This document shows, in pieces, positions 1 through 64,000 of a stretch of DNA of 64,000 nucleotides. Where the stretch lies: the IMG/VR virus record IMGVR_UViG_3300029305_003293, positions 54,161-118,160 of that record, one strand, 5' to 3'. The notes beneath the pieces are model-generated. The model saw nothing but the letters and a program-made list of their open reading frames with translations, was not told the origin of the DNA and made no database searches. How positions within the stretch are numbered: position 1 is the stretch's first letter; every line of letters begins with the position of its first letter. This DNA is from a virus. Lineage: Duplodnaviria; Heunggongvirae; Uroviricota; Caudoviricetes. Both the position numbers and the translations under genes were made by a program.

Positions 1-548
1 TTTTCATTTCCTTCATCATCATTAGTCTTATGATATTCTTTTAGAATACCTTGACCAAAACAATCGCCTTTAGAAATCTTTACTGGGAAAGGAAGCATAT
101 TAATTAACTGAAAATAAATATGACCCTCATTGTCTGGATTGTTATAATAATCACTATCAATGACGCCAATACTATTTCCGAGAATGAGCCAATGCTTCAG
201 CGGAGTGGAACTTCTTACACTAAGTTCGAGATAATAACCATCAGGAATTTTACATTTAATACCTGTTGGGATAAGCGGGATTTTCGCATTGGCTTCTTTA
301 ACAATCGCGGCAACAGTATTTAGATCAAATGGAAAAGCCTTAGAAACTTCTTCCATATTACCAAACTTCTTTGCTGTCGTCGCGGCAAGACGATCAATCA
401 TTTCATCGCCCATTGCCGGTTCAAGTACCACATCTTCGGCGGCATAAAAATCATAACCAGCAGAGTTTGCAGTTTTACGAAATGGAACAATTATATCTTT
501 ATCATCAGCATATTTACTAATTTTTTCAAAACAAGCATCAATAGTCAT
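1..548 (-). CDS. dut: dUTP diphosphatase, partial; continues beyond the left edge of the window
   Basis: Reverse-strand translation from the ATG at 546-548: MTIDACFEKISKYADDKDIIVPFRKTANSAGYDFYAAEDVVLEP...IPTGIKCKIPDGYYLELSVRSS...GVIDSDY. These match conserved dUTPase motifs. There is no stop before position 1. Confidence 0.7.
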   Translation of the reverse strand, partial: MTIDACFEKISKYADDKDIIVPFRKTANSAGYDFYAAEDVVLEPAMGDEMIDRLAATTAKKFGNMEEVSKAFPFDLNTVAAIVKEANAKIPLIPTGIKCKIPDGYYLELSVRSSTPLKHWLILGNSIGVIDSDYYNNPDNEGHIYFQLINMLPFPVKISKGDCFGQGILKEYHKTNDDEGNE

Positions 549-768
549 AAGATACCTTCACACCACTGTTGGGTTCTTTCTCAAGATTAATAATCTTCTT
601 AGCTTTTACAACAACATATTCTTCTTCAGTTTTCTTATTAAACTTTACAGTATACTGAAAACTTTGAAGTTCATATTTACTGGACTGAGCCATCTCATCT
701 CGCATTTCAAGGGCTTCATCTTCGGTGTCCACGCGCCAAGTTTCTACGACATTCAAAAGATATTTCAT
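538..768 (-). CDS. hypothetical protein
   Basis: 76-aa ORF in the track, in the minus-strand gene series. Its TGA stop overlaps the dut start. Confidence 0.4.
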   Translation of the reverse strand: MKYLLNVVETWRVDTEDEALEMRDEMAQSSKYELQSFQYTVKFNKKTEEEYVVVKAKKIINLEKEPNSGVKVSYDY

Positions 769-771
769 CGC

Positions 772-1023
772 TTAAATTACCTCAATTTTTACTAATTCAT
801 TACTAGAAAACATTTCCATTAGCAGAGTATTCAAATCAAATTCAACAGATGTTAGATTTTCATCTTCGACTTTAAGAGTGTCAATATCATAATTATATAC
901 TACTGTTGCGACAGATTTCATATATTCATCGACACTATTACCAGTATATAAGTCTAGAATAGTTTCATCTTCTAAAATGATTTTTGGATTTGCCGTAAAA
1001 TTATGCAGCCAGAATGCGGTCAT
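772..1023 (-). CDS. hypothetical protein
   Basis: 83-aa ORF, tightly packed with its neighbours. Confidence 0.4.
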   Translation of the reverse strand: MTAFWLHNFTANPKIILEDETILDLYTGNSVDEYMKSVATVVYNYDIDTLKVEDENLTSVEFDLNTLLMEMFSSNELVKIEVI

Positions 1024-1496
1024 ACACGCACAACTCCTTTACCATAAGGGAATAAATAATAACAATCAGGCAGGACTTCGTCATCCCAATTGGCCCAAAT
1101 AGCAATTGCACCATTGGTATCAACAGAAATATCAAAAATCTGACAAAAATCTTCTAAAATATCGAAGATTTTATCAACAAGTTCATAAAATGTGACACCC
1201 ATACGAGTGAAGTCAAATAAAGTATAATATCTCTGCTCATGGCAAAGAAGCATATAATAATTATCAATATTTTTTGTGATCCAATCCATAAGAACTTCTC
1301 TTGCTTTTTCAAGTTCTTCAGATCCATAAGGTTTCATATTGGCAATAAGTTGACGATTCATTTCATAAAGAGAAATTTTTGGGCCTTCACCATTTAAAAT
1401 TTCTTCTTTAATTTCTTCTGCGAGATTTGTATTATGTTCTACAAACTCTTCATATTCGTCAGCTTCCAAAAAAATGCCATTTTCAGTATGCTTCAT
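1020..1496 (-). CDS. hypothetical protein
   Basis: 158-aa ORF with 4-nt overlaps to its neighbours. It lies downstream of the promoter at 1522-1562. Confidence 0.4.
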   Translation of the reverse strand: MKHTENGIFLEADEYEEFVEHNTNLAEEIKEEILNGEGPKISLYEMNRQLIANMKPYGSEELEKAREVLMDWITKNIDNYYMLLCHEQRYYTLFDFTRMGVTFYELVDKIFDILEDFCQIFDISVDTNGAIAIWANWDDEVLPDCYYLFPYGKGVVRV

Positions 1497-1521
1497 TTTG
1501 GAAAACTCCTTTTACTCATTT

Positions 1522-1562
1522 CTTATACATATATTATAACAAAATTTTTATTGAATGTCAAT
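1522..1562 (-). promoter_or_regulatory. sigma70-type promoter (TTGACA-N17-TATAAT), repeated family
   Basis: Minus strand: TTGACATTCAATAAAAATTTTGTTATAATATATGTATAAG, upstream of the gene 1020-1496. Confidence 0.6.
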
Positions 1563-2027
1563 AATCCGTTGATTGCGGCTTCCACGCATTTTTAGGGTAA
1601 CATCTCTTTGCTCTTGAATGAAAGGACCATCAATTAAAGTATTAATATTTGCGAGAATATATTGCATATGAGAACTTTCTTGTTTAAGTAAATCTTCATA
1701 TAAGTATCCAGTCCAAATATAGATCTTTGTTTCAGGAGATTTTTCCTTGACCGTTCTAACCAAAAGAGTAGTTAAAAATAAATTTTCTGGACAAAGAGGT
1801 TCTCCACCCAAGATGCACAAGGAACGATTAATTCCTTGTGCATTGAGTTTTTCTATAATTTCTTCTAAAAGAGATGCTGGAAATTCTTTTCCGCCATTAA
1901 AATCCCAAGTTTCTGGATTATGGCATCCAGGGCAACGATGAGGGCAACCTTGAACATAAAATGAAACACACAAGCCATCTCCGGCCATTATATCGTTCCA
2001 TATTACATCAGCATATTGCATAATCAT
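1548..2027 (-). CDS. nrdG: anaerobic ribonucleotide reductase activating protein (radical SAM)
   Basis: CPHRCPGCHNPETW cysteine cluster. The gene is immediately downstream of nrdD. Confidence 0.85.
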   Translation of the reverse strand: MIMQYADVIWNDIMAGDGLCVSFYVQGCPHRCPGCHNPETWDFNGGKEFPASLLEEIIEKLNAQGINRSLCILGGEPLCPENLFLTTLLVRTVKEKSPETKIYIWTGYLYEDLLKQESSHMQYILANINTLIDGPFIQEQRDVTLKMRGSRNQRIIDIQ

Positions 2028-2032
2028 TCTCC

Positions 2033-4264
2033 TTAATATTTTGAATGTTTAACGCGCTCTATGGTTTCCGCTCTCTTGCCTTCATTAAATTTACGATAAT
2101 CAGTTGTTAAATAACCAGTTACGCGTCGTAGTTGTTCGATATTCCTAGAACCGCATTCAGGGCATTCGTCATTGAATTCACTTTGATACCCGCAATCGAG
2201 GCAGGTGTCGATCGGGAAGTTGAATGCAAGGTATGGGATATCGAGTTTCTGGAAGGCGTAATCAATGATTTGTTCGATTGCTTTTGTGTTCTGAACAAAA
2301 GTCGAATCCAATTCAACATAAGTAATGCAGCCTCCTGTTGGATATTTACAGAATGGAGCTTCAATTTCTAACTTTTCAAAAATACCAACTTTTTCCCAAA
2401 CTGGAACATGATGGCTATTAGTAATATAATCTCTATCTGTAATATTTGGTAAAATACCATGTTGTTTACGCAAGGCTTTAAGAGCAGTAGAGCACAATCC
2501 TTCTGCGGGCGTTGCATAACAAGAGAAGTTCAAATCATTGCGTTCACTTGCTTCTTTTGCATAAGCGTTGATACGCTGAACCACAGAAAGAGCAAAAGCA
2601 TGTGCTTTCTTACTATGAACATGATTTTCACCAAAAAGCGCTTGACACATTTCGGCCACACCGAGATATCCAATTGCTAAAGTATTATGACGGAGTGAAT
2701 TATAAACACTCTCAGCATATTTATCGGCATCGGCAATAGTACCATTCTGATACATAAAAGGTGCTGAAACTGCGGCTTGACAAATCATTGTGTCAAAGCG
2801 TTCAAGCAATCCTTGTTCGGCAAGCTTTAAGGTTGATTCGAATTCTTTCCAGAATCCTTCCAAATCAGGAACTTCTCTTTCCCCAAGACAGGTTCCATAC
2901 TTAATGCCGAGCTGTGGTAGAATAATGGTGACTGGGACATTGTTTCCACGGCCGACTCTTTGATAGCCCAATCCGTGTCTATCGAATCCAAGCATTGTGC
3001 GACATCCCATAGTGGAGAAGTAAGTATCTGGATTACTTGGGTCTTCGTGAGCTTGCGACCAGTCGCAGTTACAAAAATTGGGATAGATTCGTTTTGAGAG
3101 AGAAACTAAAGCATGTTGTTTGAGGTCATAGTTTCTATCTTCTGGATTAGCATTACATCCTTGTTTATATTGGAAAATTGAAATCGGGAAAATAGAAGTC
3201 TTATGATGCTTGCCGATTCCAGCCAAAGAAGCATTAAGCATTGCTTGAGATACCATACGACCTTCAATGGTTTCATCTCGCCCATAATTAATAGAAGTAA
3301 ATGGAACCTGAGAACCTGCTCTTGATTCAAGAGTATTTAAATTATGGTAAAGAGCTTCTGCTCCTTGTTTCAACTCTTTTTCAAGCATATAAATAGCATA
3401 ATCATATGCTCTACTATTTTTATGGAATCGTTTATCATCAATAGATGGCATTGTTTCAATTAAATTCTTTTCTAAATCTTCTGTTCCATAATGATTCCAA
3501 AGAGCATTATCAATTTCATCTTCTGTCATCCATAAAAGACCTTCGCAATAATGTTTATAAAAACTTCTTTTTACAAAAGGAGCTAAGTCGAAATCAATAT
3601 GGACTGTGCCAACGCCACCAAATTGAACTTGAGACTGGCATTGGAAAATAACTGCCATTTGCTGACAAGCAGTTGAGAAAGTAGAAGGTGGACGAATATC
3701 GCCATTACGAGTTGAAAATCCTTCTTTAAAAAGTTTCTCAAAATCAATATTTAAACAGTTGTGTTCACCAATAGGTGCTTTTTCAAGGTCGTGCTGATAA
3801 ATAAGCATACCTTTATGCGCATTAGCAACTTCTTCACTAAGAACATCTTCTAAGGCATAAATCTTTTGAATATCAGCAGATGCTTCTTTCTCTCGACCAG
3901 AGAAAGAGCGTTCATCTACATTAGCATTTTGATTTTGAACTGCAATAGCATCTAATCTGCGGCGCATCGCTTCCATAATGCGACTACGCTGTTCTCTAAT
4001 GCGAGAACGCCTATTTCTATATAAAATATATCTTTTTGCGGTAACTGGATCAACCGCCATTAATTCTTTTTCAACAAAATCTTGAATGCTTTCAACAGAC
4101 ATATCTTTATCTAATGCTCTAATCTTTTCAGCAATGTCTGTAGCATTCGGATGCAGAGGCTGAGTAGGACAATACTCTTCCTCCCAATAGGCTTTTGTAA
4201 TAGCCGTTTCAATCTTGGACTTGTCAAAAGGAACTTTGCGCCCGTCGCGCTTAATAATCATCAT
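2033..4264 (-). CDS. nrdD: anaerobic ribonucleoside-triphosphate reductase, class III
   Basis: 743-aa protein with a C-terminal glycyl-radical region (RVTGYLTTDYRKFNEGKRAE) and CxxC pairs. Confidence 0.9.
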   Translation of the reverse strand: MMIIKRDGRKVPFDKSKIETAITKAYWEEEYCPTQPLHPNATDIAEKIRALDKDMSVESIQDFVEKELMAVDPVTAKRYILYRNRRSRIREQRSRIMEAMRRRLDAIAVQNQNANVDERSFSGREKEASADIQKIYALEDVLSEEVANAHKGMLIYQHDLEKAPIGEHNCLNIDFEKLFKEGFSTRNGDIRPPSTFSTACQQMAVIFQCQSQVQFGGVGTVHIDFDLAPFVKRSFYKHYCEGLLWMTEDEIDNALWNHYGTEDLEKNLIETMPSIDDKRFHKNSRAYDYAIYMLEKELKQGAEALYHNLNTLESRAGSQVPFTSINYGRDETIEGRMVSQAMLNASLAGIGKHHKTSIFPISIFQYKQGCNANPEDRNYDLKQHALVSLSKRIYPNFCNCDWSQAHEDPSNPDTYFSTMGCRTMLGFDRHGLGYQRVGRGNNVPVTIILPQLGIKYGTCLGEREVPDLEGFWKEFESTLKLAEQGLLERFDTMICQAAVSAPFMYQNGTIADADKYAESVYNSLRHNTLAIGYLGVAEMCQALFGENHVHSKKAHAFALSVVQRINAYAKEASERNDLNFSCYATPAEGLCSTALKALRKQHGILPNITDRDYITNSHHVPVWEKVGIFEKLEIEAPFCKYPTGGCITYVELDSTFVQNTKAIEQIIDYAFQKLDIPYLAFNFPIDTCLDCGYQSEFNDECPECGSRNIEQLRRVTGYLTTDYRKFNEGKRAETIERVKHSKY

Positions 4265-4321
4265 ATTTAAAACCTCCTTTTAAGGGAACATCCAATATAC
4301 TTAACTACCAGTGGTATTCCC

Positions 4322-4897
4322 TTAATCGAGAACGGCCAAATTCTCTACAAATTCTTGTATATATCTTGTTGTATAATTTAAATCATCAAGATTATCATTA
4401 CTTACTTTTTTAAGATTTAAATAATCAATATCATCAAAATCTTCTAAATCTGCAAAATATCGACGGCAAATTTCCTTTACATCCGGATCGGTTTCTCTAG
4501 TTAATTGTCGCATCATTCGAATTTTATCATCAACATCAACATAAAAACCAATAACAGTTAATTCTGGATCAATTTTTGCACTTTCTAGAAAACAATCATA
4601 TCCCTCTGGATTAAAAACGCCAACATTGATACCTGGAAGAAGAGTTGTCTTATCGGTTCCATAATACCAATTATTAAAACAAACTGCTTCAAGCATATCA
4701 CCATTTAGAACTTTGGCGGCAAATTCTTCATTGGTAAGATAGTAATAATTTACACCTTCTTTTTCGCCCTCTCTCATAGGACGAGTAGTGCAAGAAACCA
4801 TCATATGCCATTCTGGATTGTTTCCTACCAATATTCGTGCTACTGTATCTTTTCCCGCTCCCGCTTTACCTAATAGAGCAATAATAATTTTCTGCAT
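4322..4897 (-). CDS. deoxynucleoside monophosphate kinase-like P-loop kinase
   Basis: Walker A GKAGAGKDTVA near the N-terminus; 191 aa. Confidence 0.55.
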   Translation of the reverse strand: MQKIIIALLGKAGAGKDTVARILVGNNPEWHMMVSCTTRPMREGEKEGVNYYYLTNEEFAAKVLNGDMLEAVCFNNWYYGTDKTTLLPGINVGVFNPEGYDCFLESAKIDPELTVIGFYVDVDDKIRMMRQLTRETDPDVKEICRRYFADLEDFDDIDYLNLKKVSNDNLDDLNYTTRYIQEFVENLAVLD

Positions 4898-4930
4898 ATA
4901 TTCTCCTAATAGGGGAGGTTTCCCTCCCCT

Positions 4931-7900
4931 TTAATCTTCAATCATTTCACCTTGCGCGCGTTCGTGCGCGAGCATCATAGTAGTTCCATTATGAATCTCT
5001 TGAATTTTATATAATTGATGACCTGGAACCGAAGCATACTTTTTAGGAATAAATTCATCGCCACGACGAATACCCATTACCATAATCATACTGCCTCTAT
5101 TGAACCAAGATTTTTCAACCACATGTTTTGCTCCATCTGCGCCTCGTTCAGAAATTTGCTTATCAAACATACTGAAATATTCATTTCTAAACTTTACAGT
5201 TGTTACACCTTCTGGGGTTAAAAGAGAAACGGAACTTTTGGTTTTATTCTTTGCAATACAAGTGCCAATAATCTTGTGAAGTCGATAAATTGGAATCTCA
5301 GAATTACCTCTTTTCCAAATCTTATCAACTATTGGCTCCTCTGGCAAATCAAAGAAATTACTAATACCATAACGAGTTCGATTAATATCTTTTAATTCAT
5401 GATCATGATAATAGAAACACATAACTTCCATTTCCCACGCAGACAGAGTTCCTTTACCATACTTTTCCCATTCAGCCTTAAAAATTTCTTTGTTAAGTTG
5501 ATACAAAGTTTCTTCTTGATGTTCTTTCATCCAACTGCGGACTTTATCCATTTGTTGCTGATATACCTTATCCCACATCTTTTGATTCATTGCATAATTT
5601 GCATCATAAATCTCAAGATGAATATCTGGATAATTATTATCAATAAAATTTACCGCTCTATCATCAAGAATATAATATCCATCATCAATCTTACATACAT
5701 TCTTAAGATAACGATTAAATTCAAAAGTTCTTTGCTCTAAATTTAAATGATTTGGCAGCAAGCCTCTTTGAATCAAGCCATTCATATTTTGAAGTGTAAT
5801 ACGCTTTTTCTTATCACAATTCTGCCAAAGATACTCAATCATAAGCTTCTTTCGATCATGTAATTTATCAAACGCGCCACTTTTAATCAAAGATACAACT
5901 GCTTGTTTATTCGGATTCACTTTTGTCATAAAATCATAGAAATTTTCATATGGACGATTGTCCAAGATAGATTCTACAACATCATCACCGACATTCAGAA
6001 GGCCTTTAAGACCAAACAGGATTTGATTTCCTTCCGCATCTGGTGCGAAACCAAATTCTGCTTTGTTAATATCCGGCAAACCAATTTTTATACCATTGCT
6101 TTGAATAGCGCCAAGAGCTTTTGCAATTTTACCATAATCAGTCGTTCCAGCGAGTTCTGGATCAACCGCGCCGCTATTAACGATCAAACATGCTGTATTC
6201 CAATATACTGGATTAAACTGAGTTGCAAGAATGATAGTTTGAATTCCAACAAAAGAATATGGGAGAGAATGGTTTAAACTAAATGCATAACCCAACTGCG
6301 GCGCTACTGCAACTTCCCAGATATAGTCAGCAAGTTTATTATCCATTACATCATAAACTTTTCTTTTGAGTTCTGGAATACGAGACATTTGCTTTTTCGC
6401 AACAATTTTACGAGCATCATTCGCTTCTGCAAGACTAAAGCTCGCGATTTCAGGATCCATAAGAATCTGCATCATCTGTTCCTGAATTGCACAACATCCA
6501 TAATAAGTATCACAATATTTATGCATTGCTTTAATCATAGATGAGGGAAGATGAGCATCTTGCATTTCTTTATCAAAAACTTTAATTCCTTGACTCTTAA
6601 TTCTCGCAAATCTATCTTGTTGAGACTCCTTACCTTTTTCAGACATAAGTCTCATCATAGCATTTGCCGCAGTCATTTCCAGAGGATTCTGCGGTTTCAC
6701 TTTCTTTGCAACCGCAAGGCCGACACCGCTATTGAACTGGAATACATCAAGAATATCTCCTGCAGCCAAATGTTCCCAAATAACAGGATTTGTAGTATCA
6801 ATATGCTCTGGATGAAGATATTTATTATAAAGATTTCTCAATCCAATATCTTCAATAACCTTATCTTTTACCATTAGATTCAAACAACTAATAATTTTAT
6901 CTGAAACTTCGGTTACAAGGAAATCATATTTTGTATCTCCTGCGGCCTCAGCCATATGAAGATCATAACAAGTAATCAAATCTCCAGAAGGAGTTCTCAT
7001 AATTGCAGCGGTATCATAAATATCATTGTTATACAAGATAACACCCGAAGCATGACAGCCACGCTGCTTTACAATTCCTTCAATGGCAAAGATAATATCA
7101 AGTAAACCTGGATATTTATCAACTTCTCTTTTGAATGCTGCGATTGGTTTTCTATCTTTTTCTTGATTTCCATATACAACTTCTTTAATACTCCACAAGA
7201 AACCGCGCTCTTGGGGAATCATAGAAGTAATATATTGAGCAATATCAACATCAATACCATCTGGATACATTTCAATTCCATCTGCATCAGTTTGTCTATA
7301 ACCGCGACAAGCAGTCAAAACAGCAGATTTAGAACCTTCAGTGCCGAAAGTTGCAACCTGAATCAATCCAAGCTCTCCGCGTTCTTCTCGAATACGCTGG
7401 AAAATTTCAGGCCTCTTGCTCGGCGCCAAGTCAATATCAATATCAGGAAGTTCAGCGCGTTCTTTATTTAAGAAACGCCACCACGGGAGTTCCCATTTAA
7501 TAGGATCCAACTGAGTAATGCCAAGTAAATAGTTGGACAAAAAACCAGTAGCAGAACCACGACCGGGTCCAACAATACTACCTGCATCCCAAAACATATC
7601 AATGTAATGCTTAAAGGTATTGAAATAAGCAAACAGACAAGTTCCGAGACGATTGCCAATATAAGCAATAACATCCGCTTCAATTTCAAGTCTTTCAAAA
7701 TATCTATCCTCTACAAGATGTTTATCTCGTAATGCTTCCATGCAACAATCAAGCCAATATTGCTCTTGCTCATTTCCTTGTTGATTGATTCTATTTAGAG
7801 TAGGATAATTTTCTGGAATACCCCATCCCAAAAAACCTTTTCTAATAGGGACTTCAACCATAGGAATTTGCTGAGGTTTCTCAAGAGAATACCATTCAAT

Positions 7901-8785
7901 TTTTTTTCGCATTTCCTCAGACATTTGCAATGTAATATCAATGGTATCCTCTTGAAAAGAATAGCGCAATAATTCGCGAACTTCTTCTTCATCCATTAAT
8001 CGCGCAAATTCATAAAAGCTATCAACTTCTCGATCTCCACCCTTAGAGTTCAAATAAGCTTTATGCGCAAAACGAGTTTCTTTGCTTAAATAATGAGAGT
8101 CAGTTGCCGCGATCATATGTATACGATACTTTACTGCATAATTCAATAAATACTGATTTATTAAAATCTGGTCTTTATTTAAAGATGGCGCGCACTCAAT
8201 GTAAAAATCATTTTCTCCGAATACATTTTTACAGAATATAATGAAATCTTCAATCTCAGCGCCAATCTCTTTGGTTCTTGGATCATGCATTTCTTTAGCA
8301 ATATGATATTCAATAATACGTTTAGACAATTCACCACCCATACATGCTGTGGTGCCCATGATATGACCCTTGTATCGAGACATAACTTCTGCAAGTTCAG
8401 ATTTCAGAGTTGGTACACGCTCCATACCTCTGTCGAAATAAGAGTTATACCAAGCTTTTGAACTCAATTCTCGCAAACCTTTATGACCAATCGCATCTTT
8501 TGCAATCAAGATAAAATGATAATAAGTCTGATTTTTATCTCTTGTATCAGTCAGATAAATTTCATTACCAAGAGCAATAGTGAAATCTGGATACTTTTCA
8601 CGAATCTTCTTTGCATACATATTCACTTCCATGTGCGCACTAAGTGCTTCATGATCTGTGATTGCAATACCAGAAAGACCTAACTGAATTGCTTTATCAA
8701 TTAGGTCTGTAGGTTTAATAATGCAGTCAAGAAGTCTTAGATTTGAATACATCGTATGATTATGACAATTAAAAAACATATTCAA
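4931..8785 (-). CDS. dnaE: DNA polymerase III alpha subunit (DnaE-like)
   Basis: 1284-aa protein with an N-terminal PHP domain (NCHNHTMYS...ITDHEAL) and polymerase-core motifs. Confidence 0.85.
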   Translation of the reverse strand: MNMFFNCHNHTMYSNLRLLDCIIKPTDLIDKAIQLGLSGIAITDHEALSAHMEVNMYAKKIREKYPDFTIALGNEIYLTDTRDKNQTYYHFILIAKDAIGHKGLRELSSKAWYNSYFDRGMERVPTLKSELAEVMSRYKGHIMGTTACMGGELSKRIIEYHIAKEMHDPRTKEIGAEIEDFIIFCKNVFGENDFYIECAPSLNKDQILINQYLLNYAVKYRIHMIAATDSHYLSKETRFAHKAYLNSKGGDREVDSFYEFARLMDEEEVRELLRYSFQEDTIDITLQMSEEMRKKIEWYSLEKPQQIPMVEVPIRKGFLGWGIPENYPTLNRINQQGNEQEQYWLDCCMEALRDKHLVEDRYFERLEIEADVIAYIGNRLGTCLFAYFNTFKHYIDMFWDAGSIVGPGRGSATGFLSNYLLGITQLDPIKWELPWWRFLNKERAELPDIDIDLAPSKRPEIFQRIREERGELGLIQVATFGTEGSKSAVLTACRGYRQTDADGIEMYPDGIDVDIAQYITSMIPQERGFLWSIKEVVYGNQEKDRKPIAAFKREVDKYPGLLDIIFAIEGIVKQRGCHASGVILYNNDIYDTAAIMRTPSGDLITCYDLHMAEAAGDTKYDFLVTEVSDKIISCLNLMVKDKVIEDIGLRNLYNKYLHPEHIDTTNPVIWEHLAAGDILDVFQFNSGVGLAVAKKVKPQNPLEMTAANAMMRLMSEKGKESQQDRFARIKSQGIKVFDKEMQDAHLPSSMIKAMHKYCDTYYGCCAIQEQMMQILMDPEIASFSLAEANDARKIVAKKQMSRIPELKRKVYDVMDNKLADYIWEVAVAPQLGYAFSLNHSLPYSFVGIQTIILATQFNPVYWNTACLIVNSGAVDPELAGTTDYGKIAKALGAIQSNGIKIGLPDINKAEFGFAPDAEGNQILFGLKGLLNVGDDVVESILDNRPYENFYDFMTKVNPNKQAVVSLIKSGAFDKLHDRKKLMIEYLWQNCDKKKRITLQNMNGLIQRGLLPNHLNLEQRTFEFNRYLKNVCKIDDGYYILDDRAVNFIDNNYPDIHLEIYDANYAMNQKMWDKVYQQQMDKVRSWMKEHQEETLYQLNKEIFKAEWEKYGKGTLSAWEMEVMCFYYHDHELKDINRTRYGISNFFDLPEEPIVDKIWKRGNSEIPIYRLHKIIGTCIAKNKTKSSVSLLTPEGVTTVKFRNEYFSMFDKQISERGADGAKHVVEKSWFNRGSMIMVMGIRRGDEFIPKKYASVPGHQLYKIQEIHNGTTMMLAHERAQGEMIED

Positions 8786-8804
8786 AAAACTCCCTACATT
8801 TATT

Positions 8805-8845
8805 CTATATATACATTATATCATATTTTTTATTTATTGTCAACT
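8805..8845 (-). promoter_or_regulatory. sigma70-type promoter, repeated family
   Basis: Minus strand: TTGACAATAAATAAAAAATATGATATAATGTATATATAG, upstream of dnaE. Confidence 0.6.
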
Positions 8846-9435
8846 AATGATGTTAAAATAGCAAATAAGTTTTGATATTTAAGAGGCACCCATTCCCACG
8901 AAGCACAAATAAAAACTTTATCGAATTTAATTTCATCAAGAATTCTTAAATCTGTAGTGTGGGTATATTTTAATTTTTCAGGAATTTTTTCTGGCATATA
9001 AGAATTAGGATTATGAATCCAAGTATATTTATACATATTTAAATCAAAATGTGCTTTGGCTGCCCAATTTGCCAATGAAATAGATTGTTCATCCAATGAT
9101 TCATCTGTAATATGATAGCCTAAATCGTGATGATGGTCAATATTATAAATATTATATTTTTTAGCATCAAGCATTTTCATAAATTTATATAGCTCATCGT
9201 GTGCGAGTCCCACATAACAATCATCTTTTGTAAGATTTTTTATTACTTCTTTAAGCGTGAAATATAAATCTGTAAAACGATTTAAATCACAATGAGCTTC
9301 AAATCCAGGCATAGTCATTTCAATTTGTTCCCAAATTTCTTTTGGCCCAAGAGGAGAATTTCCGTGGCATAAATTATTATATGCTTCAATAGTTGGTTGC
9401 ATAATCCAGTCAAAATCAATACTTAAAATATTCAA
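8830..9435 (-). CDS. hypothetical protein
   Basis: 201-aa ORF, His-rich (NIDHHHDLGYH). Confidence 0.35.
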   Translation of the reverse strand: MNILSIDFDWIMQPTIEAYNNLCHGNSPLGPKEIWEQIEMTMPGFEAHCDLNRFTDLYFTLKEVIKNLTKDDCYVGLAHDELYKFMKMLDAKKYNIYNIDHHHDLGYHITDESLDEQSISLANWAAKAHFDLNMYKYTWIHNPNSYMPEKIPEKLKYTHTTDLRILDEIKFDKVFICASWEWVPLKYQNLFAILTSLVDNK

Positions 9436-10130
9436 TTTAATAAAGTCTCCAATTCTTTTATTGTGATTGCTTGGTATCCATCACATTTTCTTTCTATACT
9501 CATAGAAGAAGTTACTTCAATCATTAAACCATCAGCTCCAACTGCTAAAGCTGCTTTAGCAAGAGGTAATACTAAATTTCTATCACCCGCGGCGTGACTT
9601 GGGTCTACAATAACCGGACAACCTGATGATAATTGTAAAACAGGAACCGCGGCTAAATCTAAAGTGAAACGGCTTGAATCTGAAAATGTTCTAATTCCTC
9701 GTTCACATAAAATTACCTTATCACTTTTAATATATTCTCTTGCCTTACAAGTTTCATAAACAGTATTTCCAAAACCCCTTTTTAAAAGAATCGGAAAATC
9801 AAAATGATTTAATTCTTGAAGCAAATCAAAATTTTGCATATTTCGAGCACCAATTTGAATCATTACTTCATTTTTATATTGCTCTAAATATTCTAAATGA
9901 TGATAACTTAAAGCTTCAATAGCACATAATTCTAAATTATTTTTACGCATTGCAGAAATTAAAATTTTCACGCCTTCTTCTCCAAGTCCTAAGAAAGAAT
10001 TTGGATCAGTGCGTGGTTTCCAGCATCCACCCCGCAAGACAATATTAGAATTTAATTCACTTAATTCTTTTGCTATTTGAAAAGTATCTTCAATAGTTTC
10101 TACTGTGCAAGGTCCAGCAATCATAATCAT
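9432..10130 (-). CDS. KdsA/AroG-family 3-deoxy-phosphoheptulonate or phospho-octulonate synthase-like protein
   Basis: IAGPCTVE, LCERGIRTF and VDPSHA motifs, typical of the DAHP/KDO8P synthase fold. Confidence 0.5.
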   Translation of the reverse strand: MIMIAGPCTVETIEDTFQIAKELSELNSNIVLRGGCWKPRTDPNSFLGLGEEGVKILISAMRKNNLELCAIEALSYHHLEYLEQYKNEVMIQIGARNMQNFDLLQELNHFDFPILLKRGFGNTVYETCKAREYIKSDKVILCERGIRTFSDSSRFTLDLAAVPVLQLSSGCPVIVDPSHAAGDRNLVLPLAKAALAVGADGLMIEVTSSMSIERKCDGYQAITIKELETLLN

Positions 10131-11290
10131 TTATGATAATTCCTCACTATAATAAGTTTTTTAGCGGCGCGAGTTGCCGCGGTATATAACCATCGAACAT
10201 GTTCTTCTTTGCTATCTCCTTTAAGATATTCTTCAAGAACTATTACTTTATCATATTCACTGCCTTGTGATTTATGACAAGTAATTGCATAAGCATAATC
10301 AAATTGATTCGGTTGGTAATATTTTGGAATACGCTTAAAATTATCTTTATTTATGGTAGGTTCATGCTCCATAAAAATCTTATAATCCATTTCCAACGCT
10401 AAAAAACTTTTCGCATTTTCATAATCCGGGGTGAAGTCGACAATAGGAGTAACCTCCATAAAAGGGTTGTCTTTAGTATATTTAATAGAATTAATTTTTC
10501 CGCTCAATCCATTTACAAGAGCATCGCCGGTTTCATTAATACATTCCCAATTATTTTTCAGACAAATAATTCGATCTCCTACCAAAGGATGCGGATCATC
10601 TGTATTCATTAAGACTTGTCTCATAAAAGAATTAATCGCGAAACGAGTATCATTTTTTCCAACTAAAATTTGATCTGCCCAAGCAAGGAATCCAGGTTGA
10701 AGCATTTCTTCTCTGTCTACAATCCGCACTTCATTTCCTCTCATTAATTGAAGAGGCTTCTGCGCACGGATATCCATAGTTAAACGAATAATTTCAGATT
10801 CTTCCTCTTGCCGCATAATTTCATCAAGAAAAATATGTGGATGATCTAATACCCCATGTGGTTCTGCCGCAACTGGAGGTAACTGTCCTGGATCTCCAAG
10901 TGCAAGAACATGAATTTTATGACTCAGAAGTAGTTCCCACATATGTTTCGGCAACATGGATACTTCATCAACTACAATAATTTTATAAGGAAACAATGGT
11001 CTAATTGGAATATGTTTAAAAGTTCCATCTTTTTTAGGAAAAGATTGATACAGTAGACGATGCGCAGTCATGGCATTAGGACATCCTTTTGTGCGAAGAA
11101 CCTGCGCCGCCTTACCAGTATATGCTATATATACAACTCTATCTTCTGGAATATTTAATGCACTAATAATAAATTGAACAAGTGTTGACTTACCTGTACC
11201 TGCTTTAAGCGTAGCCTGCGATACAAGTATAAGGTTCTTTATTCTTATATCGGGCTACTGCTGTTTTCAGACCATCTTCTTGATTTTTGG
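10127..11290 (-). CDS. RecD/Dda-like superfamily I DNA helicase with an apparent +1 frame discontinuity at about 11200
   Basis: The track ORF 10127-11071 carries VVDEVSM and the C-terminal motif TAATRAAKKLIIV. Upstream in the same frame: LKAGTGKSTLV...TAHRLL (Walker A). An N-terminal segment (ILTKNQEDGLKTAVARYKNKEPYTCIAGYA) lies in another frame behind an RBS (AAAAAGGAGG). Confidence 0.6.
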
Positions 11291-11321
11291 TTAAAATCAA
11301 TGTCCTACTTCCTCCTTTTTA

Positions 11322-11362
11322 TTAGATAATTTATTATATCATATATTTTCAAGAATGTCAAA
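11322..11362 (-). promoter_or_regulatory. sigma70-type promoter, repeated family
   Basis: Minus strand: TTGACATTCTTGAAAATATATGATATAATAAATTATC, upstream of the RecD-like helicase. Confidence 0.6.
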
Positions 11363-13166
11363 AGTACCAAGAGGTAGTAGAACTAATTTTATAATCTTTT
11401 ATTTCAAGTTGCGGTTGATATAAACCATTCCACTCATTAATTCGGCAATAACCGATAAAAGTAATATACATCATACCTTCTGGGGCATATTCAAAATAGC
11501 GAGTTAATGCTCCATATCTTTCAGCGCCAAAACCAAATTTAATACAAGTTGTATCTGAATTTTGAATCGTTACTTTCAAAGTTCCTTTACCTTGAAGTAA
11601 AACTCTATCTTTAGTAACAGGAATTGTTAATGCAACAAGTGGTTCACTTACTCCTTGTCCCCAAAGATCTTTTTGTTCGGCGATCGCAATAATAGTAGAA
11701 TCAAAATCATCTTTATTCGTCCAGTCAAAATCTACATCATAATGACGCTCTGGTTGAGAACCTTCTTCTGAAAATTCTTTTACAACTAACTGTCTAAATT
11801 CTGACAGACCTTCTGGAGTAAATCCGACACCAAAAGCAAATGGATGTCCTTCCGCATATAGAGCACAGCCGCAATCTTCAATCCATTGGCGCCAATCTTT
11901 TACTAATTCAGTTTCAAATCCTCTCGCGGAACCCTCCCAAGTAATTACACCTTCTTTATCTCTTTTTGTAAGAATTAAAGTCGGTTTTCCAAATTCAGGC
12001 ATAATCTGATTCGCGAGCAATCCATTAAGATTATTGTCTAATGATTTTTCAACTTGAATAATTAAAACTGGAATACTATCAGCATGATATCTATGAATAT
12101 AATCATAAATCATATCAAGAGTAGAAGTTTTCTCTCGCTCTTGTCTTGCTTTTACATTGCCGCAAGTTCTAACTGCCTGTTCAACAACATATTCATATTC
12201 TCCTTTTGCACCTTTTTTAGTGCTTGGAATATATTCAAATGCTTGATAATCAAGTAGCGATCTAAATAAAAGTTGCTTCTCTTCAATAGTGCCAGATCTC
12301 GTCATGGCATTAATAAAAGGAGAAATATACCAAGATACAGTAAATGGATTTAAATGATTCTGAATTTTAAATTCATTTTTTACCATCATCATATTGATAA
12401 AAGGACTGTTAATATTTGCATTTTTAGTTCCTTCTACCACATAATATCTTGTTTCTAAATCTCGCAAATCCATCATGTCTGCAATCATTCCCAAGGCAAC
12501 CAAGTCAAGGAAATCATCGGCATATGAAACTTTGAATACTTTATCCAATGCTTTACAGAATTTATAAACAATGCCGACACCAGATAATGCTTTATTTGGA
12601 TAATCACACATTTGATTATTTACGATAATCGCTGGATCTGTTTCATCAAGCGGCGCATGGTGATGATCGAGAATAACTACTTCAATTCCTCGTTCAGCAA
12701 GTTGTTTATGAATTTCAACTTCATTAGATGATGCATCTGGCACGATAACAAGTTTAATATCTTCTACGATATTGTCAATATTAATGCCGTGATGCTTCTT
12801 ATCATGAACCGCATATGAAATTAAATTTTCTACTCTTGATGGCAGCACTCTGTGAAGATAATTTAGCAAAACTGCCCCCGAAGTATATCCATCACAGTCG
12901 CTATCAATTTGTAGATAAATCTTATGATTATTCGTAAGTGCTTTTAATACAGTTTTAACTGCCTCGTCCATATTATCCAGTTTATTGAATGGATGAATAC
13001 AGTCGGCAGTTGGGTTTATATAATTAGGAATTTGCTCTCGTGGAATACCTCGATTCAGTAAAACTTGTTCAATAATATTATCTGAATGCTCATTAGATTT
13101 AATTACACTATAATTCATAAAAATACTCTTTCCCGATACAGTTTCATAAATACTTCCGGTCCGCAA
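11358..13166 (-). CDS. RecJ-like DHH-family single-strand DNA exonuclease
   Basis: DHH motifs (DSDCDGYTSGAVL; ILDHHH); 602 aa. Confidence 0.6.
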   Translation of the reverse strand: MRTGSIYETVSGKSIFMNYSVIKSNEHSDNIIEQVLLNRGIPREQIPNYINPTADCIHPFNKLDNMDEAVKTVLKALTNNHKIYLQIDSDCDGYTSGAVLLNYLHRVLPSRVENLISYAVHDKKHHGINIDNIVEDIKLVIVPDASSNEVEIHKQLAERGIEVVILDHHHAPLDETDPAIIVNNQMCDYPNKALSGVGIVYKFCKALDKVFKVSYADDFLDLVALGMIADMMDLRDLETRYYVVEGTKNANINSPFINMMMVKNEFKIQNHLNPFTVSWYISPFINAMTRSGTIEEKQLLFRSLLDYQAFEYIPSTKKGAKGEYEYVVEQAVRTCGNVKARQEREKTSTLDMIYDYIHRYHADSIPVLIIQVEKSLDNNLNGLLANQIMPEFGKPTLILTKRDKEGVITWEGSARGFETELVKDWRQWIEDCGCALYAEGHPFAFGVGFTPEGLSEFRQLVVKEFSEEGSQPERHYDVDFDWTNKDDFDSTIIAIAEQKDLWGQGVSEPLVALTIPVTKDRVLLQGKGTLKVTIQNSDTTCIKFGFGAERYGALTRYFEYAPEGMMYITFIGYCRINEWNGLYQPQLEIKDYKISSTTSWYF

Positions 13167-14224
13167 TCAATTGGAGATGCCTTATAAGGAAGCATATCAT
13201 CTTTATCAAACATAAAAGAAATAGTTACAAATTGATGATATTTTTTATGAAATGTTCTAAAATTTTTAATTAAATGTTTAAACTCTTCATCATTCTTTTC
13301 TTTAAATTGTCTATCAAATGCTACAACAATTTCTTCTGCGCCGAGATTCAGCAACATCATTAATTGAATAGATGATATAGAAGAGCCACAACAGGCAACC
13401 GATATGTCATTAGAAATGCCAAAATATGACTGGTATAATAGGCAAGATTTTTCACCTTCAAAGACTATCGCCTTCCTTATCTTCTTTATATTATCTTTAC
13501 TATTGTTTATATTATACAAATTTAAACCAAGAGGATGATTATACATTTGTCCTCCAATAATAAGAGGACGATATTTTCCACATATTTCAGCTTCATCAGA
13601 ACCAAGAGCCCTGCCGCGCAATCCAACAAATCTACCATTAATATCGAAATGCGGAATTGTAATTTGTTCCATAGTTGGATAATAACCAATTCGATTATAT
13701 TCCATTACTTCTTTTGTGATACCTTCTTTTATCCAATCGTAAATAACTGGATAAGTAAGATTATCAAGAATACATGAATCAAATTCTGGTAGGATAATTT
13801 CTTTTGGCGGTTCTAATTTTAAATTGTTGATTTTTTCATATTTTTCCAAAATCTTCCAATCGGCAAGATTAGGAACTTCATCTTCGGCATCTTGTAAAGT
13901 AGGGCCCCATCCATATTTAGATGCGACCCATTTCATTGAATCATACAAAGTCCATTCGCTATTTGGCTGAGATAGCATTTTAATTTTACTTAAAAGTTCA
14001 AAAATATCAAAATAACTATCACAACCAGTATAGCATCTGAACAATTTTGTATTCTCATAATAATACAATTTACGAGAACCTTCACCAGGCGCATTATGAC
14101 AAATTGTAGTAGAAATAAAACCAAAATCTGTCATATGCGGGTCTCCGCCAAATTCTTGAACTATATCAAATACCATTTCAAGAGACAGTTTTTCTTTGAT
14201 TTCATCCTTGTCATATTTCGCCAT
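13115..14224 (-). CDS. DNA primase (zinc-finger plus TOPRIM)
   Basis: CHNAPGEGSRKLYYYENTKLFRCYTGC zinc ribbon. TOPRIM-like acidic motifs (VVAFDRQ, FMFDKD). Confidence 0.65.
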   Translation of the reverse strand: MAKYDKDEIKEKLSLEMVFDIVQEFGGDPHMTDFGFISTTICHNAPGEGSRKLYYYENTKLFRCYTGCDSYFDIFELLSKIKMLSQPNSEWTLYDSMKWVASKYGWGPTLQDAEDEVPNLADWKILEKYEKINNLKLEPPKEIILPEFDSCILDNLTYPVIYDWIKEGITKEVMEYNRIGYYPTMEQITIPHFDINGRFVGLRGRALGSDEAEICGKYRPLIIGGQMYNHPLGLNLYNINNSKDNIKKIRKAIVFEGEKSCLLYQSYFGISNDISVACCGSSISSIQLMMLLNLGAEEIVVAFDRQFKEKNDEEFKHLIKNFRTFHKKYHQFVTISFMFDKDDMLPYKASPIDCGPEVFMKLYRERVFL

Positions 14225-14235
14225 TTTAATTCTCC

Positions 14236-14478
14236 TTAATCAAAAGCAATTCGACTTGTCTGAGAAGAATTTTCCTCTTCCACAACAAGCGCCGTCACCG
14301 TGCCGAGCAACCCAAAAGTTTCATTGATATAATCAATCACATAAATGTAAGGATTTAAGTTCTTATTGCCACGAGTGTCAGCAATCTCGTCGAACATCTT
14401 TTTAGAAATATTATATTCAATTTCCAGATCATCGATAACCAAATTCTTAGGACGATGGATATACTTATTCAAAGCCAT
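14236..14478 (-). CDS. hypothetical protein
   Basis: 80-aa ORF between the primase and the helicase. Confidence 0.3.
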   Translation of the reverse strand: MALNKYIHRPKNLVIDDLEIEYNISKKMFDEIADTRGNKNLNPYIYVIDYINETFGLLGTVTALVVEEENSSQTSRIAFD

Positions 14479-14490
14479 TATTATTTCTCC

Positions 14491-16026
14491 TTAAAATGCA
14501 GATTCTTCTTCAAAAGTTACTTTTATATTTTCAATTGGTTGCAGTTCATATAGATAATCTGTCAAAAACATGGGTTGAATTCGGCAGGTTCCCAAATCTG
14601 CTTTACACCAAAGAATAACGCCTTTATATCTTCCGCGTCTATTTTTATAGATAGAAAGTTTAATAGATGGAGTTTCAAAGTTAGGATTTTTACTTAATAC
14701 CGCTTCAAGAGAAGCAAGATCATTTTCTTTTACTGGTAATAAAATACTACCATAGTCAATTTTATCAGCAATTGCTTTTGCGCCACGAAGCAAGTTTTGA
14801 TCAGGTGCTTTTGCATCTTGATAATCACCATTCAACTGAGTAGCAGACATCATAAAGACATTATACTTTACGCAAATATCTTTAAGTCGTGCAGATAGCA
14901 TAAACAAAATATTATCTTCACGCAATGCAATTTTTCCTGCGGTTCTGCTAATTTCTTCCAGAATTTTCAAACTTGTATGAATGTAATCATGAAATACATA
15001 AGTAACATTCTTTTCTCTGATTCTACGCTTAATTACATTTTCTACATCTTGAAGATTAAATTCTGGTAGAACTTCTACAGTCAATGGAGATTCTTTAATT
15101 ATTCTGGCTGCTTCAAAAACCCTATCTCGTTCACCATCTTCATATTGACCATTCAAAATGTGTTCTTCATTTACATTTGAAATAAATGCGAGCATCATAG
15201 TTTGAATTTCATCTTTATCCTGCTCTGTTCCAATAAACAAAGTTGGAAATTGATGACCATTTTTAATCCAACCAAACTGTTCATCATAAATACGATCACA
15301 TGCTATATAACAAGCATCAGCAATCATACTTCTTGTTTTACCAACGCCTGTCGGTGCAGACCGCAAATAAAATTTACCAAGTCTTGCTCCTCTTGTTATG
15401 GTGTTAATATAATTACCATAAAGAGGAACACCAACATCAGGGGCTTGTTCGAAGCGTAGAATCAATTCTTCAATTCCATCACCTGCATCAAAAGATTGAC
15501 TACAATCATTTACATCGGCATATGTTTGACGAATTGTAAGAATCTTATCATCAATTTTATTTGCAATATCTTGCAAATTAGTGTTATCTAACCATTCCTC
15601 TTGGATTTCTTTCTTTTTCAAATCCATAATATTGTCTGGATCATATAAGAATGAAACATCAAGACCAAAATTATCATATGCGCGCAAAAGAGTCATTTTC
15701 TTCATGCGATCATAATAATAATTAAATGTCGTTGGATTGGCGATCGCACTGGCCCTCATAATAAAATCTGCGCCTTTATTTACTTCAAAAATTGCATTTT
15801 GTTTCGGGCGCCCGTTGAGGTAGTCCAAGATACTTGATAATGAAATCGCTTGTGCTCCGTTATAGTGCAACTGATACATGGCTCCAAATACCACACGATG
15901 AAACTCATCACAGAAGTCATCATCTGTGATGGAGTATGTGTCGTCTAAATCTAGAAGTCGAACATTATTAAATACACATCCTATTACTTGAATGACCGCA
16001 TTTGGATCATTATATTTTGAACCCAA
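14491..16026 (-). CDS. replicative DNA helicase (DnaB/gp41-like RecA-fold)
   Basis: Walker A APTGVGKT, Walker B, and position next to the primase. Confidence 0.6.
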   Translation of the reverse strand: MGSKYNDPNAVIQVIGCVFNNVRLLDLDDTYSITDDDFCDEFHRVVFGAMYQLHYNGAQAISLSSILDYLNGRPKQNAIFEVNKGADFIMRASAIANPTTFNYYYDRMKKMTLLRAYDNFGLDVSFLYDPDNIMDLKKKEIQEEWLDNTNLQDIANKIDDKILTIRQTYADVNDCSQSFDAGDGIEELILRFEQAPDVGVPLYGNYINTITRGARLGKFYLRSAPTGVGKTRSMIADACYIACDRIYDEQFGWIKNGHQFPTLFIGTEQDKDEIQTMMLAFISNVNEEHILNGQYEDGERDRVFEAARIIKESPLTVEVLPEFNLQDVENVIKRRIREKNVTYVFHDYIHTSLKILEEISRTAGKIALREDNILFMLSARLKDICVKYNVFMMSATQLNGDYQDAKAPDQNLLRGAKAIADKIDYGSILLPVKENDLASLEAVLSKNPNFETPSIKLSIYKNRRGRYKGVILWCKADLGTCRIQPMFLTDYLYELQPIENIKVTFEEESAF

Positions 16027-16029
16027 CGG

Positions 16030-16545
16030 TTATTCCTCCTCTTCCAAAAACGAGAATAATTTTTTCTTTTTCTCAACTCGTTTAGGAATCGGTATTTTTA
16101 TTACTCGTTCCTGCGGTTGATACTGTTCGACAGGTTTTGCTTGATTAGATTGATTCGCAAGCCAGATATGATAATAATAATTATAGGCATCTTGATATAC
16201 ATATGGTATAATTCCTATGCCGCCTTTTGCTTTTGCTATGTCATTTTTCTTAACTTCATAAAAATACTTTAATGATTTAAGCATTCCAGTATAAGAATAA
16301 TGATATTGTTCCCTATAATCATTAATCTGTTTGCGCACTCGAGGATTAATATAATCAATTTGCAAAAGATTGATTATATATTGTTCTAACATTTCTAAAT
16401 CTTTTTCCTCTTGAGTTTTTTGCTCTTGTGCTCGCAAATGACACTCAAGATGTGCATATCGAGAACCATTCACTTTTACGCAATCTACGAGTTTATCTCG
16501 ATCAAATGTGATTCCGCAATAATAACATTTAACTCTGTGTGCCAT
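16030..16545 (-). CDS. zinc-finger protein, hypothetical
   Basis: CYYCG...HLECH motif; 171 aa. Confidence 0.35.
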   Translation of the reverse strand: MAHRVKCYYCGITFDRDKLVDCVKVNGSRYAHLECHLRAQEQKTQEEKDLEMLEQYIINLLQIDYINPRVRKQINDYREQYHYSYTGMLKSLKYFYEVKKNDIAKAKGGIGIIPYVYQDAYNYYYHIWLANQSNQAKPVEQYQPQERVIKIPIPKRVEKKKKLFSFLEEEE

Positions 16546-16571
16546 TTAATACATCCTTTTATAGTATCTAT

Positions 16572-16611
16572 TTCTATAAATATTATACCATAATTTTTTA
16601 AAAAAATCAAG
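16572..16611 (-). promoter_or_regulatory. sigma70-type promoter, repeated family
   Basis: Minus strand: TTGATTTTTTTAAAAAATTATGGTATAATATTTATAGA, directly after a terminator. Confidence 0.55.
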
Positions 16612-16640
16612 CCCATATTACTATGAGCTTGATTATTATA
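16604..16640 (-). terminator. rho-independent terminator
   Basis: Minus strand: hairpin AATCAAGC-loop-GCTTGATT followed by TTTTTTT; downstream of the Sak4-like gene. Confidence 0.55.
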
Positions 16641-16649
16641 AATTTTATA

Positions 16650-17639
16650 TTAGGAGAGCTTACGAAGCTCCTGAAGGATAAGATCAAGCTGAGCAGCATC
16701 GGCTTCGGTGCATTCAGCAACTTTTCGACCAGCGCCAAGATAATCAGCAACAATCTTAGCAATAACGGAACGATTCTGAATATCCTTCGACATAAGAGTT
16801 CCTACCAAATCGCTGAACTCATTCATCATGCCGGGGAAGTCATAATAAACCTCTTCAGCTTCCATATAAAGATTACTCTTAGCGGCAGTAACATACTGAT
16901 TGCCAGTCTCCTGAGCTTCCTTATCAATAGCATCATTAATTGCCTTAACGAGATTTTCATAAGAAAGATCAATTACATCGGGAGTGTAGCGGAATCGAGA
17001 ACCAGCAACATAGCGAGGAGTTTCACGCAAGAACATCTTGGTAATAGTGCGACCATCTTCCTGCTTAACAGGACGAGTAAGACCGATAATATCACAAGTA
17101 CGCTCACAAACCAAACGACCACGCTTATCAAGAGTAGGCATCATTTGCTGATACTCATTGCCGAGTTCATCCTTCAAAGTTACATCCTGAGAGTGAGAAA
17201 TTAGAACTAGACCGTAATCCATCTGGAGGATCTTGCGGATGCACTTATCAAACTCACGCATAACGAGCTGATAGCCTTTGCCATAAGGAATGTCCGCAAC
17301 ATTATCCTTACCTTCCTGATTACAAATATACTCACAACAATAGTCATAAGCAATATCTGCGGTGTCAATTACGATAGTCTTATACATCTCCTTGGTATCT
17401 TCATCTTTTAGATCGACAAGATAACTGCGGAACTCACGCCAACTGTTTACAGGCATAGCCATAATACCGGGGATGGTGGAATAACCCTTCTCAAAAGCAA
17501 ATACCAGAGCCTTAGGAAACTTAGATGCGATAGTAGTCTTACCAGACTTAGGAGTACCATAGAGCAAAACGGAATAGCCAGAGAGGTCTCGAGAGACCTC
17601 ATGAGGCTTAATCATAGTTAAAGCATTAGCCATAATCAT
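16650..17639 (-). CDS. Sak4-like RecA-fold ssDNA annealing/recombination ATPase
   Basis: LLYGTPKSGKTT Walker A and the overall length and arrangement of an AAA_24/Sak4 protein. Confidence 0.6.
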   Translation of the reverse strand: MIMANALTMIKPHEVSRDLSGYSVLLYGTPKSGKTTIASKFPKALVFAFEKGYSTIPGIMAMPVNSWREFRSYLVDLKDEDTKEMYKTIVIDTADIAYDYCCEYICNQEGKDNVADIPYGKGYQLVMREFDKCIRKILQMDYGLVLISHSQDVTLKDELGNEYQQMMPTLDKRGRLVCERTCDIIGLTRPVKQEDGRTITKMFLRETPRYVAGSRFRYTPDVIDLSYENLVKAINDAIDKEAQETGNQYVTAAKSNLYMEAEEVYYDFPGMMNEFSDLVGTLMSKDIQNRSVIAKIVADYLGAGRKVAECTEADAAQLDLILQELRKLS

Positions 17640-17651
17640 ATGTCCTCCTTA

Positions 17652-18590
17652 TCAGAAATTATAACCAGTTGCAGCCGGAGAGGCAGCGGGGGTAGCAGCC
17701 TTCTTGGAGTTCTGATACTCTTCCTGACGCTGCTTTACAGTAGCAAGATAAACTTCACGATTTTGAAGGGCTTCTGCAAACTCGATAGCGGTAATACCCT
17801 CTTCATCATCCCAGAGATAAGCTTCCTTAGAAACACCAGTAATTACATAATCCTTGTTAGAAGTAGGAACCATTTTTACATTAGCATCGCCAAACTGAGA
17901 CTCTTCACGAATTTCGCGATAAGAAGTCTGAGAAACCTGACGACCCCAAACCTTAGTAAAGAAAGGATGCTTCTCAGAACATTCCAAAGAAGCAAAATAC
18001 TTCATACCACTCGGATTGAGAACAGAGAATTCGACTGGCATAACTGCCTTGCGGAAATCAAAGATATAACCACGAACAACCAATTTCGCAGGAAGATTGC
18101 GCTCAGGATTTTCCTCAACTTCGCGAGTTCCAGTAATAAGCATATCGGCTTCAAAACGACAACGAGCATTTTGATCCTCATTCAGAGGTTCATTAATAAT
18201 ATGAAGGAAACCACCTTCATTACGCTTGGCACTAACAAGTTCCTCTTTACCATTGCGGTCAGAATAAAACTCGTTTAGACCAATCGCGGAATCTACACGA
18301 ATCTTAACCGCACTATCAGCACCATTCTTGGTTACACAAGGAGCACCATCAATAATACGCTTTAGCGCATTAAAAGTATTATTAGGACCACTAATTTTAG
18401 TGGTAGCAGTTACATAAGTAAAATGAACCTGAACGACATTAAGAAGATCTTCATCGGTCGCAATACTTACAGTTCCAGAAATAAATTCAGTGCCGGGATT
18501 CTTAGAAGCCTCACCACTAATCTTCATTTTCAAGTCGTGTTCATAGAGCCGACCCTCAATGTGTGTCGTATTAATCATTGTCTTTTTCAT
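17652..18590 (-). CDS. hypothetical protein, possibly an ssDNA-binding protein
   Basis: 312 aa, adjacent to the Sak4-like gene; C-terminal tail ends in F. There is no diagnostic motif. TGA is a genuine stop here (tgataa). Confidence 0.3.
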   Translation of the reverse strand: MKKTMINTTHIEGRLYEHDLKMKISGEASKNPGTEFISGTVSIATDEDLLNVVQVHFTYVTATTKISGPNNTFNALKRIIDGAPCVTKNGADSAVKIRVDSAIGLNEFYSDRNGKEELVSAKRNEGGFLHIINEPLNEDQNARCRFEADMLITGTREVEENPERNLPAKLVVRGYIFDFRKAVMPVEFSVLNPSGMKYFASLECSEKHPFFTKVWGRQVSQTSYREIREESQFGDANVKMVPTSNKDYVITGVSKEAYLWDDEEGITAIEFAEALQNREVYLATVKQRQEEYQNSKKAATPAASPAATGYNF

Positions 18591-18593
18591 AAA

Positions 18594-18959
18594 TTAATTT
18601 TCTCCTTCAAACTTTACATTAATTCCTTTTTCTGTAATCATATAAACTACAGGGTCTTTACCGACTTTTTCAACATAACCATCAGTTACCAATTTACGCA
18701 TTGCACCAGCAACTGATTTGGAAGCAATAAACATGCCTTCTGCGATATCTCTTGATTTATACATACCTTTTGGCACTTCCTGAAGATACTTAAGAATAGC
18801 CTTGCCATTATCAGTAAATTCAGGCTTTGCATCTTTTGCGCTATCTTCCCTAAGTGCTTCAAGATAAGCCTTAACATTCTCAGGAATAAGATCCGGATGC
18901 ATGCCGCTGTTAGTAATCAAAGTATCCACAAATTCCACAAACTCTTGTCTTTTCGTCAT
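18594..18959 (-). CDS. winged-helix DNA-binding protein
   Basis: KSRDIAEGMFIASKSVAGAMRKLVTDGYVEKV helix-turn-helix-like segment. Confidence 0.45.
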   Translation of the reverse strand: MTKRQEFVEFVDTLITNSGMHPDLIPENVKAYLEALREDSAKDAKPEFTDNGKAILKYLQEVPKGMYKSRDIAEGMFIASKSVAGAMRKLVTDGYVEKVGKDPVVYMITEKGINVKFEGEN

Positions 18960-18999
18960 AAAATTTATTCTTCCTTATCGTTTATTAGGTTCTTCCTTT

Positions 19000-19042
19000 A
19001 CCTTATACATATATTATATCAAATTTTTTCAATTTTGTCAAA
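19000..19042 (-). promoter_or_regulatory. sigma70-type promoter, repeated family
   Basis: Minus strand: TTGACAAAATTGAAAAAATTTGATATAATATATGTATAAGGT. Confidence 0.6.
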
Positions 19043-19203
19043 TTTCATTGAAGCCTCTTCGAAGATGTCTATTAGGTTTTTAAATGTTCCATCTTCATTT
19101 TTGAGACTTACGCCAATACTTGCAAAAGCTTCCTCAATTTCTTTATAATTACAATTTGCATCTTCAAGTTTCTGACAAAAGGATTTAAGAGATTCCATTA
19201 CAT

Positions 19204-20085
19204 CTATCCCTCATAACCAAAAGTACTTGTAAGTTTATTAAAAGCAATCTTAAATTCTTTCGCTTCATTAGAATTAAGAAGTTTATCAATAGCAATAAAC
19301 ATTTTATCTTTCGCGTTATTAAAAGAATCTTGTGCTGTTTCAAGTTCATCGAAGAAAATAAATTCTTGCGCATATGGAAGAGTGCGAGCCCATTTAATAA
19401 AATTCTCAAGATCAGGATTTCTTTTACCAGACCATTCATTTAATTTATGCGGTCTGCGCTGGCTCTTGGAACACATCGCTAATAGATTTTCATAAGTCAT
19501 AGTAACAGTTCTAGTTTGAAGCCAACTTTCTGGAATAAGACGAATTAATTCCTTCCATACAAGATAAGCCCTATATTCTAACTTATTATGATTGTCATTT
19601 GATGTATTTTCAAGTTCTTTTTGAATTCGCAAATATTCTTGTCGTAAATCTTCACAATAAGAAATAACTTTTTCAAAAATATCTCTTGTGAACCAGCGAC
19701 CATTAACATCAATATTAGCAAAATCATCGTTTTCAAAAGAGTCAAAAGTAATAGGTTGACTCATAATTTTATGCATCGTAGAGGTAGAATTCGCAGTAGT
19801 ACCTACTTTATAAGTATCAAATTCTTTCCACCAATAAAGTGGTGCAGTAATATCAACAGATACAAAAATCTGTCGAAGGAACTTACGATGTTCTGGACCA
19901 CCTTTAATAAGAGTTTGCGCAAGTTTCATATCTTTAGGGCCAATCCAATATCCACCACGCTCTGCGAACTCTGGATCATCAAAAGACATATTCCAGCTAT
20001 CGGATAAATGCCAACTATTTTTAGGGTTTCTCATACCACGCAAAGCGTGATCAAAACCCCATACATCTGTATTTTTAAATTTCAT
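19204..20085 (-). CDS. thyX: flavin-dependent thymidylate synthase (ThyX-like)
   Basis: N-terminal LRGMRNP and a GPEHRKF...TS...S region resembling the ThyX RHR...S motif. Confidence 0.5.
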   Translation of the reverse strand: MKFKNTDVWGFDHALRGMRNPKNSWHLSDSWNMSFDDPEFAERGGYWIGPKDMKLAQTLIKGGPEHRKFLRQIFVSVDITAPLYWWKEFDTYKVGTTANSTSTMHKIMSQPITFDSFENDDFANIDVNGRWFTRDIFEKVISYCEDLRQEYLRIQKELENTSNDNHNKLEYRAYLVWKELIRLIPESWLQTRTVTMTYENLLAMCSKSQRRPHKLNEWSGKRNPDLENFIKWARTLPYAQEFIFFDELETAQDSFNNAKDKMFIAIDKLLNSNEAKEFKIAFNKLTSTFGYEG

Positions 20086-20207
20086 TTTCTAATTCTTCCT
20101 TTAATTTTAATAATGCTTCTATCGCGTCGTCAATAGAATGAACATAACAATAATGCTCTGGTGGTTCAAAATGGTCAAAATTATAACTAATTTCAATACA
20201 TAATTCT

Positions 20208-20531
20208 TTATTCATAATCGTATGTTAAAGTATATCCTTCCAATGGCCCATTCATACCAAGAGCAGACTGGGCAAATAGTTCAAGTTCATCAATCATAAG
20301 ACATTCATGCACTTCATGCGTGTATTTATCATCATTATGCTGTTGTCTATCAATAGCATCACGATAACTTATAAAATTAAGTCCAGTAATTCCATATGCT
20401 ATAGCCTTTTGCTCCATGGCATGTGGATTTTTACAAACAACAGTTGCATTATTTCTTTTTGCTGCTTCCAGCAAGATTCGAGTTTTTCCAGTGCCTCGTC
20501 GATTAATAATCTGATACATATTATCCCTCAT
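20208..20531 (-). CDS. hypothetical protein
   Basis: 107-aa ORF. Confidence 0.3.
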   Translation of the reverse strand: MRDNMYQIINRRGTGKTRILLEAAKRNNATVVCKNPHAMEQKAIAYGITGLNFISYRDAIDRQQHNDDKYTHEVHECLMIDELELFAQSALGMNGPLEGYTLTYDYE

Positions 20532-20890
20532 TTAATACTATATCCAAATTCTTTCGCTTTATAAAAATCTTGCCAATAATCTTCGCGTTCATCTAATTTA
20601 GTTTTATCTGATACTTCTTCAATTAATTCAAAAGCAAAATTCTCAATACCTTCTTTTGCCATTGCAGGATATAATTTATTTTGAATCGGTGTCTCCGCAC
20701 CAATTGCTCTTTTTATATGTTGTTTCCATCGATCAATTACATTTACTGCTTGCCCAACATAGCACATTTCATTATTTAAATTTGTAATTTTATATATGCC
20801 AGTTACGCGAGTAGCGTCACCAAATAATCGACCGCATAAATCACTATAAGGTTTTTCAAGATATACTTTCCAAATTAATTTTCCAAGCAC
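20528..20890 (-). CDS. GIY-YIG nuclease-domain protein
   Basis: GIYKITNLNNEMCYVGQA...RWKQH (GIY...YVG motif). Confidence 0.6.
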   Translation of the reverse strand: MLGKLIWKVYLEKPYSDLCGRLFGDATRVTGIYKITNLNNEMCYVGQAVNVIDRWKQHIKRAIGAETPIQNKLYPAMAKEGIENFAFELIEEVSDKTKLDEREDYWQDFYKAKEFGYSIK

Positions 20891-20896
20891 TTCTGG

Positions 20897-21502
20897 CTAA
20901 TTAAGATCAGGCATTATATCTCTGAGCTTTGCAATATCAGCAAGAGCCCCAGGAGATAAAGTAAGACGATAATAATCAAGAAGATTTTGCTCCTCTTCTC
21001 TATGTTTTGCAATTTCAACTGCGGCAGCGGCAGTTTTTCTTAATTGTGCAATTTCTGCGGCGATTTCAGCACCAATATTTAATTTAATTGCGGCTTCAGC
21101 ATTAAAACCTTCAACGAACTCAGAAGCGGCCTTTTTCAACTCTTCCTCTTGGTTTTTCTTATAATTCTCAAACCAAATTTCTCGTTCTTGAACCAATTTA
21201 TCACGAGTGGCCTATTCAGCAATTTCCATTTGATTATATTGTTCTTGTTTAGTATCTATTAATAATTGAGTATTATTTAAATTATTTGTCGCTATCTAAT
21301 TTCTAAGCAGTAAACTTTCATTATCTTCTTGTAAAGTTTTTAAAGTGTCTAATCCAGTATTTATTTTTAAACAGAGCTAATTATATTCTTCTTTACTCTA
21401 TTGATATTCCTATACGGTATATCCTGCGCTATTTATACAAGCTCTAATTACAAATATTGTGATAGAACAAACTAGAATACATAAAAGAGCTATCCAAATC
21501 AT
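20897..21502 (-). CDS. membrane-anchored coiled-coil protein (spanin-like lysis-protein candidate) with 5 in-frame TAG codons
   Basis: RBS GAGGTGA plus an ATG at 21500-21502. The sequence starts with a TM helix (MIWIALLCILVCSITIFVI) followed by coiled coil. It reads continuously through TAGs into the track ORF 20897-21196, for example MEIAE-TAG-ATRDKLVQEREIWF. Confidence 0.5.
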
Positions 21503-21523
21503 AAGCTCACCTCATTAGAAAAA

Positions 21524-21548
21524 ATAGGGGTTAGATAACCTAACCCCT
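21524..21548 (-). terminator. rho-independent terminator
   Basis: Minus strand: AGGGGTTAG-GTTAT-CTAACCCCT followed by ATTTTTTCT. Confidence 0.6.
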
Positions 21549-21567
21549 ATTAAATGCTAAGTTTAAA

Positions 21568-21840
21568 TTACTCAGCATCCTCAGCGTTCACATCAAGCTC
21601 GCGGCCAGCGGTAGTGAGCTTAAGGAACTTAACAGCCTTATGAGTACCATCCTCGAGTTCAACCTCAGCGGGAACACGAACACCATAGCCCTTGCGCTGA
21701 ACAGCACTGGTAAAGATACCATCAACACTACGCTTCTCCATACCGAGAGCGGTAGCCACATCAGCGGCGGTCACATTAGCGGTCTCGTCCAAACCCTGCA
21801 GATAAGTAATAACAGTCTTAGTATTTTCCTTCATAGCCAT
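21568..21840 (-). CDS. hypothetical protein (Ala/Val/Thr-rich, locally GC-rich)
   Basis: 90-aa ORF followed by the hairpin terminator at 21524-21548. Confidence 0.35.
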   Translation of the reverse strand: MAMKENTKTVITYLQGLDETANVTAADVATALGMEKRSVDGIFTSAVQRKGYGVRVPAEVELEDGTHKAVKFLKLTTAGRELDVNAEDAE

Positions 21841-21960
21841 AATAAGTAATCTCCTTTTTCTCGCGTTATACGCATTTTTTTATTTTAATTATTCTATAAT
21901 AATCTGAGGATTTTTCTCAGTTATTAACTAAAGTTATTTTACCAAAAATTTTTAAGTTTT

Positions 21961-22164
21961 TCAACTATCTAACTGTTTGGTAATCAGTTCACGAATCATT
22001 TCATCCAGTTCAATCATCTCATTAAGTTCTAGATCGGCAGATTGAGTAAGTTTCATCATTTTTTCTTTTGCACTATCTACCTTATCTACAGATTCATTTT
22101 TCTGAATGATAATTTCAAGGTCTGCGAACTCTTTAGCAAGCTTTTTAAGTTGCTTTTTCGTCAT
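21961..22164 (-). CDS. hypothetical protein
   Basis: 67-aa charged helical ORF. Confidence 0.3.
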   Translation of the reverse strand: MTKKQLKKLAKEFADLEIIIQKNESVDKVDSAKEKMMKLTQSADLELNEMIELDEMIRELITKQLDS

Positions 22165-22184
22165 AGGATTTTTATTTCCCTCAC

Positions 22185-22225
22185 CTTATGCATATATTAT
22201 ATCAAAAAATTTTTTAAAAGTCAAA
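22185..22225 (-). promoter_or_regulatory. sigma70-type promoter, repeated family
   Basis: Minus strand: TTGACTTTTAAAAAATTTTTTGATATAATATATGCATAAGGT. Confidence 0.6.
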
Positions 22226-23417
22226 AAATTTCAGAAATTTTACAATCTTTTGGATTTTTATTGTCTCTAAAATTTTTAAAGTAAAAATGTCGAAGAGTTT
22301 TATCTTCGTGATTTTTTTCCATACCGGCAAGTTCTACGACTTCACCGATATATAACTCAGGATTAGATCCAGCAATACGCTGAATATCTTCATTTAGGCC
22401 AGATGAAACAGAGCCAATTTTAACAAGAGTGCCATTGTCATCATAAGCACCAATATCCATAGATGTTTTCCATCCATAATAATATGCTTTTGTTACAGGC
22501 ATTGTATGATAATTAGGTCCTTTAACAATCCAAGTTACGCCTATTGGTGCAATTTTTTCAGAAATTATATTATCATCCGGCCACTGATGCTCTTCAACTA
22601 CCCAATAAGGCCAAGATTCTGCATCTGCTCCACTGTAATTAGGGCCTACATCAAGTTTGCCGTTATAATATTTAGTAGGATCGCTAAATCCCATACAAAC
22701 AGCATCGCAAGTATCAGTCTTTTTAATTTTAATAGTATCCCAAGCAGGACGTTTACCCGGAGTATATGGAGCAGTCTTTTTCTTTAAAACTGCGCCTTCT
22801 TCACCTTTGGCAAGAGCATCTGCCACAAATTCTTGAATATTTTCATCTACTCGTTCAGCAAGTTCAAGAAAATGTTCATTTTCGCCAACAGTATAATCCT
22901 TAAAAAGATATAGCTCAAATACTCGTTTTAAAATATTATAACGAATACTCGCACCATATGAAGTTAAATCTACATTTTTATATCGAAGAATATCATGAAT
23001 ATAATAGTGTAGATAACCATATTCTCCCTCTTGTCGCTCTACCGCTTTTTCTGGCAAACTACCCATAATAGGAGTTACATCCTTACTAGTTTTTCCTGGA
23101 TAATATACTTCTCCAATTAAAATAGTACCTGCTGGCAAATGTTCAAGAGGGAACATAATATGCGGGACACAGGCTCCTTTTTCTGTAAGAAGTCCAGTTT
23201 CTACACTCGTATTGCGACTAAAGAAATAGGCATGATTATCTGTTTTTTCAAACATATACCAATAACCATCTTTCTTTAATTGTGCAAAATATTCTCCGCT
23301 TTCACAAAGGGAGGGAAACATATGTTCCTTGCCCTTTGGAATTTTATTGATTTTCATAGGTTCAATGATAAGAGCCTCTGGATAAATATTATTCATAATT
23401 TTCCTCAAAAATAGCAA
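22221..23417 (-). CDS. ATP-dependent DNA ligase
   Basis: Motif I QLKKDGYW (KxDG) and the downstream EGAVLKKK motif. Confidence 0.7.
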   Translation of the reverse strand: MLFLRKIMNNIYPEALIIEPMKINKIPKGKEHMFPSLCESGEYFAQLKKDGYWYMFEKTDNHAYFFSRNTSVETGLLTEKGACVPHIMFPLEHLPAGTILIGEVYYPGKTSKDVTPIMGSLPEKAVERQEGEYGYLHYYIHDILRYKNVDLTSYGASIRYNILKRVFELYLFKDYTVGENEHFLELAERVDENIQEFVADALAKGEEGAVLKKKTAPYTPGKRPAWDTIKIKKTDTCDAVCMGFSDPTKYYNGKLDVGPNYSGADAESWPYWVVEEHQWPDDNIISEKIAPIGVTWIVKGPNYHTMPVTKAYYYGWKTSMDIGAYDDNGTLVKIGSVSSGLNEDIQRIAGSNPELYIGEVVELAGMEKNHEDKTLRHFYFKNFRDNKNPKDCKISEIF

Positions 23418-24186
23418 TTAATTCACCTTTAGATAAAGATTTTGGTCCTACTGTATATGTAATAGATGGAAATTTTAAACTATTAACAAAATCAACAAAT
23501 TGTTCATCTGATAATTCTGTATTATTAATAATAAAATAATTTGAAGTTTTTGCTCCGTCTAAATTTAAAGTAGCTTTTCCTGCATTTCCACCGACTCTTG
23601 GTATTCTTATTTTTGCTGATTCTTTATCTACAAATGAAAATAAATCTGTAGTTGTCTTTAGTTTTATTTTTTCCCTTGGAATATTATCTCGCTCCCAAAT
23701 TTGAAATACACAAGGAACACTATAGTTTTCATTATTTAATAAAAAGGAGTTTTCAGGTAAATCAACCTCAGTAATCAAATGAAAATATAAATTCAATCTA
23801 TTTTGAACAGATACTTTCTTAAAAGATTTTGGCAAAATAAAAGCTATTGTTTTGCAAAATGTTGCAGCTTCATTGAAAAAATTTACCGATAAAGAATTTT
23901 GTTCTCCGAATGGAGGATTTCCTATTACTAATGAATTAGAACTAAAATTAGATTTATCTAGCTCAAACCAATTTGCTTTAATAATATTATCCGCTGCTGG
24001 AACAATATCATAACTTTTACAATTTTTAATTTTTGAACTAAAAGCGCCATTTCCAGCAGATGGCTCAATAATCATATCATATTTTGCTACATCAATATAA
24101 GATAAACATAAATCAACTATATCGTGTTTAGTATAAAATCTGTCATAAACATCTTTACGACCTAAAGATTTTGTTTCAACACTCAA
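23389..24186 (-). CDS. N6-adenine DNA methyltransferase
   Basis: VIGNPPFG (NPPF catalytic motif) and EPSAGNGAF (SAM-binding motif). Confidence 0.75.
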   Translation of the reverse strand: MSVETKSLGRKDVYDRFYTKHDIVDLCLSYIDVAKYDMIIEPSAGNGAFSSKIKNCKSYDIVPAADNIIKANWFELDKSNFSSNSLVIGNPPFGEQNSLSVNFFNEAATFCKTIAFILPKSFKKVSVQNRLNLYFHLITEVDLPENSFLLNNENYSVPCVFQIWERDNIPREKIKLKTTTDLFSFVDKESAKIRIPRVGGNAGKATLNLDGAKTSNYFIINNTELSDEQFVDFVNSLKFPSITYTVGPKSLSKGELIAIFEENYE

Positions 24187-24724
24187 TTTTAGTCACTCCA
24201 TATTCAGAAATAAAATGTTCATAAAAATCTTTATTATTAATAGCACACTGAATTCTTTTTTGAGTTTTATGATCTCTTTTAAAGCGAGGTCGAATTAAAT
24301 TATTTGTTGTTTTTTTCCATGAATTTTTTAACAAATCACAACCTTTTCTCCAGCGGTCATCATCAGTTTTATCATTTGTAATATTAATAATTAAACGCTT
24401 AAAAAAAGGAAAAAGATTTAAATTAAAATATGACTTCCAATTATCAACAGGAATATAAAGAATATATTCTTCAACAATATTATCTATTGTATTTTCCCAA
24501 AAACCTACAATCATATAATAGTCAGAATTGCGCTCTAAACCATTTCTAAAAAAATCTGCCAATTCTACATCAGTACCATATTTAGCATGTTTAATACTAA
24601 CTGGGATATTAGAATTAGGGACATAAGCATCCCACAAACCGGTATAAGATGAATCGGGAATTAAATTATATTTTTTGATAATATTTTCCTGATAATTAAA
24701 ACCACCAATTTGACGTTCTGCCAT
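24176..24724 (-). CDS. hypothetical protein, possible restriction nuclease partner of the adjacent methyltransferase
   Basis: Overlaps the methyltransferase by 11 nt, so the two form an operon. Candidate acidic/Lys segment SIKHAKYGTDVELADF. There is no firm motif. Confidence 0.3.
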   Translation of the reverse strand: MAERQIGGFNYQENIIKKYNLIPDSSYTGLWDAYVPNSNIPVSIKHAKYGTDVELADFFRNGLERNSDYYMIVGFWENTIDNIVEEYILYIPVDNWKSYFNLNLFPFFKRLIINITNDKTDDDRWRKGCDLLKNSWKKTTNNLIRPRFKRDHKTQKRIQCAINNKDFYEHFISEYGVTKIEC

Positions 24725-24726
24725 AA

Positions 24727-27105
24727 TTAATTAATCCTCGCTACTCTAATAATATTATTATCTTTAATCGCAATTACACCTTGTGCTCCGCGACTGCCGA
24801 GTGCGACATCAGAAGCATTGATACAAATACTTGCAGTATTACCAACAATAAGCATCATATGATCGTCATTAACAGGACAAGCGGCGACCACTTCACCAGG
24901 TTTATGACAAATCAAACCCTTTCCTGCACGATTTTGAAGGACAAAATCATTTACCGCAACTCGTTTTGCTAAACCATTCTCTTGGAAAATCATAATACTC
25001 TTTTCTCCATTTAGATAAAGAGCATCGATCACATAATCTCCTTCATTAAGATTGATAGCCTTAACACCAATCGCGGTTCTAGAAGAAATACTTACATTCT
25101 TACCATCAAAACGCAATGCCATACCATTTCTGGTAAAAATCATAATTTGAGAATCTGGCGCAATAAATACCTTAGCAAGACTATCTCCATCTTTAAGAGA
25201 CGTTGCAATTACTCCGTTTTTGCGCTTCATTCCAGTATATTCAGAAAGATTTGCTTTCTTGATAATGCCATTCTTTGTGATGAACCAAACAAATTTACTA
25301 TTATCAGCAGATCTTTCAACAGAAGCAAGAGTTACAAATTTTTCATTGCTCTCCATAGAAACGAGAGTTTCAATAGAAGTTCCTCTTGTGGTATTAGTGC
25401 CAACCGGAATATCATTTACCGCAAGTTTATAAACTTTACCAAAAGTAGAGAACACCATAAGATTATCAATAGTATTAGTTTTAATTACATCACGAACAAT
25501 TTCATCCTGATTTTTAATACCTTTACCATTGCGCTTTTGAGTTCTATAACTTGCAGAAGGAATGCGTTTAATATTTCCAGCTTCAGTAATTACAACTACA
25601 CAATTCTCAGGAAGAATTTCAGCGATTTCTTTTTCTTCTTCTGTTAAATTCATTTGTGTAATTGTAGTTTTACGAGCATCACCGAATTGCTGTTTGAATT
25701 TTTCATATTCGCCAGCAAGAGCTACACATCGTGCGGCATCATTATGAACTAAAATTAACAAAGCTTCATATTGTTTCTGCTTTTCATCTAATTCATTTTT
25801 AATAGCAAGTTTTTCTGTATGAGCCAATTTACTTAATTTCATATCAAGAATTGCATCTGCTTGATCTGAACTAAGAATGTAGCGTTCTATCAGCTCTACT
25901 TTTGCCATTTGAGCATTTTCAGATTTTTTAATAATCGCTATTACATCATCGAGATTTTCTACTGCTACAGCAAGACCTCTTAAAATATGAATTCTGCTTG
26001 ATAATTTCTCAGATTCATATTTTAAACGGCGTAAAAATACTTCGCTTTGATGCTTGTTATATAATTCAATAAGTTCTTTAAAAGAAAGAAGTTTAGGAGT
26101 TTTTTCTACAAGAGCAACTTGGTTAATACCATAAGTAGTTTCAAGGTCAGTAAGTCTATATAGTTTATTAGCAATTACATCACCATTGATGCCTTTTGCG
26201 AGTTCAATTACAAATCGCACACCCTTTTTATTGCTTTCATCTCTGATTTCCACAATGCCTTCAAGTTTCTTTTCTTCACAAAGAGCATCAATATCAGTAA
26301 TCAAAGATTCCTTAGAAATCTTATAAGGAATTGAATCAAATATAATGGTATCTTTTCCACCTTTTGACTCAATATGATAATCTCCTCGAATTCTTACTCT
26401 ACCTTTACCAGTACGATAAGCATCTCGGAGTTCATTCTTATTAACAATAGTACCACCCGTCGGGAAATCTGGACCGCTAATATGGTCAAGAATATCACTT
26501 TCAGAAGCACTTGGATCAGTCAAAGCATGGATTGCAGCATCCATTACCTCATTAAGATTATGAGGAGCAAAAGAACAAGCCATGGCGACCGCAATACCAG
26601 TAGTTCCATTACACATAAGATTTGGAAAACGACCCGGAAGATAAACAGGTTCTTTTCCAGTTTCACTATAATTGGGAATCCAATTAACAGTATCTTTCTT
26701 TATATGTTCCAATGTAGACTCTGCGATGGGAGATAAGCGACATTCCGTGTATCGGTATGCCGCAGGACCATCACCGTCACGGGAACCATTATTTCCATGA
26801 AAGTCAATGAGTGGGTATCGCATAGTCCAGGGTTGCGAAGCATGAACGAGTGCTCCATATATGGAACTGTCTCCATGCGGATGATACTTGGCCATTGTGT
26901 TTCCGACTGGCGTCGCGCACTTAACATATTGTTTATTGCTCGTAATACCATCTTCTTGCATCTCCCAAAGAATACGACGCATAACCGGCTTGAGTCCATC
27001 TTCCACAGCCGGTATTGCGCGATCAGTAATTACAGATAGAGAATAATCAAGGAATGACTGTTCTACTTCTCCAACTACTGGTGTAATTAAAATATTATCA
27101 TTCAT
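24727..27105 (-). CDS. type II DNA topoisomerase, GyrA/ParC-like breakage-reunion subunit
   Basis: 792 aa. The region around AMACSFAPHNLNEV is conserved with the GyrA active-site region. Confidence 0.8.
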   Translation of the reverse strand: MNDNILITPVVGEVEQSFLDYSLSVITDRAIPAVEDGLKPVMRRILWEMQEDGITSNKQYVKCATPVGNTMAKYHPHGDSSIYGALVHASQPWTMRYPLIDFHGNNGSRDGDGPAAYRYTECRLSPIAESTLEHIKKDTVNWIPNYSETGKEPVYLPGRFPNLMCNGTTGIAVAMACSFAPHNLNEVMDAAIHALTDPSASESDILDHISGPDFPTGGTIVNKNELRDAYRTGKGRVRIRGDYHIESKGGKDTIIFDSIPYKISKESLITDIDALCEEKKLEGIVEIRDESNKKGVRFVIELAKGINGDVIANKLYRLTDLETTYGINQVALVEKTPKLLSFKELIELYNKHQSEVFLRRLKYESEKLSSRIHILRGLAVAVENLDDVIAIIKKSENAQMAKVELIERYILSSDQADAILDMKLSKLAHTEKLAIKNELDEKQKQYEALLILVHNDAARCVALAGEYEKFKQQFGDARKTTITQMNLTEEEKEIAEILPENCVVVITEAGNIKRIPSASYRTQKRNGKGIKNQDEIVRDVIKTNTIDNLMVFSTFGKVYKLAVNDIPVGTNTTRGTSIETLVSMESNEKFVTLASVERSADNSKFVWFITKNGIIKKANLSEYTGMKRKNGVIATSLKDGDSLAKVFIAPDSQIMIFTRNGMALRFDGKNVSISSRTAIGVKAINLNEGDYVIDALYLNGEKSIMIFQENGLAKRVAVNDFVLQNRAGKGLICHKPGEVVAACPVNDDHMMLIVGNTASICINASDVALGSRGAQGVIAIKDNNIIRVARIN

Positions 27106-27676
27106 TAATTAACTCCATAATCATATTAATAGTAGTTTTAGTATCAAATTTCTTCATAGAATAATTAAGTAGAATTTCACTTAACTTTATATATATTATA
27201 TCATTTTTTTTATCCTTTGTCAAGTGCTCAGTTTCATCAGGATAAGCCTTTCCTGTAGCGAGAGCGTCTGCTCTTTCATTATAAAGATGTCCACAATGAG
27301 CCTTAACTTTTTCAAAATTAATTCTGGGATCTTTAAACATCTTTACTAAATAGCGCCATTCTAAAAGATTAGCAACAGTTTCTCCTTTAGAATTTTTCCA
27401 TCCATTATTTTCCCAATTTATATACCATTTATCTTTGTAGCAATTTGTAAGATAAGCACTATCAGAATAAATAGTAATATCATGGTCTTTAAAGTATTCG
27501 CTATTAATAGCCCAGTCACAGGCTTCCATCGCCGCAATAAGTTCCATTAACTGGTTCGTATCGCCGACCTGCTCCTTGCCTGCTTTTTCATATACTTTTG
27601 TTCCATCAATAACTGCGACAAAGCCCCAGCCAGAGCGATTTTTCATTGCGCTGCCATCGGTATAAATCTCAATCAT
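27098..27676 (-). CDS. rnh: ribonuclease H (RNase HI)
   Basis: IEIYTDGS...SDS...KAHCGH conserved RNase H residues. Confidence 0.8.
   Translation of the reverse strand: MIEIYTDGSAMKNRSGWGFVAVIDGTKVYEKAGKEQVGDTNQLMELIAAMEACDWAINSEYFKDHDITIYSDSAYLTNCYKDKWYINWENNGWKNSKGETVANLLEWRYLVKMFKDPRINFEKVKAHCGHLYNERADALATGKAYPDETEHLTKDKKNDIIYIKLSEILLNYSMKKFDTKTTINMIMELINE
27185..27224 (-). promoter_or_regulatory. sigma70-type promoter, repeated family
   Basis: Minus strand: TTGACAAAGGATAAAAAAAAATGATATAATATATATAAAG. Confidence 0.55.
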
Positions 27677-27679
27677 AAT

Positions 27680-27931
27680 TTACTCCATTCTTGTGCTATA
27701 TTCAATTTCACAATTATCACATTTGGCAGTACCGGTTTCTACCCGTACATCTATTTCTGCATAATATGACGCACCACAATTATTACATTCAGCGTCTCCT
27801 TTTATAACCCATTTCCATGGAATTTTGGGATACTGTACAGGTTTAATTTCTTTTCCAACAAAGATTAAAGTACCTGATTTACAATCAGGGCAATTAAATG
27901 TCGAGATTGGCACGGAAAGCATTCTCCTCAA
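27680..27931 (-). CDS. zinc-ribbon protein
   Basis: CPDC...CNNC...CDNC cysteine pairs. Confidence 0.35.
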   Translation of the reverse strand: MRRMLSVPISTFNCPDCKSGTLIFVGKEIKPVQYPKIPWKWVIKGDAECNNCGASYYAEIDVRVETGTAKCDNCEIEYSTRME

Positions 27932-29798
27932 TAAATTTTTTGCGAGTAGAAGCAGATTCTCCCATAAGAGAAGTAAATGTTAAAGCCGCGGCTTGCGCAT
28001 CTTCCATTGTAATCTGTTTCAAAATACGATTTCCAGGTTCCATCGTAGATTCAGCAAGTTCTTCAGCATTCTGCTCGCCAAGACCTTTAAAACGACGAAC
28101 CTCATAATTACCAGTCGCGGTCTTGCGATATTCTTCAAGAGCAGCATCATCTTTTAGATAGAAAGACTTCTTGCCTTGAATGATACGATATAGCGGAGGC
28201 ACTGCCGCGTACACATAACCTTTTTCGATTAGTTCCGGACAGAACTTCCAAATAAAAGTGAAGAACAAAATACGAATATGCGAACCATCAACATCAGCAT
28301 CAGCCATAATAATAATTTTACCATAACGTAGTTTATCTTCATTAAGAATAATCTTATTATCTTTAATTTCTAATCCAAATGCGGTAATCATTCCTTGGAT
28401 TTCGGCGTTTGACATTGCTTTATGGAGATCGCATTTAAGAGTATTAAGGATTTTTCCTCGGACGGGCAGAATTGCTTGAGTTCCTCTATCTCTTGCTTCT
28501 TTTGCAGTTCCTGCAGCTGAGTCTCCCTCCACGATAAATATTTCACAATCGGAGCGAGATTTTGAACTGCAATCAGCTAGCTTGCCCGGGAGCACTGCTC
28601 GGCTAGTTTTTGCAGCAGCATTTCTGACATTTTCTTTCGCCTTCCTTGCATTTTCTCTTGCTTTTCTCGCAAGTAATGCTTTATTAATAATAGTCTTGGC
28701 ATCTCTTTCATTATTGCGTAGCCAAGTTGCTAAAGCGGTAGAACAAAGTCTCTGAACAACAGTTCGTCCTTCCGCGGAACTCAATACTTCTTTTGTCTGA
28801 CCGGAGAAAACCGGATCGGGCATTGTAAGAGAAAGTGCTAAAATCAAACCTTCTTTAAGATCATCGCCAGTAAGATTTTCATCTTTTTCTTTTAAAAGAT
28901 TCTTTTCTCTTGCATATGTATTGACTGCTTGAGTAAGAGCAGTTCTAAAACCAGTTAAATGCGTGCCACTTACATTAGGAATCGAATTTGTATAAAGTTT
29001 ATATGTATCAACATACTGGTCGACATACATAAGAGCGACCTTTACACCAATACGGTTCTCACTGGTTTCTGCATAAAACTTTGAGGTCAAATTGTCTTTT
29101 TCTTTTGCAAGGTAATCCAAGTAATCAAGAAGACCATTTTTGCTCGTAATTTCCTCTGAATTGCTATCGACACGAAGAACAAAAGTCAAGCCGGGAGAGA
29201 GAAAAGCGAGTTCTTGAAGCTGTTTCCGCAGAAGGTTAGTGTCAAGAGAGATACCTTCCTTAAAAATTTCAGGATCTGGAATAAACTCTATGGTAGTTCC
29301 AGTAATATTCTGAGTGGTATCTTTGGTTACGGAATAATGAACCAGTTCACCTTTTTCAAAATGAGCATCCGCGATTTTACCATCTCTCACGGATTGAACA
29401 TGAAACATCTTAGACAAAGCATTTGTTGCTTTTGCGCCGACGCCATTCATACCACCAGAAGTGTTATAACCAGTCTTACCTTCACTATCGAATTTTGCGC
29501 CAGTATGTAGTTTTGTATAAATATTTACAAGAGTTTCACTACCATCTTCTGCTTTACCAAAAGGAACACCTCGTCCATTGTCCATGATACGAATAAGATT
29601 TTCTTCTGTGCTATAAGATACTACGACGCGATTGCAAGCGCCATTCAAATATTCATCAACTGCATTGGAAATAATTTCCAGAGTAATATGTCGAACACCT
29701 TCAGGTCCAACGCTACCGATATACATACCAGGACGAAGTCGAATCGCTTCAATACCTTCAAGAGTTTGTATATCTTTTACGCCATAATCTGTCGCCAT
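27894..29798 (-). CDS. type II DNA topoisomerase, GyrB-like ATPase subunit
   Basis: GHKL ATPase motifs (GLHHLV-like, GxxGxG) and a TOPRIM domain (EGDSA...DVDG). Confidence 0.85.
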   Translation of the reverse strand: MATDYGVKDIQTLEGIEAIRLRPGMYIGSVGPEGVRHITLEIISNAVDEYLNGACNRVVVSYSTEENLIRIMDNGRGVPFGKAEDGSETLVNIYTKLHTGAKFDSEGKTGYNTSGGMNGVGAKATNALSKMFHVQSVRDGKIADAHFEKGELVHYSVTKDTTQNITGTTIEFIPDPEIFKEGISLDTNLLRKQLQELAFLSPGLTFVLRVDSNSEEITSKNGLLDYLDYLAKEKDNLTSKFYAETSENRIGVKVALMYVDQYVDTYKLYTNSIPNVSGTHLTGFRTALTQAVNTYAREKNLLKEKDENLTGDDLKEGLILALSLTMPDPVFSGQTKEVLSSAEGRTVVQRLCSTALATWLRNNERDAKTIINKALLARKARENARKAKENVRNAAAKTSRAVLPGKLADCSSKSRSDCEIFIVEGDSAAGTAKEARDRGTQAILPVRGKILNTLKCDLHKAMSNAEIQGMITAFGLEIKDNKIILNEDKLRYGKIIIMADADVDGSHIRILFFTFIWKFCPELIEKGYVYAAVPPLYRIIQGKKSFYLKDDAALEEYRKTATGNYEVRRFKGLGEQNAEELAESTMEPGNRILKQITMEDAQAAALTFTSLMGESASTRKKFIEENAFRANLDI

Positions 29799-29817
29799 AT
29801 TTTTCTCCTTTCATTTA

Positions 29818-29858
29818 TCTTTACATATATTATATCATAATTTTTAATTTTTTTCAAG
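29818..29858 (-). promoter_or_regulatory. sigma70-type promoter, repeated family
   Basis: Minus strand: TTGAAAAAAATTAAAAATTATGATATAATATATGTAAAG. Confidence 0.6.
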
Positions 29859-30293
29859 CAAATTCAGAACAATTGGATAAAAAAAAATATGGAACAAGCC
29901 AATTACTCTTTAAAGTAATTGGCAAGTTCCTTGATATTTATAAGTTCATCATCTGAATAAACTCGACACAGTCGAGATAGTTCCTAAATTTTACCAATAC
30001 ATACGATAATATTATCAGGATACAGAGTATCTGCTTTCGCTATAATAGTGCATTCTTCTCTATCCGGACGGGCAATACCCCAAGGCGGCAAGAATTTTAA
30101 ATCAAGCCAATGTTTGTGGATAATTTCCAAGGTATTCCCAGGCATATATTTACTACAAATTGGATTATTCTTTACAAAATGATGATTAACCAGAGCTTCT
30201 TCTACAACAAAAATATTCTCTGCATCAATAGTAAATACTTTTTCTCCATGAAGTTCAATTGCCTAAACGAGAGCTTCTGCGGTAAAAATAAAA

Positions 30294-30866
30294 TTAGGTT
30301 TCTGTTTTTCCATCTGGTGAGTCCTTCTTTCGCATGGCTCTCACCTGATTATAAAATTCATCTTTTTGTTCAATCATTTCGCGCATATCTTTTTTAGTTA
30401 CGCGAATAAGTTGTTTAGTATCACCAATATCGCGCTCCAAAAGTTTCATTTGACGACGAATGGTATAACATTCAACTGAATCATAATGCACTCTTGGATT
30501 TTGTTCAAGAATATTGTAAAGGTGTTTTAGAGCCTTTAATTCGGCAACAAGGGCATCTCTATTTTCACAAAGTTCTTGAATCATTGATCTAGTATAGGCA
30601 TAATGTTCTCCTACAAGTTTAGACTCAAATTCCCAGTCATTGGGATGACAACGAGCTTCACCAATATAAGATCTATTATGACTTCTTCTTTTACAAACTG
30701 TTGTATGAGTTTCTGGATTATAAGAAAATTTCGTTTTTGAATCATTAATCATTTCTTGAGTTGCTCCTTTTGCTTTTCTATATAAATTATAGCAAAAATT
30801 TTTGGACATGTCAAATTGACCCATTTTGAGAAAAAATTTTCCATGGGCGTAAAAAACCTGAACCAC
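30294..30866 (-). CDS. hypothetical protein
   Basis: 190-aa ORF. Confidence 0.3.
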   Translation of the reverse strand: MVQVFYAHGKFFLKMGQFDMSKNFCYNLYRKAKGATQEMINDSKTKFSYNPETHTTVCKRRSHNRSYIGEARCHPNDWEFESKLVGEHYAYTRSMIQELCENRDALVAELKALKHLYNILEQNPRVHYDSVECYTIRRQMKLLERDIGDTKQLIRVTKKDMREMIEQKDEFYNQVRAMRKKDSPDGKTET

Positions 30867-30887
30867 GGCCGTTGATGGAGGTCAAAT

Positions 30888-31232
30888 TTAGTTTTTTGTT
30901 TTTCTTTCAATATATCCAATCCCATTACAATTTTCACATTTAACATTTCGTCCTCTGTCATCATGCATGGAACCATATTCTTTTACATAACCTTCTCCAT
31001 CACACTTGGGGCATTCATAAAATTCTTCTTCAATTAATTTACGCATTTCAGTAGCGGCAGCAATATATCGATTTACATTTTTAGTATAATCTTCTTCAAG
31101 GCGTTTCTTCGCAATATTATATTTTTCACGCGCTTCATCTATTTTTTTATTATAAAGTTTAATAAATTGAAGTGCAGTTTTAATTCCAATATCTTTTACA
31201 GTAAGATTTTCTAATTCCATATTTTCCTCCAA
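30888..31232 (-). CDS. zinc-ribbon protein
   Basis: CPKCDGEGY...CENCNGIGY. Confidence 0.3.
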   Translation of the reverse strand: MEENMELENLTVKDIGIKTALQFIKLYNKKIDEAREKYNIAKKRLEEDYTKNVNRYIAAATEMRKLIEEEFYECPKCDGEGYVKEYGSMHDDRGRNVKCENCNGIGYIERKTKN

Positions 31233-31262
31233 AAAAGAAAGGGCGAAGTTTCCTTCGCCCTA
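31228..31262 (-). terminator. rho-independent terminator
   Basis: Minus strand: GGGCGAAGG-AAA-CTTCGCCC followed by TTTCTTTTTT; after the flotillin-like gene. Confidence 0.6.
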
Positions 31263-31268
31263 TATTAT

Positions 31269-32723
31269 TTACTCCTGAGCAGCCTTGCCGCCAATGAAAC
31301 CAGCAAGCAGACTCATAGGATCTACGCCGGTAGCATCCTTTACGCCAGACATAATCTGGTTCATAGAGGTGGTAATGTCACTAATCATCTTAGCCTGATT
31401 ACCATCACCATACATAGTGATAGAATCAACATTGGCAAGAGGAGCGGCAACAGCCTGTGCAATCAAAGGCATGGCGTGGAAATACATTTCCAGAACAGAG
31501 GCTTCACCCATCTTCTTCTGGGCTTCAGCCTTCTTGTCAATACCTTCAGCCTCAGCAAGACCCTTGGCGCGAATACCTTCGGCTTCAGCCGCATACTTAG
31601 CAGCAATACCTTCAGCTTCCTTCTGAGCCGCAAACATCTTAGCTTCAGCTTCTGCACGCAAGGCTTCGGCACGAGCGACAGCAACTTGACGCTCTGCTTC
31701 TGCGCGCTGAACTTCCTCATAAGCCTTTGCTTCAGCTTCCTTCTGACGCTTAATCAGTTCAGCTTCAGCGAGTTTAGCAATAGCATACTGCTTGGCATCA
31801 GCTTCCTTGCGAACAGTGGCATCGAGTTCACGCTCACGCAGATCAATCTTCTGCTTCTGCAGTTCAACTTCGCGCTCCATCTGAGCGATTTCAGCATTGG
31901 TCTGAGTAACATCCAGTTCCTTCTTCTGATCGGCTTCCTGGATCTTATAAGCCATATCAGCGGCTGCGCGCTTCACTTCAGACTGCTGCTTTAGTTCAGC
32001 CTGTCGAATATCAAGAGCATTATTCTGCTCAGCAATCTGAGTTGCGGCCTGCACTTCGGCTTCATTGGCAAGGCGCTGGTTTTCAGCTTCACGCATAGCA
32101 ACATCGCGCTTGGCATCGGACTTGGCAATTGCCGCAGCCTTCTTAATAGCCTCAATATTATCAATACCAAGGTCCTCAATTACGCCATTCTCATCCTTAA
32201 AGTTCTGAACATTGAAGGATACAATTTCAAGACCAAGCTTTTCCATGTCGGGTGCCGCATTTTCAAGAACCTTCTGCGCAAACTTCTGTCGGTCCTGGAC
32301 CATTTCAGTCAGCTTCATCTGACCGATAATCTCACGCATATTACCTTCCAGAACTTCTTGAGCCTTACCAGAAATAACATCTCGACTCTGATTAAGGAAG
32401 TTCTTCGCGGCAAGATCCATCAGACTGGGATCAGAACCAATACGAACATTAACATTGGCATCAGTCCATACATTGATATAATCCGCAGTAGGAACTGCGC
32501 TACGAGTCTTTACATCAACGCCAATTGCGCCAAGATAGAGTTTATCAAGACGATCAACAAAGGGAATTCTGAAACCAGCCTTACCGGTAATAATCTTAGG
32601 GTTCTTTCGAGGGCCAGAAATCAGATATGCCTGATTAGGCGGAGCCTTTACATAACTCATAAACGCAAGAATAGCAACGATAGCAACAATTACTGCGACA
32701 ATACCAATAATAGCAATACCCAT
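31269..32723 (-). CDS. SPFH/band-7 (flotillin-like) membrane protein
   Basis: N-terminal TM helix, an SPFH-like region, then a long Ala/Glu-rich coiled coil. It is followed by a hairpin and a T-tract. Confidence 0.65.
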   Translation of the reverse strand: MGIAIIGIVAVIVAIVAILAFMSYVKAPPNQAYLISGPRKNPKIITGKAGFRIPFVDRLDKLYLGAIGVDVKTRSAVPTADYINVWTDANVNVRIGSDPSLMDLAAKNFLNQSRDVISGKAQEVLEGNMREIIGQMKLTEMVQDRQKFAQKVLENAAPDMEKLGLEIVSFNVQNFKDENGVIEDLGIDNIEAIKKAAAIAKSDAKRDVAMREAENQRLANEAEVQAATQIAEQNNALDIRQAELKQQSEVKRAAADMAYKIQEADQKKELDVTQTNAEIAQMEREVELQKQKIDLRERELDATVRKEADAKQYAIAKLAEAELIKRQKEAEAKAYEEVQRAEAERQVAVARAEALRAEAEAKMFAAQKEAEGIAAKYAAEAEGIRAKGLAEAEGIDKKAEAQKKMGEASVLEMYFHAMPLIAQAVAAPLANVDSITMYGDGNQAKMISDITTSMNQIMSGVKDATGVDPMSLLAGFIGGKAAQE

Positions 32724-32757
32724 AATTCTTTATCTCCTTTTATTTAGTTTTCAAAAT

Positions 32758-33369
32758 TCATAGTTCCCAAGAATACTCATTTGGAGCATTCTTATGGCGT
32801 TCTTTATATTCCCTTACGAAGGGGTCTTTCATCATCTCGTCTGGCCAACATTCAGACCAAATCTGATGAATTGAAATTGGTGCCAAATCATTGGTATCTA
32901 CACCAATATGATAAGTACCTCTATTGAAACCTTTCGGCGCATTACTGTGAATGTGACCGTAAAGATTTACAACTTCACTATTGTCTTGTACCACCATCTG
33001 CATAAATTCTTCGCTTGCGATGGGGAAATGGCACAAGATAAAGAATCTGCCTTTATATCGAATATATGCAATATCCTGCACTTCAATACCAAGACTTTTA
33101 TAAATTTCAATACGCTTTGGCGTATCGTGATTACCTCGAACGAGAATAATCTTACCATTGAGTCTTTTAATAAGAGGAGCGATCTTATCATATGGCCCCA
33201 TACTTAAATCACCGAGCACATATACCGTATCTTCTGAATGAACCCTATCATTCCAATTTTTGATAAACACTTCATTCATTTCCTCAACAGTCTCAAAAGG
33301 ACGAGATACTGGTTCGTACTTGAGAATGTTCTGGTGATTAAAATGTAGATCTGAAGTAAACCAAATCAA
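32758..33369 (-). CDS. calcineurin-like metallophosphoesterase
   Basis: FTSDLHFNH...GDLSMG...GNHD motifs. Confidence 0.7.
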   Translation of the reverse strand: MIWFTSDLHFNHQNILKYEPVSRPFETVEEMNEVFIKNWNDRVHSEDTVYVLGDLSMGPYDKIAPLIKRLNGKIILVRGNHDTPKRIEIYKSLGIEVQDIAYIRYKGRFFILCHFPIASEEFMQMVVQDNSEVVNLYGHIHSNAPKGFNRGTYHIGVDTNDLAPISIHQIWSECWPDEMMKDPFVREYKERHKNAPNEYSWEL

Positions 33370-33370
33370 T

Positions 33371-33949
33371 TTATTCCCTCACAATCCATACACCTTTTAC
33401 TTTTTCATATTCTCCAATAGTAGGAATATTCATTTTTCCGAACATTTCAGTAATAGATTTTTCTGGAACTCTTGTTCGACCTTCACGCTGTTCATTACGC
33501 TTTAAACAAACTGCGAGAGGAGTATCCATAAACACCCAATAGATCTCATATGAAAAATTGATTTCTCGCGAAAGCGCATTATACAACTTGCGGCGAGAGC
33601 CAAGATTCAAATGAGTCGCATCTGCGGTAGTATCTCCGAAACTAAGACCAAGTTTAATATTCTCGATAAACTTGTCATATACCTCGTGCTCATGCGCGAA
33701 ATAGTCATCGCCAGGCTGAAGCAACTTAAAACGAATTTCATCTCGAGATACATAATAATGATCGGGAAAATGTCGCTTAGCCCAAGTGGACTTACCACTA
33801 CCGGGCGCCCCGCACATCACATATAAACGAGGAATATCGTGGGTTATCCCGTTCGTATTCCAATTCTGTTCTTGCTTCATCAAGAAACACCCCATTCTTA
33901 AAATCTTCAAGGAATTCTTCAACTTCCAACTGGTTTCTACACTCAACAT
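33371..33949 (-). CDS. P-loop kinase, polynucleotide kinase-like
   Basis: MCGAPGSGKSTWA Walker A; adjacent to the metallophosphoesterase. Confidence 0.5.
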   Translation of the reverse strand: MLSVETSWKLKNSLKILRMGCFLMKQEQNWNTNGITHDIPRLYVMCGAPGSGKSTWAKRHFPDHYYVSRDEIRFKLLQPGDDYFAHEHEVYDKFIENIKLGLSFGDTTADATHLNLGSRRKLYNALSREINFSYEIYWVFMDTPLAVCLKRNEQREGRTRVPEKSITEMFGKMNIPTIGEYEKVKGVWIVRE

Positions 33950-34199
33950 GATTTACTGTGTGTTTACAAGTCGGACAATACATTAATTTACGATGATTCT
34001 TGCCTTTAAGTTTATTGCCAGCCCTAGCGATCGGGATACCGCGATTGCCGCAGTTAATACAATAAAAATTATGAAAATCCCAATCGCGACAGCCCTTACC
34101 CATTCTCTTCTTCCATTTTCTTCTTTTGATCGAAATAGGCAAGAACTCGATCAATACCTGTAAGCCACATTTCTCTAGCTTTGTCGGCACATTTTTCAC
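33798..34199 (-). CDS. zinc-finger protein
   Basis: Four CxxC pairs. Confidence 0.3.
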   Translation of the reverse strand: MKNVPTKLEKCGLQVLIEFLPISIKRRKWKKRMGKGCRDWDFHNFYCINCGNRGIPIARAGNKLKGKNHRKLMYCPTCKHTVNHVECRNQLEVEEFLEDFKNGVFLDEARTELEYERDNPRYSSFICDVRGAR

Positions 34200-34262
34200 A
34201 ATAATAAAGATTTAACATGGGATTATAGAATTGAGATTCTCCATTACAAAGTTCACATTTCA

Positions 34263-34562
34263 TCACCAAATATCCTCCGAATAGAGAACTGTGGGTGTAA
34301 TGGTATCATTGATATGTTCCTCAATATAGGAATCAAGAAACTGATGATACCGCACCGCTTCTTGATAAGCTTCTGTCCTCGTAAGGAACTCACCTTTTTC
34401 ATTCAGAAAACCTTGCGCAAGTTCTTTGTAATCAGAACCCTTGTAAAAACCAAATTCTTTCAGAATTTGAAAAGCATCGCAATGACGATGACAGGGGATA
34501 ATAATATCCCTTGTGCCATCTGTGTCAAAAAATTTAATTTTGACAGCTGCTCTTGTTATCAT
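34263..34562 (-). CDS. hypothetical protein
   Basis: 99-aa ORF. Confidence 0.3.
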   Translation of the reverse strand: MITRAAVKIKFFDTDGTRDIIIPCHRHCDAFQILKEFGFYKGSDYKELAQGFLNEKGEFLTRTEAYQEAVRYHQFLDSYIEEHINDTITPTVLYSEDIW

Positions 34563-34579
34563 TGATTATCCCCTTTCTT

Positions 34580-34624
34580 AACCTTACATATATATTATAT
34601 AATATTTTTTCTAATTTTTCAATT
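34580..34624 (-). promoter_or_regulatory. sigma70-type promoter, repeated family
   Basis: Minus strand: TTGAAAAATTAGAAAAAATATTATATAATATATATGTAAGGT. Confidence 0.6.
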
Positions 34625-35417
34625 AGAAGGTTGGAAGTTCTTGATTGGGAGTAAATGCAATTATATCATTTGTTTCCAAATCCAGCAAACAAATAGTATC
34701 TGTTCTAAAAGCGCAAGTATCCATATCAATCTTGTTAGGCTGATATTTCATAGGTTTCCATACTCTTGGCACTTCTTCTTCAATACAATCATAAACATAT
34801 TTTACAGGAGTATGACCGTGGATAAGAACGCGCCCTTCAATCCACTTTTCTTCAAAATGATTTCGATCCCAGAGCATATCTCGACCAGAACCCCAGTTTT
34901 CTCGCGAACAACCTGCATGACAAAAATCGTATTTTCCCATTTGAAGATTAATAGGAAGTTTAGCGATTTTACTTACAATATCAACAGGGGCACCGTCAGC
35001 AATCCAAGCTTCAATAGTAGGAACACCACCATTGCTCATATGAAGTTGAGTATCATATTCTCCGGACCACATCATATCAGCAATAGTATTAAATTGATTG
35101 GCATATTCACGAACAGTAAGACCGTCATTTGCTGCGGCGTTCTTGATCTCAAAACAAGACCGTACAAACAGATCTTCGTGATTACCCATAAGATAAATCA
35201 CATTAGGCATAGAAAGCATTTCTTTCATAATTTTATATCCATCGGGACCGCGATCACAAGCATCGCCCAGGAAGATAAGAGTTGTTTCCTCTTGTTCGAG
35301 TTCTTGTTTAACTTGCTCCCAAAGACCACCCATTCCGTGGATATCAGACATTACCAAATATCTCATATTTATCACACCTTTCATATATATTATATCAAAA
35401 ATTATAAAAAAAATCAA
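34623..35417 (-). CDS. Ser/Thr phosphatase-like metallophosphoesterase
   Basis: MSDIHGM...GDACDRGPDG...GNHED motifs. Confidence 0.65.
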   Translation of the reverse strand: MIFFIIFDIIYMKGVINMRYLVMSDIHGMGGLWEQVKQELEQEETTLIFLGDACDRGPDGYKIMKEMLSMPNVIYLMGNHEDLFVRSCFEIKNAAANDGLTVREYANQFNTIADMMWSGEYDTQLHMSNGGVPTIEAWIADGAPVDIVSKIAKLPINLQMGKYDFCHAGCSRENWGSGRDMLWDRNHFEEKWIEGRVLIHGHTPVKYVYDCIEEEVPRVWKPMKYQPNKIDMDTCAFRTDTICLLDLETNDIIAFTPNQELPTF

Positions 35418-35418
35418 A
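35378..35418 (-). promoter_or_regulatory. sigma70-type promoter, repeated family
   Basis: Minus strand: TTGATTTTTTTTATAATTTTTGATATAATATATATGAAAGG, directly after a terminator. Confidence 0.55.
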
Positions 35419-35445
35419 CGAGAGCTTAATGGCTCTCGTTTAGCT
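35413..35445 (-). terminator. rho-independent terminator
   Basis: Minus strand: AAACGAGAGCC-ATTAAG-CTCTCGTTT followed by GATTTTTTTT. Confidence 0.6.
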
Positions 35446-35564
35446 TCCGCAATTCGCGGTTAATCTTTTTAATAATATTAGCATTACCTGCGGGATCTCT
35501 CGCATCAAGAAGATGCTTACGGGTTTCCAGCTGCTTAATTCTCGTTTCCTTACTCATCCACATA

Positions 35565-35834
35565 TTAGTCTTCCTCCAAATTATCAAAAGTCATAAGTTC
35601 TCTAAATTCTCCGGCATCGACACGCATTTTAGCGACATCCCAGAAAGTCAGATCATCTAGATCTTCCTCGCTAATATCACCATCAGGACAATACATTTCC
35701 TGAATTTCCACAAAATTTTCGCCATACCAACACCAATTATCTACTCCTGCTCTTTCAAGAGCATCAAGTTTCATCTGATCGGTAAGTAATTTAACAAGTT
35801 GAACTTCAGTAAGAACAAATAACTTTTCTTCCAT
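35565..35834 (-). CDS. hypothetical protein
   Basis: 89-aa acidic ORF. Confidence 0.3.
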   Translation of the reverse strand: MEEKLFVLTEVQLVKLLTDQMKLDALERAGVDNWCWYGENFVEIQEMYCPDGDISEEDLDDLTFWDVAKMRVDAGEFRELMTFDNLEED

Positions 35835-36142
35835 TATTCATCTTCACTTTCATTGAAGAAATCAAGATCAAGGTCAATACTGTGATTATGGCCAGAAGCA
35901 AATAGATAACCAATCATAGCTAAAATGCCAGAATATCGAGGAATAGATGCCGCGGCAATAGTAGTATTAAACATTGTACTTAAAGTCGGAGCAAGCCAAG
36001 AACCAAAGAAAAGATTTGCTAGCCAACCAAAAATCCAACCTCCAAAATATACTAGAACTGGACCAAAAATAAGAGCAATTAGGGCGGCGGCAAGAACCGC
36101 AGTCGCCTTAGAGACCTTACTAAGAGCAATTTCCTTATTCAT
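35834..36142 (-). CDS. small membrane protein
   Basis: Two predicted TM helices. Confidence 0.3.
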   Translation of the reverse strand: MNKEIALSKVSKATAVLAAALIALIFGPVLVYFGGWIFGWLANLFFGSWLAPTLSTMFNTTIAAASIPRYSGILAMIGYLFASGHNHSIDLDLDFFNESEDE

Positions 36143-36441
36143 TATTCATTATTCTCCTTTTCTTCTTCTTCCTTTTTAGTTGCCATTTCTTCGGCAATTT
36201 TTACATATTTTTCAAAATCAGAAAGGGTAAACGGCACATAAGTGCCAGGCGACAAATATTTAGCAATGACCGCATCCTGTCGAACAGTTTTACCACAACA
36301 TTCACAAACGATTGCTGTAGTCTGTTCCTCTCTTGCCTCTGCATAAAAAAGTGACAAATGTCCGCATTTAGGACAAATACAAGCATTACGATACTTTTTA
36401 ATGCGCTTTTGATAAGCGCGTCGCGCCTCTCTATTCATCAT
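36142..36441 (-). CDS. zinc-ribbon protein
   Basis: CPKCGH...CECCGK. Confidence 0.3.
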   Translation of the reverse strand: MMNREARRAYQKRIKKYRNACICPKCGHLSLFYAEAREEQTTAIVCECCGKTVRQDAVIAKYLSPGTYVPFTLSDFEKYVKIAEEMATKKEEEEKENNE

Positions 36442-36582
36442 ACCTTTTTATTTCCTTCCATCATCATACATTTTCCAAGAGATGAATTATAAGCCATACA
36501 TTGATTTTTATCACAATCGCCGAAATCTACTTTTATTTTAGCAGGCATTTCTTTCCCACCAACGTAAAGATCAACATGATTT

Positions 36583-38049
36583 TTAAGCATTACCATTTTC
36601 TTCAATGGACATTTCATCCTGTGCTTCCTCCATATCAGGTGCAGTAGCATCTTCCTTAATGATACCCTCAAGAACCTTGAAATTAAAATTCTTATGCTTG
36701 TATACTGCGATATCAGGACGATTCACAATACGAGCAACGACACCCTCACGAATATGAGTCTTGCCGATGGGGTCAGGACCATCGAAATACTGTTCTACCT
36801 TGCGGAGAACATATTCGCCAGGAGAACATACACCATAATCAGTGTCGCCAGCCTTATCAACTAGCACTTCACCCGGATTTTCAGGGATAATAAAACGCTC
36901 AAATACAGGGACAGTCTTTACGCCCATCTGTTCGCAACGCATACGCATCTGATCGGGAGACAATTCAACTACATCGCCATCCTCATTTACCTGAGTCATA
37001 CGATATACATAGACTTCACACTTAGGAGCGACAGCCAGACCATACATTCTGGCTTCAGTCAAAGTCATAGTACCAGATTCTACATCTCCAGAATCATCCA
37101 AATTCTGCCATTCATAGCTACCCTCACGGTCGCAGCCATAAGAGAACACAGTCTCTTCACCGTACTGCTTAATGAATTCCTTATCCTTGATCTTAGAATT
37201 CTTCACAGAAGCCATAATAGGAGTGTTGGCATTTACAAAACCGACGATTTCATAGTAAACGACTTCACCCTTACGGAGCTTGCCATCAAACTTTGCAGCC
37301 ATAGCAATACGGAAGTTATTGTCTTCGTAAAAACCACCATCATGCTTGCTATCCAGCACAACACGACGAGTGCCAGTTACATAATCATATTCCTTATACT
37401 GCTTACCCGGACGGCGCAGAATCTTATCCAGAATAGTGCGCTTCATCTGCTTATTGATAGGCAGATAACCGGTACGGCCAGAAGTGCCGTGCATCTTAAG
37501 AGTCAACTCAACAATATCGCCGGTCTTAAACTGGCCCAAGCTATAAGCCAACTGTGCGGTATCAACATGCTCATAGAAAGTAGGAGCGAAGTTAGCCTTA
37601 GCCTTCTTATGACAGCCACCTACAAAAACACCGCCGGAAACACGACGAGGAATATACTTACGACAAATCTCTACTCCACCAAGAGTAGTAATCTGATCTC
37701 CAACCTTCAGGTCAGAAATAGAAGTCCAATTAGCAACAGAAGTCAAGGGCATCAGTATACCATCAGACTTCTCACCGCGCAGACGGATAGCCTTAATATT
37801 ACGCTTATCAGGATCAAGATAACCGCCCGCAGGATTACCATTTTCATCCTTGCGGCGAACTAGATCATTAAAAGCGCAATACTCAGGAGACAACTGACCA
37901 TCGGTCGGGAAGTAAATCATCATCTGGCCAATCTTAGTATCCAGACCAACTACTACATCATTACCAAATACAGTAGCGATCTGAAGTCGATCAGCATTAG
38001 TATGCGGACGCAGATGTTCAATCTTTATAACATATCCACAATACGCCAT
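36583..38049 (-). CDS. RNA ligase (Rnl2-like nucleotidyltransferase) with an N-terminal tRNA-binding-like OB domain
   Basis: LKMHGTSG matches Rnl2 motif I (KxHGxN/S). The N-terminal MAYCGYVIKIEHLRPHTNADRLQ resembles an EMAP/Myf tRNA-binding domain. Confidence 0.55.
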   Translation of the reverse strand: MAYCGYVIKIEHLRPHTNADRLQIATVFGNDVVVGLDTKIGQMMIYFPTDGQLSPEYCAFNDLVRRKDENGNPAGGYLDPDKRNIKAIRLRGEKSDGILMPLTSVANWTSISDLKVGDQITTLGGVEICRKYIPRRVSGGVFVGGCHKKAKANFAPTFYEHVDTAQLAYSLGQFKTGDIVELTLKMHGTSGRTGYLPINKQMKRTILDKILRRPGKQYKEYDYVTGTRRVVLDSKHDGGFYEDNNFRIAMAAKFDGKLRKGEVVYYEIVGFVNANTPIMASVKNSKIKDKEFIKQYGEETVFSYGCDREGSYEWQNLDDSGDVESGTMTLTEARMYGLAVAPKCEVYVYRMTQVNEDGDVVELSPDQMRMRCEQMGVKTVPVFERFIIPENPGEVLVDKAGDTDYGVCSPGEYVLRKVEQYFDGPDPIGKTHIREGVVARIVNRPDIAVYKHKNFNFKVLEGIIKEDATAPDMEEAQDEMSIEENGNA

Positions 38050-38067
38050 ATGTTATTACCTCTTTTC

Positions 38068-38112
38068 TTTATCTTACATACATTATACAATATTTTTTAG
38101 TATTTTTCAAAT
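38068..38112 (-). promoter_or_regulatory. sigma70-type promoter, repeated family
   Basis: Minus strand: TTGAAAAATACTAAAAAATATTGTATAATGTATGTAAGAT. Confidence 0.55.
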
Positions 38113-38639
38113 CAATAATCGTCGTTCCAATTTTTCTCCATGTCCCAAGGACGAACTTCATAACCCTTTTCCGAAAGAACTTTTACCTGTTCATCGGTGA
38201 GATAGTTAATATGTTCGCTGTTGCGGCAGATATAATATTCAGGAGGGTCGAAAGGAAATAGCTGGCTTTTATACATTTTAACCCAGCCCTCTTCTTCCAT
38301 TTCAATTTCAGTTTTATGAATAACTCGGTCGGCGATCAACTGATGTTGCCAATACTGACAACCATAAAAAGTGCCATCGGGAGCAAGCCAGCCAATACGA
38401 GAGGTGGGCGTTAGAAGAGCGCTATTATCCAATTCATCCCAACCTTTTGCGAAAACAACATCATTCTTTTCATCAGAATATTCTTTGCCACAAGTCCAAT
38501 AGTGATAGCCACCTGCGGCATTATATACCTTATATTCTTCACCTAGAACAGGCTCTTTGTCAGTATCAATCAGCCAATGGCCGTTATCAACAATTTCACC
38601 ATTTCTAATAATTCGTCTTTCGTGCAGAAACCAAGGCAT
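38112..38639 (-). CDS. hypothetical protein
   Basis: 175-aa ORF. Confidence 0.3.
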   Translation of the reverse strand: MPWFLHERRIIRNGEIVDNGHWLIDTDKEPVLGEEYKVYNAAGGYHYWTCGKEYSDEKNDVVFAKGWDELDNSALLTPTSRIGWLAPDGTFYGCQYWQHQLIADRVIHKTEIEMEEEGWVKMYKSQLFPFDPPEYYICRNSEHINYLTDEQVKVLSEKGYEVRPWDMEKNWNDDY

Positions 38640-38650
38640 ATTATTCCTCC

Positions 38651-39097
38651 TTAGTTAAGCAGATCTTTAAGAACTTTACTTGCGGCGCCCATATCCATTT
38701 TGCCATTATATTCGCTTTTGAGGAACTTCATAATAGCGCCCATATTCTTTTTATCAAGAGCAAGACCAGAAAATACAACAATCTCTTTAATTTCGTCAGG
38801 ATCAGAAATTACCTGCGGCGCAAACTCCGCGATAATTTTTTCCTCGGCCTGATACTTCTCAAGCAAATCAGTGCGGTTTGCGGGACAAGTAGACAGAGTA
38901 TCTGCCATCTGCTTTTGAATTTTGAGAATTTCAGCATCGACGAAATCTTCAGTAATATTGTCTCGACAACCCTTGTCGATTGCCGCTCTCTTGATCTGAG
39001 CGACCATCTGAGAAATTACATTGCGACGGAAAGTATCCTTATTTTTAAGAGCCACCAAAGACTCCATTTCAAGTCTTGAAATATTCATATTTATCAA
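38651..39097 (-). CDS. GatB/YqeY-domain protein
   Basis: Helical protein carrying the AIMKFL...GKMDMGAASKVLKDLL C-terminal signature. Confidence 0.5.
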   Translation of the reverse strand: MINMNISRLEMESLVALKNKDTFRRNVISQMVAQIKRAAIDKGCRDNITEDFVDAEILKIQKQMADTLSTCPANRTDLLEKYQAEEKIIAEFAPQVISDPDEIKEIVVFSGLALDKKNMGAIMKFLKSEYNGKMDMGAASKVLKDLLN

Positions 39098-39111
39098 TCT
39101 CCTTTAATATC

Positions 39112-39270
39112 TCATAGCTTGTTCGATAAAGAGAAGAGTTGCGAGGAGACAAGCAGCCATTCCAGTAAAGGGAGTAATACCAGTTTCAACCACACCTACA
39201 AGATAAGCGATCTGATTAACACTAAGAAAACCCCACCAGCAAGCACAAAGAATAGAAAGACCTTTCATAA
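39112..39270 (-). CDS. small membrane protein (about 52 aa)
   Basis: Reverse-strand ORF MKGLSILCACWWGFLSVNQIAYLVGVVETG..., absent from the 60-aa track. Confidence 0.25.
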
Positions 39271-39274
39271 TTAC

Positions 39275-39440
39275 TGTTCTTCCTTAGCTCTCTTATAATA
39301 CAAACCAGAGTTAATAAAATCCAATAAAGCAATAATAGCCCAAAGTCCCCAGTTTTCACCAGTCTTAAAAGCTGAAAGCGCAGCAGCAGAAGCGAACGAA
39401 CCAGCGATAAGATACATTACATACAAAGTTTTAGACATTT
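39275..39440 (-). CDS. small membrane protein (about 54 aa)
   Basis: Reverse-strand ORF MSKTLYVMYLIAGSFASAAALSAFKTGENWGLWAIIALL... Confidence 0.25.
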
Positions 39441-39748
39441 TAATCCTCCATTTGTCCTTTATGCTTAGGCTTTTGATTCTTTTTCTTATTAGGAATTACT
39501 TTGGTAATCGGTGAAATAGCGCCCCAATCGCCACGAATTTTTCGCCACGCTTCATATGAAGCATTAGTTTTTTTCTTTTCTTTCATAATTATCACCTTAT
39601 TTTATTGAAGTAAATATCAAATGCTAGTCGGTATAGGCCCCAACAAATAAGGAGAATGGGAGTCAAAAGAGGAGGGAGAGGAAAGTTCCACCAGCCAAGA
39701 ACATGTCCCAGATTGCCAATACCAATACCAAGATAAAATAAACTCATA

Positions 39749-39985
39749 TCAAAAATCCACCTGAACCCACAATTCATCAATATTAGGATAGTGTGCGTGC
39801 ATCCAGCGTGCGATACGAGCATTACAACTCATATCATCTGCATCGTAGTTGTTAGGATTACAATAAACGCGAGTAGCATTCATATCATTAACCATATTCT
39901 CTTCTTCGAAATTATCCAGATAATCCTGCATAATGCGTTCAAGATGATGCTTATTTACCATACGAACCAGCTGAAACTCAAGCAT
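39749..39985 (-). CDS. hypothetical protein
   Basis: 78-aa ORF. Confidence 0.3.
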   Translation of the reverse strand: MLEFQLVRMVNKHHLERIMQDYLDNFEEENMVNDMNATRVYCNPNNYDADDMSCNARIARWMHAHYPNIDELWVQVDF

Positions 39986-40002
39986 TTATCTTAATCCCCT
40001 TT

Positions 40003-40050
40003 CTTAACCTTACATATATATTATATAATATTTTTTATAAAAAATCAAAG
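40003..40050 (-). promoter_or_regulatory. sigma70-type promoter, repeated family
   Basis: Minus strand: TTGATTTTTTATAAAAAATATTATATAATATATATGTAAGGT. Confidence 0.6.
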
Positions 40051-40138
40051 GGTAGATGACATCATCAAGACTCATCCACCCCAAATTCTAGAAAAACAAC
40101 TACTACAAATACTATCCATAAAAGTATGACAAACTAAA

Positions 40139-40870
40139 TCATACAGGCAATTCTACAATCGTGTCATAAAGCATATGAACCTTGCGGTCACCGCACACAT
40201 CCATACGATGGTCATGATAATGACCGAACCACCAGTGATCATAACCTATGCCATTAAGATCAATTAAAAGTTGGAAAAAATTCTCCATGGTAGAATCTAC
40301 TTTTGATTGGTCCACATCAGGCAGAAACAAATCACGAGGCATCCAATCAACTGGACAAGTATGAGTGAAGACATGATCGTAGTGTTCTCCTTCTGAAAGT
40401 TGAAATAATTTTTGTTTCTCTTCGTAAGTTAGTTGTTCATTTGCTACCCATTTATTGCCATTGGTAATACGCCACCATTTATCAACAGAATAAGCTCCAC
40501 CAGCAACAAGACATCTGGTGCCATTAAGAGTAAATTCTGCTACACTCGGCGCGAACCAAACATTTGGCATCCAATGACTTACATAGACAGAATCTCCAAT
40601 ATCTTTGTTTTCAAGATGATATTCAGGTCTATCCTCGGGTCTATCTTCATGATTACCGCGAATACAAAGAATATTAATAGGAGCATTCCTTAATTTATTA
40701 GTAAGTTCCATATACCGCTTATGATTAGGAGGATAATAATTGATACCAGCATCGCCAAGAATGATTAAAAGATCAAAAGTAGTTGTAGATGCCTTCTTAC
40801 AAAAATCATCCAAAAAATCAAAATTTCCATGCGTATCACCGCGAATAAAAATTCTATCAAAATTTCTCAT
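40139..40870 (-). CDS. calcineurin-like metallophosphoesterase
   Basis: FIRGDTHGN...GDAG...GNHE motifs. Confidence 0.65.
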   Translation of the reverse strand: MRNFDRIFIRGDTHGNFDFLDDFCKKASTTTFDLLIILGDAGINYYPPNHKRYMELTNKLRNAPINILCIRGNHEDRPEDRPEYHLENKDIGDSVYVSHWMPNVWFAPSVAEFTLNGTRCLVAGGAYSVDKWWRITNGNKWVANEQLTYEEKQKLFQLSEGEHYDHVFTHTCPVDWMPRDLFLPDVDQSKVDSTMENFFQLLIDLNGIGYDHWWFGHYHDHRMDVCGDRKVHMLYDTIVELPV

Positions 40871-41190
40871 TATTCTTCACCTTTGCACATAAGAATTACA
40901 ACTCCAGGATATTCCTCATATTGAAGCAAACTATAAATAATCAAAAAACGATTGCTATTACGAGGGGTATTTGTATAAATAATAGCACATTGTTTATTAT
41001 CTCGCGCCAACATTTTTGGAATAGCATCAACCAACTCGGCCTCGTTATATTCATTTGGAGACACCATGATTCCTGGAATGTACCGAGGACCATTTTCATC
41101 ATAAATAATTGGAATACAAGCATCAAGATTAAAAACATTCTGTAAAATTACAGATTTCATTACTTCGCCTTCATAAATATGAACAGTCAT
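40870..41190 (-). CDS. hypothetical protein
   Basis: 106-aa ORF. Confidence 0.3.
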   Translation of the reverse strand: MTVHIYEGEVMKSVILQNVFNLDACIPIIYDENGPRYIPGIMVSPNEYNEAELVDAIPKMLARDNKQCAIIYTNTPRNSNRFLIIYSLLQYEEYPGVVILMCKGEE

Positions 41191-41948
41191 ACATTACCTC
41201 TAATTACATCATATGCGATTTCATCAAGAAATTTATCTACTTTTTTATAAACAGGATAAGGCATATACTTAGCTTCTTCCATAAAGTTAAGAGCCCAGGT
41301 GTTCATTTCTTCTGCTGCGGTAAGTGCTTCGGTATAGTTCATCGAACCTCTCTTGATCGCAAGCAAAGTATCGATATCCCTGGGAATCATGGCTTCATCA
41401 AAAGGCTCACCTGACGAAAAACGAATTAGAAATTCTTTAAGGCGATACATATGATGAAGTTGCTTGGGATCATAACCATATTTTTCGATATATTCCATTC
41501 GAGAAGGGAATGGATGAGTGATCTTTTTATATTTTTCGTGAATATGACCGTAGGTTGCGTTAATAGTTTGTCGCATATCCATATGAGAAATGTCATGCCG
41601 ATGCATATGTAAATATTCGTATACATCTTTATATCGAGGATTCACCCAAATATAAGGAGTAAAAAGAATTTCAATGAAATTAGGATTCTGCTTACGAAAG
41701 CAGTCAAACATACCACGAATATCTTTTACATCAGCGTGCTCTTCAGTAGGTTTTACAATAAGAGTTTCGCTGACCCATTGTTTATCAAAAACCAGATTAT
41801 GAAGATTGGGAATAATGAGAGATTTAGTATCTACATCAGATTCTTCATCAGCAAGATGATAATTCTGAGAACCTTGAAGCGCAGTAAAAAATACATCATA
41901 TTTTTGCTGAACAAATTCAGCGTGTTCATTTACTCTCTTTTGAATCAT
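41187..41948 (-). CDS. nucleotidyltransferase-domain protein
   Basis: GSQNYHLADEESDVD fits the GS...DxD minimal nucleotidyltransferase motif. Confidence 0.45.
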   Translation of the reverse strand: MIQKRVNEHAEFVQQKYDVFFTALQGSQNYHLADEESDVDTKSLIIPNLHNLVFDKQWVSETLIVKPTEEHADVKDIRGMFDCFRKQNPNFIEILFTPYIWVNPRYKDVYEYLHMHRHDISHMDMRQTINATYGHIHEKYKKITHPFPSRMEYIEKYGYDPKQLHHMYRLKEFLIRFSSGEPFDEAMIPRDIDTLLAIKRGSMNYTEALTAAEEMNTWALNFMEEAKYMPYPVYKKVDKFLDEIAYDVIRGNV

Positions 41949-42124
41949 CTACATCACTCCTTCGGCATACAATGACAAAGAATAGAAAGATCTGCAATAA
42001 TCATACAAAGAAGACCGAGCATTGCAGGTTCTCGGGGAATATTGTATTTAGAACAAATATAGCTGTATCCTACGTAAGCAAGAAAATTGATAATTCTTGA
42101 AACCATTAGAATCTTTCTCCTTTA

Positions 42125-42170
42125 TTTATTTTACATATATATTATATCAAAAATATAAAAAAAAATCAAG
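42125..42170 (-). promoter_or_regulatory. sigma70-type promoter, repeated family
   Basis: Minus strand: TTGATTTTTTTTTATATTTTTGATATAATATATATGTAAA, directly after a terminator. Confidence 0.55.
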
Positions 42171-42196
42171 GAGAAGATTATTCCTTCTCCTTTTTA
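42166..42196 (-). terminator. rho-independent terminator
   Basis: Minus strand: GGAGAAGG-AATAATC-TTCTCC followed by TTGATTTTTTTTT. Confidence 0.5.
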
Positions 42197-42331
42197 TTAT
42201 GAATTTTTCTTACAAATTCATCTGTTGCTTTTGTCTGAGCGCATAACGCTCCAAAAAAGTATCCTAGTGTTCCGCTTAATACAATACAAAAAATTATAGA
42301 TAAAATAGACATATTAAAACTCCTTAAACAA

Positions 42332-42358
42332 AAACCCGCCATAAGGCGGGTTATTTAA
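42332..42358 (-). terminator. rho-independent terminator
   Basis: Minus strand: AACCCGCC-TTAT-GGCGGGTT followed by TTTGTTT; after the vWA gene. Confidence 0.55.
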
Positions 42359-43909
42359 TTACTGAATACAAGCATAACGCTCCTTATTCAGAACTTCCAT
42401 CATCAGATCATAACCAGACTTGCCGGTCATAATAGACTGGAAGATAGAAGGGCTGAAGCCGGACACATAGCTTACCTTGGAACCATCCAACATAGGAATG
42501 TTAGACTGCCGTGCGTTGACATTCCAGAAGATAAGATGAGGAACCTCATAACCTTCTGCACGCCACTGCTTAGCAATACCTTCCATAAGAGTGTCAGCCA
42601 TGTGCATCTGCTCTTCATTAGGACGCTCATTCCAATAACTGTAGTTGCCAGTTGCCCGGTCAAACTCCATATCGGAAATTACGATAATGTTTTGAGGCAG
42701 ATCTGCCTGAGACATCTTATAACGACGAGCAGTAGTGAGAAGCATATTAAATGCAGCCTCAATATTGGTATTCTGGCACAGATTAGTCGCAACGATGCGA
42801 TCAACCTTGTCGCAGAAGTCTACACCTTCACACTCAATCAACTGAGGACGAGAACTGAAGGAGATGTAATGATTAGCAAAAGGACCATTGGCCTTTTCCG
42901 CACAATACAGACCGAAAGAGACAGCAACATTCATAGGAGTGCCAAGCATAGAACCCGAAGTGTCCACCATGGCAAGAGCATTGAAGGTTGCACCATTGAA
43001 ATAATCGGTAAGATTATCCCAATACTTATTAATCATGAGACGATCAGTATTATCGAGAGCAGGCTTTTCACGACGGGCCCAAGTGTAAGACTGAGGCTGA
43101 GGCTCCATCAGATTAATAGCCTTTTCAACGACTTCGTAAGGATAAAGAGTGCCGGCATTAACCTTAGTATTCTCATCCTTAGCGAAATCAGCATAAGACT
43201 GAACATTCTCATTCTTCATACGCTCAAGATCGTGGCGAGCGAAAGCGTTCTTATAGATAAGACCAGCCTTAGAAGGGATCTTATCAAACTCAATCTCGTC
43301 CCAACGATTCTCAGACATCAACTTCTCAAGAACATTGATGCGAGTGCGCAGAGCAGCAAGAACCTTGCGGTATTCCTTATGGGTCATACCGAGATAGCTG
43401 CGAGTGATATTACCCAGACGAGTAGATTCCTTAGAAGAAGCATTCTCGCTCTTGAGCCACTTTGCCAGCAAAGAAGGAGTCTTACACTCAACATCCAGTG
43501 CAAGCTGGTGCTTCATGATGGACAAAGCATCTTCCTGAAGAGGAGTGTCGATAAAAGCATACAGATCATCCCAGCGACCGAACTCAGGGATATGCTTCAT
43601 ATTGCGGCGAATCGCCTCTCGGCTATCAGCCTGCTTTGCAGCATCAGTCAGAATGGTGCGGAAGAAACGACGCTCGCCCTGGCCACCACGCACATCTCGG
43701 ATATAGAAAAGACACTTCAGCGCATAAACAGGATTTTCCTGAAATGCCTTACGCCACATAAGGATAATATCCGACTCATCGCGCTGACGCATAGCCGCAC
43801 CCATAGCAAACATATCCATCAGATTGCTGGTAGTAGTCTTATGAGTAAGAGCGCCATTTTCAGTGAAAGTCAGATTAGTATCATTCTTCAAAGCATTAAG
43901 CATAGTCAT
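42359..43909 (-). CDS. vWA-domain protein (DUF2828/TROVE-like)
   Basis: MIDAS-like VDTSGSM. 516 aa. A 5' UTR hairpin (GCCCCTTG...CAAGGGGC) lies at 43941-43958. Confidence 0.45.
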   Translation of the reverse strand: MTMLNALKNDTNLTFTENGALTHKTTTSNLMDMFAMGAAMRQRDESDIILMWRKAFQENPVYALKCLFYIRDVRGGQGERRFFRTILTDAAKQADSREAIRRNMKHIPEFGRWDDLYAFIDTPLQEDALSIMKHQLALDVECKTPSLLAKWLKSENASSKESTRLGNITRSYLGMTHKEYRKVLAALRTRINVLEKLMSENRWDEIEFDKIPSKAGLIYKNAFARHDLERMKNENVQSYADFAKDENTKVNAGTLYPYEVVEKAINLMEPQPQSYTWARREKPALDNTDRLMINKYWDNLTDYFNGATFNALAMVDTSGSMLGTPMNVAVSFGLYCAEKANGPFANHYISFSSRPQLIECEGVDFCDKVDRIVATNLCQNTNIEAAFNMLLTTARRYKMSQADLPQNIIVISDMEFDRATGNYSYWNERPNEEQMHMADTLMEGIAKQWRAEGYEVPHLIFWNVNARQSNIPMLDGSKVSYVSGFSPSIFQSIMTGKSGYDLMMEVLNKERYACIQ

Positions 43910-43961
43910 TACGCATTTCTCCTTTTTCTCTTATAGTATGCCCCTTGGGACAAGGGGCTTT

Positions 43962-44008
43962 CTTTACCTTACTTATATATTATAACAAAAATTTTTGAAT
44001 TTTTCAAA
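43962..44008 (-). promoter_or_regulatory. sigma70-type promoter, repeated family
   Basis: Minus strand: TTGAAAAATTCAAAAATTTTTGTTATAATATATAAGTAAGGT. Confidence 0.6.
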
Positions 44009-44010
44009 TA

Positions 44011-44202
44011 TTAGTCATTTCTTCCCCAGCCTTTTAGAAGATCTTGCTTATATTTAATATAATGTTTATTGCCGCAATTTGGACAAACAATATGTTGATC
44101 TTCGAGTGTGCCGCGGATGTCTTTGAATCTATATGCTAATGTCGCTAAACACCAGCTACATTCAGTTAGCGCTTTTGGTGGTTTGCGGATTATCGTTACC
44201 AC
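44011..44202 (-). CDS. zinc-ribbon protein
   Basis: CxxC...CPNCGNKH. Confidence 0.3.
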   Translation of the reverse strand: MVTIIRKPPKALTECSWCLATLAYRFKDIRGTLEDQHIVCPNCGNKHYIKYKQDLLKGWGRND

Positions 44203-44650
44203 TCAATTCACTCCTTACCCTCATAAGAATTTCACCGAGCATATTACGGCCCTCAATATTTTTACAACGATCACATTTACAATTGCCCCAAATATTATCG
44301 TGCCACCAGTTTCCCTCTTCAAGTTCTGCATCACCAGTAGCAAGCAACTTTTTTAGCAATTGCGGATTTTGTTGATATTTATCTACTTGAACCGCATACA
44401 TTACTTCATATTTTACTTGTTCCCAATCGCCACGCATATTAACTGCTCTACCTCTTGACTTAGCAAGACCTGGCGTATGCGCCTGAGCGATATACTGCAT
44501 ATCATTGAAATTGGTTGCTTTTAACATTTGAAAAGCGTGTTCTGCGGTAGGAACACTAATTCCATATCGAGTAATAGGAGAATAAGTGAAATTGCTGAGA
44601 AATTCATACTCTCCTGTAAAAGAATCAATCTTTTCCATTTTATCCTCCAA
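44162..44650 (-). CDS. NADAR (YbiA-like) domain protein
   Basis: EFLSNF...AEHAFQ...GNW...WGNC...LG.ILM.VR matches the NADAR signature. Confidence 0.6.
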   Translation of the reverse strand: MEDKMEKIDSFTGEYEFLSNFTYSPITRYGISVPTAEHAFQMLKATNFNDMQYIAQAHTPGLAKSRGRAVNMRGDWEQVKYEVMYAVQVDKYQQNPQLLKKLLATGDAELEEGNWWHDNIWGNCKCDRCKNIEGRNMLGEILMRVRSELSGNDNPQTTKSAN

Positions 44651-45124
44651 TTAGGTCAATACAAGTGAAGTAGGCATCTTAACAGTGTCGGTAGAGAGAC
44701 AATGCTTTACAAGAAGCGCAATTCGCGCAGCAAGTCCCTCAGGAGAATTATCAACATCACCGCAGTCCATATTATAAAAATTAGTGCAACCGCAATAGGT
44801 CATAAGACTTACTGCTTCTCTTGTATACTGGAATACAATAATAGGTTTACAGCGAGCATATGCATAACCCTGCTCCCAGTTAGTGCCTGCAGTAGATACT
44901 CGACCAGGAGTAATCATTACCATTAGATCGGCCTCATTAAGAGCTTTAAGATCTGCATTAAAAACCATCTGAGCCCATACTTCCTGAGGATAATCCCAAG
45001 CATTTTCAATTTTCAGCTCAAAAGGACAATAAACTTCATGGCCCAGTTTACGAAGATGCTTAGCAATACACTGCATAATAGTACGCTTATCAGAACCGCA
45101 AGAACCAGCAAGATAGATCTTCAT
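44651..45124 (-). CDS. nucleoside 2-deoxyribosyltransferase-like protein
   Basis: N-terminal MKIYLAGS and the overall nucleoside deoxyribosyltransferase-family fold signature. Confidence 0.55.
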   Translation of the reverse strand: MKIYLAGSCGSDKRTIMQCIAKHLRKLGHEVYCPFELKIENAWDYPQEVWAQMVFNADLKALNEADLMVMITPGRVSTAGTNWEQGYAYARCKPIIVFQYTREAVSLMTYCGCTNFYNMDCGDVDNSPEGLAARIALLVKHCLSTDTVKMPTSLVLT

Positions 45125-45139
45125 CTATATTACCTCTTT

Positions 45140-45190
45140 CATTTCTTATTATATATATATTATAACAAAAATATAAAAAAAAAATCAAGG
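45140..45190 (-). promoter_or_regulatory. sigma70-type promoter, repeated family
   Basis: Minus strand: TTGATTTTTTTTTTATATTTTTGTTATAATATATATATAATAAG, directly after a terminator. Confidence 0.5.
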
Positions 45191-45215
45191 TGAGATTTTT
45201 TAATCTCACCTTATA
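45183..45215 (-). terminator. rho-independent terminator
   Basis: Minus strand: AAGGTGAGATT-AAAAAA-TCTCACCTT followed by GATTTTTTTTTT; directly after the TAA of the fibre-like gene. Confidence 0.6.
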
Positions 45216-46020
45216 ATTAATAATAATATCTAATATTGCAAAAAGAAGTAGAAGAACTGCTATTACCTGTGGCGTCAGTATATCCACCAACATAAGAAAT
45301 AGTTTTTTCTCCGATAATATCTGAAACATCAATTGTATATTCGGCCCATGAACTACTTGTAATTGATCTATAATTTAACATCATATCAGCATAAATTACA
45401 GGAGAAGATGCTGTTAAACCGTCTGATACATAAAAACCTATATTGCCATGATCAGCATTTTTTCTTGCACAAAATTTAATTTGCTAAACATATGTTAAGT
45501 CTCTAATATCATCCCATCTTAAATAAGAAGATTTTGCACCAGAACTTGATGTTGATGAACCAACAATTGTAAAACCTGCACTTCCATCTACCTAATTTGT
45601 TAAATAAGTTGGAGAAACATTTTTAAAACCAATTGCTAAATCTGCTCTTGTTACTAAATAATTATAATTTAATTTATATTCATTAATACCAATATATTTA
45701 GCATCTAAAGAATAATTAGTATTAACTCCATTAAAACTATAAATTATATTATAAGTCCCAATTGCTGGTAAATTAAATATCCAATTGCCGGAATTATTTA
45801 TTCCTTCATATAGAATATTGTCTTTAGAAACAGTGATAGTAGCATCTAAATTAGAAGTTATTATTTTTAATGTTGGATGTAATGTATCAAGATATGATTT
45901 ATCTGAAGAAGAAAATAATCCATTTATATCTGATGTTGCATTTGGAATTACAATATGTCCTATCATATTATTAACAGATAAAACAGGCGGTGGCGGGGTT
46001 GGAGTCAAAAATCCTATCAT
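45216..46020 (-). CDS. fibre/receptor-binding-like structural protein with 2 in-frame TAG codons
   Basis: RBS GAGAGGTGA plus an ATG at 46018-46020. The track ORF 45592-46020 continues in frame through TAG (...SPTYLTN-TAG-VDGSAGFTIVG...LTYV-TAG-QIKFCARK...). It ends at a TAA, followed by a hairpin and T-tract. Confidence 0.4.
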
Positions 46021-46050
46021 TTTAATATCACCTCTCTACTTTATCTCAAA

Positions 46051-46090
46051 AAAAAAAAATAGACTGGCCTTTCCAGGCCAGTTTTTATTT
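46051..46090 (-). terminator. rho-independent terminator
   Basis: Minus strand: CTGGCC-TGGAAA-GGCCAG followed by TCTATTTTTTTTTTTT. Confidence 0.6.
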
Positions 46091-46626
46091 TAACTCAATT
46101 TTTTCCAATCGCTCGCAATACTACGACGAACATATTTACTATATGCATTTCCTGCGTGATCAAATAAAAGAGCCCAGCCATAAAAATGTTGACTATTTTG
46201 TTCGGCAATTTTATATGTATCAACAAAGAAAATACCACGGCAAGAAGAATCAACTTCTCTTGCACCTACCGGGATATCTTGACAACTGCGTTCCATATAC
46301 ATAGTATAAAGACCAGGACCAAGTTCATCCATTTTATCAACAAGCATCATATCATTTGTTGGACCAAGAGCAATTTTATGTTCACCATTTTCGCGCATAA
46401 TCTTAGCAAAAGGCATTGCGGCAAGCGCTTCCATAGTTACATAATTATCTGTTTCCTCAGCATCAGGGCAGATCCATTCACCTTTACTATTGGCCATATA
46501 CTCTTTACCATTTTCAATTACAAAACAGGTATCACCCATTGATTGAAATGGAACATTTTCTAAATCTGCAATAGTGTCTGCAATATAATGTTTATCCGTG
46601 CTTGGGGCGTATCTTTGAAAAGCCAT
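46090..46626 (-). CDS. hypothetical protein
   Basis: 178-aa ORF with no internal stops. A terminator hairpin follows at 46051-46090. Confidence 0.4.
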   Translation of the reverse strand: MAFQRYAPSTDKHYIADTIADLENVPFQSMGDTCFVIENGKEYMANSKGEWICPDAEETDNYVTMEALAAMPFAKIMRENGEHKIALGPTNDMMLVDKMDELGPGLYTMYMERSCQDIPVGAREVDSSCRGIFFVDTYKIAEQNSQHFYGWALLFDHAGNAYSKYVRRSIASDWKKLS

Positions 46627-46640
46627 AATTATTCCTCCAA

Positions 46641-47483
46641 TTAATCTAATTTATCTGCTAATCTTGCAGTAGCAGAGCGTTCTGTTGTTGGGAGATTTAC
46701 ATATTGAAAAAGAGGATCTCCAGCAAGTCTATCAACCATTCTGCGCAATCCAGAATTGTCTTCAAATACTTTTTTATCAACTTGAGAATAATCTCCTTCT
46801 ATCCAAAGGTTAGAACCTTCACCAACACGACCAATCAAAAGTTGGACATGCTGTTTAGTTAGATTCTCTGCTTCAGATGAAATAATAATTGAATTTTTAA
46901 TATCTCTGCCGCGAATAAAACCTAAATGTTGAATTTCAATTTGATTGCGGAAAATCATATCATTTACTTGTTCCATACCACCAAGATGGTCGGCGAGTGG
47001 TCCAACATATGGTGCAAGTTTTTCTTCTGCAGTTCCAGGTAGAGCACCTAAAGATACAGTATCTTTAACTTCAATATTATTACGAACCCATACAAGTTTT
47101 TCAAACTTTCCATCTAAAATCTAACTCATTGCATGTGCTACCATTAAGAAAGTTTTACCACTACCAAAACAACCAGTTAATACTTTTACTGTTGACTATT
47201 CATTTTGAAGCATATCAAATGCAAGTCGTTGTTCAATATTTCTCGGTGTGACCTTACCAAGTAAATCATTCTTAATAGGTTTATAGGTAATATGTCTATA
47301 TTTTTCACCAGTCCAGCAATAAGCATCGGCTGGATGTCCATCAGTATCCAGCACGACAAGATATTCACCAATATTAGAAAAATATATATTCCAATCTGGA
47401 TGACTATAAAAATCACTTAAATTAGGATCGTCGGCAGAAATAATCTTATAACCAGTATATCGTTCCATAATCATTCTCCTCAA
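46641..47483 (-). CDS. phoH: PhoH-like ATPase with 2 in-frame TAG codons (47196-47198 and 47121-47123)
   Basis: Track ORFs 47196-47483 and 46641-46976 join in one frame. Walker A GCFGSGKTFLMVA lies between the TAGs. The C-terminal GDYSQVD...SGL motifs are typical of PhoH. Confidence 0.65.
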
Positions 47484-48097
47484 GGTAATAAATCTGCGAT
47501 AGTATCAACAATGGCATCATATACACCGTGCTCGAGACCCTCTTGCGCTGTAATATACCAATCGCTAACAATATTTTCGGCGACTTCTTCTTCCGTATAT
47601 GAAGTTCGTTCACATACAAAGTGTGTTAATCTTTCAATTTCAGCTTGATATGCCAATACTGAAGGAAGAATTTCCGCATATGTACCAGAAAATGCGCCGC
47701 TGCCTTGATGGAATAACAATTTAGAACGTGGTAAAGTGAATCGTTTATGGCAAGAGAGTAAAATATACGCCGCGGAACTATAAGCATTACCCATATTATA
47801 ACCATATACAGGAGTCTTGCTTAAAGTGATTACATCAATTAAACTATTATTAACACTTAAATCTCCACCAGGGGAAAAGATAAATAGTTTAATTGGTTTG
47901 CGCTCTTCTGGCGGCAAGTGCTTATCCTCTTGATTCCATTGAAGAATATATTTTGTGATATATAAAGTATCTTCTCCAACTTCATCATCTAGCCAAATAA
48001 TACGGTTCTCTAAATCAGAATAATACTAAACTAAAGCGGGGTCGGGAGTTGTAAATTTTCTACTGATTTAGGAAGAGATACCAAAGTTACGTCCATT
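47480..48097 (-). CDS. ClpP-like serine protease with one in-frame TAG and an apparent -1 frame discontinuity near 48050
   Basis: FSPGGDLSVNNSLIDVI...VYGYNMGNAYSSAAYIL plus an upstream in-frame YYSDLENRIIWLDDEVGED. The ATG with RBS AAGGAGG at 48095-48097 is in the -1 frame across the heptamer A_AAT_TTA. Confidence 0.55.
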
Positions 48098-48109
48098 GGG
48101 TTTTCCTCC

Positions 48110-49054
48110 TTAACATAAGAAAGGTAAATATCCTTCCTTGATTTTTTTTATATATTCAATAACTGAATATTTTAAGATACCAGTTTGAATATCTAATTTA
48201 CAATATTCTTCGATAGGGCAGTCCAATAAATGTGAAAAAAGATTCCAAAATATTGGTAAAGCTCGCCACATATCATATAATTTACGAAGATCAGTTTCTT
48301 GATTTATGTAAATATAATATTTCATAAACCATTCTCGGACTAAATGTATAATTTGTTCATCGGTGAAACTTGGATCTTCTTTCATTTTCTAATAAGTATA
48401 TTCAAAATTTTTGAATTGTTGCCGCATATTATCATATTGAAAAGCATCATTATTTTTGTGATTATAACCATTTGGATTATAATTGTAAACACATATAATA
48501 TTATCAATATTTTGAATCTATGGGTAATAAGCATTACACCAAAAATTAAACACTAAATCTTCACTTGCTGAAATGGAACTAAAATGTATATTATGTTTAT
48601 TTAAAAAATCAAGCTTATATAATGTAGCGTGCGTCCAAACATCTACATTATTTGTAATTTCAATATCTTCTGGAGTTTTATAACGTAACATCAAGCCTTT
48701 TATGATATCAGCTTCACTATATATTGCATGTTCGTATAATACCTATAAACTATTATACCCAAATAGAACATCGTCGGCATCAAGATAATAAATATAATCC
48801 ATATTATCTTGAATAGCTGCTTGTAATCCAATGTTGCGATTAATAGCATGGCCCTAATTCGTATTATTAATAATAACTTGAATATTAATATGTGTTTTAA
48901 AGATATTAAATATATCTGAATAATCTTGATTATCGTCGATAATACAATAAAGTCGACATTGATTAACAATAGACTATATAGCAATAGATGAAAAACATTG
49001 AATCAAATAATCTCGATTATTATAAATTGTTGTTATAATTGCAATATTTTTCAT
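48110..49054 (-). CDS. family-2 glycosyltransferase (GT-A fold) with 5 in-frame TAG codons
   Basis: Read-through translation MKNIAIITTIYNNRDYLIQCFSSI...IIDDNQDYS...YYLDADD (DxD) joins the track ORF 48110-48385. RBS GAGGT precedes the ATG. Confidence 0.5.
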
Positions 49055-49109
49055 TATATACCTCAAATAAAAAAATGGGGAGAATAAAATATTTTATTCT
49101 CCCTTGTAA

Positions 49110-49989
49110 TTATTGTAATTCTTCATAAGCTTCTAATAAAAGTAAAGATCTGGCCTAATCACGGTATTCTGGTTTAATTAAATAATATACTAATGATTCA
49201 ATATAATTAATATTATTGTAATCTCGTCCTGCAATTTTAAAATGAGTGATTCCAAATTGTTGATTTAATTCCAATACTTGCTCATGAGTTAAACAAGATT
49301 TTAATTTATTTAAGCAGTCATAAAAAGTAAGAAAATCACGAGTTTCTGGTTTATAACATTGCAAAGTAATATTTCTATGTTGCTCTTGATTTAAAATATA
49401 TTGACTCTCAATTTTATAATGCAATTTACGATATGGGCATTCATCCGAGCATGCTTCAGACAACATTATCTCTAGATTTTCTGGATATAATAACTATCCT
49501 AATAAATGTGGTTTCATATTAAATCCATAGTCTAAAACAAGCATATCATTTTTACTTTTCTAATTAATTTCATTAATATCATGTAAACATAAAGAAGTAC
49601 TCCAAATAAAATTATATTTAGGAAAACGCTCATGTAAAAATTCTTTTAATTTTGGATCAGTGATAATAATAGAATTTCCATCATGCTCACAAGCCGCAGT
49701 CCATTGTAAATTTTTGAAATCATAATATGCTTCTTGCGGCAATTCACAATTTGTATAAGTATGTCGTAGATTTACTCCTAAATCATAATAATTATCACGT
49801 AAATCATATATGTCTGTAGTTTGTGCATCACAGTATTTATTTGGTTTAATAATTCTGCAACCACCCCAAATACTACCCGGTAAGCAACCATATACAGAAT
49901 CAACAATAGTGTTTTCATACATCCATTCTGGATGTGTTTTCTACAATGTCAAAAATGCCATATTTACATGATAATGACTATAATAACCC
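49110..49989 (-). CDS. Cys-rich hypothetical protein with 4 in-frame TAG codons
   Basis: Continuous frame joining the track ORFs 49560-49922 and 49155-49466 through TAGs at 49560 and 49155, with a further TAG in the N-terminal extension MLKFSIAGYYSHYHVNMAFLTL. Confidence 0.4.
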
Positions 49990-49995
49990 GCGATT

Positions 49996-50285
49996 GAAAA
50001 TTTTAACATTTTTTTTTACTCACTTATTGTATAAATTAAATTAATAATAGTATTATGTTTATTTTTATCATAGGTATATAAAATTTTACTAATATATCCA
50101 TGATATTCTTGCTACATCAATTGATTTTGAGAAACAATATTTAATGTATTTGTACCTAAAATTTTATTTAATACTTGTTGGTCTATATCATTATGTACTA
50201 ATTCAATATATGTCTCTTGTGGTTCAAAAAATATAGACATCTTTTCCGCACAAAAGTTAATATTATTAATTGAACAATTATACAT
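49996..50285 (-). CDS. hypothetical protein with one in-frame TAG
   Basis: MYNCSINNINFCAEK...; the ATG overlaps the upstream TAA (taaatg). Confidence 0.3.
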
Positions 50286-50624
50286 TTAAATATTTACTCC
50301 AAAATTATAATTAATATGGAATTTATTTACTTCCGGTTTATAATTAATATTAACATGAACAATACGCGCTGGAGCTGCGGTTTGATACACTGTGCGAGGT
50401 GCTTCAGAACCATCTTCTCCAGAATATTGTACAATTAGATTAGTAAAAGATTCTTGTGCCAAATTACGTAAGGCAGTAAATTCAGGCATTTCACCTATAT
50501 ATTCACAATTAATCCATATTGGATTTACTTCATCGCCTGGTTGAAACATAATATTAAAATTAACAAGATTTAAATGAATACCAGCAGGATTTGATTCTGT
50601 TGGTAAAATTAATGTATAAGACAT
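50286..50624 (-). CDS. hypothetical protein
   Basis: RBS GAGGAGG lies 8 nt upstream of ATG-MSYTLILPTESNPAG... Confidence 0.35.
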   Translation of the reverse strand: MSYTLILPTESNPAGIHLNLVNFNIMFQPGDEVNPIWINCEYIGEMPEFTALRNLAQESFTNLIVQYSGEDGSEAPRTVYQTAAPARIVHVNINYKPEVNKFHINYNFGVNI

Positions 50625-50628
50625 AAGT

Positions 50629-50832
50629 TTATTCCTCCTCAATATTACACAAATACTTACACTTTAAACGAAAAAATCTTCGTATTTCATAATAATCATT
50701 TTCAAAAATCAATGTTTTATTAATTTTTAATTTTTTACTTAAATGATTATTATCATAGAATATTTGAATTGTTTCAACATTACTATAATCATAGTTATTA
50801 TCAATTTCATTATTTGAATAAATTTCAAACAT
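50629..50832 (-). CDS. hypothetical protein
   Basis: 67-aa Asn/Tyr-rich ORF. Confidence 0.3.
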   Translation of the reverse strand: MFEIYSNNEIDNNYDYSNVETIQIFYDNNHLSKKLKINKTLIFENDYYEIRRFFRLKCKYLCNIEEE

Positions 50833-50936
50833 AATTGTTATAGTTGATAATTTTCCTTGTTCATCATAAGAATGTGCTTCTTCAAAAAAATTAATATTAT
50901 GATTAGTAGTAATATTATTCTATAATAATTGTGCAA

Positions 50937-51431
50937 TTAACATGATGACTCATCCTTTAATAAGGAAGTTAAAAATCGATGTGATAACTTATATGGAGTA
51001 GCACTATTATTAATAACTCCCTGCTGCTGAATAATTAAACTTTCACATTGCAAAAGTAAAGTAGATAAACTATTTTTCATTAAAACTAATTTAGATAAAT
51101 TGGATATAAGTTCTAAATATTGTTCATCATTAAACATTAAGCTATAGTTTTGTACTAATACAATAATAGCTTCATAAATAGAAAAGGCTTCCTGATCTAC
51201 TTCTTCTAATATTAATGCCGGCAATAATAGCAATCCATGTCCAAGGATTTTCTAATCTTCTTCATTTAAAGTAAATTCAAAAGTCTCATCATCAAGTTTT
51301 TGTTCTACCATTCTACAAATTTCTTTAAGTACTGGCATAAAACCTTGACAAAAAATTCTCATATTATTCGCAAGAATATAAGGATGAGTATCTAAATAAA
51401 CAATCCATTCTTTTACACTTTCAAATTCCAT
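50937..51431 (-). CDS. hypothetical protein with one in-frame TAG
   Basis: MEFESVKEWIVYLDTHPY...NEED-TAG-KILGHGLLLLPALILEEVDQ... joins the track ORF 50937-51233. Confidence 0.35.
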
Positions 51432-51435
51432 ATAA

Positions 51436-52814
51436 TTATATATTCTCCTTTTTAATAATTTCTACACAATTCGCGACTGCTGATTGTGGAATTACGTCTA
51501 AAAAATTATCTAAAGCATTAAATTCTTTTAATTTTTTTAAGATTGTAATTATTTTTATAAATTCTAAATTACAAACAGAAGGAATTGGGGTAAAAAGTTC
51601 TTTAGTAACTTCATATTGACTTCCTAAACATCCATGAATACACATTGTATTTAATAAACAAGAATTACAAATATGCTATTTAGATGGTTTCATTCCTAAA
51701 ATTGTAATTCCTATTTCTGTATTATCTGCAATAATTTCTGTAATTTCATCATTTTGATCATCTATAATAAAATGTCCAAATTTTAATTCAGGATATAATA
51801 AACGATGACAGGGGTAAATTGTTAAATCAGAAATTTTTATCATTAAATTTTCTGCTAGTGTACAAGAAAAAGCATCGGAATCATAACGTTTAAAATTAGC
51901 TGATAATATATTAAATCCACCGCTATGTATATCAGATGAAGTTAATTTCCCAATCAAAGTATCTGGATCATGATTGGCTAACTCAAATAATTGATCCATT
52001 AAAAATGAAATAAAATCTTGAAATAATAATAATTTTTCTGTTGTCCAATTATAATTTCTAACTTCTAATAAATATAAATCGTCTAAAGAAAATCCATATT
52101 TAAGAAGCATTTCTTTAAACCATAAGAAATTATTTTTCCAAACATGAATGTTTTCAGGAGAAATCATAGGATGTGGTAAACTATTACTATCTACCATAAA
52201 CTAAAATAATTTTTCATAAAAATCTTGATTTAATACATAAGTATCACTTAATGGAATGTCTAAATCTGTTTTATATTTTCTAGTAATAGCATCTGCGTAA
52301 TATCCATCTGTACTAATACTAAAATATACATCAATATTTATTTTTTTAAATTCTTGCTATATTGCTATAATTTTATTATATAATAATTGATTTTGAATAA
52401 AAGTCCCATTTGTAGGAATGGTAATATAAGCTGGTCTATCTTGCGGCTCTTCTTGATAAAAAGTTAATATGGTCTCTAATAATTTAAAACCACTCTCTTG
52501 GGCAAATAATTCTCCAGAAAAAATTTCTAAAGAAGGATGAGCCTTCTATTTTCGCAGCCATGTTAATAATAAAATTGTATTTTTAATAGCTTTGTCACCA
52601 TCAAAAGGAAAATGCTATGTATAAATATTTTCATTATTATTTTTAATATAACAATATTCACATTTTAAATTACATTTTGGAGAAAATATAATTTCTAAAG
52701 AACTTTTTGGTTTATTACTCTACCAATCTTTAATAAAATATTCATTAATTACTGTTGAAATTAAATTATCATTTAATTCTTGATAATTACTATAATTAAC
52801 ACAATGTGTCTTCA
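51436..52814 (-). CDS. radical SAM enzyme with a C-terminal SPASM-like Cys-rich domain; 6 in-frame TAG codons
   Basis: CxxxCxxC (SPKCNLKCEYCY) near the N-terminus. The frame runs through the track ORFs 51676-52197 and 51436-51645. C-terminal HICNSCLLNTMCIHGCLGS. Confidence 0.55.
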
Positions 52815-54121
52815 TAATAAGCAATTAACTCCTCTAACGCTCCATTTGCTAATAATCTAATGGTTCCTAATGGAATTACACTCGCATTATTAGTCTAAGT
52901 TCCATGTTCACCAGCATAACAAGAAATGCCGCCTGTAAATACAAACAATAAACGTTTTAATATTGGATCTATATATTTTTTATCGATCTCACCTGCAGCA
53001 ACCATTGCTAATAATAGTGAATCTAATGAACTTTCACTTAACCTGTGATTCATTTGATAAGCAGCATTTGTATATTCAATACGGTCTAACTCTTTATCAG
53101 TAAAAGCAACCTAAGTATTAATCGCGAATTTTTTATCTTTTTCGCCACCCATCATATAACTATCATACATGCGATGACAAGTCATGATATTACCCTTGTG
53201 ATCAATAACTGCAGAGCCAATTCCTGCTCCGCATCTTAATTCTGAACCAGTATAATCTAATACGCCAACAGAATCTTTCCACGAAAAAATAAAACGCTGT
53301 ATAATAGGATGACTATATTCAGGTAATTGAGTAATATCAATTTCTCTTAATTTTCTAATAAGTTTACCATAGTTAATACCATCCTATTTAGTATAATTAT
53401 ATGGTGTTACTAATGTTGGCTCTTGAGTTAAATGTAAATTAATATAATTATTATTATTAATTAACTTACGACATTTTTGTTGTAATATATCAAAAAACTA
53501 TAGCCATTTAAATAAATTATCATTCTCTAATAATTTTGGCCATCTATCGGCAGGCACAGTAGGTTTAGTGTGTAAACTCAAATAAAACTAATCACCAGAT
53601 AATGTTTTATTATTTTCGCAAGTATCCAAAATAGTCTAATAAATAATATCAGTAATGCCCTTATAACCTCTTGAGACATCAGTAATTTCAGCAGGGCCAT
53701 CCAATGAAAACTAGATTGTTAAATGAATAGGACGATCATGTAATTCACTATATTTTTTAAAATATTCTATATATGGTTTAATTCCTTTTTCATAACCCAA
53801 TAAACCATTAGTAGAAAACATAAATGTTTCTAAAAAAGGAAAAAATTCTAATAATGGTTCACAAAAAGTCGCAATTAAATCAGCATTTAAAGTTGGTTCA
53901 CCAGACCATAATGACAAACCTTTTATATTATATTTAGCTTCATTAAATTTTGTAATAATATTATTTTGAAAAGAACCATCAACAATACTGTTTCTAATTT
54001 CTTCATTGTATAAATGCATATTTGAAGGATTTTTATGAATAAAACAATATTCACAAGCTAAATTGCAACTACCCACAAACACACATTCTAAATGATCAAT
54101 CGTTTTTACTAAACTACGCAT
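52795..54121 (-). CDS. radical SAM enzyme with a SPASM-like domain; multiple in-frame TAG codons and an apparent 1-nt frame discontinuity near 53635
   Basis: CNLACEYCF (CxxxCxxC) in the track ORF 53711-54121. The downstream frame carries CGAGIGSAVIDHKGNIMTCHRM and GGISCYAGEHG Cys clusters. The TAA at 52795 overlaps the start of the next radical SAM gene. Confidence 0.5.
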
Positions 54122-54142
54122 ATAATAATTATTTTTTCACAA

Positions 54143-54427
54143 TTATATACTATATAAACGTGAAATTAATTCTCCTCCACACTTTCTAAAACCGCTATAA
54201 CGAACGGAACCATTATTTCCTCCACAATGACTGCCATCGCCGCTACCTCGACTATTATGGCTTCGTACTGAACCATTGTGGCTTGTATAATTAGAGCTCC
54301 AATTAGAACCACAATGTGTATCTATCATATTTTGAGCATTAGTCTAAGCTGTAGTAAGCCATCTACCAACATCGCTCGCTTTGACTAAAGAACCTTGTGA
54401 ACCTGAAGTTAAATTCGTCCAAGCCAT
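54143..54427 (-). CDS. small Cys/Gly/Ser/Asn-rich protein, precursor-peptide-like (paralog 1), with an in-frame TAG
   Basis: RBS GGAGGAG plus ATG: MAWTNLTSGSQGSLVKASDVGRWLTTA-TAG-TNAQNMIDTHCGSNWSSNYTSHNGSVRSHNSRGSGDGSHCGGNNGSVRYSGFRKCGGELISRLYSI. Confidence 0.4.
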
Positions 54428-54738
54428 TGTACCATTTCTCCTCCACACTTATTATTAGTATAAACAGATCGATTGCTGCAATTGCTATTACCGCTACCTA
54501 CTCCATTATGACTACAATTACTGTGAGTGCCCGGTTTAGAAGTAGCATAAGATGAATTAGCAGCACTACCTATATTATTTAATTCTGTCAATAAAGCGGA
54601 TTTTAATAATGTACCTGCCGCTATAGAATTAGTCCAAGTATAAGTACTACCCGTTGTAATACGATAAGCAGATGCTATAGTATTTTTAATACTATTAACG
54701 TCAGCAGCTTGTACTTTCTAACCCTGTGTTAAAGCCAT
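54409..54738 (-). CDS. small Cys/Gly/Ser/Asn-rich protein, precursor-peptide-like (paralog 2), with an in-frame TAG at codon 7
   Basis: RBS AAGGTGGG plus an ATG at 54736-54738: MALTQG-TAG-KVQAADVNSIKNTIASAYRITTGSTYTWTNSIAAGTLLKSALLTELNNIGSAANSSYATSKPGTHSNCSHNGVGSGNSNCSNRSVYTNNKCGGEMVQWLGRI. Confidence 0.4.
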
Positions 54739-54847
54739 ATAAAATATCCCACCTTTATTTAAATTTTATATATAAAATATAAAATACCAGTCTATATTAT
54801 ATATAAAATTTAAACTAATATTTTAATATAATTTGCCCTTATTTAAC

Positions 54848-54890
54848 TCTTTAATTAAATTATATCATATTTTTTTTCTAAAGTCAAATG
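54848..54890 (-). promoter_or_regulatory. sigma70-type promoter upstream of the precursor-like/radical SAM gene cluster
   Basis: Minus strand: TTGACTTTAGAAAAAAAATATGATATAATTTAATTAAAG (TTGACT-N17-TATAAT). It lacks the ATATATGTAAGG extension of the other copies. Confidence 0.55.
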
Positions 54891-54987
54891 AATTTTTCTA
54901 AACCCATTTTTGAATTGACCGTGCCCGCGCCGAGCAACCAAATATTTCCTTTATACCAATATCATAGCATAATTTTTCTAGAAAGTC

Positions 54988-55025
54988 AAAAAAGGTGGGT
55001 TCATCACATTCATGATGAACCCACC
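54988..55025 (-). terminator. rho-independent terminator at the downstream end of the tRNA array
   Basis: Minus strand: GGTGGGTTCATCA-TGAATG-TGATGAACCCACC (13-bp stem) followed by TTTTTT; just after tRNA-Val. Confidence 0.6.
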
Positions 55026-55065
55026 TTAAAGGCCAAGAGCTTCGTAAGTTTTCTGGGCACTGAAC

Positions 55066-55141
55066 TGGTGCGAAGTGACGGGCTCGAACCGCCGACCCTC
55101 TGCTTGTAAGGCAGATGCTCTCCCAGCTGAGCTAACCCCGC
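55066..55141 (-). tRNA. tRNA-Val (anticodon UAC)
   Basis: Cloverleaf with acceptor GCGGGGU/ACUUCGC (two G-U pairs), anticodon loop CUUACAA, T-loop GGTTCGAGCC, CCA encoded. Confidence 0.8.
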
Positions 55142-55479
55142 AAGTTGGGCTTCATTGAAGCCCGTCGAAAGGAAAGGAAGAAAGAAGTAAAGTGCTTTGC
55201 ATCAATAATTATTTCAAAAGAATGTTGTGATTTCAAGAGATACAATTCAAAATCTTTAATTATCTGTAGCAAAGCGTCATCACGATCTAATATTGTTAGA
55301 TCTCCAAACTATTACTTAATAATAGTATCATTGCTGTTAATCTCTTCAGTCAGATATTAGACAATCTCTTTAACTCTTACGAGGGGCCAAAGCATTTCTA
55401 TTACTGACCGCACATTTTTTTTCTTGTATTAATTCTTGCATTTTATAATTACATTACAAATTGCAGTTTAGGCCCAATG

Positions 55480-55567
55480 TGGCGGAAGCGGCAGGATTCG
55501 AACCTGCGGAGCTGTTACACTCTCTTGTTTTCTAGACAAGTGCCATAATCCACTCGGCCACGCTTCC
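55480..55567 (-). tRNA. tRNA-Ser-like, type II; anticodon loop CUAGAAA reads AGA in the canonical register
   Basis: GGAAGCG...CGCUUCC acceptor, discriminator G, long variable arm, T-loop GGTTCGAATCC, CCA encoded. A at position 34 is unusual, and the loop contains the triplet CUA. Confidence 0.6.
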
Positions 55568-55589
55568 ATAAACAAACAAGGCACGCATC

Positions 55590-55661
55590 GACCGGAAAGG
55601 AGACTCGAACTCCTGAGTTCCACCTTGAGGGTAGCGTTCTAACCATCTGAACTATTCTGGT
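55590..55661 (-). pseudogene. atypical tRNA-like element (irregular anticodon arm, no CCA)
   Basis: Acceptor ACCAGAA/UUCCGGU with an A-C mismatch, D-arm GUUC...GAAC and T-arm AGGAG-UUCGAGU-CUCCU. The anticodon arm has either a 5-nt loop or the loop CCUCAAG (UCA or CAA). Confidence 0.35.
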
Positions 55662-55687
55662 AGTTTTGCTGTTTATGCCTTTTGAAC

Positions 55688-55764
55688 TGGTCCGCCATCT
55701 AGGACTTGAACCCAGGACAAGCTGTATATAAGACAGCCGCTCTAACCAGCTGAACTAATGGCGG
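55688..55764 (-). tRNA. tRNA-Ile (anticodon UAU)
   Basis: Acceptor CCGCCAU/AUGGCGG, anticodon loop CUUAUAU, T-loop GGTTCAAGTCC, CCA encoded. Confidence 0.7.
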
Positions 55765-55770
55765 ATAAAA

Positions 55771-55846
55771 TGGAGCCGGTGACAGGACTTGAACCTGCAA
55801 CCTAGTGATTACAAATCACTTGCGCTGCCAATTGCGCCACACCGGC
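55771..55846 (-). tRNA. tRNA-Thr (anticodon UGU)
   Basis: Acceptor GCCGGUG/CACCGGC, anticodon stem AGUGA/UCACU with loop UUUGUAA, CCA encoded. Confidence 0.7.
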
Positions 55847-56105
55847 ACAAAGATAACCGAAACGCACCATTCTTCAAACTACACCGCTTACTGTATGACC
55901 ACGAGCCAAGCGCCTTTCTCCCCTTGAGGTCTGGGGCCCACACCCGCCTCGTTATCCAAACAATACGCCTCGTATTATCTTGCCTAATTTTTAAATAACT
56001 CCATATGTTTTGCGGCTTACATATTTTGTTATCAAAAATTAGAAAATTCTATCACAATAAATAAATATCACAATATCATCCAGTTATCAATCCGCTCTTG
56101 GATGC

Positions 56106-56181
56106 TGGCTGGGGTGGTAGGGCTCGAACCTACATATGCACGGGTCAAAGCCGTGTGCCTTCACCATTTGGCGACACCCCA
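56106..56181 (-). tRNA. tRNA-Gln (anticodon UUG)
   Basis: Resembles E. coli tRNA-Gln: UGGGGUG...CACCCCA G CCA, loop CUUUGAC. Confidence 0.8.
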
Positions 56182-56194
56182 TTAGATGGTTGAA

Positions 56195-56443
56195 TTACTC
56201 AACCACGCGGAAACGATCAAACTCAAGAGGAAAATGTCCGTCATGAATAAGATTGATTAGATACATACCACCAGAAAAATCAGCTCGCGCATACAGCATA
56301 CCAAGCATAGAACCCGGATTCACTGCGTATTCGCCACGAAAATCTTCAAGTCGATAAGTATCTTCTGCTCGCGCGATTAGACTAATGAAATCAACAAGAT
56401 CTCGTTCAGTTTCAATCGCAATTCGCATTCGAGTATTAGGCAT
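56195..56443 (-). CDS. hypothetical protein embedded in the tRNA array
   Basis: 82-aa ORF lying between tRNA-Gln and tRNA-His. Confidence 0.3.
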   Translation of the reverse strand: MPNTRMRIAIETERDLVDFISLIARAEDTYRLEDFRGEYAVNPGSMLGMLYARADFSGGMYLINLIHDGHFPLEFDRFRVVE

Positions 56444-56470
56444 AACTCTAACTCCTTTTGATTAAATAAA

Positions 56471-56547
56471 TGGGGTGTGCGATGGGACTTGAACCCACAA
56501 ACCACAAGAGCCACAATCTTGCGCTCTACCATTGAGCTACGCACAAC
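56471..56547 (-). tRNA. tRNA-His (anticodon GUG) with an extra 5' G(-1)
   Basis: G-1 pairs with C73; loop UUGUGGC; T-loop GGTTCAAGTCC; CCA encoded. There is one U1-C72 mismatch. Confidence 0.7.
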
Positions 56548-56672
56548 ATATAAAGCTTCGGGAGCGAACTATTCCACATATTTTTGGACAATATGCTTTA
56601 TCAAATTATTGCCCGAAGCATGACACCAAAATACATATTGGGAGTTTTTTGACAAAGAGGCACCCAGCTCTG

Positions 56673-56749
56673 TGGCGACTCCGATGGGGTTCGAACCCAC
56701 GACCTCTAGCGTGACAGGCTAGCGCTCTAACCAGCTGAGCTACGGAGCC
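56673..56749 (-). tRNA. tRNA-Asp (anticodon GUC)
   Basis: GGCUCCG...CGGAGUC G CCA; loop CUGUCAC; T-loop GGTTCGAACCC. Confidence 0.8.
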
Positions 56750-57212
56750 ATATTAAGCCCTACAGTATAGGCTGGGCTGCCTCTTCTCGTACTGCTCAAA
56801 GGATTTTTTATCCATCATACTCTTTGCTCTACCAAATCAAAAAGTACTAAAGGAGACGATACTAATCAAGAAAGCAGTTACATCCGGCGTCGCTTCCTTA
56901 TCTCACACTCAGTCATCCTCGCTCGTCTCAACGAGGCTCTATGTCATCTCTCTTGATTAGATGTTAGTTTTTATTGGCTTGCGGTAATTACTAACAACCC
57001 ACATAGCACTCCACATTTAACTCTTTTCGCCAATCGAGGAAAATGCTTCATCATGCGGACTTATCTCAAGTATAAGTCTCATTGCGACCACTCGCGTCCC
57101 ACCAGTCTGTTGACCTTTTTGGTTATTACAAGTCTCACCTGCCAAAGCCTTGTCCGTCGCATATTTTATTGAAAAATCCGGAGTTTATTTACTCTCCCTA
57201 CGGCAAAGGAGA

Positions 57213-57289
57213 TGGTCGGGCATCTTGGACTCGAACCAAGGACTTCCACCTTATCAGAGTGGCGCTCTAACCAACTGAACTAATGCCCG
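57213..57289 (-). tRNA. tRNA-Ile (anticodon GAU)
   Basis: CGGGCAU...AUGCCCG A CCA; loop CUGAUAA; T-loop GGTTCGAGTCC. Confidence 0.8.
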
Positions 57290-57291
57290 AT

Positions 57292-57411
57292 ATACAAGAC
57301 AGCTAACTAGTTTTGCTCGACCAATTGAGCTATTCACACCACACGGCATAAAATCGGACTCGAACCGATAACACAAACTTAGAGTTTGAATTTGCTGTAA
57401 CTGTCTTAAAA
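57292..57411 (-). pseudogene. tRNA-like fragments (D-arm-like TAGCTCAATTGGTCGAGCA and T-arm-like ATCGGTTCGAGTCCGAT) with no complete cloverleaf
   Basis: Segments with tRNA arm signatures that do not assemble into a tRNA; no matching acceptor halves were found. Confidence 0.3.
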
Positions 57412-57458
57412 TGGTGCCGAGAGTGGGACTTGAACCCACACATCTTTTGGATACTTGA
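57412..57458 (-). other. 3' half of a split type-II Leu-like tRNA (UCAAG stem strand, variable arm, T-arm, UCUCGGC acceptor strand, A, CCA)
   Basis: UCAAG-UAUCCAAAAGAUG-UGUGGG-UUCAAGU-CCCAC-UCUCGGC-A-CCA. It pairs with the 5' half at 58094-58125, located 660 nt away. Confidence 0.5.
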
Positions 57459-57459
57459 T

Positions 57460-57942
57460 TTAACGATTATTTTTACCACCATAACTATCTGTTATAGCAT
57501 GGCAATTTGGGCAACGATATTCTAAATTACTTAATTCATTATTTGTTCTATCTCCATCCTTATAATGTAATTGTAGAGTAAGAATGTGTCCCATCCAATT
57601 TCCATCACATCCACATCCAGCACATTGATAAGGAATTAATTTATCTTTATCAATATATCGTCTTAATGTTATATTGGAGATATCTTTACCTTTTACGAAT
57701 AAAGTTTCAATAGAATATTTTTCTTCAAAATCTGGTTTATCTCGCCAATGCTATCCAGTAAAATGCGAAATATCAATTTCATATTCAGCAATTTTTTTTC
57801 TAAGTGTAGCTTGACTTCCGCCACCTTGTGCTCTTCCAGCTTTTCGCAATACTTCAGCCAGCGAATAACTCTCTGCACATAGTTCTTGCAACCAGTCTTT
57901 TGAATATTTTCGTAATGACATAATTATCACACTTCCTTTCAT
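57460..57942 (-). CDS. HNH homing-endonuclease-like protein with an in-frame TAG (57751-57753)
   Basis: RBS AAAGGAAG plus an ATG at 57942. The track ORF 57751-57942 continues through TAG into CAGCGCDGNWMGHILTLQLHYKDGDRTNNELSNLEYRCPNCH (HNH/zinc motif). Confidence 0.55.
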
Positions 57943-57994
57943 TGTATTATGAAAGTTTTATTAGTCTGCCTAATTACGTCTGCCCATTTTTTTT

Positions 57995-58081
57995 TGGTGG
58001 GAGATATGGGACTTGAACCCATACGAGAATTAACTCAAAGGTTTTTGAGACCTTCGTGTATGCCAATTCCACCAATCTCCC
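57995..58081 (-). tRNA. tRNA-Leu (anticodon CAA), type II
   Basis: GGGAGAU...AUCUCCC A CCA; anticodon stem AAGGU/ACCUU with loop CUCAAAA; long variable arm; T-loop GGTTCAAGTCC. Confidence 0.75.
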
Positions 58082-58093
58082 ATACTCGTCTTT

Positions 58094-58125
58094 TCAAGCG
58101 CGTCTGCCAATTCCACCATCCCGGC
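58094..58125 (-). other. 5' half of a split Leu-like tRNA (acceptor GCCGGGA, D-arm GUGG-AAUUGGCAGA-CGC, anticodon stem strand CUUGA)
   Basis: Complementary to the 3' half at 57412-57458: 7/7 acceptor pairs including one G-U, and anticodon stem CUUGA/UCAAG. Confidence 0.5.
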
Positions 58126-58190
58126 AAACTGTATGGGTTTTAAGAGTCCATACCCTCTTTGTAGCTCACTTTCGTGAGTGCCACCTTGCC

Positions 58191-58232
58191 TGGTCGGAGA
58201 GACAGGATTCGAACCTGCGGCCTCTTGATCCA
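58191..58232 (-). other. isolated tRNA 3' fragment (T-arm GCAGG-UUCGAAU-CCUGU, acceptor strand CUCUCCG, A, CCA)
   Basis: No matching 5' half (CGGAGAG) was found nearby. The fragment abuts the 3' end of the CDS 58247-58684. Confidence 0.4.
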
Positions 58233-58246
58233 GTTAATAATGCTCC

Positions 58247-58684
58247 TTATTTTAATACATTTTCTAATTCATAATCAGCTGCAAAGTTAATTCCTTTTAG
58301 CTGACCAGATTTAGGAGGAACAAACCTCAAAGTCTTGGTTATCGAACATTCTTGAACGGGAATGACATAACATTTGCCTTCAAAAAATGTTGCAAGATAA
58401 TCAATTTGGGTTTCATCATAGCGCTGTTGTTTCACACCTTTGCTGTTAATGTGGGCTGAACGAGCATAAAACATAAAAGCTGTTTTTGTTTCATCAGTCC
58501 AACTGGAACTTTTTACTTGAACTCGAATGATTTTTCCATCTTTATCAGCTAAAAAATCATATCGAGCGCAATCTCCATAAGGGATACTTACTTGAAATCC
58601 CGCAGCAATAAATGAACGAATACAATCAAGCTCTGTGGTCATTCCCTTGATTAACGTACTATCCACAATGAGTTTACTAGCCAA
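58247..58684 (-). CDS. putative PD-(D/E)xK-type nuclease
   Basis: YDFLADKDGKIIRVQVK resembles a D...(D/E)xK catalytic core. The gene abuts a tRNA 3' fragment. Confidence 0.3.
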   Translation of the reverse strand: MASKLIVDSTLIKGMTTELDCIRSFIAAGFQVSIPYGDCARYDFLADKDGKIIRVQVKSSSWTDETKTAFMFYARSAHINSKGVKQQRYDETQIDYLATFFEGKCYVIPVQECSITKTLRFVPPKSGQLKGINFAADYELENVLK

Positions 58685-58777
58685 ATCAAGCTGTCTACCA
58701 AACTGACATACTCCCCGATGATCAAGACGATTTTATCTGTACTACCATACATCTTTTTATTGCTGGTATCGTCTTTA

Positions 58778-58824
58778 TCAACCTTACATATTTATTATAT
58801 CATAATTTTTTTAATTTTTCAACT
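58778..58824 (-). promoter_or_regulatory. sigma70-type promoter, repeated family
   Basis: Minus strand: TTGAAAAATTAAAAAAATTATGATATAATAAATATGTAAGGT. Confidence 0.6.
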
Positions 58825-59236
58825 CTTCCATAATCTTAAGCTCGATAGGTTTCTTCTCTGTCTGAGAATTAGAACATATCATAAGAGCTTCCGCGATTGC
58901 CAGATAATCTCTGTCAACGAGTTGCATATCCGCAATCATATCTTCAATAATTACTCGATCTTCCATATGCTCAGCATATTTTTTCTTGAACTCAGTAACA
59001 TAATCATTTGCCTCATCATAAGTCTTATAATAAGAATGATGATCGTAGAGCATTCGATCAGTTCTTTCTTTACAATGAATACAAACAAAAGGTTCAAAAA
59101 TCTTGAATACAAGATATCGAGTATTTGTATTATATGATGCTTCATAATACCAAGGAAAGTCTTTATACTTATGATTACAGACCAGCTTCTGCGGTTTTGA
59201 TTCTTCGACTTTTGCCTTTCGCTTAAACCAGCCCAT
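58811..59236 (-). CDS. hypothetical protein
   Basis: 141-aa ORF downstream of the promoter at 58778-58824. Confidence 0.3.
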   Translation of the reverse strand: MGWFKRKAKVEESKPQKLVCNHKYKDFPWYYEASYNTNTRYLVFKIFEPFVCIHCKERTDRMLYDHHSYYKTYDEANDYVTEFKKKYAEHMEDRVIIEDMIADMQLVDRDYLAIAEALMICSNSQTEKKPIELKIMEELKN

Positions 59237-59263
59237 AATTACTCTCCTTTTAATTTAACTTAA

Positions 59264-59340
59264 TGGAGTGTCCTGCCGGATTTGAACCAGCGCATCACGG
59301 GGTTGCAACCCGCCGCCTTACCAGACTTGGCTAAGGACAC
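59264..59340 (-). tRNA. tRNA-Cys (anticodon GCA)
   Basis: GUGUCCU...AGGACAC U CCA; loop UUGCAAC; T-loop GGTTCAAATCC. Confidence 0.8.
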
Positions 59341-59429
59341 ATAAAACAAGACTTCCTGATTCACAGTAGTTTTCTTCATCAAAACTTAAATATCATATGT
59401 GTATATTTGCTGAAAGAAACCTTTAAAAA

Positions 59430-59504
59430 TGGTGGATCTGAGGGGAATCGAACCCCTAATTCCTGCTTGCAAGGCAGGTGTGTTACCATTAGCACTACAA
59501 ACCC
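59430..59504 (-). tRNA. tRNA-Ala (anticodon UGC)
   Basis: G3-U70 identity pair in GGGUUUG/CAGAUCC; loop CUUGCAA; T-loop GGGTTCGATTCCC; CCA encoded. Confidence 0.8.
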
Positions 59505-59728
59505 GCATTAGTGCCTGCGGATACAGGCAAAGAAAATTACCGAAAACAGTCGCCTAGGACTTTCACCCTATCTCCAGCCTCTTTCATCTGGTGTTCTCAT
59601 TCGTGCTTTCGCACCTTTTAAACTATCCGCACCTATCACGATTACCCAATCAACATTTCTGTCCTTGTGCCGGGCCAGCTGGCGTGCGTCTATTAAGCGT
59701 AGCTATTATTCCAAGCCTATCGGTAATA

Positions 59729-59804
59729 TGGCCTCCCACAAAGGATTCGAACCCTCATTGCTTGATCCGTAGTCAAGTGTCCTGTCCAATTAGACGAATG
59801 GGAG
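59729..59804 (-). tRNA. tRNA-Arg (anticodon ACG)
   Basis: CUCCCAU...GUGGGAG G CCA; loop CUACGGA; T-loop GGTTCGAATCC. Confidence 0.75.
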
Positions 59805-59807
59805 AGA

Positions 59808-59884
59808 TGGGTGCCAAGGCTGGATTCGAACCAGCGATCTCCAACTTATGAGGATGGCGAGATGACCTGCTTCTCTACTCGGCA
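59808..59884 (-). tRNA. tRNA-Met/Ile2-like (anticodon CAU)
   Basis: UGCCGAG...CUUGGCA C CCA; loop CUCAUAA; T-arm GCUGG-UUCGAAU-CCAGC. Confidence 0.7.
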
Positions 59885-60170
59885 GCGCGTGCGTTCCTTT
59901 TGAGCGAACTACACATACTCTCTTTAATAACTCGTACTCTCGCCAAGTTTTAGCGGTTGCTAAATCTTTAACTCATTATAATTATCATCCTATTATAAGT
60001 TGCCACTACTCTTTAATTGATTAATTATAATTTATATGAGTGGACTTTTGTATATTAATTAGAGCGGACGATAATTCGCAACACGCATACCCCGGACTTG
60101 AGACCCGGCGGTGGTGGGTTATACAAGGGTCGGTATTTCCGTTAGGCTGGCCCCGACCGCAGGCTCTGTA

Positions 60171-60488
60171 TCAAGATTGAGCATAACCATAATGGGTAAG
60201 AAGTTGTTCCATATTCTGCCTACCGACCGGATTCATAGTATGCAGATGGAAGCCGAGTAAGGGGTAATTAGATGAAACAATGAACTTACAAATATCATAA
60301 CCGGTCTTTTCTTCACCCAGATCATGGTCTAAGTCGATGTATACTTCGCATACATCTCGGCATTGCTCGAGAAACTCAATGGTTGCCTGATAGGACCTTG
60401 TAGTGTGAGTGCCAGCGCCCTCACAGAAAGGAATGTTCTCAAAGGGATTCTTTCGTTCATCGTCTACCCAGAGGAAAACTTTTGTCAT
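60171..60488 (-). CDS. hypothetical protein
   Basis: 105-aa ORF downstream of the promoter at 60505-60553. Confidence 0.3.
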   Translation of the reverse strand: MTKVFLWVDDERKNPFENIPFCEGAGTHTTRSYQATIEFLEQCRDVCEVYIDLDHDLGEEKTGYDICKFIVSSNYPLLGFHLHTMNPVGRQNMEQLLTHYGYAQS

Positions 60489-60504
60489 TTGCTTGAACCC
60501 CTTT

Positions 60505-60553
60505 CCTTTACCTTACATATATATTATATAATAATTTTTATAATTTTTCAAAT
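60505..60553 (-). promoter_or_regulatory. sigma70-type promoter, repeated family
   Basis: Minus strand: TTGAAAAATTATAAAAATTATTATATAATATATATGTAAGGT. Confidence 0.6.
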
Positions 60554-60566
60554 CAGCGATTTGAAT

Positions 60567-60644
60567 TGGTGGGTTCGGTTGGTGTCGAGCCAACACTCTG
60601 CGGTTTTTCAGACCGCCGCATAAGACCGCTTGTGCTACGAACCC
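60567..60644 (-). tRNA. tRNA-Phe (anticodon GAA), atypical T-loop CUCGACA
   Basis: GGGUUCG...CGAACCC A CCA; anticodon stem GCGGU/ACCGC with loop CUGAAAA. Confidence 0.6.
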
Positions 60645-60650
60645 ATAAAT

Positions 60651-60724
60651 TGGAGCAAGTAGCGGGAATCGAACCCGCGACCTCAGCATGGCAAGCTGAT
60701 GTTTTACCTCTAAACTATACCTGC
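60651..60724 (-). tRNA. tRNA-Gly (anticodon GCC)
   Basis: GCAGGUA...UACUUGC U CCA; loop UUGCCAU; T-loop GGGTTCGATTCCC. Confidence 0.8.
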
Positions 60725-60725
60725 A

Positions 60726-61004
60726 TCACTTATCTTCATCATCATACCTACTACCATCTTCGCAATATTTACACTCCACAGTAGAAGGATCGACATCGCC
60801 ATATAATTCAATATACCAATCACGATAATGTTTCCAAATATAACCGGGGTCACTGATACAATCAGCATATCCAAATTTACAGCACATTGGATAATCAATG
60901 AAGTAGTCTTTAATATAAACATTTTTAGGATTATGCTTACAGACACCACATACTTCATCACTTTTGTTTGGATTAAAACAATTTTCACAATAGTTATATT
61001 TCAT
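60726..61004 (-). CDS. Cys-rich small protein
   Basis: MKYNYCENCFNPNKSDEVCGVCKHNP...MCCKFGYADC. The longer N-terminal part of the track ORF overlaps tRNA-Gly and is rejected. Confidence 0.3.
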   Translation of the reverse strand: MKYNYCENCFNPNKSDEVCGVCKHNPKNVYIKDYFIDYPMCCKFGYADCISDPGYIWKHYRDWYIELYGDVDPSTVECKYCEDGSRYDDEDK

Positions 61005-61078
61005 ATCATAAATCCGGCTATCACGGGGCGCCCTATGGTGGACACGCTTGAATTTCACATACCAATTAAACTTTAAAA

Positions 61079-61152
61079 TGGAGCACCATATGGGACTCGA
61101 ACCCACTACATCTGCTTGGAAGGCAGAGATGTTACCATTACACCAATGGTGC
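61079..61152 (-). tRNA. tRNA-Gly (anticodon UCC)
   Basis: GCACCAU...AUGGUGC U CCA; stem UCUGC/GCAGA with loop CUUCCAA; T-loop GGGTTCGAGTCCC. Confidence 0.8.
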
Positions 61153-61161
61153 ATCCGGGAA

Positions 61162-61866
61162 TTAACCCCACTGTTCTGCCATTGCTTTCGCAATTCCAGG
61201 AAAAGTTTTACTGCGAGCTTTCGCAGTTCGTGGATCACTCCATCTGATCGTCTTACCATTTTCATCATAAGCCGTATCAATAGAAGCATTTACTGAACGA
61301 CCATTTCCTGCAAGAGGGCCGCAATCAACAATTTCAGTTAGAACAAGAGGTTGAACTCCCTTCTCCCAAAGACAAGTTTTCTTGCGTGCTCTTTCGCCAA
61401 ACTCATATGGTTGAATCATTTGCGCTGGCTTTTGCGGCAGACCATATCGTTCTGCCAAATCAGGAAAATGTTCTTTCAGATAAGAACCGCTGATAATACA
61501 TACGGGATTTTCTACAACAACTTTATCGCAATCTGCCTCAAGAAATTGACAGAAAAATTCTATCGCTTCTCTTTGGCGTCCATCCGCACGCTTTGCTGCG
61601 AAATGTCTTGCGCCACTCACAGCTAAATGAGTGCAAGGTGGATGCGCAATAATCATATCCCAACGATCTTCGATCTTATGCTCTTGACCGTCCATTGTAA
61701 TAAAAGTGGTTTTACCATTTAATAGGGGTAGGACATCACCAAGAATGTGCCATTCTGGATGACCGCCACTACATTCCTAAATATCACAGGAGAAAGCTCG
61801 ATGTCCTTTTGCGCGAAACGCCTTACAGACTTCTTGACTTTCTTCACAAGCAATTAAAACATTCAT
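61162..61866 (-). CDS. DNA cytosine-5-methyltransferase-like protein with an in-frame TAG (61777-61779)
   Basis: RBS AGGAG plus ATG: MNVLIACEESQ...FSCDI-TAG-ECSGGHPEW... joined to the track ORF carrying AHPPCTHLAVSG (PC motif) and VVVENPV (ENV-like). Confidence 0.4.
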
Positions 61867-61943
61867 AAACAAGACTCCTTACGATAAAACTAATATGCAG
61901 CAGTTATTTGTAAAAAAGATTGCTGAAAGAGTCTTTATCCCTG

Positions 61944-62036
61944 TGGCAGCCCCTCTGGGACTCGAACCCAGACTACCTCCTTCAGAGGGATATCACGGTT
62001 TTAGAGACCGGTGTTCTGCCATTGAACTAAGGGGCA
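61944..62036 (-). tRNA. amber suppressor tRNA (anticodon CUA, reads UAG), long-variable-arm type
   Basis: Acceptor UGCCCCU/AGGGGCU, discriminator G, CCA encoded. D-arm GUUC-AAUGGCA-GAAC. Anticodon stem CCGGU/ACCGU with loop CUCUAAA (U33, CUA, A37). 23-nt variable arm. T-arm CUGGG-UUCGAGU-CCCAG. U1, G73 and the CCGGU stem resemble tRNA-Gln. Confidence 0.75.
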
Positions 62037-62039
62037 TCG

Positions 62040-62085
62040 CAACCTTATATAAATATTATATCAAAAAATTTTGAAAAAGTCAATT
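62040..62085 (-). promoter_or_regulatory. sigma70-type promoter, repeated family
   Basis: Minus strand: TTGACTTTTTCAAAATTTTTTGATATAATATTTATATAAGGT, upstream of the suppressor tRNA. Confidence 0.6.
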
Positions 62086-62322
62086 GGGGTGATAATAAAT
62101 TCCATGAAGAATAAAACCATCGTGATCAGCATAAAGACCTTCAATAATATCATATTTATCTACAAGCCGATAGCCGAAAGAATCTTGTAAATTCCTGGGA
62201 TCAGATTCTTTAAAAGACTCAATCATCTTATTGGCTTCTTCTATACTATTCGCAGCAATAAGAGAATAGCCAGAATAATATATTTTAGAAGGAATCTGAT
62301 ATACTTTATACAATGGAATCAT
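62080..62322 (-). CDS. hypothetical protein
   Basis: Track ORF trimmed to an internal start (MIPLYKVYQ...) because its N-terminal part overlaps tRNA-Arg. Confidence 0.3.
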   Translation of the reverse strand: MIPLYKVYQIPSKIYYSGYSLIAANSIEEANKMIESFKESDPRNLQDSFGYRLVDKYDIIEGLYADHDGFILHGIYYHPN

Positions 62323-62331
62323 CTCCTTAAA

Positions 62332-62408
62332 TGGTCCGCCCGAAGGGATTTGAACCCCTGACACTCTGCTTAGAAGGCAGATGCTCTATCCAACTGAGCT
62401 ACGGGCGG
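62332..62408 (-). tRNA. tRNA-Arg (anticodon UCU)
   Basis: CCGCCCG...CGGGCGG A CCA; loop CUUCUAA; T-loop GGGGTTCAAATCCC. Confidence 0.8.
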
Positions 62409-62429
62409 TCGGCGGGTATTAACCCGCTT

Positions 62430-62783
62430 TTAGTCAAGCTCCCAAGCTAAGTCATAATAGCGTTTATGACGACATCCTCTACGAGTAGGAATATCATCAT
62501 GATCTTCCATCATTTCTCTCTTGAGTGCTCTGCGAACCTTACGGTTAGCTTGCTTCTTGACAAATTTATAATAATTGCCGTCAGAATTAGAGTGTTCGCG
62601 CCAATAGTCAAGAGGATGCCAATTCTTCCATCTCTCTTCATCCTTGAAGCGAATTACCATTTCATTCCAGGTACCATAACCATACCAGAAATATTTTTTT
62701 GCATAACGCTCTTTCATCTTGCGCTTATGAAGGCGCTTACGACGATACTGATTCAATCTGCGTCCATTTTCATACATAGGCAA
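62430..62783 (-). CDS. highly basic hypothetical protein
   Basis: 117-aa Arg/Lys-rich ORF. Confidence 0.3.
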   Translation of the reverse strand: MPMYENGRRLNQYRRKRLHKRKMKERYAKKYFWYGYGTWNEMVIRFKDEERWKNWHPLDYWREHSNSDGNYYKFVKKQANRKVRRALKREMMEDHDDIPTRRGCRHKRYYDLAWELD

Positions 62784-62802
62784 GCCTCCTCAATTAAAGG
62801 TT

Positions 62803-62876
62803 TGGCAGGGGATGAAAGACTTGAACTCTCACCAACGCTTTTGGAGAGCGGCATGCTGCCATTACACCAATCCCCT
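62803..62876 (-). tRNA. tRNA-Trp (anticodon CCA)
   Basis: AGGGGAU...AUCCCCU G CCA; loop CUCCAAA; T-arm GAGAG-UUCAAGU-CUUUC. Confidence 0.75.
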
Positions 62877-62926
62877 ATACTATATATAGAAATTAGATGG
62901 GAAAGATAATCAGAAATTGCCCTCAA

Positions 62927-63070
62927 GGAATAAAATGTTTTGCTGACACCAGCAACCATTCTCGAGTATCTTTGGAATAAATCAAAAATTGCGGATAACC
63001 ATTGGAATCATATCGCACATCATATACGATAACATCTTCCCAAGATTCTCTCCACTTTACTTTAAACATA
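62927..63070 (-). CDS. small hypothetical protein (48 aa)
   Basis: RBS GGAG plus ATG: MFKVKWRESWEDVIVYDVRYDSNGYPQFLIYSKDTREWLLVSAKHFIP, ending in TGA. Confidence 0.2.
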
Positions 63071-63071
63071 T

Positions 63072-63527
63072 TTACTCCTTATCAAGAAACTTCAACATGA
63101 TCCAACCTTCGGTAGTCTTAGCCCACCATTCACCTTCATTGTCCGCCGCGAGCTTAATTACAGTCATTACATGACCTTCACCAACGCGCTTGATCTGCCT
63201 ACCATTAGGCGCTTCGCGCACATTTACACGACGACTGTTGACAATATACTTTTCATTATCAACGAGTTCAGGCTCATATGGACTAAGCCAAAGGGCATAT
63301 ACCCAACCACCAACTTCTTCAGTCCGAATAGTTGAAGAATAAGCCCAATCACCTTCAAAATAATCAACTTCAATTGACTGTCCGAAAGACATATAACCAA
63401 GTCGATCATGCTTTGTAGAAGCAGTTTCTCTGATATTAACTTCATCAGCATAGCAATAATATGTATCAGCCTTCGCAGAAGAGAACAACATCATACAGGC
63501 TGCCAAAACCGCAATTACTTTCTTCAT
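63072..63527 (-). CDS. secreted protein with two SH3b-like repeats
   Basis: RBS AAGGAG plus ATG: MKKVIAVLAACMMLFSSAKA signal peptide; VNIRE...GWVY and VNVREAPNG...GWIML repeats. The track N-terminal extension overlaps a tRNA and is rejected. Confidence 0.45.
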   Translation of the reverse strand: MKKVIAVLAACMMLFSSAKADTYYCYADEVNIRETASTKHDRLGYMSFGQSIEVDYFEGDWAYSSTIRTEEVGGWVYALWLSPYEPELVDNEKYIVNSRRVNVREAPNGRQIKRVGEGHVMTVIKLAADNEGEWWAKTTEGWIMLKFLDKE

Positions 63528-63551
63528 ATTATTGCTCCTTTTGAATAATAA

Positions 63552-63628
63552 TGGTACCGGCGACAGGATTTGAACCCGCAAAATCTTGATCCTAAGTCAA
63601 GCGCCTATGCCAATTCGGCTACGCCGGC
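63552..63628 (-). tRNA. tRNA-Leu-like (anticodon UAG, reads CUA/CUG) with an atypical short variable loop
   Basis: GCCGGCG...CGCCGGU A CCA; Leu-like D-arm GCC-GAAUUGGCAUA-GGC; stem CUUGA/UCAAG with loop CUUAGGA. It has a class I variable loop (AUUUU), unlike the other Leu tRNAs here. Confidence 0.55.
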
Positions 63629-63773
63629 ACGATGCGGTCTGTGGCCTCAGATTCCGCTCGCTCAACACTTTCTTTGGTCCCTGACCTCGGGCGCCCGGTC
63701 ATCTACGGTAGGCGGTAGTTGTATCACCGGATGGAGAATTTTTAGTAAATCAGATTACCATCATCAACTTAGG

Positions 63774-63860
63774 TGGTGCGGACGATGGGACTTGAACCCA
63801 TACGGTATTACTACCACTAGCACCTCAAGCTAGCACCTATGCCAATTCGGTTACGACCGC
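63774..63860 (-). tRNA. tRNA-Leu (anticodon GAG), type II
   Basis: GCGGUCG...CGUCCGC A CCA; stem CUAGC/GCUAG with loop UUGAGGU; long variable arm; T-loop GGGTTCAAGTCCC. Confidence 0.75.
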
Positions 63861-63863
63861 ATA

Positions 63864-63949
63864 TGGTGGGTGAGGTTGGATTCGAACCAACTCAGCCAGT
63901 GGCGACGGATTTACAGTCCGTTCCGACTCTCCAACTTCGGCGCTCACCC
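63864..63949 (-). tRNA. tRNA-Tyr (anticodon GUA), type II
   Basis: GGGUGAG...CUCACCC A CCA; stem ACGGA/UCCGU with loop CUGUAAA; long variable arm; T-loop GGTTCGAATCC. Confidence 0.8.
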
Positions 63950-64000
63950 ATAAAAATCGCCACATAAGTGGCGGGCCATTGCTAACAAACAGTGCGAATG

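Follow-up and report, generated by a model that had tools for sequence, protein, structure and literature searches.

The window analysed here, a 64,000-nucleotide stretch of DNA from a phage that reads TAG as a sense codon, carries an operon in which two small proteins (smallA and smallB) are followed by two radical SAM enzymes (R1 and R2) and a helical partner, p164 (Table 1). Our preferred reading, to which we give a probability of about 0.55, is that this late phage operon matures the two small proteins post-translationally, and that the product stays largely intact and acts on or with the virion. The data directly show the gene content, the recoding, the motifs, the class and the fold of the R2 enzyme, and a conserved co-occurrence. 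It is from gene neighbourhood alone that we infer smallA and smallB to be the substrates, and the chemistry and role proposed for them below are to be read in the same conditional sense.

All genes of the operon lie on the minus strand and all need TAG read-through. Where smallB has its TAG, the aligned orthologues have Gln codons, which suggests that TAG is decoded as Gln; the R2 alignment columns at TAG gave no signal on the encoded amino acid, and an attempt at assignment from the suppressor tRNA(CTA) found an unusually long extra arm. The initial annotation had placed a dedicated sigma-70 promoter ahead of the operon. The site is the top one within 51-55.3 kb (11/12 match, extended -10 TG) and lies just after a terminator-like hairpin (55027-54992), but it is a consensus match only and promoter-like sites in total occur at chance level (30 vs 31.5 expected). 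A Shine-Dalgarno sequence (GGTGG) stands 9 nt 5' of the smallA ATG. In the window, the operon sits outside any recognisable structural module, between an adjoining array of 23 tRNAs and the GT2, ClpP and PhoH genes, which counts against our preferred reading, and it shares one late transcription block with GT2 and ClpP. Comparison of the region's DNA with that of cultured phages returned no match.

Table 1. Features of the operon and its surroundings, in positions of the window, from high to low.
Feature	Position	Strand	Description
Suppressor tRNA(CTA)	61944-62036	-	needed for translation of every operon gene; syntenic copy in L002
Terminator-like hairpin	54992-55027	-	16-bp stem with 7 GC pairs, then T-run; separates tRNA array from operon
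Sigma-70-like promoter	54859-54887	-	TTGACT at 54887, 17 nt spacer, TG-TATAAT ending at 54859
smallA	54409-54738	-	109 aa, TAG at codon 7; candidate substrate
smallB	54143-54427	-	94 aa, TAG at codon 28; candidate substrate, C-terminal paralogue of smallA
R1	52796-54121	-	441 aa, 7 in-frame TAGs; radical SAM, CX3CX2C, three conserved C-terminal Cys
R2	51436-52815	-	459 aa, 6 in-frame TAGs; radical SAM, full seven-Cys SPASM domain
p164	50937-51431	-	164 aa; conserved all-helical partner; motifs 'NWN' and 'PPxxELSxHYL'
Three small ORFs	50016-50943	-	104, 112 and 89 aa; syntenic in close relatives only
299-aa protein	49110-50009	-	4 TAGs; invariant C187/C191/H197/C218 motif; weakly peptidase-U32-like
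GT2 glycosyltransferase	48110-49054	-	PF00535 E=2.6e-13; peripheral, clade-variable accessory
ClpP-like serine protease	47480-48067	-	PF00574 E=4.7e-23; peripheral

The description of smallA and smallB as adjacent TAG-containing paralogues was borne out: their C-terminal ~36 residues are common to both (47% identity, E=0.001), and both finish in KCGGE followed by a tail of 8-9 aa. In smallA, residues 1-64 form an N-terminal domain of two helices that carries 'G..I.A.D.N.I(K/R)..I' motifs, and beyond it comes a disordered Ser/Asn/Gly/Cys core that ends NNKCGGE plus the tail; smallB carries one such motif ('GSLVKASDVGxWL') and an invariant HC. Both cores are disordered and rich in Ser, Asn, Gly, His and Tyr. 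Conservation within them is limited to the Cys at the domain boundary (the 'HC' of smallB) and the C-terminal KCGG, followed by a short hydrophobic tail; both paralogues have KCGG, as do nearly all of 14 representatives of the family. The Cys-rich core, initially listed among the features of these proteins, turned out as a family trait to be confined to this phage, the smallA orthologue of locus L002 having a single Cys (related loci are given L numbers throughout). Two other candidate signatures were rejected: KCGGE as a family-wide marker is confined to the window's clade, its Glu not being invariant, and 'C[PS]SH', considered as a motif common to all members, is conserved only in part.

Orthologues in which both the N-domain and KCGG are conserved were identified in at least 7 loci (14 representative clusters, 32-50% identity), and substrates in the window's clade measure 94-130 aa. 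Pfam, NCBIfam and PHROGs gave no match for the small proteins, a metagenome scan from smallB gave no confirmed match, and close-relative searches of IMG/VR found none for R2 or smallA. In a set of 5.8 billion proteins, smallA retrieved only an identical copy, on one other contig, and the N-domain profile only TAG-truncated fragments. Gene callers using the standard code cut these genes short at TAG, and the database copies of the substrates are fragments, which is probably the reason that the family has escaped notice. The AF2 model of smallA alone was of low confidence (pLDDT 47).

R1 and R2 both belong to the radical SAM superfamily. The CxxxCxxC motif ascribed to them initially was found in both (CNLxCEYC; CNLACEYC in R1 and CNLKCEYC in R2) and is invariant across homologues, and the fold of an R2 homologue matches radical SAM enzymes. 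R1 scored 29.2 bits against Fer4_12 (cut-off 22), and both enzymes fell below the gathering threshold of PF04055. The additional claim of SPASM-type Cys clusters in both enzymes held for R2 only, in which none of the seven Cys of the SPASM motif (C318, C336, C383, C386, C392, C396 and C415) varies across 40-75 homologues, with TIGR04085 at 23.5 bits, slightly below its cut-off of 27. R1 retains only C297, C315 and C401 as conserved C-terminal Cys, and is likely a twitch-like or partial SPASM enzyme with one probable auxiliary cluster.

The AF2 model of the R2 homologue (51% identical; pLDDT 93.5) most closely matched the folds of CteB, anSMEcpe, ChlB and SuiB in the PDB, all of them SPASM enzymes acting on peptides or proteins. 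The best NCBIfam match of both enzymes was PapB (E=1.2e-12 for R1), far under its cut-off (NF047865; R2 60.9 and R1 47.7 bits vs 340). As R1 and R2 reached none of the curated cut-offs for PapB, CXXX-repeat, anSME, sactipeptide, ranthipeptide or glycocin families, their chemistry is not transferable by homology. An RRE domain is absent from both; R1 starts 18 residues ahead of its cluster motif, and the R2 model has one helix only ahead of the first core strand. An anSME identity, which the initial annotation had itself raised as a counter-reading, does not fit the data: scores against TIGR03942 were 25-26 bits (cut-off 349), the Pfam scan of neighbouring genes showed no sulfatase, and the conserved 'HC(S/P/G)' motif differs from the sulfatase CxPxR. 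Scores against the MoaA and NrdG models were likewise far under the cut-offs.

The R1-R2 pair recurs in about 45 phage contigs, almost always with one or two N-domain proteins adjacent. These begin with the smallA-type two-helix domain and continue into a hypervariable low-complexity core, and p164 usually follows the enzymes. Seven close loci (the window, L002, L004 and L106-L109) combine R1-R2 with homologues of the small proteins, and the order smallA-smallB-R1-R2-p164 is syntenic in the six other than the window. Among 42 IMG/VR loci with R2, R1 was adjacent in 35 and an N-domain or low-complexity protein lay at most four genes away in 31, counts that are biased because most loci were gathered via the enzyme. 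An iterated search recognised the N-domain in 53 proteins of enzyme-pair loci. The one informative check from the substrate side returned P0123, directly upstream of a radical SAM pair (455 and 469 aa) and a 169-aa partner, and wherever the contig allowed the check, no homologue of the small proteins was seen without an adjacent radical SAM gene. The idea that adjacent radical SAM enzymes mature the small proteins is strengthened by this recurrence, but its attachment to sactipeptides or ranthipeptides is not, as neither cut-off was reached.

Putative substrates elsewhere in the family reach 286-474 aa, with as many as about 400 aa in the repeat core. A 134-aa putative substrate in L017 is Cys-free, and since some relatives' putative substrates lack Cys, a single shared chemistry is unlikely. 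In five loci (L022, L024, L035, L038 and L043) a YcaO gene (PF02624, E=6e-36) stands beside Cys/Ser/Thr-rich cores; the operon genes scanned in the window include no YcaO, such as the TOMM/YcaO class would require. A 200-aa sister protein in L106 has true CXXX repeats and passes TIGR04114 (22.3 bits, cut-off 20); its N-terminus, read by eye and outside the profile search, shows the same kind of motif as the smallA N-domain. The YcaO genes and this CXXX-repeat protein are signs that cores in the family undergo modification. The module follows a tape measure gene (E=8e-52) in L010, and in L006 it has a fibre-like gene on one side and an endolysin gene on the other. An apparent substrate-enzyme fusion in L056 was discarded as an artefact of TAG read-through. 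The window holds the minimal member of a phage-restricted superfamily with a common N-terminal domain, and we found no published description of such a phage system in the literature.

Of the genes beyond the enzymes, p164 comes after R2 in 23 loci and has no Pfam, NCBIfam or PHROG match. The three small ORFs that follow keep their sizes and order in L002 and L106-L109 and have no family match. The 299-aa protein is present in 18 loci; its identity as a U32 peptidase/hydroxylase was rejected as too weak (E=0.003, under the cut-off, in 4 of 14 members). The GT2 glycosyltransferase and ClpP-like protease, initially counted as parts of the system, are real genes 5-6 genes downstream but not core components. 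GT2, five genes from R2 in the window, occurs near the enzyme pair in 6 of the 42 IMG/VR loci, and the ClpP-like protein, with Ser/His/Asp positions readable in the sequence, co-occurs with the pair only in the window, L002 and L025. The best NCBIfam matches of GT2 are polysaccharide glycosyltransferases (generic GT2), and it is neither dedicated to nor conserved beside the precursor in the manner of a glycocin or S-glycopeptide system (SunS-type GT2). With GT2 and ClpP peripheral, the parallel with S-glycopeptides therefore loses specific support.

The closest known kind of system is the CXXX-repeat radical SAM target system (targets TIGR04114/TIGR04117, maturases TIGR04115/TIGR04119, PF27846), which is computationally defined and, to our knowledge, chemically uncharacterised. 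There, as here, a SPASM-type maturase adjoins a protein whose C-terminal core is repetitive; R1 has TIGR04115 among its top matches, and the target model TIGR04114 is passed by the 200-aa protein of L106, the closest relative of this phage. The window differs in that its small proteins have no CXXX repeats and no target model match, the maturase model gives 33.9 bits for R1 and 14 for R2 against a cut-off of 350, and the phage family employs p164 and two radical SAM enzymes that are unrelated to each other. No published model includes the shared N-terminal domain, and the family described here is phage-borne.

PapB and CteB make thioethers that link Cys with non-alpha or alpha carbons. Both share the seven-Cys SPASM motif with R2, and the core Cys of the small proteins could serve as thiol donor. 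The R2 match spans nearly the whole PapB model, and CteB is the best PDB match by sequence and fold, at 16% identity. PapB substrates, however, have CX3D/E repeats, whereas smallA and smallB lack CX3D, their lone CGGE being CX2E. SCIFF/sactipeptide maturase models (TIGR03974 etc.) gave 26 and 18 bits against 425, and no SCIFF pattern was present. Unlike the PapB and CteB systems, moreover, some relatives of the window family have Cys-free cores. Matches to triceptide and Gly-rich-repeat systems (YhhB, XyeB, GrrM/OscB, ChlB) were weak and all under the cut-offs (YhhB E=2e-8 for R2); ChlB, of this group, was one of the top fold matches of the R2 homologue. The likeness lies in Tyr, His, Trp and Phe spaced in Ser/Asn/Gly-rich repeats, the one feature shared by nearly all family cores, but smallA and smallB conserve no defined aromatic-x-x motif.

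In the mechanism that we propose, the N-terminal parts of smallA and smallB would be leader-like, and R1 and R2 would bind the N-terminal domain and abstract hydrogen from core residues, producing intramolecular cross-links. The most likely link would be of the PapB or CteB kind, a thioether joining Cys to a carbon of the backbone or of a side chain, with aromatic C-C links possible in Cys-poor relatives; p164, joined in the window's clade by the Cys-motif protein and GT2, may act as accessory. Since relatives encode the module in tail or fibre gene blocks, we consider it most likely that the matured protein is left largely intact. Its site of action would then be extracellular, either on the virion or together with it, and it would not be a classical leader-cleaved bacteriocin. 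Relatives' substrates of up to 474 aa favour modification at the protein level, and together with the YcaO genes alongside and the tail modules they suggest that the product may be a virion protein rather than a secreted peptide. If R1 and R2 do mature the small proteins, the operon represents a phage-restricted protein-modifying radical SAM family with a docking domain, p164 and diverse cores, and a source of new cross-linking chemistry.

A classical RiPP bacteriocin is the strongest competitor, although we consider it rather unlikely. Here the N-domain would be a leader, the core would be cross-linked by R1/R2 and glycosylated by GT2, and cleavage would follow, for example after the GG of KCGG; a ClpP-like or host protease would trim the leader or the C-terminal tail, and lysis would free a small antibacterial or signalling peptide. 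Such a product would suit the small substrates of the clade, the two paralogous precursors side by side, the conserved N-terminal part with its variable core, the PapB-/CteB-like enzymes, a KCGG that could mark a processing site, and the placement of GT2 and ClpP in the same late transcription block. A strict RiPP, however, has its leader proteolysed and its core released, and comparison of the loci revealed no protease or transporter conserved with the enzyme pair, given the rarity of ClpP and GT2 described above. The missing RRE domain, the 286-474 aa of homologous substrates, the position of the module inside tail-gene blocks in several lineages and the failure of every sactipeptide, ranthipeptide and glycocin model all weigh in the same direction. 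Given the 474-aa members and the tail-gene modules, a classical secreted RiPP is not the sole reading and perhaps not the best.

We regard it as unlikelier still that the small proteins are unmodified late proteins (fibre-associated or decoration) and that the target of the radical SAM pair lies elsewhere (metabolite, cofactor, nucleic acid or tRNA, or a different protein). The operon adjoins the tRNA array, the link between enzymes and small proteins is one of co-localisation, CP220-type phages offer a precedent for radical SAM genes without an assigned role, and seven loci with intact R1-R2 (L019, L023, L027, L029, L044, L045 and L021, in the last of which one ORF splits the pair) show no recognisable substrate. 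In L019 and L044, however, an upstream 230-aa protein is rich in Cys, His, Asn and Gly, although it falls below the thresholds used. The pair also travels with N-domain proteins in loci without a tRNA array, such as L010, every one of R2's best matches, by profile or by fold, modifies peptides or proteins, the family also includes YcaO genes and true CXXX-repeat targets, and the anSME, MoaA and NrdG scores are far under the cut-offs. That the small ORFs are chance frames in a low-complexity region upstream of R1 is barely credible, for their shortness, biased composition and want of a database match are set against the N-domain and KCGG conserved between loci, the Shine-Dalgarno sequence and promoter before smallA, and the alignment of the smallB TAG with orthologous Gln.

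A wider extension of our preferred reading, which we put forward tentatively and as well short of probable, is that large phages use RiPP-type chemistry on hypervariable low-complexity repeat proteins, encoded among tail and fibre genes and sharing the N-domain for docking, to build enzyme-hardened, fast-evolving appendages. The radical SAM pair would cross-link or otherwise covalently modify these proteins, and in some lineages it would work with YcaO, the U32-like Cys-motif enzyme or glycosyltransferases, the hardening would serve adsorption or environmental survival, and the window would be the minimal two-protein version. Should the products belong to the virion, the cross-linking of tail or fibre proteins by enzymes after translation would be a novelty in phage biology.

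Among cultured phages, relatives are detectable only in the Campylobacter phages CP220 and CPt10 (Firehammervirus), whose radical SAM enzyme has 22% identity to R2 and 41% to the enzyme of the CNCNY-repeat locus L072. Unlike the window, they form a distant branch with the standard genetic code, and CP220 has no N-domain substrate beside gp023 or in its first 50 kb. CP220-type phages carry many radical SAM genes, the function of which has been unknown since 2010 (PMC2853527); hardening of appendages, if it occurs, would explain the abundance of such genes in these phages and would offer a hypothesis for other large phages. CP220 also encodes a Cys-repeat protein, gp032.

The window, apparently a portion of a large phage, carries almost all of its genes on the minus strand. 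In-frame TAG codons are clustered in few genes, chiefly from 45.2 to 54.8 kb, where gene ends are still marked by TGA and TAA. Once TAG is read through, a minus-strand operon emerges, encoding two small proteins (smallA and smallB), two radical SAM enzymes (R1 and R2), a 164-aa partner (p164) and several accessory products (see table). The initial annotation of a RiPP-like cluster was mostly confirmed as an observation, in that its gene set, TAG read-through and radical SAM pair were all found. GC content is 25-27% at 48-54 kb, compared with 34-42% elsewhere in the window; this low-GC stretch (48000-54000) corresponds to R1, R2 and the accessory genes.

Coordinates of the window operon and tRNA array, and of YcaO genes in related loci
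Locus	Feature	Coordinates	Strand	Description
Window	smallA	54738-54409	minus	109 aa, TAG at codon 7
Window	smallB	54427-54143	minus	94 aa, TAG at codon 28
Window	R1	54121-52796	minus	441 aa, 7 TAGs
Window	R2	52815-51436	minus	459 aa, 6 TAGs
Window	p164	51431-50937	minus	164 aa, 1 TAG
Window	Three small ORFs	50943-50016	minus	104, 112, 89 aa
Window	Cys-motif protein	50009-49110	minus	299 aa, 4 TAGs
Window	GT2	49054-48110	minus	314 aa, 5 TAGs
Window	ClpP-like	48067-47480	minus	about 195 aa, TGA stop
Window	PhoH	47474-46641	minus	277 aa
Window	23-tRNA array	55066-63949	minus	includes tRNA(CTA), tRNA(TCA)
L022	YcaO	5344-7263
L024	YcaO	6055-7845
L043	YcaO	5760-7565
L035	YcaO	13557-15131
L038	YcaO	14949-16766

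Two relatives (L106 and L107) have true Gln codons where smallB has its TAG, which fits a reading of TAG as Gln. The suppressor, tRNA(CTA) (61944-62036), measures 93 nt and has a long extra arm; a tRNA(TCA) is also present (55590-55661), yet TGA apparently still stops genes in the window, such as that for the ClpP-like protein. A strong terminator-like hairpin (55027-54992) ends the tRNA block just upstream of the best sigma-70-like match of the region (TTGACT, 17-nt spacer, TG-TATAAT; 54887-54859, 11/12), and a GGTGG Shine-Dalgarno sequence precedes smallA. The dedicated sigma70 promoter initially annotated here is plausible only, because promoter-like matches in total were no more frequent than chance. 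The tRNA array also contains an HNH-endonuclease-like ORF ('...YRCPNCHAITDSYGGKNNR'; 57460-57942, minus strand), and GIY-YIG and NUMOD fragments lie among the tRNAs of the relative L004. One ORF (324 aa, 6 in-frame TAGs; 20528-21502, minus strand) stands far apart from the remaining TAG-rich genes; it has an N-terminal membrane anchor, and the suppressor tRNA might control its expression as a late or lysis-related gene. At 45217-46020 (minus strand), a gene with 2 TAGs encodes a late protein of 267 aa that has a Pro-rich start and contains 'ATSDINGLFSSSDKSYLD', which we take to be a motif typical of phage fibre proteins; it may be the structural gene nearest the operon.

The small proteins had been described as adjacent paralogues, each with an early TAG and a Cys-rich core. 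Both TAG codons are present, but resemblance between the two is confined to the last ~36 residues (47% identity, E=0.001), and the Cys-rich core did not survive comparison of orthologues. A C-terminal 'KCGG', usually 'NNKCGGE' in smallA, is conserved in both proteins and followed by a short hydrophobic tail; the smallB orthologues share one helix-type motif ('GSLVKASDVGxWL') and an invariant 'HC'. The remaining Cys are not conserved, and the smallA orthologue of L002 has a single Cys. Aligned smallA orthologues define a conserved N-terminal domain of ~64 residues that comprises a pair of helices of the type 'G..I.A.D.N.I(K/R)..I'; a low-confidence AF2 model of smallA places helices at 11-29 and 45-65, with the remainder disordered. 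Neither protein matched Pfam, NCBIfam or PHROGs. The smallA family is rare, with one identical copy among 5.8 billion proteins and only 14 representative clusters (58-130 aa) among 1.84 billion proteins. Database copies of these putative substrates are cut off at TAG, which helps explain why the family was overlooked. In seven loci (the window, L002, L004 and L106-L109) the order smallA-smallB-R1-R2-p164, three small ORFs and the Cys-motif protein of about 300 aa (C187/C191/H197/C218 in the window) is kept.

R1 and R2 each carry a CX3CX2C motif (CNLxCEYC), beyond which they are unrelated. SPASM-type Cys clusters had been assigned to both enzymes, and this holds for R2: its seven C-terminal Cys have canonical SPASM spacing and are invariant across 40 and across 75 homologues. 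R1 keeps three conserved C-terminal Cys only (C297, C315 and C401) and so resembles a twitch-type or partial-SPASM enzyme. A confident AF2 model (pLDDT 93.5) of the database protein P0002, 51% identical to R2, has as its best PDB neighbours CteB, anSMEcpe, ChlB and SuiB (TM-scores about 0.55-0.66, identities 12-17%), all SPASM enzymes with peptide or protein substrates; CteB also tops the PDB matches of R2 by sequence profile. Both enzymes match the PapB ranthipeptide maturase best in NCBIfam (R2 60.9 bits, R1 47.7 bits), followed by the CXXX-repeat, YhhB, CefB, nif11 and HxsB peptide maturases, with all scores far below the curated cut-offs; the anSME model was likewise far under its cut-off. 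Both N-termini are too short to accommodate an RRE domain.

An R2 profile search of IMG/VR returned 76 loci, about 43 of them clear members, and the family numbers ~140 database proteins, all metagenomic and many on contigs of 130-190 kb. R1 adjoins R2 in 35 of 42 loci. A p164 homologue lies nearby in 17/42 and, counted over all loci gathered, follows R2 in 23. The Cys-motif protein is nearby in 12/42. GT2 and ClpP, proposed as components of the cluster, are not part of its core: GT2 is nearby in 6/42 loci, and among the loci compared ClpP was found only in the window, L002 and L025.

The enzyme pair almost always has as immediate neighbours one or two proteins (99-474 aa) with tandemly repetitive cores rich in S, N, T, Y, H, G, D and C, such as 'CSITCSNKCTAQACGRT' (L022), 'NSNTCSNGSHSNTC' (L043), 'YDGSYNGTYRASNNA' (L037), 'NARNSYGDS' (L031) and 'TNSTYSDTC' (L048). 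An iterated search seeded with the N-terminal 64 residues of smallA alone detected this domain in 53 proteins of R2 loci, among them proteins of distant loci with 'CNCNYCTC' or 'CPCNCNFC' repeat cores. A Cys marks the domain/core boundary in 32 of 48 distinct proteins. Searching from the substrate side, the domain profile retrieved a protein fragment (P0123) whose gene lies directly upstream of 455-aa and 469-aa radical SAM genes and a 169-aa partner. Across lineages, one docking-like domain is linked again and again with hypervariable cores and with this pair of enzymes, and that recurrent linkage is the main argument for regarding smallA and smallB as probable substrates of R1 and R2. The Cys-repeat proteins of the CNCNY type in L049 (13820-14557), L050 (12563-13252), L072 (14051-14728) and L077 (13236-13805) end in 'YSDxxLKxxIxx(L/M)', similar to how the intramolecular chaperone (peptidase S74) region begins in phage tail fibres and spikes.

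Five loci encode a YcaO cyclodehydratase (PF02624, E=6e-36) within eight genes of the enzyme pair, and in L022, L024 and L043 it lies directly upstream of a Cys/Ser/Thr/His-rich repeat substrate, which suggests that azoline formation is combined with radical SAM modification there. In the closest relative, L106, a 200-aa protein (1799-2401) that passes NCBIfam TIGR04114 and is tagged PF27846 fuses a motif like the smallA N-terminal domain to genuine CXXX repeats; it lies close to another radical SAM gene (L106 1-409). In L002 a second radical SAM gene follows PhoH (18665-20035), with an S/N/T-rich protein of 185 aa encoded before it. Both additional systems lie close to the operon in these relatives, and the window contains neither.

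No curated family definition covers the combination of R1, R2 and small proteins. Among known kinds it comes closest to the CXXX-repeat radical SAM target system, itself defined computationally; the window system is a divergent, phage-borne variant of it whose family has a previously unmodelled N-terminal domain. The RiPP-like interpretation is partly supported, namely for the substrate-maturase core, but not for sactipeptide, ranthipeptide or S-glycosyl peptide parallels as core features.

Several properties suit a virion-associated protein no less than a RiPP whose leader is cleaved: substrates of up to 474 aa, a conserved N-terminus with a hypervariable C-terminus, late expression dependent on TAG suppression, and the lack of any protease or transporter conserved with the enzyme pair in the loci compared. 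In several lineages the module lies within tail-gene blocks. In L010 and L018 the tape measure gene (PHROG E=8e-52) and a gene for a protein of 480 aa come before it, and further large tail-region proteins come after it; in L006 the genes on either side encode a fibre-like 'LPLTGG' protein of 619 aa and an endolysin. Judging by their motifs, the upstream neighbours in L019, L020, L023, L029, L044, L045 and L046 resemble short fibres. In the window the operon lies outside any recognisable structural block and its substrates are minimal, so that for this phage either a peptide or a virion protein may be the product.

We propose that the suppressor tRNA would permit late translation of the operon, and that smallA and smallB would dock through their N-terminal domain onto R1 and R2, possibly together with p164. 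The enzymes would then form 5'-deoxyadenosyl radicals and cross-link the disordered core. By analogy with PapB or CteB, the likeliest products would be thioethers formed through the conserved Cys ('HC', 'KCGG'). Since some relatives are Cys-free and there is weak similarity to YhhB and ChlB, C-C bonds to Tyr, His or Trp would be another option. In the window's clade, further modifications may come from the Cys-motif protein and GT2.

In GTDB, scanned at one genome per species, the R2 family had 23 genome matches, nearly all MAGs labelled CPR (Parcubacteria, Saccharibacteria), DPANN or other uncultured lineages, and none in isolates; these are probably phage contigs mis-binned into small-genome MAGs. 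Our literature search found no description of such a phage radical SAM maturation system. Among cultured phages, relatives were detectable only in Campylobacter Firehammervirus, in which a radical SAM enzyme shares 22% identity with R2 and 41% with that of a CNCNY-repeat locus. The 11-12 radical SAM genes of these phages have stood without explanation since 2010 (PMC2853527). In Campylobacter phage CP220, which has 11 such genes, gp032 (24206-24577), encoded two genes past the portal gene, is 123 aa long and repeats Cys every three residues (NCKNCINCSNC...).

Follow-up and report, generated by a model that had tools for sequence, protein, structure and literature searches.

In a 64,000-nucleotide stretch of phage DNA (hereinafter, the window), a tRNA-Leu(CAA) gene, denoted Leu-a, was probably disrupted in its anticodon loop by a mobile cassette that consists of a leader, an intact tRNA-Leu(CAA) (Leu-b), a control region and an HNH homing endonuclease gene; the most likely scenario is that the insertion was mediated by the HNH protein and left a scar that does not undergo splicing. 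The features involved are all encoded on the minus strand (Table 1).

Table 1. Features in and around the split tRNA-Leu gene of the window.
Feature	Positions	Strand	Basis
YrlA-like (Y RNA-like, permuted tRNA-like) RNA; right synteny anchor	57296-57398	-	Rfam RF02553, 32 bits, E 6e-4, below gathering
3' remnant of Leu-a	57412-57459	-	~47-nt clean indel vs L013 and L060
HNH homing endonuclease gene, 153 codons + TAA stop (57462-57460)	57460-57921	-	phrog_10822, E 5e-41
Spacer + HNH control region	57922-57994	-	conserved in L013, L060; also inside the L186 and L194 group I introns
Intact tRNA-Leu(CAA) Leu-b, cassette-borne	57995-58081	-	ARAGORN; Rfam tRNA, 56 bits
12-nt leader (AAAGACGAGUAU), left cassette edge	58082-58093	-	alignments with L013, L059, L060
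5' remnant of the disrupted tRNA-Leu(CAA) Leu-a (tRNA nt 1-31)	58094-58125	-	sequence; ortholog synteny
X RNA, conserved small spacer with two hairpins; left synteny anchor	58126-58190	-	aligned in window, L013, L059
tRNA-Pro(UGG), split gene, separate from the Leu finding	58191-58717	-	ARAGORN -i
tRNA-Pro exon 1	58717-58681	-	
tRNA-Pro insert, 450 nt	58680-58231	-	
tRNA-Pro exon 2	58230-58191	-	
PD-(D/E)xK endonuclease ORF in the tRNA-Pro insert	58666/58642 to 58247	-	PF11645

The split tRNA-Leu gene and the inserted cassette

The two halves of a Leu-like tRNA described in the first-pass annotation are real, with matching acceptor, D, anticodon-stem, variable and T arms. The 5' remnant (GCCGGGA-UG-GUG-GAAUUGGCAGA-CGC-G-CUUGA) comprises the acceptor strand, the D arm and the 5' strand of the anticodon stem, CUUGA; the 3' remnant starts with A38, followed from 57458 to 57412 by UCAAG-UAUCCAAAAGAUGU-GUGGG-UUCAAGU-CCCAC-UCUCGGC-ACCA, that is, the 3' strand of the anticodon stem, the variable arm, the T arm, the acceptor strand and CCA. 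The acceptor stem is fully paired (7/7, with one G.U), as is the anticodon stem (5/5), and the halves co-fold at -27.6 kcal/mol (z = -2.2 against shuffles). The acceptor stem also shows a compensatory change, G6-C67 in Leu-a versus A6-U67 in the intact gene of the related contig L059. That both remnants are still perfectly foldable fits a recent event and also continued selection.

Contrary to the first-pass annotation, the halves do not add up to a perfect type-II tRNA because at least nucleotides 32-35 of the anticodon loop, and possibly those up to 37, are absent, judging from the alignment in which homology to the intact gene ends after A31 and restarts at A36-A38; this loss of at least four loop nucleotides takes two of the three anticodon bases. 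The canonical register was set by the intact L059 ortholog together with L011, which have in common the CUUGA/UCAAG stem, nucleotide 26 and the 7-nt loop CUCAAAA; a search with the T-arm/acceptor pattern retrieved only unrelated phage Leu tRNAs, useful for the same purpose. In this register, the stem strands are separated by UUAAA only, of which U and UAA belong to the terminal HNH codons CGU-UAA, with an identical TAA stop in L013 and L060. By this comparison, the apparent UAA anticodon of the joined halves is the stop codon of the HNH gene. ARAGORN in intron mode called a single tRNA across 57412-58125, with a cloverleaf that is obtained only if the anticodon stem is shifted by one base and nucleotide 26 is left out. 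Interpretation of the joined loop as that of a Leu(UAA) tRNA or an ochre suppressor (UUA) was rejected given that the ortholog carries CAA and that TAA is the conserved HNH stop. The gap between the halves is 635 nt rather than the approximately 660 nt originally estimated.

As previously noted, this gap holds tRNA-Leu(CAA) and an HNH gene that needs TAG read-through. Homology to Leu-a stops immediately before the 12-nt leader. Leu-b has the anticodon arm AAGGU-CUCAAAA-ACCUU, with a stem unlike that of Leu-a, and shares with Leu-a a 14-nt identical stretch of the D arm. The control region contains a UGGGCAGAC..GGCAGAC repeat, a CUUUCAU..AUGAAAG hairpin and an AGGAAG ribosome-binding site. The HNH gene is a self-contained, short, full-length ORF that matches the PHROG family annotated as "HNH endonuclease" (Table 1), whereas the Pfam HNH_3 match is weak; the protein has 265 full-length homologs, several with PF13392/PF01844, and contains an H..N..N..H motif with CxxC pairs (residues 100-141). 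The single in-frame TAG (57753-57751) aligns with CAG in L013, and the TAGs of the L060 HNH (84% amino acid identity to the window protein) align with CAA in the window, suggesting that TAG is read as Gln. The end of the cassette coincides with the HNH stop codon in three genomes, and the ~47-nt indel relative to L013 and L060, which is the 3' remnant of Leu-a, begins directly after this stop. The sequences following the 5' remnant (AAAGACGAG..) and preceding the 3' remnant (..AAUAAUCGUUAA) show no mutual pairing, and possible microhomology at the junctions is at most 2-3 nt (AA of the TAA stop versus loop A36-A37).

Related loci and tests for an intron

Comparison with relatives lacking the HNH gene, as proposed in the first-pass annotation, was decisive and revealed three states of the site among related metagenomic phages. 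The empty state is found in L059 (a 1.27-kb contig, with the tRNA at 351-435) and L076, where tRNA-Leu(CAA) is intact, with the CUUGA/UCAAG stem and the CUCAAAA loop, and the YrlA-like RNA is located directly 3' of it. In the replaced state, represented by L013, Leu(CAA) and the HNH gene occupy the same place, without Leu-a, and the right junction coincides precisely with the 3' end of Leu-a. The window represents the inserted state, with the cassette between Leu-a nucleotide 31 and nucleotides 36-38. The YrlA-like element is found downstream of the site in L013, L059 and L076 alike, and the intact L059 gene is an ortholog of Leu-a by sequence and by synteny, with X RNA upstream and the YrlA-like RNA downstream; because identity between Leu-a and the L059 gene is only about 77%, owing to the differing variable arms, this orthology rests largely on synteny and the common stems. 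The HNH gene is thus polymorphic for presence at a single locus, together with co-inherited flanking DNA.

The cassette is also found free-standing elsewhere, in L060, L061 and L016. In L060, a near-identical Leu-b precedes the HNH gene, with the same ..AAUCGUUAA end, a different left context and no halves. The HNH gene is preceded by a tRNA-Leu(CAA) at a distance of 23-77 nt in L013, L016, L061, L191 and L192, and followed by one after 3 nt in L017-19; in every HNH-linked Leu(CAA) gene, the anticodon stem differs from that of Leu-a. Exact-match scans of IMG/VR with the 5' halves of the Leu and Pro tRNAs yielded no match; BLASTN of 56900-59400 against GenBank phages produced only short tRNA-like or coding matches; and a 15-mer spanning the D arm and anticodon stem of Leu-a matched mainly random coding DNA plus 10 intact tRNAs, one of them from L076, without revealing another split copy. 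A single metagenome scan detected one contig, with the empty site. Repeated tRNA-like sequences can mislead assemblers, but the possibility that the split arrangement is an assembly chimera is effectively refuted because the region 56900-59400 is the same, at 100% identity, in five independent JGI contigs, which come from five samples and reach 173 kb in length.

Of the two origins suggested in the first-pass annotation, the intron-like insertion was not supported, whereas an endonuclease-mediated rearrangement within the tRNA array is supported by the three states of the site and by the placement of the HNH protein in a clade from tRNA-Leu anticodon-loop introns. Group I introns possess a P3-P9 core, follow a 5' exon ending in U (U.G in P1), end in G and are excised exactly; here, the 5' remnant ends in ..CUUGA, and neither the anticodon nor the CUCAAAA loop seen in the ortholog would be regenerated by any excision. 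Group II introns are six-domain RNAs with domain V, more than 600 nt of RNA structure and, usually, a reverse transcriptase ORF; here, Rfam gives no such match, and the interval is filled with a tRNA gene and an HNH ORF. Archaeal-type tRNA introns are bounded by bulge-helix-bulge motifs at both splice sites, and split tRNAs carry complementary leader and trailer sequences; here, the ends do not pair and the loop is incomplete. No group I or II core was detected by Rfam at E≤1 across 54000-64000 or at E≤10 in 57400-58140 alone, and core profiles from related phage tRNA-Leu introns, run with nhmmer, yielded only noise in the window (E about 8-9) while recovering held-out positives at E 1e-20 to 1e-38. 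Neither was a recognizable splicing endonuclease found among the portion of the phage ORFs that was scanned. The interval consists of an ordinary tRNA gene and an endonuclease gene that has a control region of its own, a pair that is also free-standing in relatives.

Among the 19 closest IMG/VR relatives of the HNH protein, 15 are encoded inside an interrupted tRNA anticodon loop: 11 in Leu(UAA), 2 in Leu(CAA)-like and 2 in Phe tRNAs. The junctions of these intron-borne relatives obey the group I rules (exon ..CUU, then ..GUAAG, then AAAA..), and one of the loci, L186, partially matches RF00028. Relatives of HNH more distant than those of the free-standing cassettes occupy apparent group I introns between U34 and A35 of phage tRNA-Leu(UAA), and in the wider HNH family, of the 57 tRNAs located no more than 120 nt from the ORF, 22 are Leu. 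Given that ARAGORN in intron mode yields many chimeras of adjacent tRNAs in arrays, only calls with ends off annotated tRNAs were kept. The spacer and HNH gene of the window can be aligned to the interior of phage tRNA-Leu introns. Group I introns in the tRNA-Leu(UAA) anticodon loop are known from cyanobacteria and plastids (reviewed in PMC3984707), and the phage versions with an HNH ORF (L182-L198) resemble the window in the tRNA-Leu host, the anticodon loop location and the homologous endonuclease with its upstream control region. The window nevertheless falls outside this intron family because it has no ribozyme core, the exon would end in A instead of U, loop nucleotides are lost, and a whole tRNA gene lies within the interval.

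The homology of the HNH gene and its control region to intron-borne copies, and their corresponding position within a tRNA-Leu, could alternatively reflect an HNH-carrying group I intron that once resided in Leu-a and whose ribozyme parts have since disappeared or been overwritten in situ. We consider such decay improbable: the empty-site relatives have an intron-less Leu-a(CAA), a complete tRNA gene stands where the 5' core would be, the tRNA-HNH unit is free-standing elsewhere, no core remnant was detected, and the missing loop nucleotides are not an effect of intron homing.

The neighboring tRNA-Pro insert and the possibility of protein-mediated splicing

The adjacent tRNA-Pro gene is cleanly interrupted by an insert between UUUGG and GA, with the anticodon loop wholly preserved; intact orthologs are present in L013 and L059. 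The ORF, which fills about 420-440 nt of the 450-nt insert, belongs to the I-Ssp6803I family (PF11645, E 2e-25; PDB 2OST, I-Ssp6803I, E 1e-7) and resides in a tRNA anticodon loop; the insert has no Rfam match, including to a self-splicing group I carrier, and its ends fold into a hairpin. Inserts with PD-(D/E)xK ORFs, of ~460 nt, were found in about 30 large-phage contigs, among them an Asp-type locus at L021 1113-1661, and appear to form a widespread ribozyme-less class, of which the tRNA-Pro insert is a member: no group I ribozyme was detected in about 30 such IMG/VR loci, and the ends form a covarying hairpin that extends the anticodon stem and in which the anticodon itself is paired. Our literature search found no report of endonuclease inserts without a ribozyme in phage tRNAs. 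Several candidate mechanisms were considered for this class and rejected: group I introns have no room; hammerhead or k-turn motifs around UGAC/CUGAUG gave no consistent fit and no Rfam match; the bulges of a bulge-helix-bulge are absent; and RNase III with a fixed 2-nt stagger disagrees with splice-site offsets of 1 or 3 bp.

Ribozyme-less intervening sequences that are processed by proteins may be present in the tRNA anticodon loops of this array, although actual splicing of the Pro-type inserts by a non-ribozyme route appears less likely than not. If these inserts were excised, for example, by an RNase III-like cut, and resealed by the phage RNA ligase, this would be a new form of bacterial or viral tRNA splicing, and the Leu/HNH split could be processed as well, to a Leu(UAA)-like tRNA. 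The ORF-bearing, hairpin-bounded inserts in phage tRNAs may be spliced without a ribozyme, or the tRNA may serve as a scaffold for the endonuclease mRNA.

Such processing of the Leu interval itself seems highly unlikely. According to this explanation, the interval would be a genuine intervening sequence removed by proteins, an endonuclease and the phage RNA ligase, leaving a functional tRNA such as the 84-nt Leu(UAA) of ARAGORN. The joined halves are indeed accepted by ARAGORN -i, the window lacks a tRNA-Leu(UAA), and genes for an RNA ligase (36583-38049) and for other RNA-repair proteins are present in the phage. Furthermore, Lak megaphages are described as having "enigmatic", unexplained tRNA introns, one of which is predicted to contain a tRNA (bioRxiv 10.1101/356790). 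As there described, the Lak case resembles the window in that a tRNA gene of a TAG-recoded gut or rumen phage is interrupted by a tRNA-encoding sequence with no Rfam class; the Lak inserts differ in being short, conserved introns, with no endonuclease ORF mentioned in that description, and their excision was deduced from alleles with and without the insert. By analogy with the Lak case, a processing route may exist for nested tRNA-in-tRNA arrangements. In the case of Leu-a, however, the product would either lack nucleotide 26 or have a 5-nt loop, its "anticodon" would be the HNH stop codon, the ancestral CAA anticodon is gone, relatives have the cassette without the halves, and, unlike those of the PD-(D/E)xK inserts, the ends of the interval do not pair with each other. 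We put the chance that the Leu split is spliced at a few in a hundred.

Origin of the split gene and comparison with known systems

The preferred scenario, disruption of Leu-a by the cassette, can be outlined as follows. An HNH endonuclease targeting tRNA-Leu anticodon loops would have left its intron and become linked to a spare tRNA-Leu(CAA); the resulting cassette would then have landed, without a ribozyme, in another tRNA-Leu(CAA), Leu-a. The HNH protein would cut the anticodon-loop DNA of tRNA-Leu genes, as expected of its intron-encoded relatives at intron-less targets, and the cut Leu-a would have been repaired by illegitimate, short-homology copying of the donor cassette, whereas the usual repair, conversion through flank homology, would produce the L013 state. 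The repair route is a guess because junction microhomology is at most 2-3 nt. The loop of Leu-b is the same, but its anticodon stem is not; Leu-b, therefore, is presumably not cut by HNH. The loop breakpoints, together with the differing stems of the HNH-linked Leu(CAA) genes, suggest both where HNH would cut and that Leu-b would resist it. Leu-a would now be dead, with Leu-b providing the CAA anticodon, so that the spare gene rather than splicing would offset the cost of the insertion.

A less likely course of events is that recombination between tRNA-Leu paralogs, or some other illegitimate rearrangement within the array, put the cassette in its place, HNH being only a passenger. tRNA arrays are prone to recombination, Leu-a and Leu-b have the identical D-arm stretch in common, the junction microhomology is minimal, and cleavage of Leu-a by HNH is itself a prediction. 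The breakpoints, however, lie outside the common D-arm stretch and in the anticodon loop, bracketing the U34/A35 site of the intron-borne HNH relatives, and the cassette ends exactly at the HNH stop in the three genomes.

Cassette invasion of Leu-a has partial precedents among free-standing homing endonucleases of phage tRNA clusters that engage in intron-less homing: SegB of T4, a GIY-YIG enzyme (PMC2330249), and F-TflI/II/IV of T5, as cited in the same paper; SegB-driven segmental amplification of a tRNA gene has been reported as well (PMC13096335). As in the window, these endonuclease genes are packed among tRNA genes and inherited with the adjoining ones, related phages are polymorphic for their presence, and the target is in a tRNA gene of endonuclease-less genomes, which for the window enzyme is our inference. 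The L013 state resembles the classical outcome of SegB and F-Tfl homing. The window HNH differs from the GIY-YIG SegB in its relationship to intron-borne enzymes and in its presumed target, the anticodon loop versus the T arm. Unlike in SegB and F-Tfl homing, the cassette of the window is inside the target gene, with both halves kept, an arrangement that, to our knowledge, has not been reported for either. In T4-like phages, genes are split by a homing endonuclease gene without an intron or intein, as in Aeh1 nrdA/mobE, where the two protein pieces reportedly reassemble and function is kept; in the window, by contrast, the split gene appears to be lost and a spare copy was brought along.

A single lineage of homing endonucleases displays three lifestyles in these natural sequences: in an apparently self-splicing intron of tRNA-Leu, free-standing beside tRNA-Leu, and as a ribozyme-less insertion accompanied by a spare gene. 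The inserted state would be a rarely seen intermediate of primary invasion that indicates the probable cleavage site of HNH, and it suggests an alternative to splicing for rendering an insertion harmless, namely, bringing a replacement gene. tRNA finders that allow for introns will mistake such scars for intron-containing tRNAs and assign them a false anticodon.

The split tRNA-Leu gene and its insert

Two halves of a type-II tRNA-Leu gene (Leu-a) lie 635 nt apart and flank an intact tRNA-Leu(CAA) gene (Leu-b) and an HNH endonuclease ORF. The first-pass annotation had described this interval correctly, and the two matching halves are real: the acceptor strands pair at 7/7 positions and the anticodon stem at 5/5, ARAGORN in intron mode calls a single gene over 57412-58125, and the co-folding energy of the halves is -27.6 kcal/mol (z = -2.2). 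That they would form a perfect tRNA was an overstatement. The canonical register, derived from related Leu tRNAs with the CUUGA/UCAAG stem (metagenomic contigs L011 and L059), includes nt 26 and closes the 7-nt loop CUCAAAA with a 5-bp stem; in this register, UUAAA alone separates the stem strands in the window, and its U-UAA belongs to the HNH ORF: the U closes an Arg codon, and UAA is the stop (TAA). The HNH genes of contigs L013 and L060 end in this stop too, with no tRNA remnant after it. Homology to the intact Leu gene ends after A31 and returns at A36-A38, so that at least CUCA was lost, including two of the three anticodon bases. The ARAGORN label Leu(UAA) for the joined halves requires a one-base stem slide and no nt 26. 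The HNH ORF is not truncated, given that 265 homologs have equal length.

Features of the tRNA-Leu region and associated genes (window coordinates)
Feature	Position	Strand	Remarks
RNA ligase	36583-38049	minus	PF09414 and PHA02142 OB domain
Metallophosphatase	40139-40870	minus	
RlaP nucleotidyltransferase	41187-42008	minus	
DUF2828/DUF7788 protein	42359-43909	minus	
tRNA(UCA)	55590-55661	minus	72 nt; ARAGORN label SeC
YrlA-like RNA	57296-57398	minus	Y RNA-like, permuted tRNA-like; in tRNA array
Leu-a 3' half	57458-57412	minus	UCAAG, long variable arm, T arm, complementary acceptor strand, CCA
HNH ORF	57921-57460	minus	153 codons; phrog_10822, E 5e-41
Spacer		minus	73 nt, between Leu-b and HNH ORF
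Leu-b	58081-57995	minus	tRNA-Leu(CAA)
Cassette leader		minus	12 nt, between Leu-a 5' half and Leu-b
Leu-a 5' half	58125-58094	minus	nt 1-31 of type-II tRNA: acceptor strand, D arm, CUUGA
X RNA	58126-58190	minus	conserved ~65-nt spacer, tRNA-Pro to Leu site; two hairpins
tRNA-Pro(UGG) exon 2	58230-58191	minus	
tRNA-Pro(UGG) exon 1	58717-58681	minus	split gene directly upstream of Leu site
tRNA(CUA)	61944-62036	minus	93 nt; ARAGORN label Pyl

Related sites and the origin of the cassette

A metagenome pattern search, with the pattern taken from the YrlA-like RNA downstream of the site, recovered L059, a contig without endonuclease genes in which tRNA-Pro(UGG), X RNA, one intact tRNA-Leu(CAA), YrlA-like RNA, and more tRNAs follow one another. 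The Leu-a halves appear to be the positional ortholog of this tRNA-Leu(CAA): they have the stems and the T arm in common with it, differ by a compensatory acceptor change (G6-C67 in Leu-a vs A6-U67 in L059), and are 77% identical to it overall, vs 65% to Leu-b. The IMG/VR contig L076 shows Leu-a and then YrlA-like RNA in the same order. At the same place, L013 carries ~110 nt of other sequence before a different tRNA-Leu(CAA), the HNH gene, and YrlA-like RNA, with no trace of Leu-a at the site and a right junction exactly at the Leu-a 3' end. As judged from this comparison, the site occurs in three states: empty (L059 and L076), replaced (L013), and inserted (the window).

The cassette itself recurs elsewhere. 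In L060, a near-identical Leu-b and the HNH gene, whose ..AAUCGUUAA end is the same, come after a tRNA-Arg and a drum-like RNA, the Leu-a halves being absent; in L016 and L061/62, Leu(CAA) precedes the HNH gene by 67-77 nt, and in L017-19 it begins 3 nt past the HNH stop. With L013, these cases make tRNA-Leu(CAA), the control region, and the HNH gene a recurrent unit. All HNH-linked Leu(CAA) genes have the loop CUCAAAA and an anticodon stem unlike that of Leu-a.

An IMG/VR profile search with the HNH yielded 80 loci; of the 19 nearest (39-58% identity), 15 are embedded in interrupted tRNA genes (Leu(UAA) in 11 cases, CAA-type in 2, and Phe(GAA) in 2), in inserts of 750-930 nt. Exon 1 ends in ..GGGACUU, the insert in ..AUAGAGUAGUAAG, and exon 2 starts with AAAAUCC; the junction, U34|A35, is the classical tRNA-Leu(UAA) group I intron site, with U before the intron and G at its end. 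The ORF is preceded by ~110 nt and followed by ~150 nt; the 5' part of L186 partially matches RF00028 (19.9 bits, E 0.014), and the 3' parts contain P7-like GACAUAGUCC..GGACUAC sequences. These inserts (L182-L200; e.g. L186 1295-2163) have the appearance of group I introns; they are missed by standard tRNA finders and by Rfam at default thresholds. In the wider HNH family, Leu accounts for 22 of the 57 tRNAs located no more than 120 nt from the ORF.

The window spacer (UGGGCAGAC..GGCAGAC, a hairpin, and a ribosome-binding site) and HNH gene align with the interior of those introns; the leader and Leu-b take the place of the 5' core, and the 3' core is missing. The nhmmer profiles of both cores, which recovered the held-out introns L190 and L200 at E 1e-20 to 1e-38, gave no match in the window, L013, L060, L016, or L061, and an Rfam search of 57400-58140 alone, at E<=10, returned tRNA only. 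The intron-like insertion considered in the first-pass annotation is thus not borne out, its alternative of a homing-endonuclease-mediated rearrangement being supported by the three site states and the tRNA-Leu-associated, intron-derived clade of the HNH. Decay in place of a former group I intron is very unlikely, the intron being absent from the empty sites, and protein-dependent splicing to a non-canonical tRNA is even less likely, given the loss of the anticodon in Leu-a.

A mobile unit with an HNH gene of this clade sits in a tRNA-Leu(CAA) gene, within its anticodon loop, where four or more nucleotides were lost on insertion; the unit carries a second tRNA-Leu(CAA) and no ribozyme. The HNH enzyme would cut tRNA-Leu genes within the DNA of the anticodon loop. 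Repair in the usual way, from a carrier genome through X RNA and YrlA-like flank homology, would produce the replaced state of L013, matching the intron-less homing shown for SegB in the T4 tRNA cluster (PMC2330249). The window lineage would have taken another course, in which the cassette was copied illegitimately into the break with hardly any resection and both Leu-a halves survived as relics of the cut; Leu-a would now be a pseudogene, with Leu-b taking over its function. The differing anticodon stems of HNH-linked Leu(CAA) would be consistent with a carried copy that resists the enzyme. We consider the overall model, with the HNH cassette in a dead Leu-a and Leu-b as the replacement, quite probable, and are somewhat less confident that cleavage by the enzyme itself led to the insertion. 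That the HNH is a passenger in an unrelated rearrangement of the array is unlikely because the breakpoints bracket the intron site of its relatives and the cassette ends at the HNH stop codon in three genomes. An assembly artefact is hardly conceivable: 56900-59400 is 100% identical in five JGI metagenome contigs, those encoding the neighbouring 141-aa protein (longest, 173 kb). Homing-endonuclease mobility in phage tRNA clusters is of a known kind; the new twist is a spare gene in place of the ribozyme.

PD-(D/E)xK inserts in anticodon loops

More surprising than the Leu/HNH split is the class of inserts exemplified by tRNA-Pro(UGG), which is uninterrupted in L013 and L059. In cyanobacteria, the I-Ssp6803I family is carried by a group I intron of tRNA-fMet. 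Here, an ORF of this PD-(D/E)xK family (PF11645, E 2e-25; PDB 2OST, E 1e-7) fills almost the entire 450-nt insert at UUUGG|GA, with 7/7 loop bases retained; neither this insert nor its IMG/VR homologs have space for a ribozyme. At about 30 of 39 IMG/VR loci (e.g. L020-L058), homologous ORFs lie in 458-480-nt inserts in anticodon loops, mostly of tRNA-Asp(GUC) and also of Ile/Phe-like, Lys, Met, Thr, Glu, and Leu tRNAs; tRNA-Thr(CGU) provides a clean pair with (L017 3193-3731) and without (L018/L019) the insert.

Base pairing between the two insert ends, and of these with the anticodon loop, yields one long hairpin that extends the anticodon stem. In 13 Asp-type inserts, RNAalifold shows compensatory changes in 15 of 22 pairs, and this structure is 94.5% paired, vs 79% when shuffled (reached by 0/500) and ~50% when slid; Rfam has no family over the insert ends. 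Where the insertion point follows nt 36, the insert's final three bases complement the anticodon (Lys CUU/AAG, Ile GAU/AUC, Met CAU/AUG, Thr CGU/AUG, Pro UGG/CUG), and the G.U pairs among these point to RNA rather than DNA. The inserts may be cut out and the tRNA resealed; alternatively, the tRNA may be a mere stable scaffold for the endonuclease mRNA. The Lak megaphage paper terms the tRNA introns of TAG-recoded phages 'enigmatic' and mentions one that contains a tRNA (10.1101/356790).

In L052 (1134-1692) and L055 (1135-1679), such inserts interrupt tRNA-Leu(CAA) at 31|32, and the insert 5' end, not the 3' tail, is complementary to the anticodon loop, a mirror of the 36|37 arrangement. An HDV-like ribozyme match (RF02682, 38 bits, below gathering) starts from the 3' end of the interrupted tRNA-Asp in L041 (1655-1722). 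In two of these phages, full-length ROOL RNAs (~264 bits) are adjacent to the tRNA array (L036 2112-2698 and L184 2145-2736).

Genetic code, RNA repair, and other elements

The source phage is uncultivated and AT-rich (36% G+C in the window), with no close match to the region among GenBank phages. Its minus-strand array, from ~55 kb to the window end, comprises 23 tRNA genes, among them a CUA (amber) suppressor and a UCA tRNA. The HNH gene was said to need TAG read-through, and this is upheld: its TAG is opposite CAG of the L013 homolog (88% identical), and a TAG in L060 is opposite CAA of the window. This alignment with Gln codons implies recoding of TAG to Gln, so that TAG is a sense codon; in long ORFs, TGA continues to behave as a stop.

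Taken with the Y RNA-like gene, the RNA-repair set (36583-43909) is reminiscent of bacterial Ro/Y-RNA/ligase repair operons. The YrlA-like RNA is also found in L013 (2517-2638) and L059 (441-562), all matches being at 29-43 bits, below Rfam gathering. X RNA has no Rfam match; one of its stems shows covariation, with GUAUGG/CCAUAC in the window and GUAUGA/UCAUAC in L059. A drum-RNA-like element lies in the tRNA array (56960-57056, minus; 36 bits vs a gathering score of 43), with similar sequences beside the L060 cassette (~1070-1170) and downstream of the site in L013. A 324-aa protein (20528-21502, minus) combines a long coiled-coil-like N-terminus with a C-terminal GIY-YIG domain (PF01541, E 6.5e-11) and may be a further mobile endonuclease.

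Follow-up and report, generated by a model that had tools for sequence, protein, structure and literature searches.

A phage amber-suppressor tRNA with a probable second anticodon arm of glutamine type

The suppressor tRNA gene and its surroundings

The analysed stretch of phage DNA (64,000 nt; here, the window) carries a tRNA island in which ARAGORN identifies, on the minus strand at 61944–62036, a 93-nt tRNA with the anticodon CTA, also recovered by Rfam model RF00005 (52.3 bits against a gathering score of 29). The gene, of amber-suppressor tRNA-Gln type, is modelled with five helices and encodes CCA, and it is the only one of the 23 tRNAs called by ARAGORN in the window that has a CUA anticodon. 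An earlier note on this DNA had described an amber-suppressor tRNA with CUA in a CUCUAAA loop, the sole UAG reader present; both descriptions are borne out by these searches and by direct reading of the sequence.

The acceptor stem (UGCCCCU/AGGGGCU), followed by G73 and the encoded CCA, and the T arm (CUGGG-UUCGAGU-CCCAG) form a standard 7/5 branch, and the D arm combines a 4-bp stem (GUUC/GAAC) with a 7-nt loop (AAUGGCA). The well-formed acceptor, D and T stems reported previously are present, except that U1 lies opposite U72, a mismatch that had been missed; the U1 and G73 taken as Gln-like are real in the sequence. The first (5′) anticodon-type arm (61995–62011, minus strand; stem CCGGU/ACCGU) has a 7-nt loop, CUCUAAA, with U33, CUA at 62004–62002, A37 and A38, and a stem of four Watson-Crick pairs plus a C27·U43 mismatch. 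This loop and stem context, with A37 and A38, has long been linked with efficient amber suppression, and the CUA arm is presumed to be the one that decodes UAG. A 23-nt segment, GAUAUCCCUCUGAAGGAGGUAGU, precedes the T arm and contains the second (3′) anticodon-type arm (61976–61992, minus strand; stem UAUCC/GGAGG), with CUG (61985–61983) in the loop CUCUGAA (61987–61981).

ARAGORN tags the gene as ‘Pyl’ because of the CUA anticodon alone. A tRNA-Pyl identity was rejected on structure (93 nt with a long extra arm, versus a compact type with a 3-nt variable loop and short D loop), and pylS and pylBCD were not found among the window ORFs scanned. Folded in isolation, the RNA has a minimum-free-energy structure other than the cloverleaf (−31.5 vs −27.1 kcal/mol; z = −1.2), as is frequent in tRNAs, and the cloverleaf was kept because covariation across relatives backs it. 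When 63 relatives are fitted to the five-helix model, 90.0% of cells are paired compared with 69.3% in shuffles (0/500 reach the observed value), 22 pairs show double-sided changes and the covariation score reaches 0.537, whereas sliding the partners gives no more than 0.14; the CUA arm, having been the search seed, carries no covariation information.

Ahead of the tRNA, a sigma-70-type promoter-like site found by pattern match (62055–62083, minus strand; TTGACT, 17-nt spacer, TG, TATAAT) agrees with the consensus at 11/12 positions when read from 62083 to 62055, includes an extended −10 and is the best-scoring site of the 10-kb island; 19 nt separate the end of its −10 from the tRNA 5′ end. 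The exact motif occurs three times in the window (0.16 expected from shuffles), a second copy at 22196–22224 lying ahead of a GIY-YIG gene. The consensus phage promoter proposed earlier at this site is upheld as a strong pattern but not as phage-specific: judged by its motif, the site is of the host sigma-70-type consensus. Transcription from it would give a short 5′ leader for RNase P. Megablast of the 44–64 kb portion of the window against GenBank phages returned short tRNA matches only, and no close relatives.

The second arm and its relatives

From contigs of viral, metagenome and ENA/Logan origin, probes blind to the second arm gathered a large family with at least 84 distinct sequences, one member being the 91-nt ‘tRNA-Sup-CTA’ of the human-gut phage phAss-1 (OQ749652). 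In all 84 relatives Y-Y-U-G stands at the centre of the segment, the Gln triplet being CUG or UUG only, within a 7-nt loop of the form CU-CUG/UUG-A-A/C. Across the 63 relatives used for covariation, the three loop-closing pairs of this arm are 97–100% paired, with 45 compensatory cells, and one of them occurs in all Watson-Crick types (CG 43, AU 10, GC 8, UA 2), while the loop core U-Y-U-G-A is unchanged. Retention of the loop while the stem changes in a compensatory manner points to selection on the loop sequence itself, not on a mere hairpin.

Genuine tRNA-Gln genes at the same loci (n = 37) have the loops CUUUGAC, CUCUGAC, CUCUGAA and CUUUGAA, which are those of the second arm. For comparison, the ordinary tRNA-Gln(UUG) of the window (56106–56181, minus strand; ARAGORN) has the anticodon arm CACGG-CUUUGAC-CCGUG, one base off the second arm of the suppressors in contigs L018 and L106 (CACGG-CUCUGAC-CCGUG). 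With the CUA hairpin deleted in silico, ARAGORN calls the window tRNA as tRNA-Gln(ctg) and nearly all long family members as tRNA-Gln(ctg or ttg), and the linker from second arm to T stem is 3–5 nt, as in class I tRNAs. By whole-sequence similarity to labelled tRNAs, Gln is weakly enriched among matches to the hairpin-deleted tRNA (7 of the top 30). The earlier note had likened the extra arm to those of Ser, Leu and Tyr tRNAs, a comparison that fails on the class I type of the D arm and on the arm itself, which is best read as a conserved copy of a tRNA-Gln anticodon stem-loop and not a class II arm. We regard an architecture with two anticodon arms as highly probable.

An alternative register (CCUCU/GGAGG with a GAA triloop), favoured by RNAfold in many members when the second-arm segment is folded in isolation, was rejected: it has 5 compensatory cells and breaks in 18/63 sequences. 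A Shine-Dalgarno-like role for GGAGG was likewise rejected, as that strand covaries with its partner and is not kept as GGAGG. A 20-mer from the second arm, searched against 185,579 bacterial and archaeal genomes, gave two chance matches, of which one lay in a coding region and the other in the context of a ribosome-binding site, and no tRNA, which argues against a cellular tRNA origin of this exact arm.

The same 17–18-nt CUA arm is found in at least 98 distinct CUA tRNAs with three body types, and is the sole anticodon arm in the short and class II-type ones; class II-type CUA tRNAs with an identical CUA arm occur in contigs L162, L153, L204 and L226. Short one-armed CUA tRNAs adjoin long ones in phAss-1, L115 and L142, and the one-armed CUA tRNAs of the same phage groups have Gln-like acceptor ends. 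In these loci, phage tRNA-Trp(CCA) genes have an anticodon arm that differs from the CUA arm by a single base, C35 for U, and the C27·U43 mismatch of the CUA arm is common to the window's own tRNA-Trp; this likeness may reflect a shared context preference of anticodons ending in A36.

The E. coli GlnRS identity set comprises G73, a weak or openable 1-72 pair, G2-C71, G3-C70, G10 and Y34 U35 G36 A37. Set against it (these may not be the host's rules), the window tRNA has G73, the mismatched U1·U72, G2-C71 and G10, but C3-G70 in place of G3-C70; for the anticodon positions, the CUA arm has A36 and the second arm has C-U-G-A. Among the 84 relatives, G73 is present in 77 and G10 in 83; pair 1-72 is UA in 23, AC in 22, UU in 18 and AU in 17, never G-C and mismatched in 41; and pair 3-70 is C-G in 63, as in the window tRNA, and G-C in 20. 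Genuine local tRNA-Gln genes show the same acceptor set (G73, 1-72 never G-C, G10).

TAG as a sense codon and the residue inserted

TAG is a sense codon in this phage, in a subset of its genes. The window contains 45 in-frame TAGs distributed over 17 minus-strand ORFs (accessory genes), clustered at 45–54 kb, 20.5–21.5 kb and 61.2–61.9 kb, a distribution that describes 64 kb of the genome, a span with no structural or lysis genes. The TAG-using ORFs, including PhoH (Pfam E = 1.4e-39), GT2, GIY-YIG and radical SAM, are intact only with read-through. Another 45 ORFs have zero TAG; those annotated by PHROG belong to replication and nucleotide metabolism, and include DNA polymerase, helicases, primase, ligase, topoisomerase II and NrdD.

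The main TAG-using block (45217–54121, minus strand), defined from the ORF map, Pfam and TAG-aligned columns, includes radical-SAM genes with 7 and 6 TAGs, a U32-peptidase-like gene with 4 (a weak assignment, the Pfam match falling under the curated cut-off), a GT2 glycosyltransferase with 5 and a PhoH-like gene with 2, among others. The GIY-YIG domain gene (20528–21502, minus strand), preceded by the promoter-motif copy described above, has 6 in-frame TAGs. Directly downstream of the tRNA, a methylase-like gene (61162–61866, minus strand) has a single in-frame TAG, at codon 30, which is retained in its nearest relatives and must be read through for the gene to be intact.

Presence of the two-arm tRNA accompanies recoding in related loci. 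Contigs L017, L018 and L106, where the radical-SAM gene needs an alternative code, all carry it, and L015, L107 and L108, where that gene is in the standard code, show no CUA tRNA in the ~21 kb examined in each. Among 80 IMG/VR loci picked through the methylase-like neighbour gene, none (0/80) has a CUA tRNA. A six-frame estimate of the ORF gain obtained by treating TAG as sense, contrasted between loci that have the tRNA and loci that lack it, was dropped because their base compositions differ.

Residues aligned with TAG point to glutamine. Of the TAG columns in the radical-SAM family, one has Q in every homolog (18/18), and over seven TAG columns pooled Q is the commonest residue (45/126 cells; S 5/126), leading in four of the seven; many database Q residues in close relatives stem from code-15 gene calling, and were excluded only where the DNA was checkable. 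One homolog of the 18/18-Q column checked at DNA level, that of L015, translates under the standard code and has CAA opposite 8 window TAGs, including the one in this column. In the methylase TAG column, 120 homologs have I (58), Q (27), E (10), L (9), V (8), M (7) and A (1), with no S; the Q of the nearest homologs (P0001–P0004) was discarded, as their contigs have TAG at this position and Q results from alternative-code gene calling. No relatives of the TAG-rich proteins were found in IMG/VR, and an alignment to the PDB PhoH structure 3b85 was too distant to inform the TAG columns.

A likelihood test was applied to TAG-aligned residues in four related phages, with substitution spectra drawn from the same alignments. 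Gln is best in both of two independent comparison sets, leading the next residue by 16 log units in the close relative (L017) and by 8 in the three distant ones; Ser lies 22–23 log units behind Gln in each set, and Tyr, Leu and Trp lie further. With all four relatives pooled, the gap to Gln is 50 for Ser, 65 for Tyr and 82 for Leu. Codon usage shows a shift specific to CAG, which makes up 15% of CAA+CAG in TAG-containing genes versus 43% in TAG-free genes (Fisher p = 6e-9); with TAG counted together with CAG in the former the share is 38% (p = 0.27). In the genes with TAG, this codon seems to take the place of CAG. The earlier note had left Gln and Ser or Leu open; its Gln option is supported, and both TAG-aligned residues and CAG replacement speak against Ser and Leu. 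With good confidence, we consider it likely that this tRNA reads UAG as Gln. Precedents exist: in other gut phages TAG was found by proteomics to be read as Gln (PMC9523058) and, in E. coli extract, 28/29 of the phage tRNA-CUAs tested insert Gln (PMC12636597).

Charging of the tRNA, competing explanations and known suppressors

There is no synthetase or release factor in the window, which makes charging dependent on the host, and the small ORFs of the tRNA island include no synthetase, release factor or YqeY-type protein. Enzymes that charge tRNAs with glutamine rely heavily on anticodon bases 34–36. In the mechanism proposed here, two anticodon-type stem-loops stand in series between the D and T arms, the CUA arm presumably pairing with UAG and the second arm (CUG; UUG in some relatives) being followed by a normal variable loop of 3–5 nt. 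The tRNA-Gln-type acceptor end (G73, weak 1-72, G2-C71, G10) would supply acceptor-side identity and the second arm the G36-containing Gln anticodon absent from the CUA arm, to be read by host GlnRS or by a non-discriminating GluRS plus GatCAB. Efficient Gln charging would then go through the second arm and UAG decoding through the CUA arm; the ribosome could read UAG as glutamine, so that the phage can use TAG as a sense codon in part of its genes. Taken as a whole, a UAG-to-Gln tRNA with two arms, the second aiding charging, seems to us somewhat probable. The specific role of the second arm in glutamine identity or charging is a closely balanced proposal that leans slightly towards doubt.

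Some considerations count against this role. In the known GlnRS-tRNA complex the anticodon read by the enzyme lies at the end of the anticodon arm; from the variable-loop position an arm would not obviously reach that site, and a switch in arm stacking or a novel binding mode would be needed. One-armed Gln amber suppressors (supE, the short phage CUA tRNAs) also work, so a second arm is not strictly required. A possible version, though less likely than not, is a ‘two-headed’ tRNA, in which either anticodon arm could sit under the D arm. When the CUG arm occupies that site, the molecule would be an ordinary tRNA-Gln, charged by GlnRS and able to read CAG too; when the CUA arm does, the CUG arm being turned outwards in the manner of a class II extra arm, it would read UAG. 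Both states would carry Gln, hence no miscoding would follow, and such a suppressor would escape the usual penalty of losing G36.

The strongest competitor, which we hold to be possible though rather unlikely, is an ordinary supE-like suppressor whose second arm is an evolutionary leftover or folding aid with no part in identity. For example, a tRNA-Gln gene could have acquired a suppressor-type hairpin by insertion or by internal duplication, with charging through the acceptor end and U35 alone, as in supE. The window tRNA already has G73, a mismatched 1-72, G2-C71 and G10, features that favour GlnRS in the genetics of tRNA-Tyr and tRNA-Gln suppressors. The same phage groups also contain one-armed CUA tRNAs whose acceptor ends are Gln-like, some of them placed in tandem with a long form, and E. 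coli enzymes charge 28/29 phage tRNA-CUAs with Gln (PMC12636597). Against a leftover stand the loop core, kept despite many compensatory stem changes (one pair in all four Watson-Crick types), and loop variation solely between the Gln anticodons CUG and UUG; decay or loss would be expected in some of 84 lineages.

Two classical suppressors are relevant here. E. coli supE (glnV44) is a tRNA-Gln(CUA) produced by a point change in its sole anticodon arm and charged by host GlnRS despite having no G36. It resembles the window tRNA in its weak 1-72, G73, G2-C71 and G10 and in placing Gln at UAG, as proposed for the window tRNA, but the latter keeps a Gln anticodon arm beside a separate CUA arm and has C3-G70 and U1·U72. 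E. coli su+7, a tRNA-Trp with a CUA anticodon, is mainly Gln-charged; the CUA arm of the window tRNA is likewise one base from a tRNA-Trp arm, with Gln the probable residue at UAG in both, whereas its body and acceptor are Gln-like, not Trp-like, and it has a second arm.

Less likely, we judge, is binding of the second arm to a partner other than the charging machinery, UAG still being suppressed with Gln. Candidates are a tRNA-modifying enzyme, a phage factor, a host defence nuclease of the tRNA-Gln anticodon loop for which the arm would act as decoy, or GlnRS itself, which would be titrated. Conservation of the loop shows selection and is silent on what reads it; the window encodes an RNA-repair-like set (RNA ligase, a Ro/TROVE-like protein, cREC_REC and phosphoesterases), and in other phages RNA-repair sets go with tRNA-targeting defence and counter-defence. 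In L104, a gene with a YqeY/GatB-tail domain adjoins the copy of the tRNA. However, no nuclease of the tRNA-Gln anticodon was identified here, and we know of none; the window's tRNA island has no such factor, and the Gln-charging machinery is the simplest reader of a Gln anticodon loop.

A plain tRNA-Gln(CUG) with an inert or regulatory hairpin, reading CAG only while TAG is read in another way, is very improbable. It would fit the canonical tRNA-Gln(ctg) that ARAGORN recovers on removal of the hairpin and the standard position of the second arm relative to the T arm. The earlier note had named an alternative fold with another triplet at positions 34–36 as evidence against its reading; formally such a fold exists, since ignoring the CUA hairpin gives tRNA-Gln(CUG), but the suppressor reading survives, since Gln would be delivered through either arm and a UAG reader is needed by the genome; the fold does, however, alter what kind of molecule this is. 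No other tRNA in the window bears CUA, the CUA hairpin of this one is a full arm (5 bp, 7-nt loop) that serves as sole anticodon arm in other CUA tRNAs, CAG is nearly missing from TAG-using genes, and the two-arm tRNA accompanies recoded relatives.

Least probable of all is a class II-derived suppressor charged by SerRS (or LeuRS/TyrRS) through the long arm, with TAG as Ser, Leu or Tyr: the 23-nt extra arm, G73 (also the Ser discriminator) and the existence of true class II-type CUA tRNAs sharing this CUA arm (L162, L153, L204, L226) fit it, but the 4-bp D stem with 7-nt loop is unlike the window's Ser, Leu and Tyr tRNAs, the A73 required for Leu and Tyr identity is missing, and the pooled likelihoods, the scarcity of Ser in TAG columns (0/120 and 5/126) and the CAG-specific shift all oppose it. 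The window tRNA shares with class II tRNAs (Ser, Leu, Tyr; supD, supF) and tRNA-Sec a long stem-loop before the T arm, and with tRNA-Ser G73, and departs from them in its class I D arm, conserved 7-nt anticodon-like loop, 3–5 nt to the T stem and probable Gln identity. SerRS is reported to read the orientation of the extra arm and not its sequence (PMC7609411). Allo-tRNAs (PMC5389517, PMC7609411) are also metagenomic and depart from the standard cloverleaf, some with CUA and long extra arms, but have 8/4 or 9/3 branches and Ser identity, in contrast to the 7/5 branch and Gln-type extra arm described here.

The closest known systems are the tRNA-Sup(CUA) genes of code 15 phages (crAss-like, Lak, Phassvirus and others), which share location in a tRNA cluster, the CUA anticodon, the lack of a dedicated synthetase and TAG at Gln positions in part of the genome only (10.1101/2021.08.26.457843; PMC9523058; PMC10607447). 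Suppressor tRNAs of TAG-to-Gln phages are therefore already known; many published ones are ordinary tRNAs of 72–76 nt, unlike the 93-nt, two-armed tRNA of the window. The literature searched on code 15 suppressors treats them as suppressor tRNAs only, with no mention of an extra arm or Gln loop, and the two-arm architecture seems undescribed. Stop-codon recoding in phages is established, and how host enzymes come to charge the suppressors is a question that the field recognises as unsettled; Borges et al. found dedicated synthetases rare in recoded phages, host GlnRS supposedly being repurposed (10.1101/2021.08.26.457843).

A Gln anticodon arm beside a CUA arm suggests a concrete, testable answer to this question. 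The five-helix architecture would also be unusual, a class I body whose variable position is taken by an arm of anticodon type. The two-headed reading, if true, would be a new separation of tRNA identity from decoding, evolved in phages and spread over many gut and rumen phage lineages; if the second arm is inert, the finding shrinks to another code-15 suppressor with an odd insertion. The family, whose members can be synthesised easily, also bears on code prediction in viromes and on the design of efficient or orthogonal suppressor tRNAs. In annotation, two-arm genes may receive the wrong label of Pyl, Ser-like or ‘TERM’ tRNA.

Suppressor tRNA gene and its genomic setting

ARAGORN identified 23 tRNA genes on the minus strand of the window between 55 and 64 kb, including a 93-nt tRNA with anticodon CTA at 61944-62036 (−), which scored 52.3 bits with the Rfam tRNA model (threshold 29); the name 'Pyl' given by ARAGORN derives from the anticodon alone and was rejected. 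The acceptor stem (UGCCCCU/AGGGGCU; U1 facing U72) is followed by G73 and an encoded CCA, the D arm has stem GUUC/GAAC and loop AAUGGCA, the anticodon arm has stem CCGGU/ACCGU and loop CUCUAAA, and the T arm reads CUGGG-UUCGAGU-CCCAG. Between the anticodon and T arms lies an extra segment of 23 nt, GAUAUCCCUCUGAAGGAGGUAGU. The earlier note had described these parts accurately, as judged by ARAGORN (a check it had suggested), Rfam and direct reading of the sequence, and its claim that this is the only UAG reader in the window held, with no other CUA anticodon among the 23 ARAGORN tRNAs.

The window has a G+C content of 35.6% and its genes are almost all on the minus strand. The products of the large ORFs at 1-44 kb are an anaerobic ribonucleotide reductase, DNA polymerase, Dda-like and DnaB-like helicases, RecJ, primase, ligase, two subunits of topoisomerase II, RNA ligase and phosphoesterases, which makes this a replication and nucleotide-metabolism region of the phage. 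No close relative was found among GenBank phages; related contigs of 160-170 kb are present in ENA and Logan assemblies, and the whole genome is probably ~165 kb, of which the window covers 64 kb. An RNA-repair-like set (36586-38052, 42362-43930, 60171-60488 and 32761-35459, all −) includes RNA ligase, a Ro/TROVE-like DUF2828 protein, a cREC_REC receiver domain of a kind linked with the processing of cyclic phosphates, and several phosphoesterases. In phage infection, gene sets of this kind are often associated with damage to tRNAs and its repair.

Upstream of the suppressor, a TTGACT-17 nt-TG-TATAAT site runs from 62083 to 62055 (−) and is the best match in the tRNA island (11/12). A promoter-like site is thus present, as the earlier note had proposed, but the consensus is that of host sigma-70 rather than a phage-specific one. 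The window has three exact copies of the motif (0.16 expected), and those at 54859-54887 (−), preceded by a strong terminator-like hairpin (55027-54992), and 22196-22224 (−) each lie just upstream of a TAG-containing region, which hints that one promoter class may be common to the suppressor and TAG-containing genes.

TAG as a sense codon and the amino acid inserted

With stops limited to TAA and TGA, the ORF map of the window contains 17 minus-strand ORFs with a total of 45 in-frame TAGs, and 45 ORFs without TAG. The former include two radical-SAM genes (7 and 6 TAGs), genes for a GT2 glycosyltransferase (5) and a PhoH-like ATPase (2; Pfam E = 1.4e-39), U32-peptidase-like (4) and HNH-like (1) genes, both weak Pfam matches under the curated cut-off, a GIY-YIG domain gene (20528-21502, −; 6 TAGs, no CAG) and a methylase-like gene adjoining the suppressor (1). 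Full-length products of these genes require TAG read-through, and the replication genes in the window have no TAG. Sequence evidence thus points firmly to TAG as a sense codon in part of the genome, and its use outside replication genes is the pattern of 'alternatively coded' phages (preprint 10.1101/2021.08.26.457843). The GIY-YIG gene is among the most TAG-rich in the window; similarly, Borges et al. (preprint 10.1101/2021.08.26.457843) report a group I intron endonuclease as one of the gene families that are preferentially recoded in TGA-recoded Agate phages.

The earlier note had left the inserted amino acid open between Gln, Ser and Leu. In the radical-SAM protein encoded by 52796-54121, one of seven TAG columns is Q in 18/18 homologs (motif I-Q-FSLDGP), and over all seven columns Q occupies 45 of 126 cells and S five. 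Since some database proteins are code 15 translations (TAG read as Gln), circularity was checked at the DNA level. Q in the nearest methylase homologs was discarded as evidence, their DNA having TAG there. The radical-SAM homolog at L015, a related locus, is correctly translated under the standard code, so that its Q residues opposite eight window TAGs are genuine CAA codons. Residues aligned with TAG were also scored against 20 amino-acid substitution spectra from the same alignments. Gln, the best-fitting residue in both independent sets, led the runner-up by 16 log units for close relative L017 and by 8 for related loci L011, L015 and L018 together, while Ser, Tyr, Leu and Trp were at least 22 log units behind in each; the homolog alignment that the note had suggested therefore retains its Gln option and leaves Ser and Leu far behind. 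Codon usage also supports Gln: CAG is strongly depleted in TAG-containing genes (CAA 105, CAG 19, TAG 45) compared with TAG-free genes (CAA 233, CAG 177; Fisher p = 6e-9), and the difference disappears when TAG is pooled with CAG (38% vs 43%, p = 0.27). On the strength of homolog columns, DNA check, likelihood and codon usage, TAG is very probably read as Gln in this phage, in agreement with metaproteomics showing Gln at TAG in other gut phages (PMC9523058) and with an E. coli extract assay in which 28 of the 29 phage tRNA-CUAs inserted Gln (PMC12636597).

A 72-nt 'tRNA-SeC' (ARAGORN; 44.5 bits with Rfam) with anticodon UCA at 55590-55661 (−) is a possible opal suppressor, with C33 in place of U33, an A4·C69 mismatch and no encoded CCA, and is kept in L017 (8517-8587). 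TGA recoding is not indicated, since TGA remains the stop codon of 18 out of 62 listed window ORFs. In the regions 54143-54738 (−) and 51436-54121 (−), the two radical-SAM genes are directly preceded by two small ORFs whose C-terminal halves are rich in Ser, Asn, Gly and Cys, and a gene near the L015 homolog matches PF27846 (tSAM_targ_Cxxx_rpt); these may form a phage cluster for radical-SAM-modified peptides, partly written with TAG.

The extra arm and its relatives

Exact searches for the CUA arm, the first (5′) anticodon-type arm, identified 10 loci in IMG/VR, seven with CUA tRNAs of 92-95 nt, and at least 120 loci in JGI metagenomes; further members came from syntenic relatives reached via proteins, and the extra arm served as a probe in neither approach. 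Among the matches listed there are at least 98 distinct CUA tRNAs (8 short, 6 true class II and 84 window-like), counts that, being seeded on one CUA arm, do not give the frequency of the two-arm design among phage suppressors.

All comparisons that follow are among the matches listed. The centre of the extra segment is Y-Y-U-G in 84/84 window-like tRNAs, with covarying flanks. In 63 aligned sequences, a register with a 7-nt loop has three closing pairs 97-100% paired, one of them CG in 43, AU in 10, GC in 8 and UA in 2, and a total of 45 compensatory cells; the alternative register preferred by RNAfold has five, is broken in 18/63 and was rejected. A five-helix model is well supported, with 90% of cells paired in two-arm relatives (69% in shuffles) and a covariation score of 0.537 that falls to ≤0.14 once partners are slid. 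The second-arm loop is C/U-U-C/U-U-G-A-A/C (commonly CUCUGAA, CUCUGAC or CUUUGAA), and loops of 37 genuine tRNA-Gln genes from the same loci include CUUUGAC (23), CUCUGAC (6), CUCUGAA (2) and CUUUGAA (2). At related loci L018 and L106 the complete second arm is CACGG-CUCUGAC-CCGUG, and the anticodon arm of the window tRNA-Gln(UUG) (56106-56181) is CACGG-CUUUGAC-CCGUG. The distance from the second arm to the T stem (3-5 nt) is that of a class I variable loop. The acceptor end of the long members also resembles that of local tRNA-Gln genes, with G73 in 77/84, G10 in 83/84, and a 1-72 pair that is G-C in none and mismatched in 41/84. When the 17-nt CUA hairpin is removed in silico, ARAGORN calls nearly all long members and the window tRNA as tRNA-Gln(ctg or ttg). 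The extra arm, previously likened to those of Ser/Leu/Tyr tRNAs, is best read from its Gln-type loop, covarying stem and this tRNA-Gln call as a glutamine anticodon arm. The exact second-arm 20-mer was found on no tRNA in 185,579 bacterial and archaeal genomes.

The CUA arm of the suppressor (CCGGU-CUCUAAA-ACCG) is also the sole anticodon arm of short and class II-type CUA tRNAs, differs by one base from that of phage tRNA-Trp(CCA) and shares a C27·U43 mismatch with the window's own tRNA-Trp. Being common to several tRNA bodies and close to the tRNA-Trp(CCA) arm, it appears to be a decoding module adapted to codons starting with U. Locus L162 (12232-12538) has a tandem of three CUA tRNAs that combine D arms of true class II (Ser-like) type with G73 and a long variable arm of the ordinary kind, as also found at L153, L204 and L226; their CUA arm is identical to that of the Gln-type family. 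In a different phage lineage, such tRNAs may place Ser at UAG or, alternatively, they may reflect movement of the CUA arm between tRNA bodies.

Precedents and proposed mode of action

Carriage of suppressor tRNAs by TAG-to-Gln phages is well documented (10.1101/2021.08.26.457843, PMC9523058), and suppressor function by itself is ordinary; the noteworthy part is the two-arm architecture. Published human-gut phage phAss-1 (OQ749652) carries a family member already annotated 'tRNA-Sup-CTA', a 91-nt two-arm CUA tRNA 6 nt from a 75-nt Gln-like one (L229:5910-6078; GenBank labels both tRNA-TERM / tRNA-Sup-CTA), and short Gln-like CUA tRNAs likewise adjoin two-arm ones at L142 and L115. Within open-access papers and bioRxiv, no description of a second anticodon-type arm or class II-like tRNA-Gln was found in recoded-phage papers, the text of a functional screen from 2025 that covered 213 phage suppressors, a review (2020) on non-canonical natural tRNAs, or by keyword searching.

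The promoter-proximal tRNA gene belongs to a large conserved family with a tRNA-Gln-type acceptor end and two anticodon-type arms, and the genome needs UAG read as Gln; all functional claims on the suppressor are drawn from sequence. UAG would be decoded by the CUA arm and Gln charged by host enzymes; no synthetase, release factor or YqeY-type protein was found among the window ORFs scanned. We hypothesize that the second arm keeps the anticodon part of Gln identity (Y34, U35, G36) lost in the CUA anticodon. Geometry poses the chief problem for this idea, as a stem-loop in the variable position would not obviously come within reach of the GlnRS anticodon-binding site. Possibly either arm stacks under the D arm; if so, a CUG-in form would be charged and might also read CAG, UAG would be read in a CUA-in form, and both forms would carry Gln. 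A strict need for the second arm is countered by one-armed Gln suppressors, some in tandem with the long form (phAss-1).

At related locus L104, a 145-aa YqeY domain protein (1165-1602; GatB C-terminal tail-like, tRNA-Gln-binding) is encoded ~450 nt downstream of the two-arm suppressor. At L019 (640-760), a two-arm suppressor is represented by its 3′ part alone, from the second arm through the T arm to the 3′ strand of the acceptor; a matching 5′ half is absent, and the fragment may be a decayed copy or integration-site remnant. Metagenome contig L158 (4010-4099) carries another class II-shaped Gln tRNA, a 90-nt tRNA-Gln(UUG) whose long variable arm (UAAAGGGAAACCUUUCA) does not resemble an anticodon arm. 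In the window, a 77-nt tRNA with Leu anticodon UAG (63552-63628, −) lacks a long variable arm and looks like a class I-shaped Leu tRNA, its D arm still matching that of the adjoining class II tRNA-Leu(GAG).
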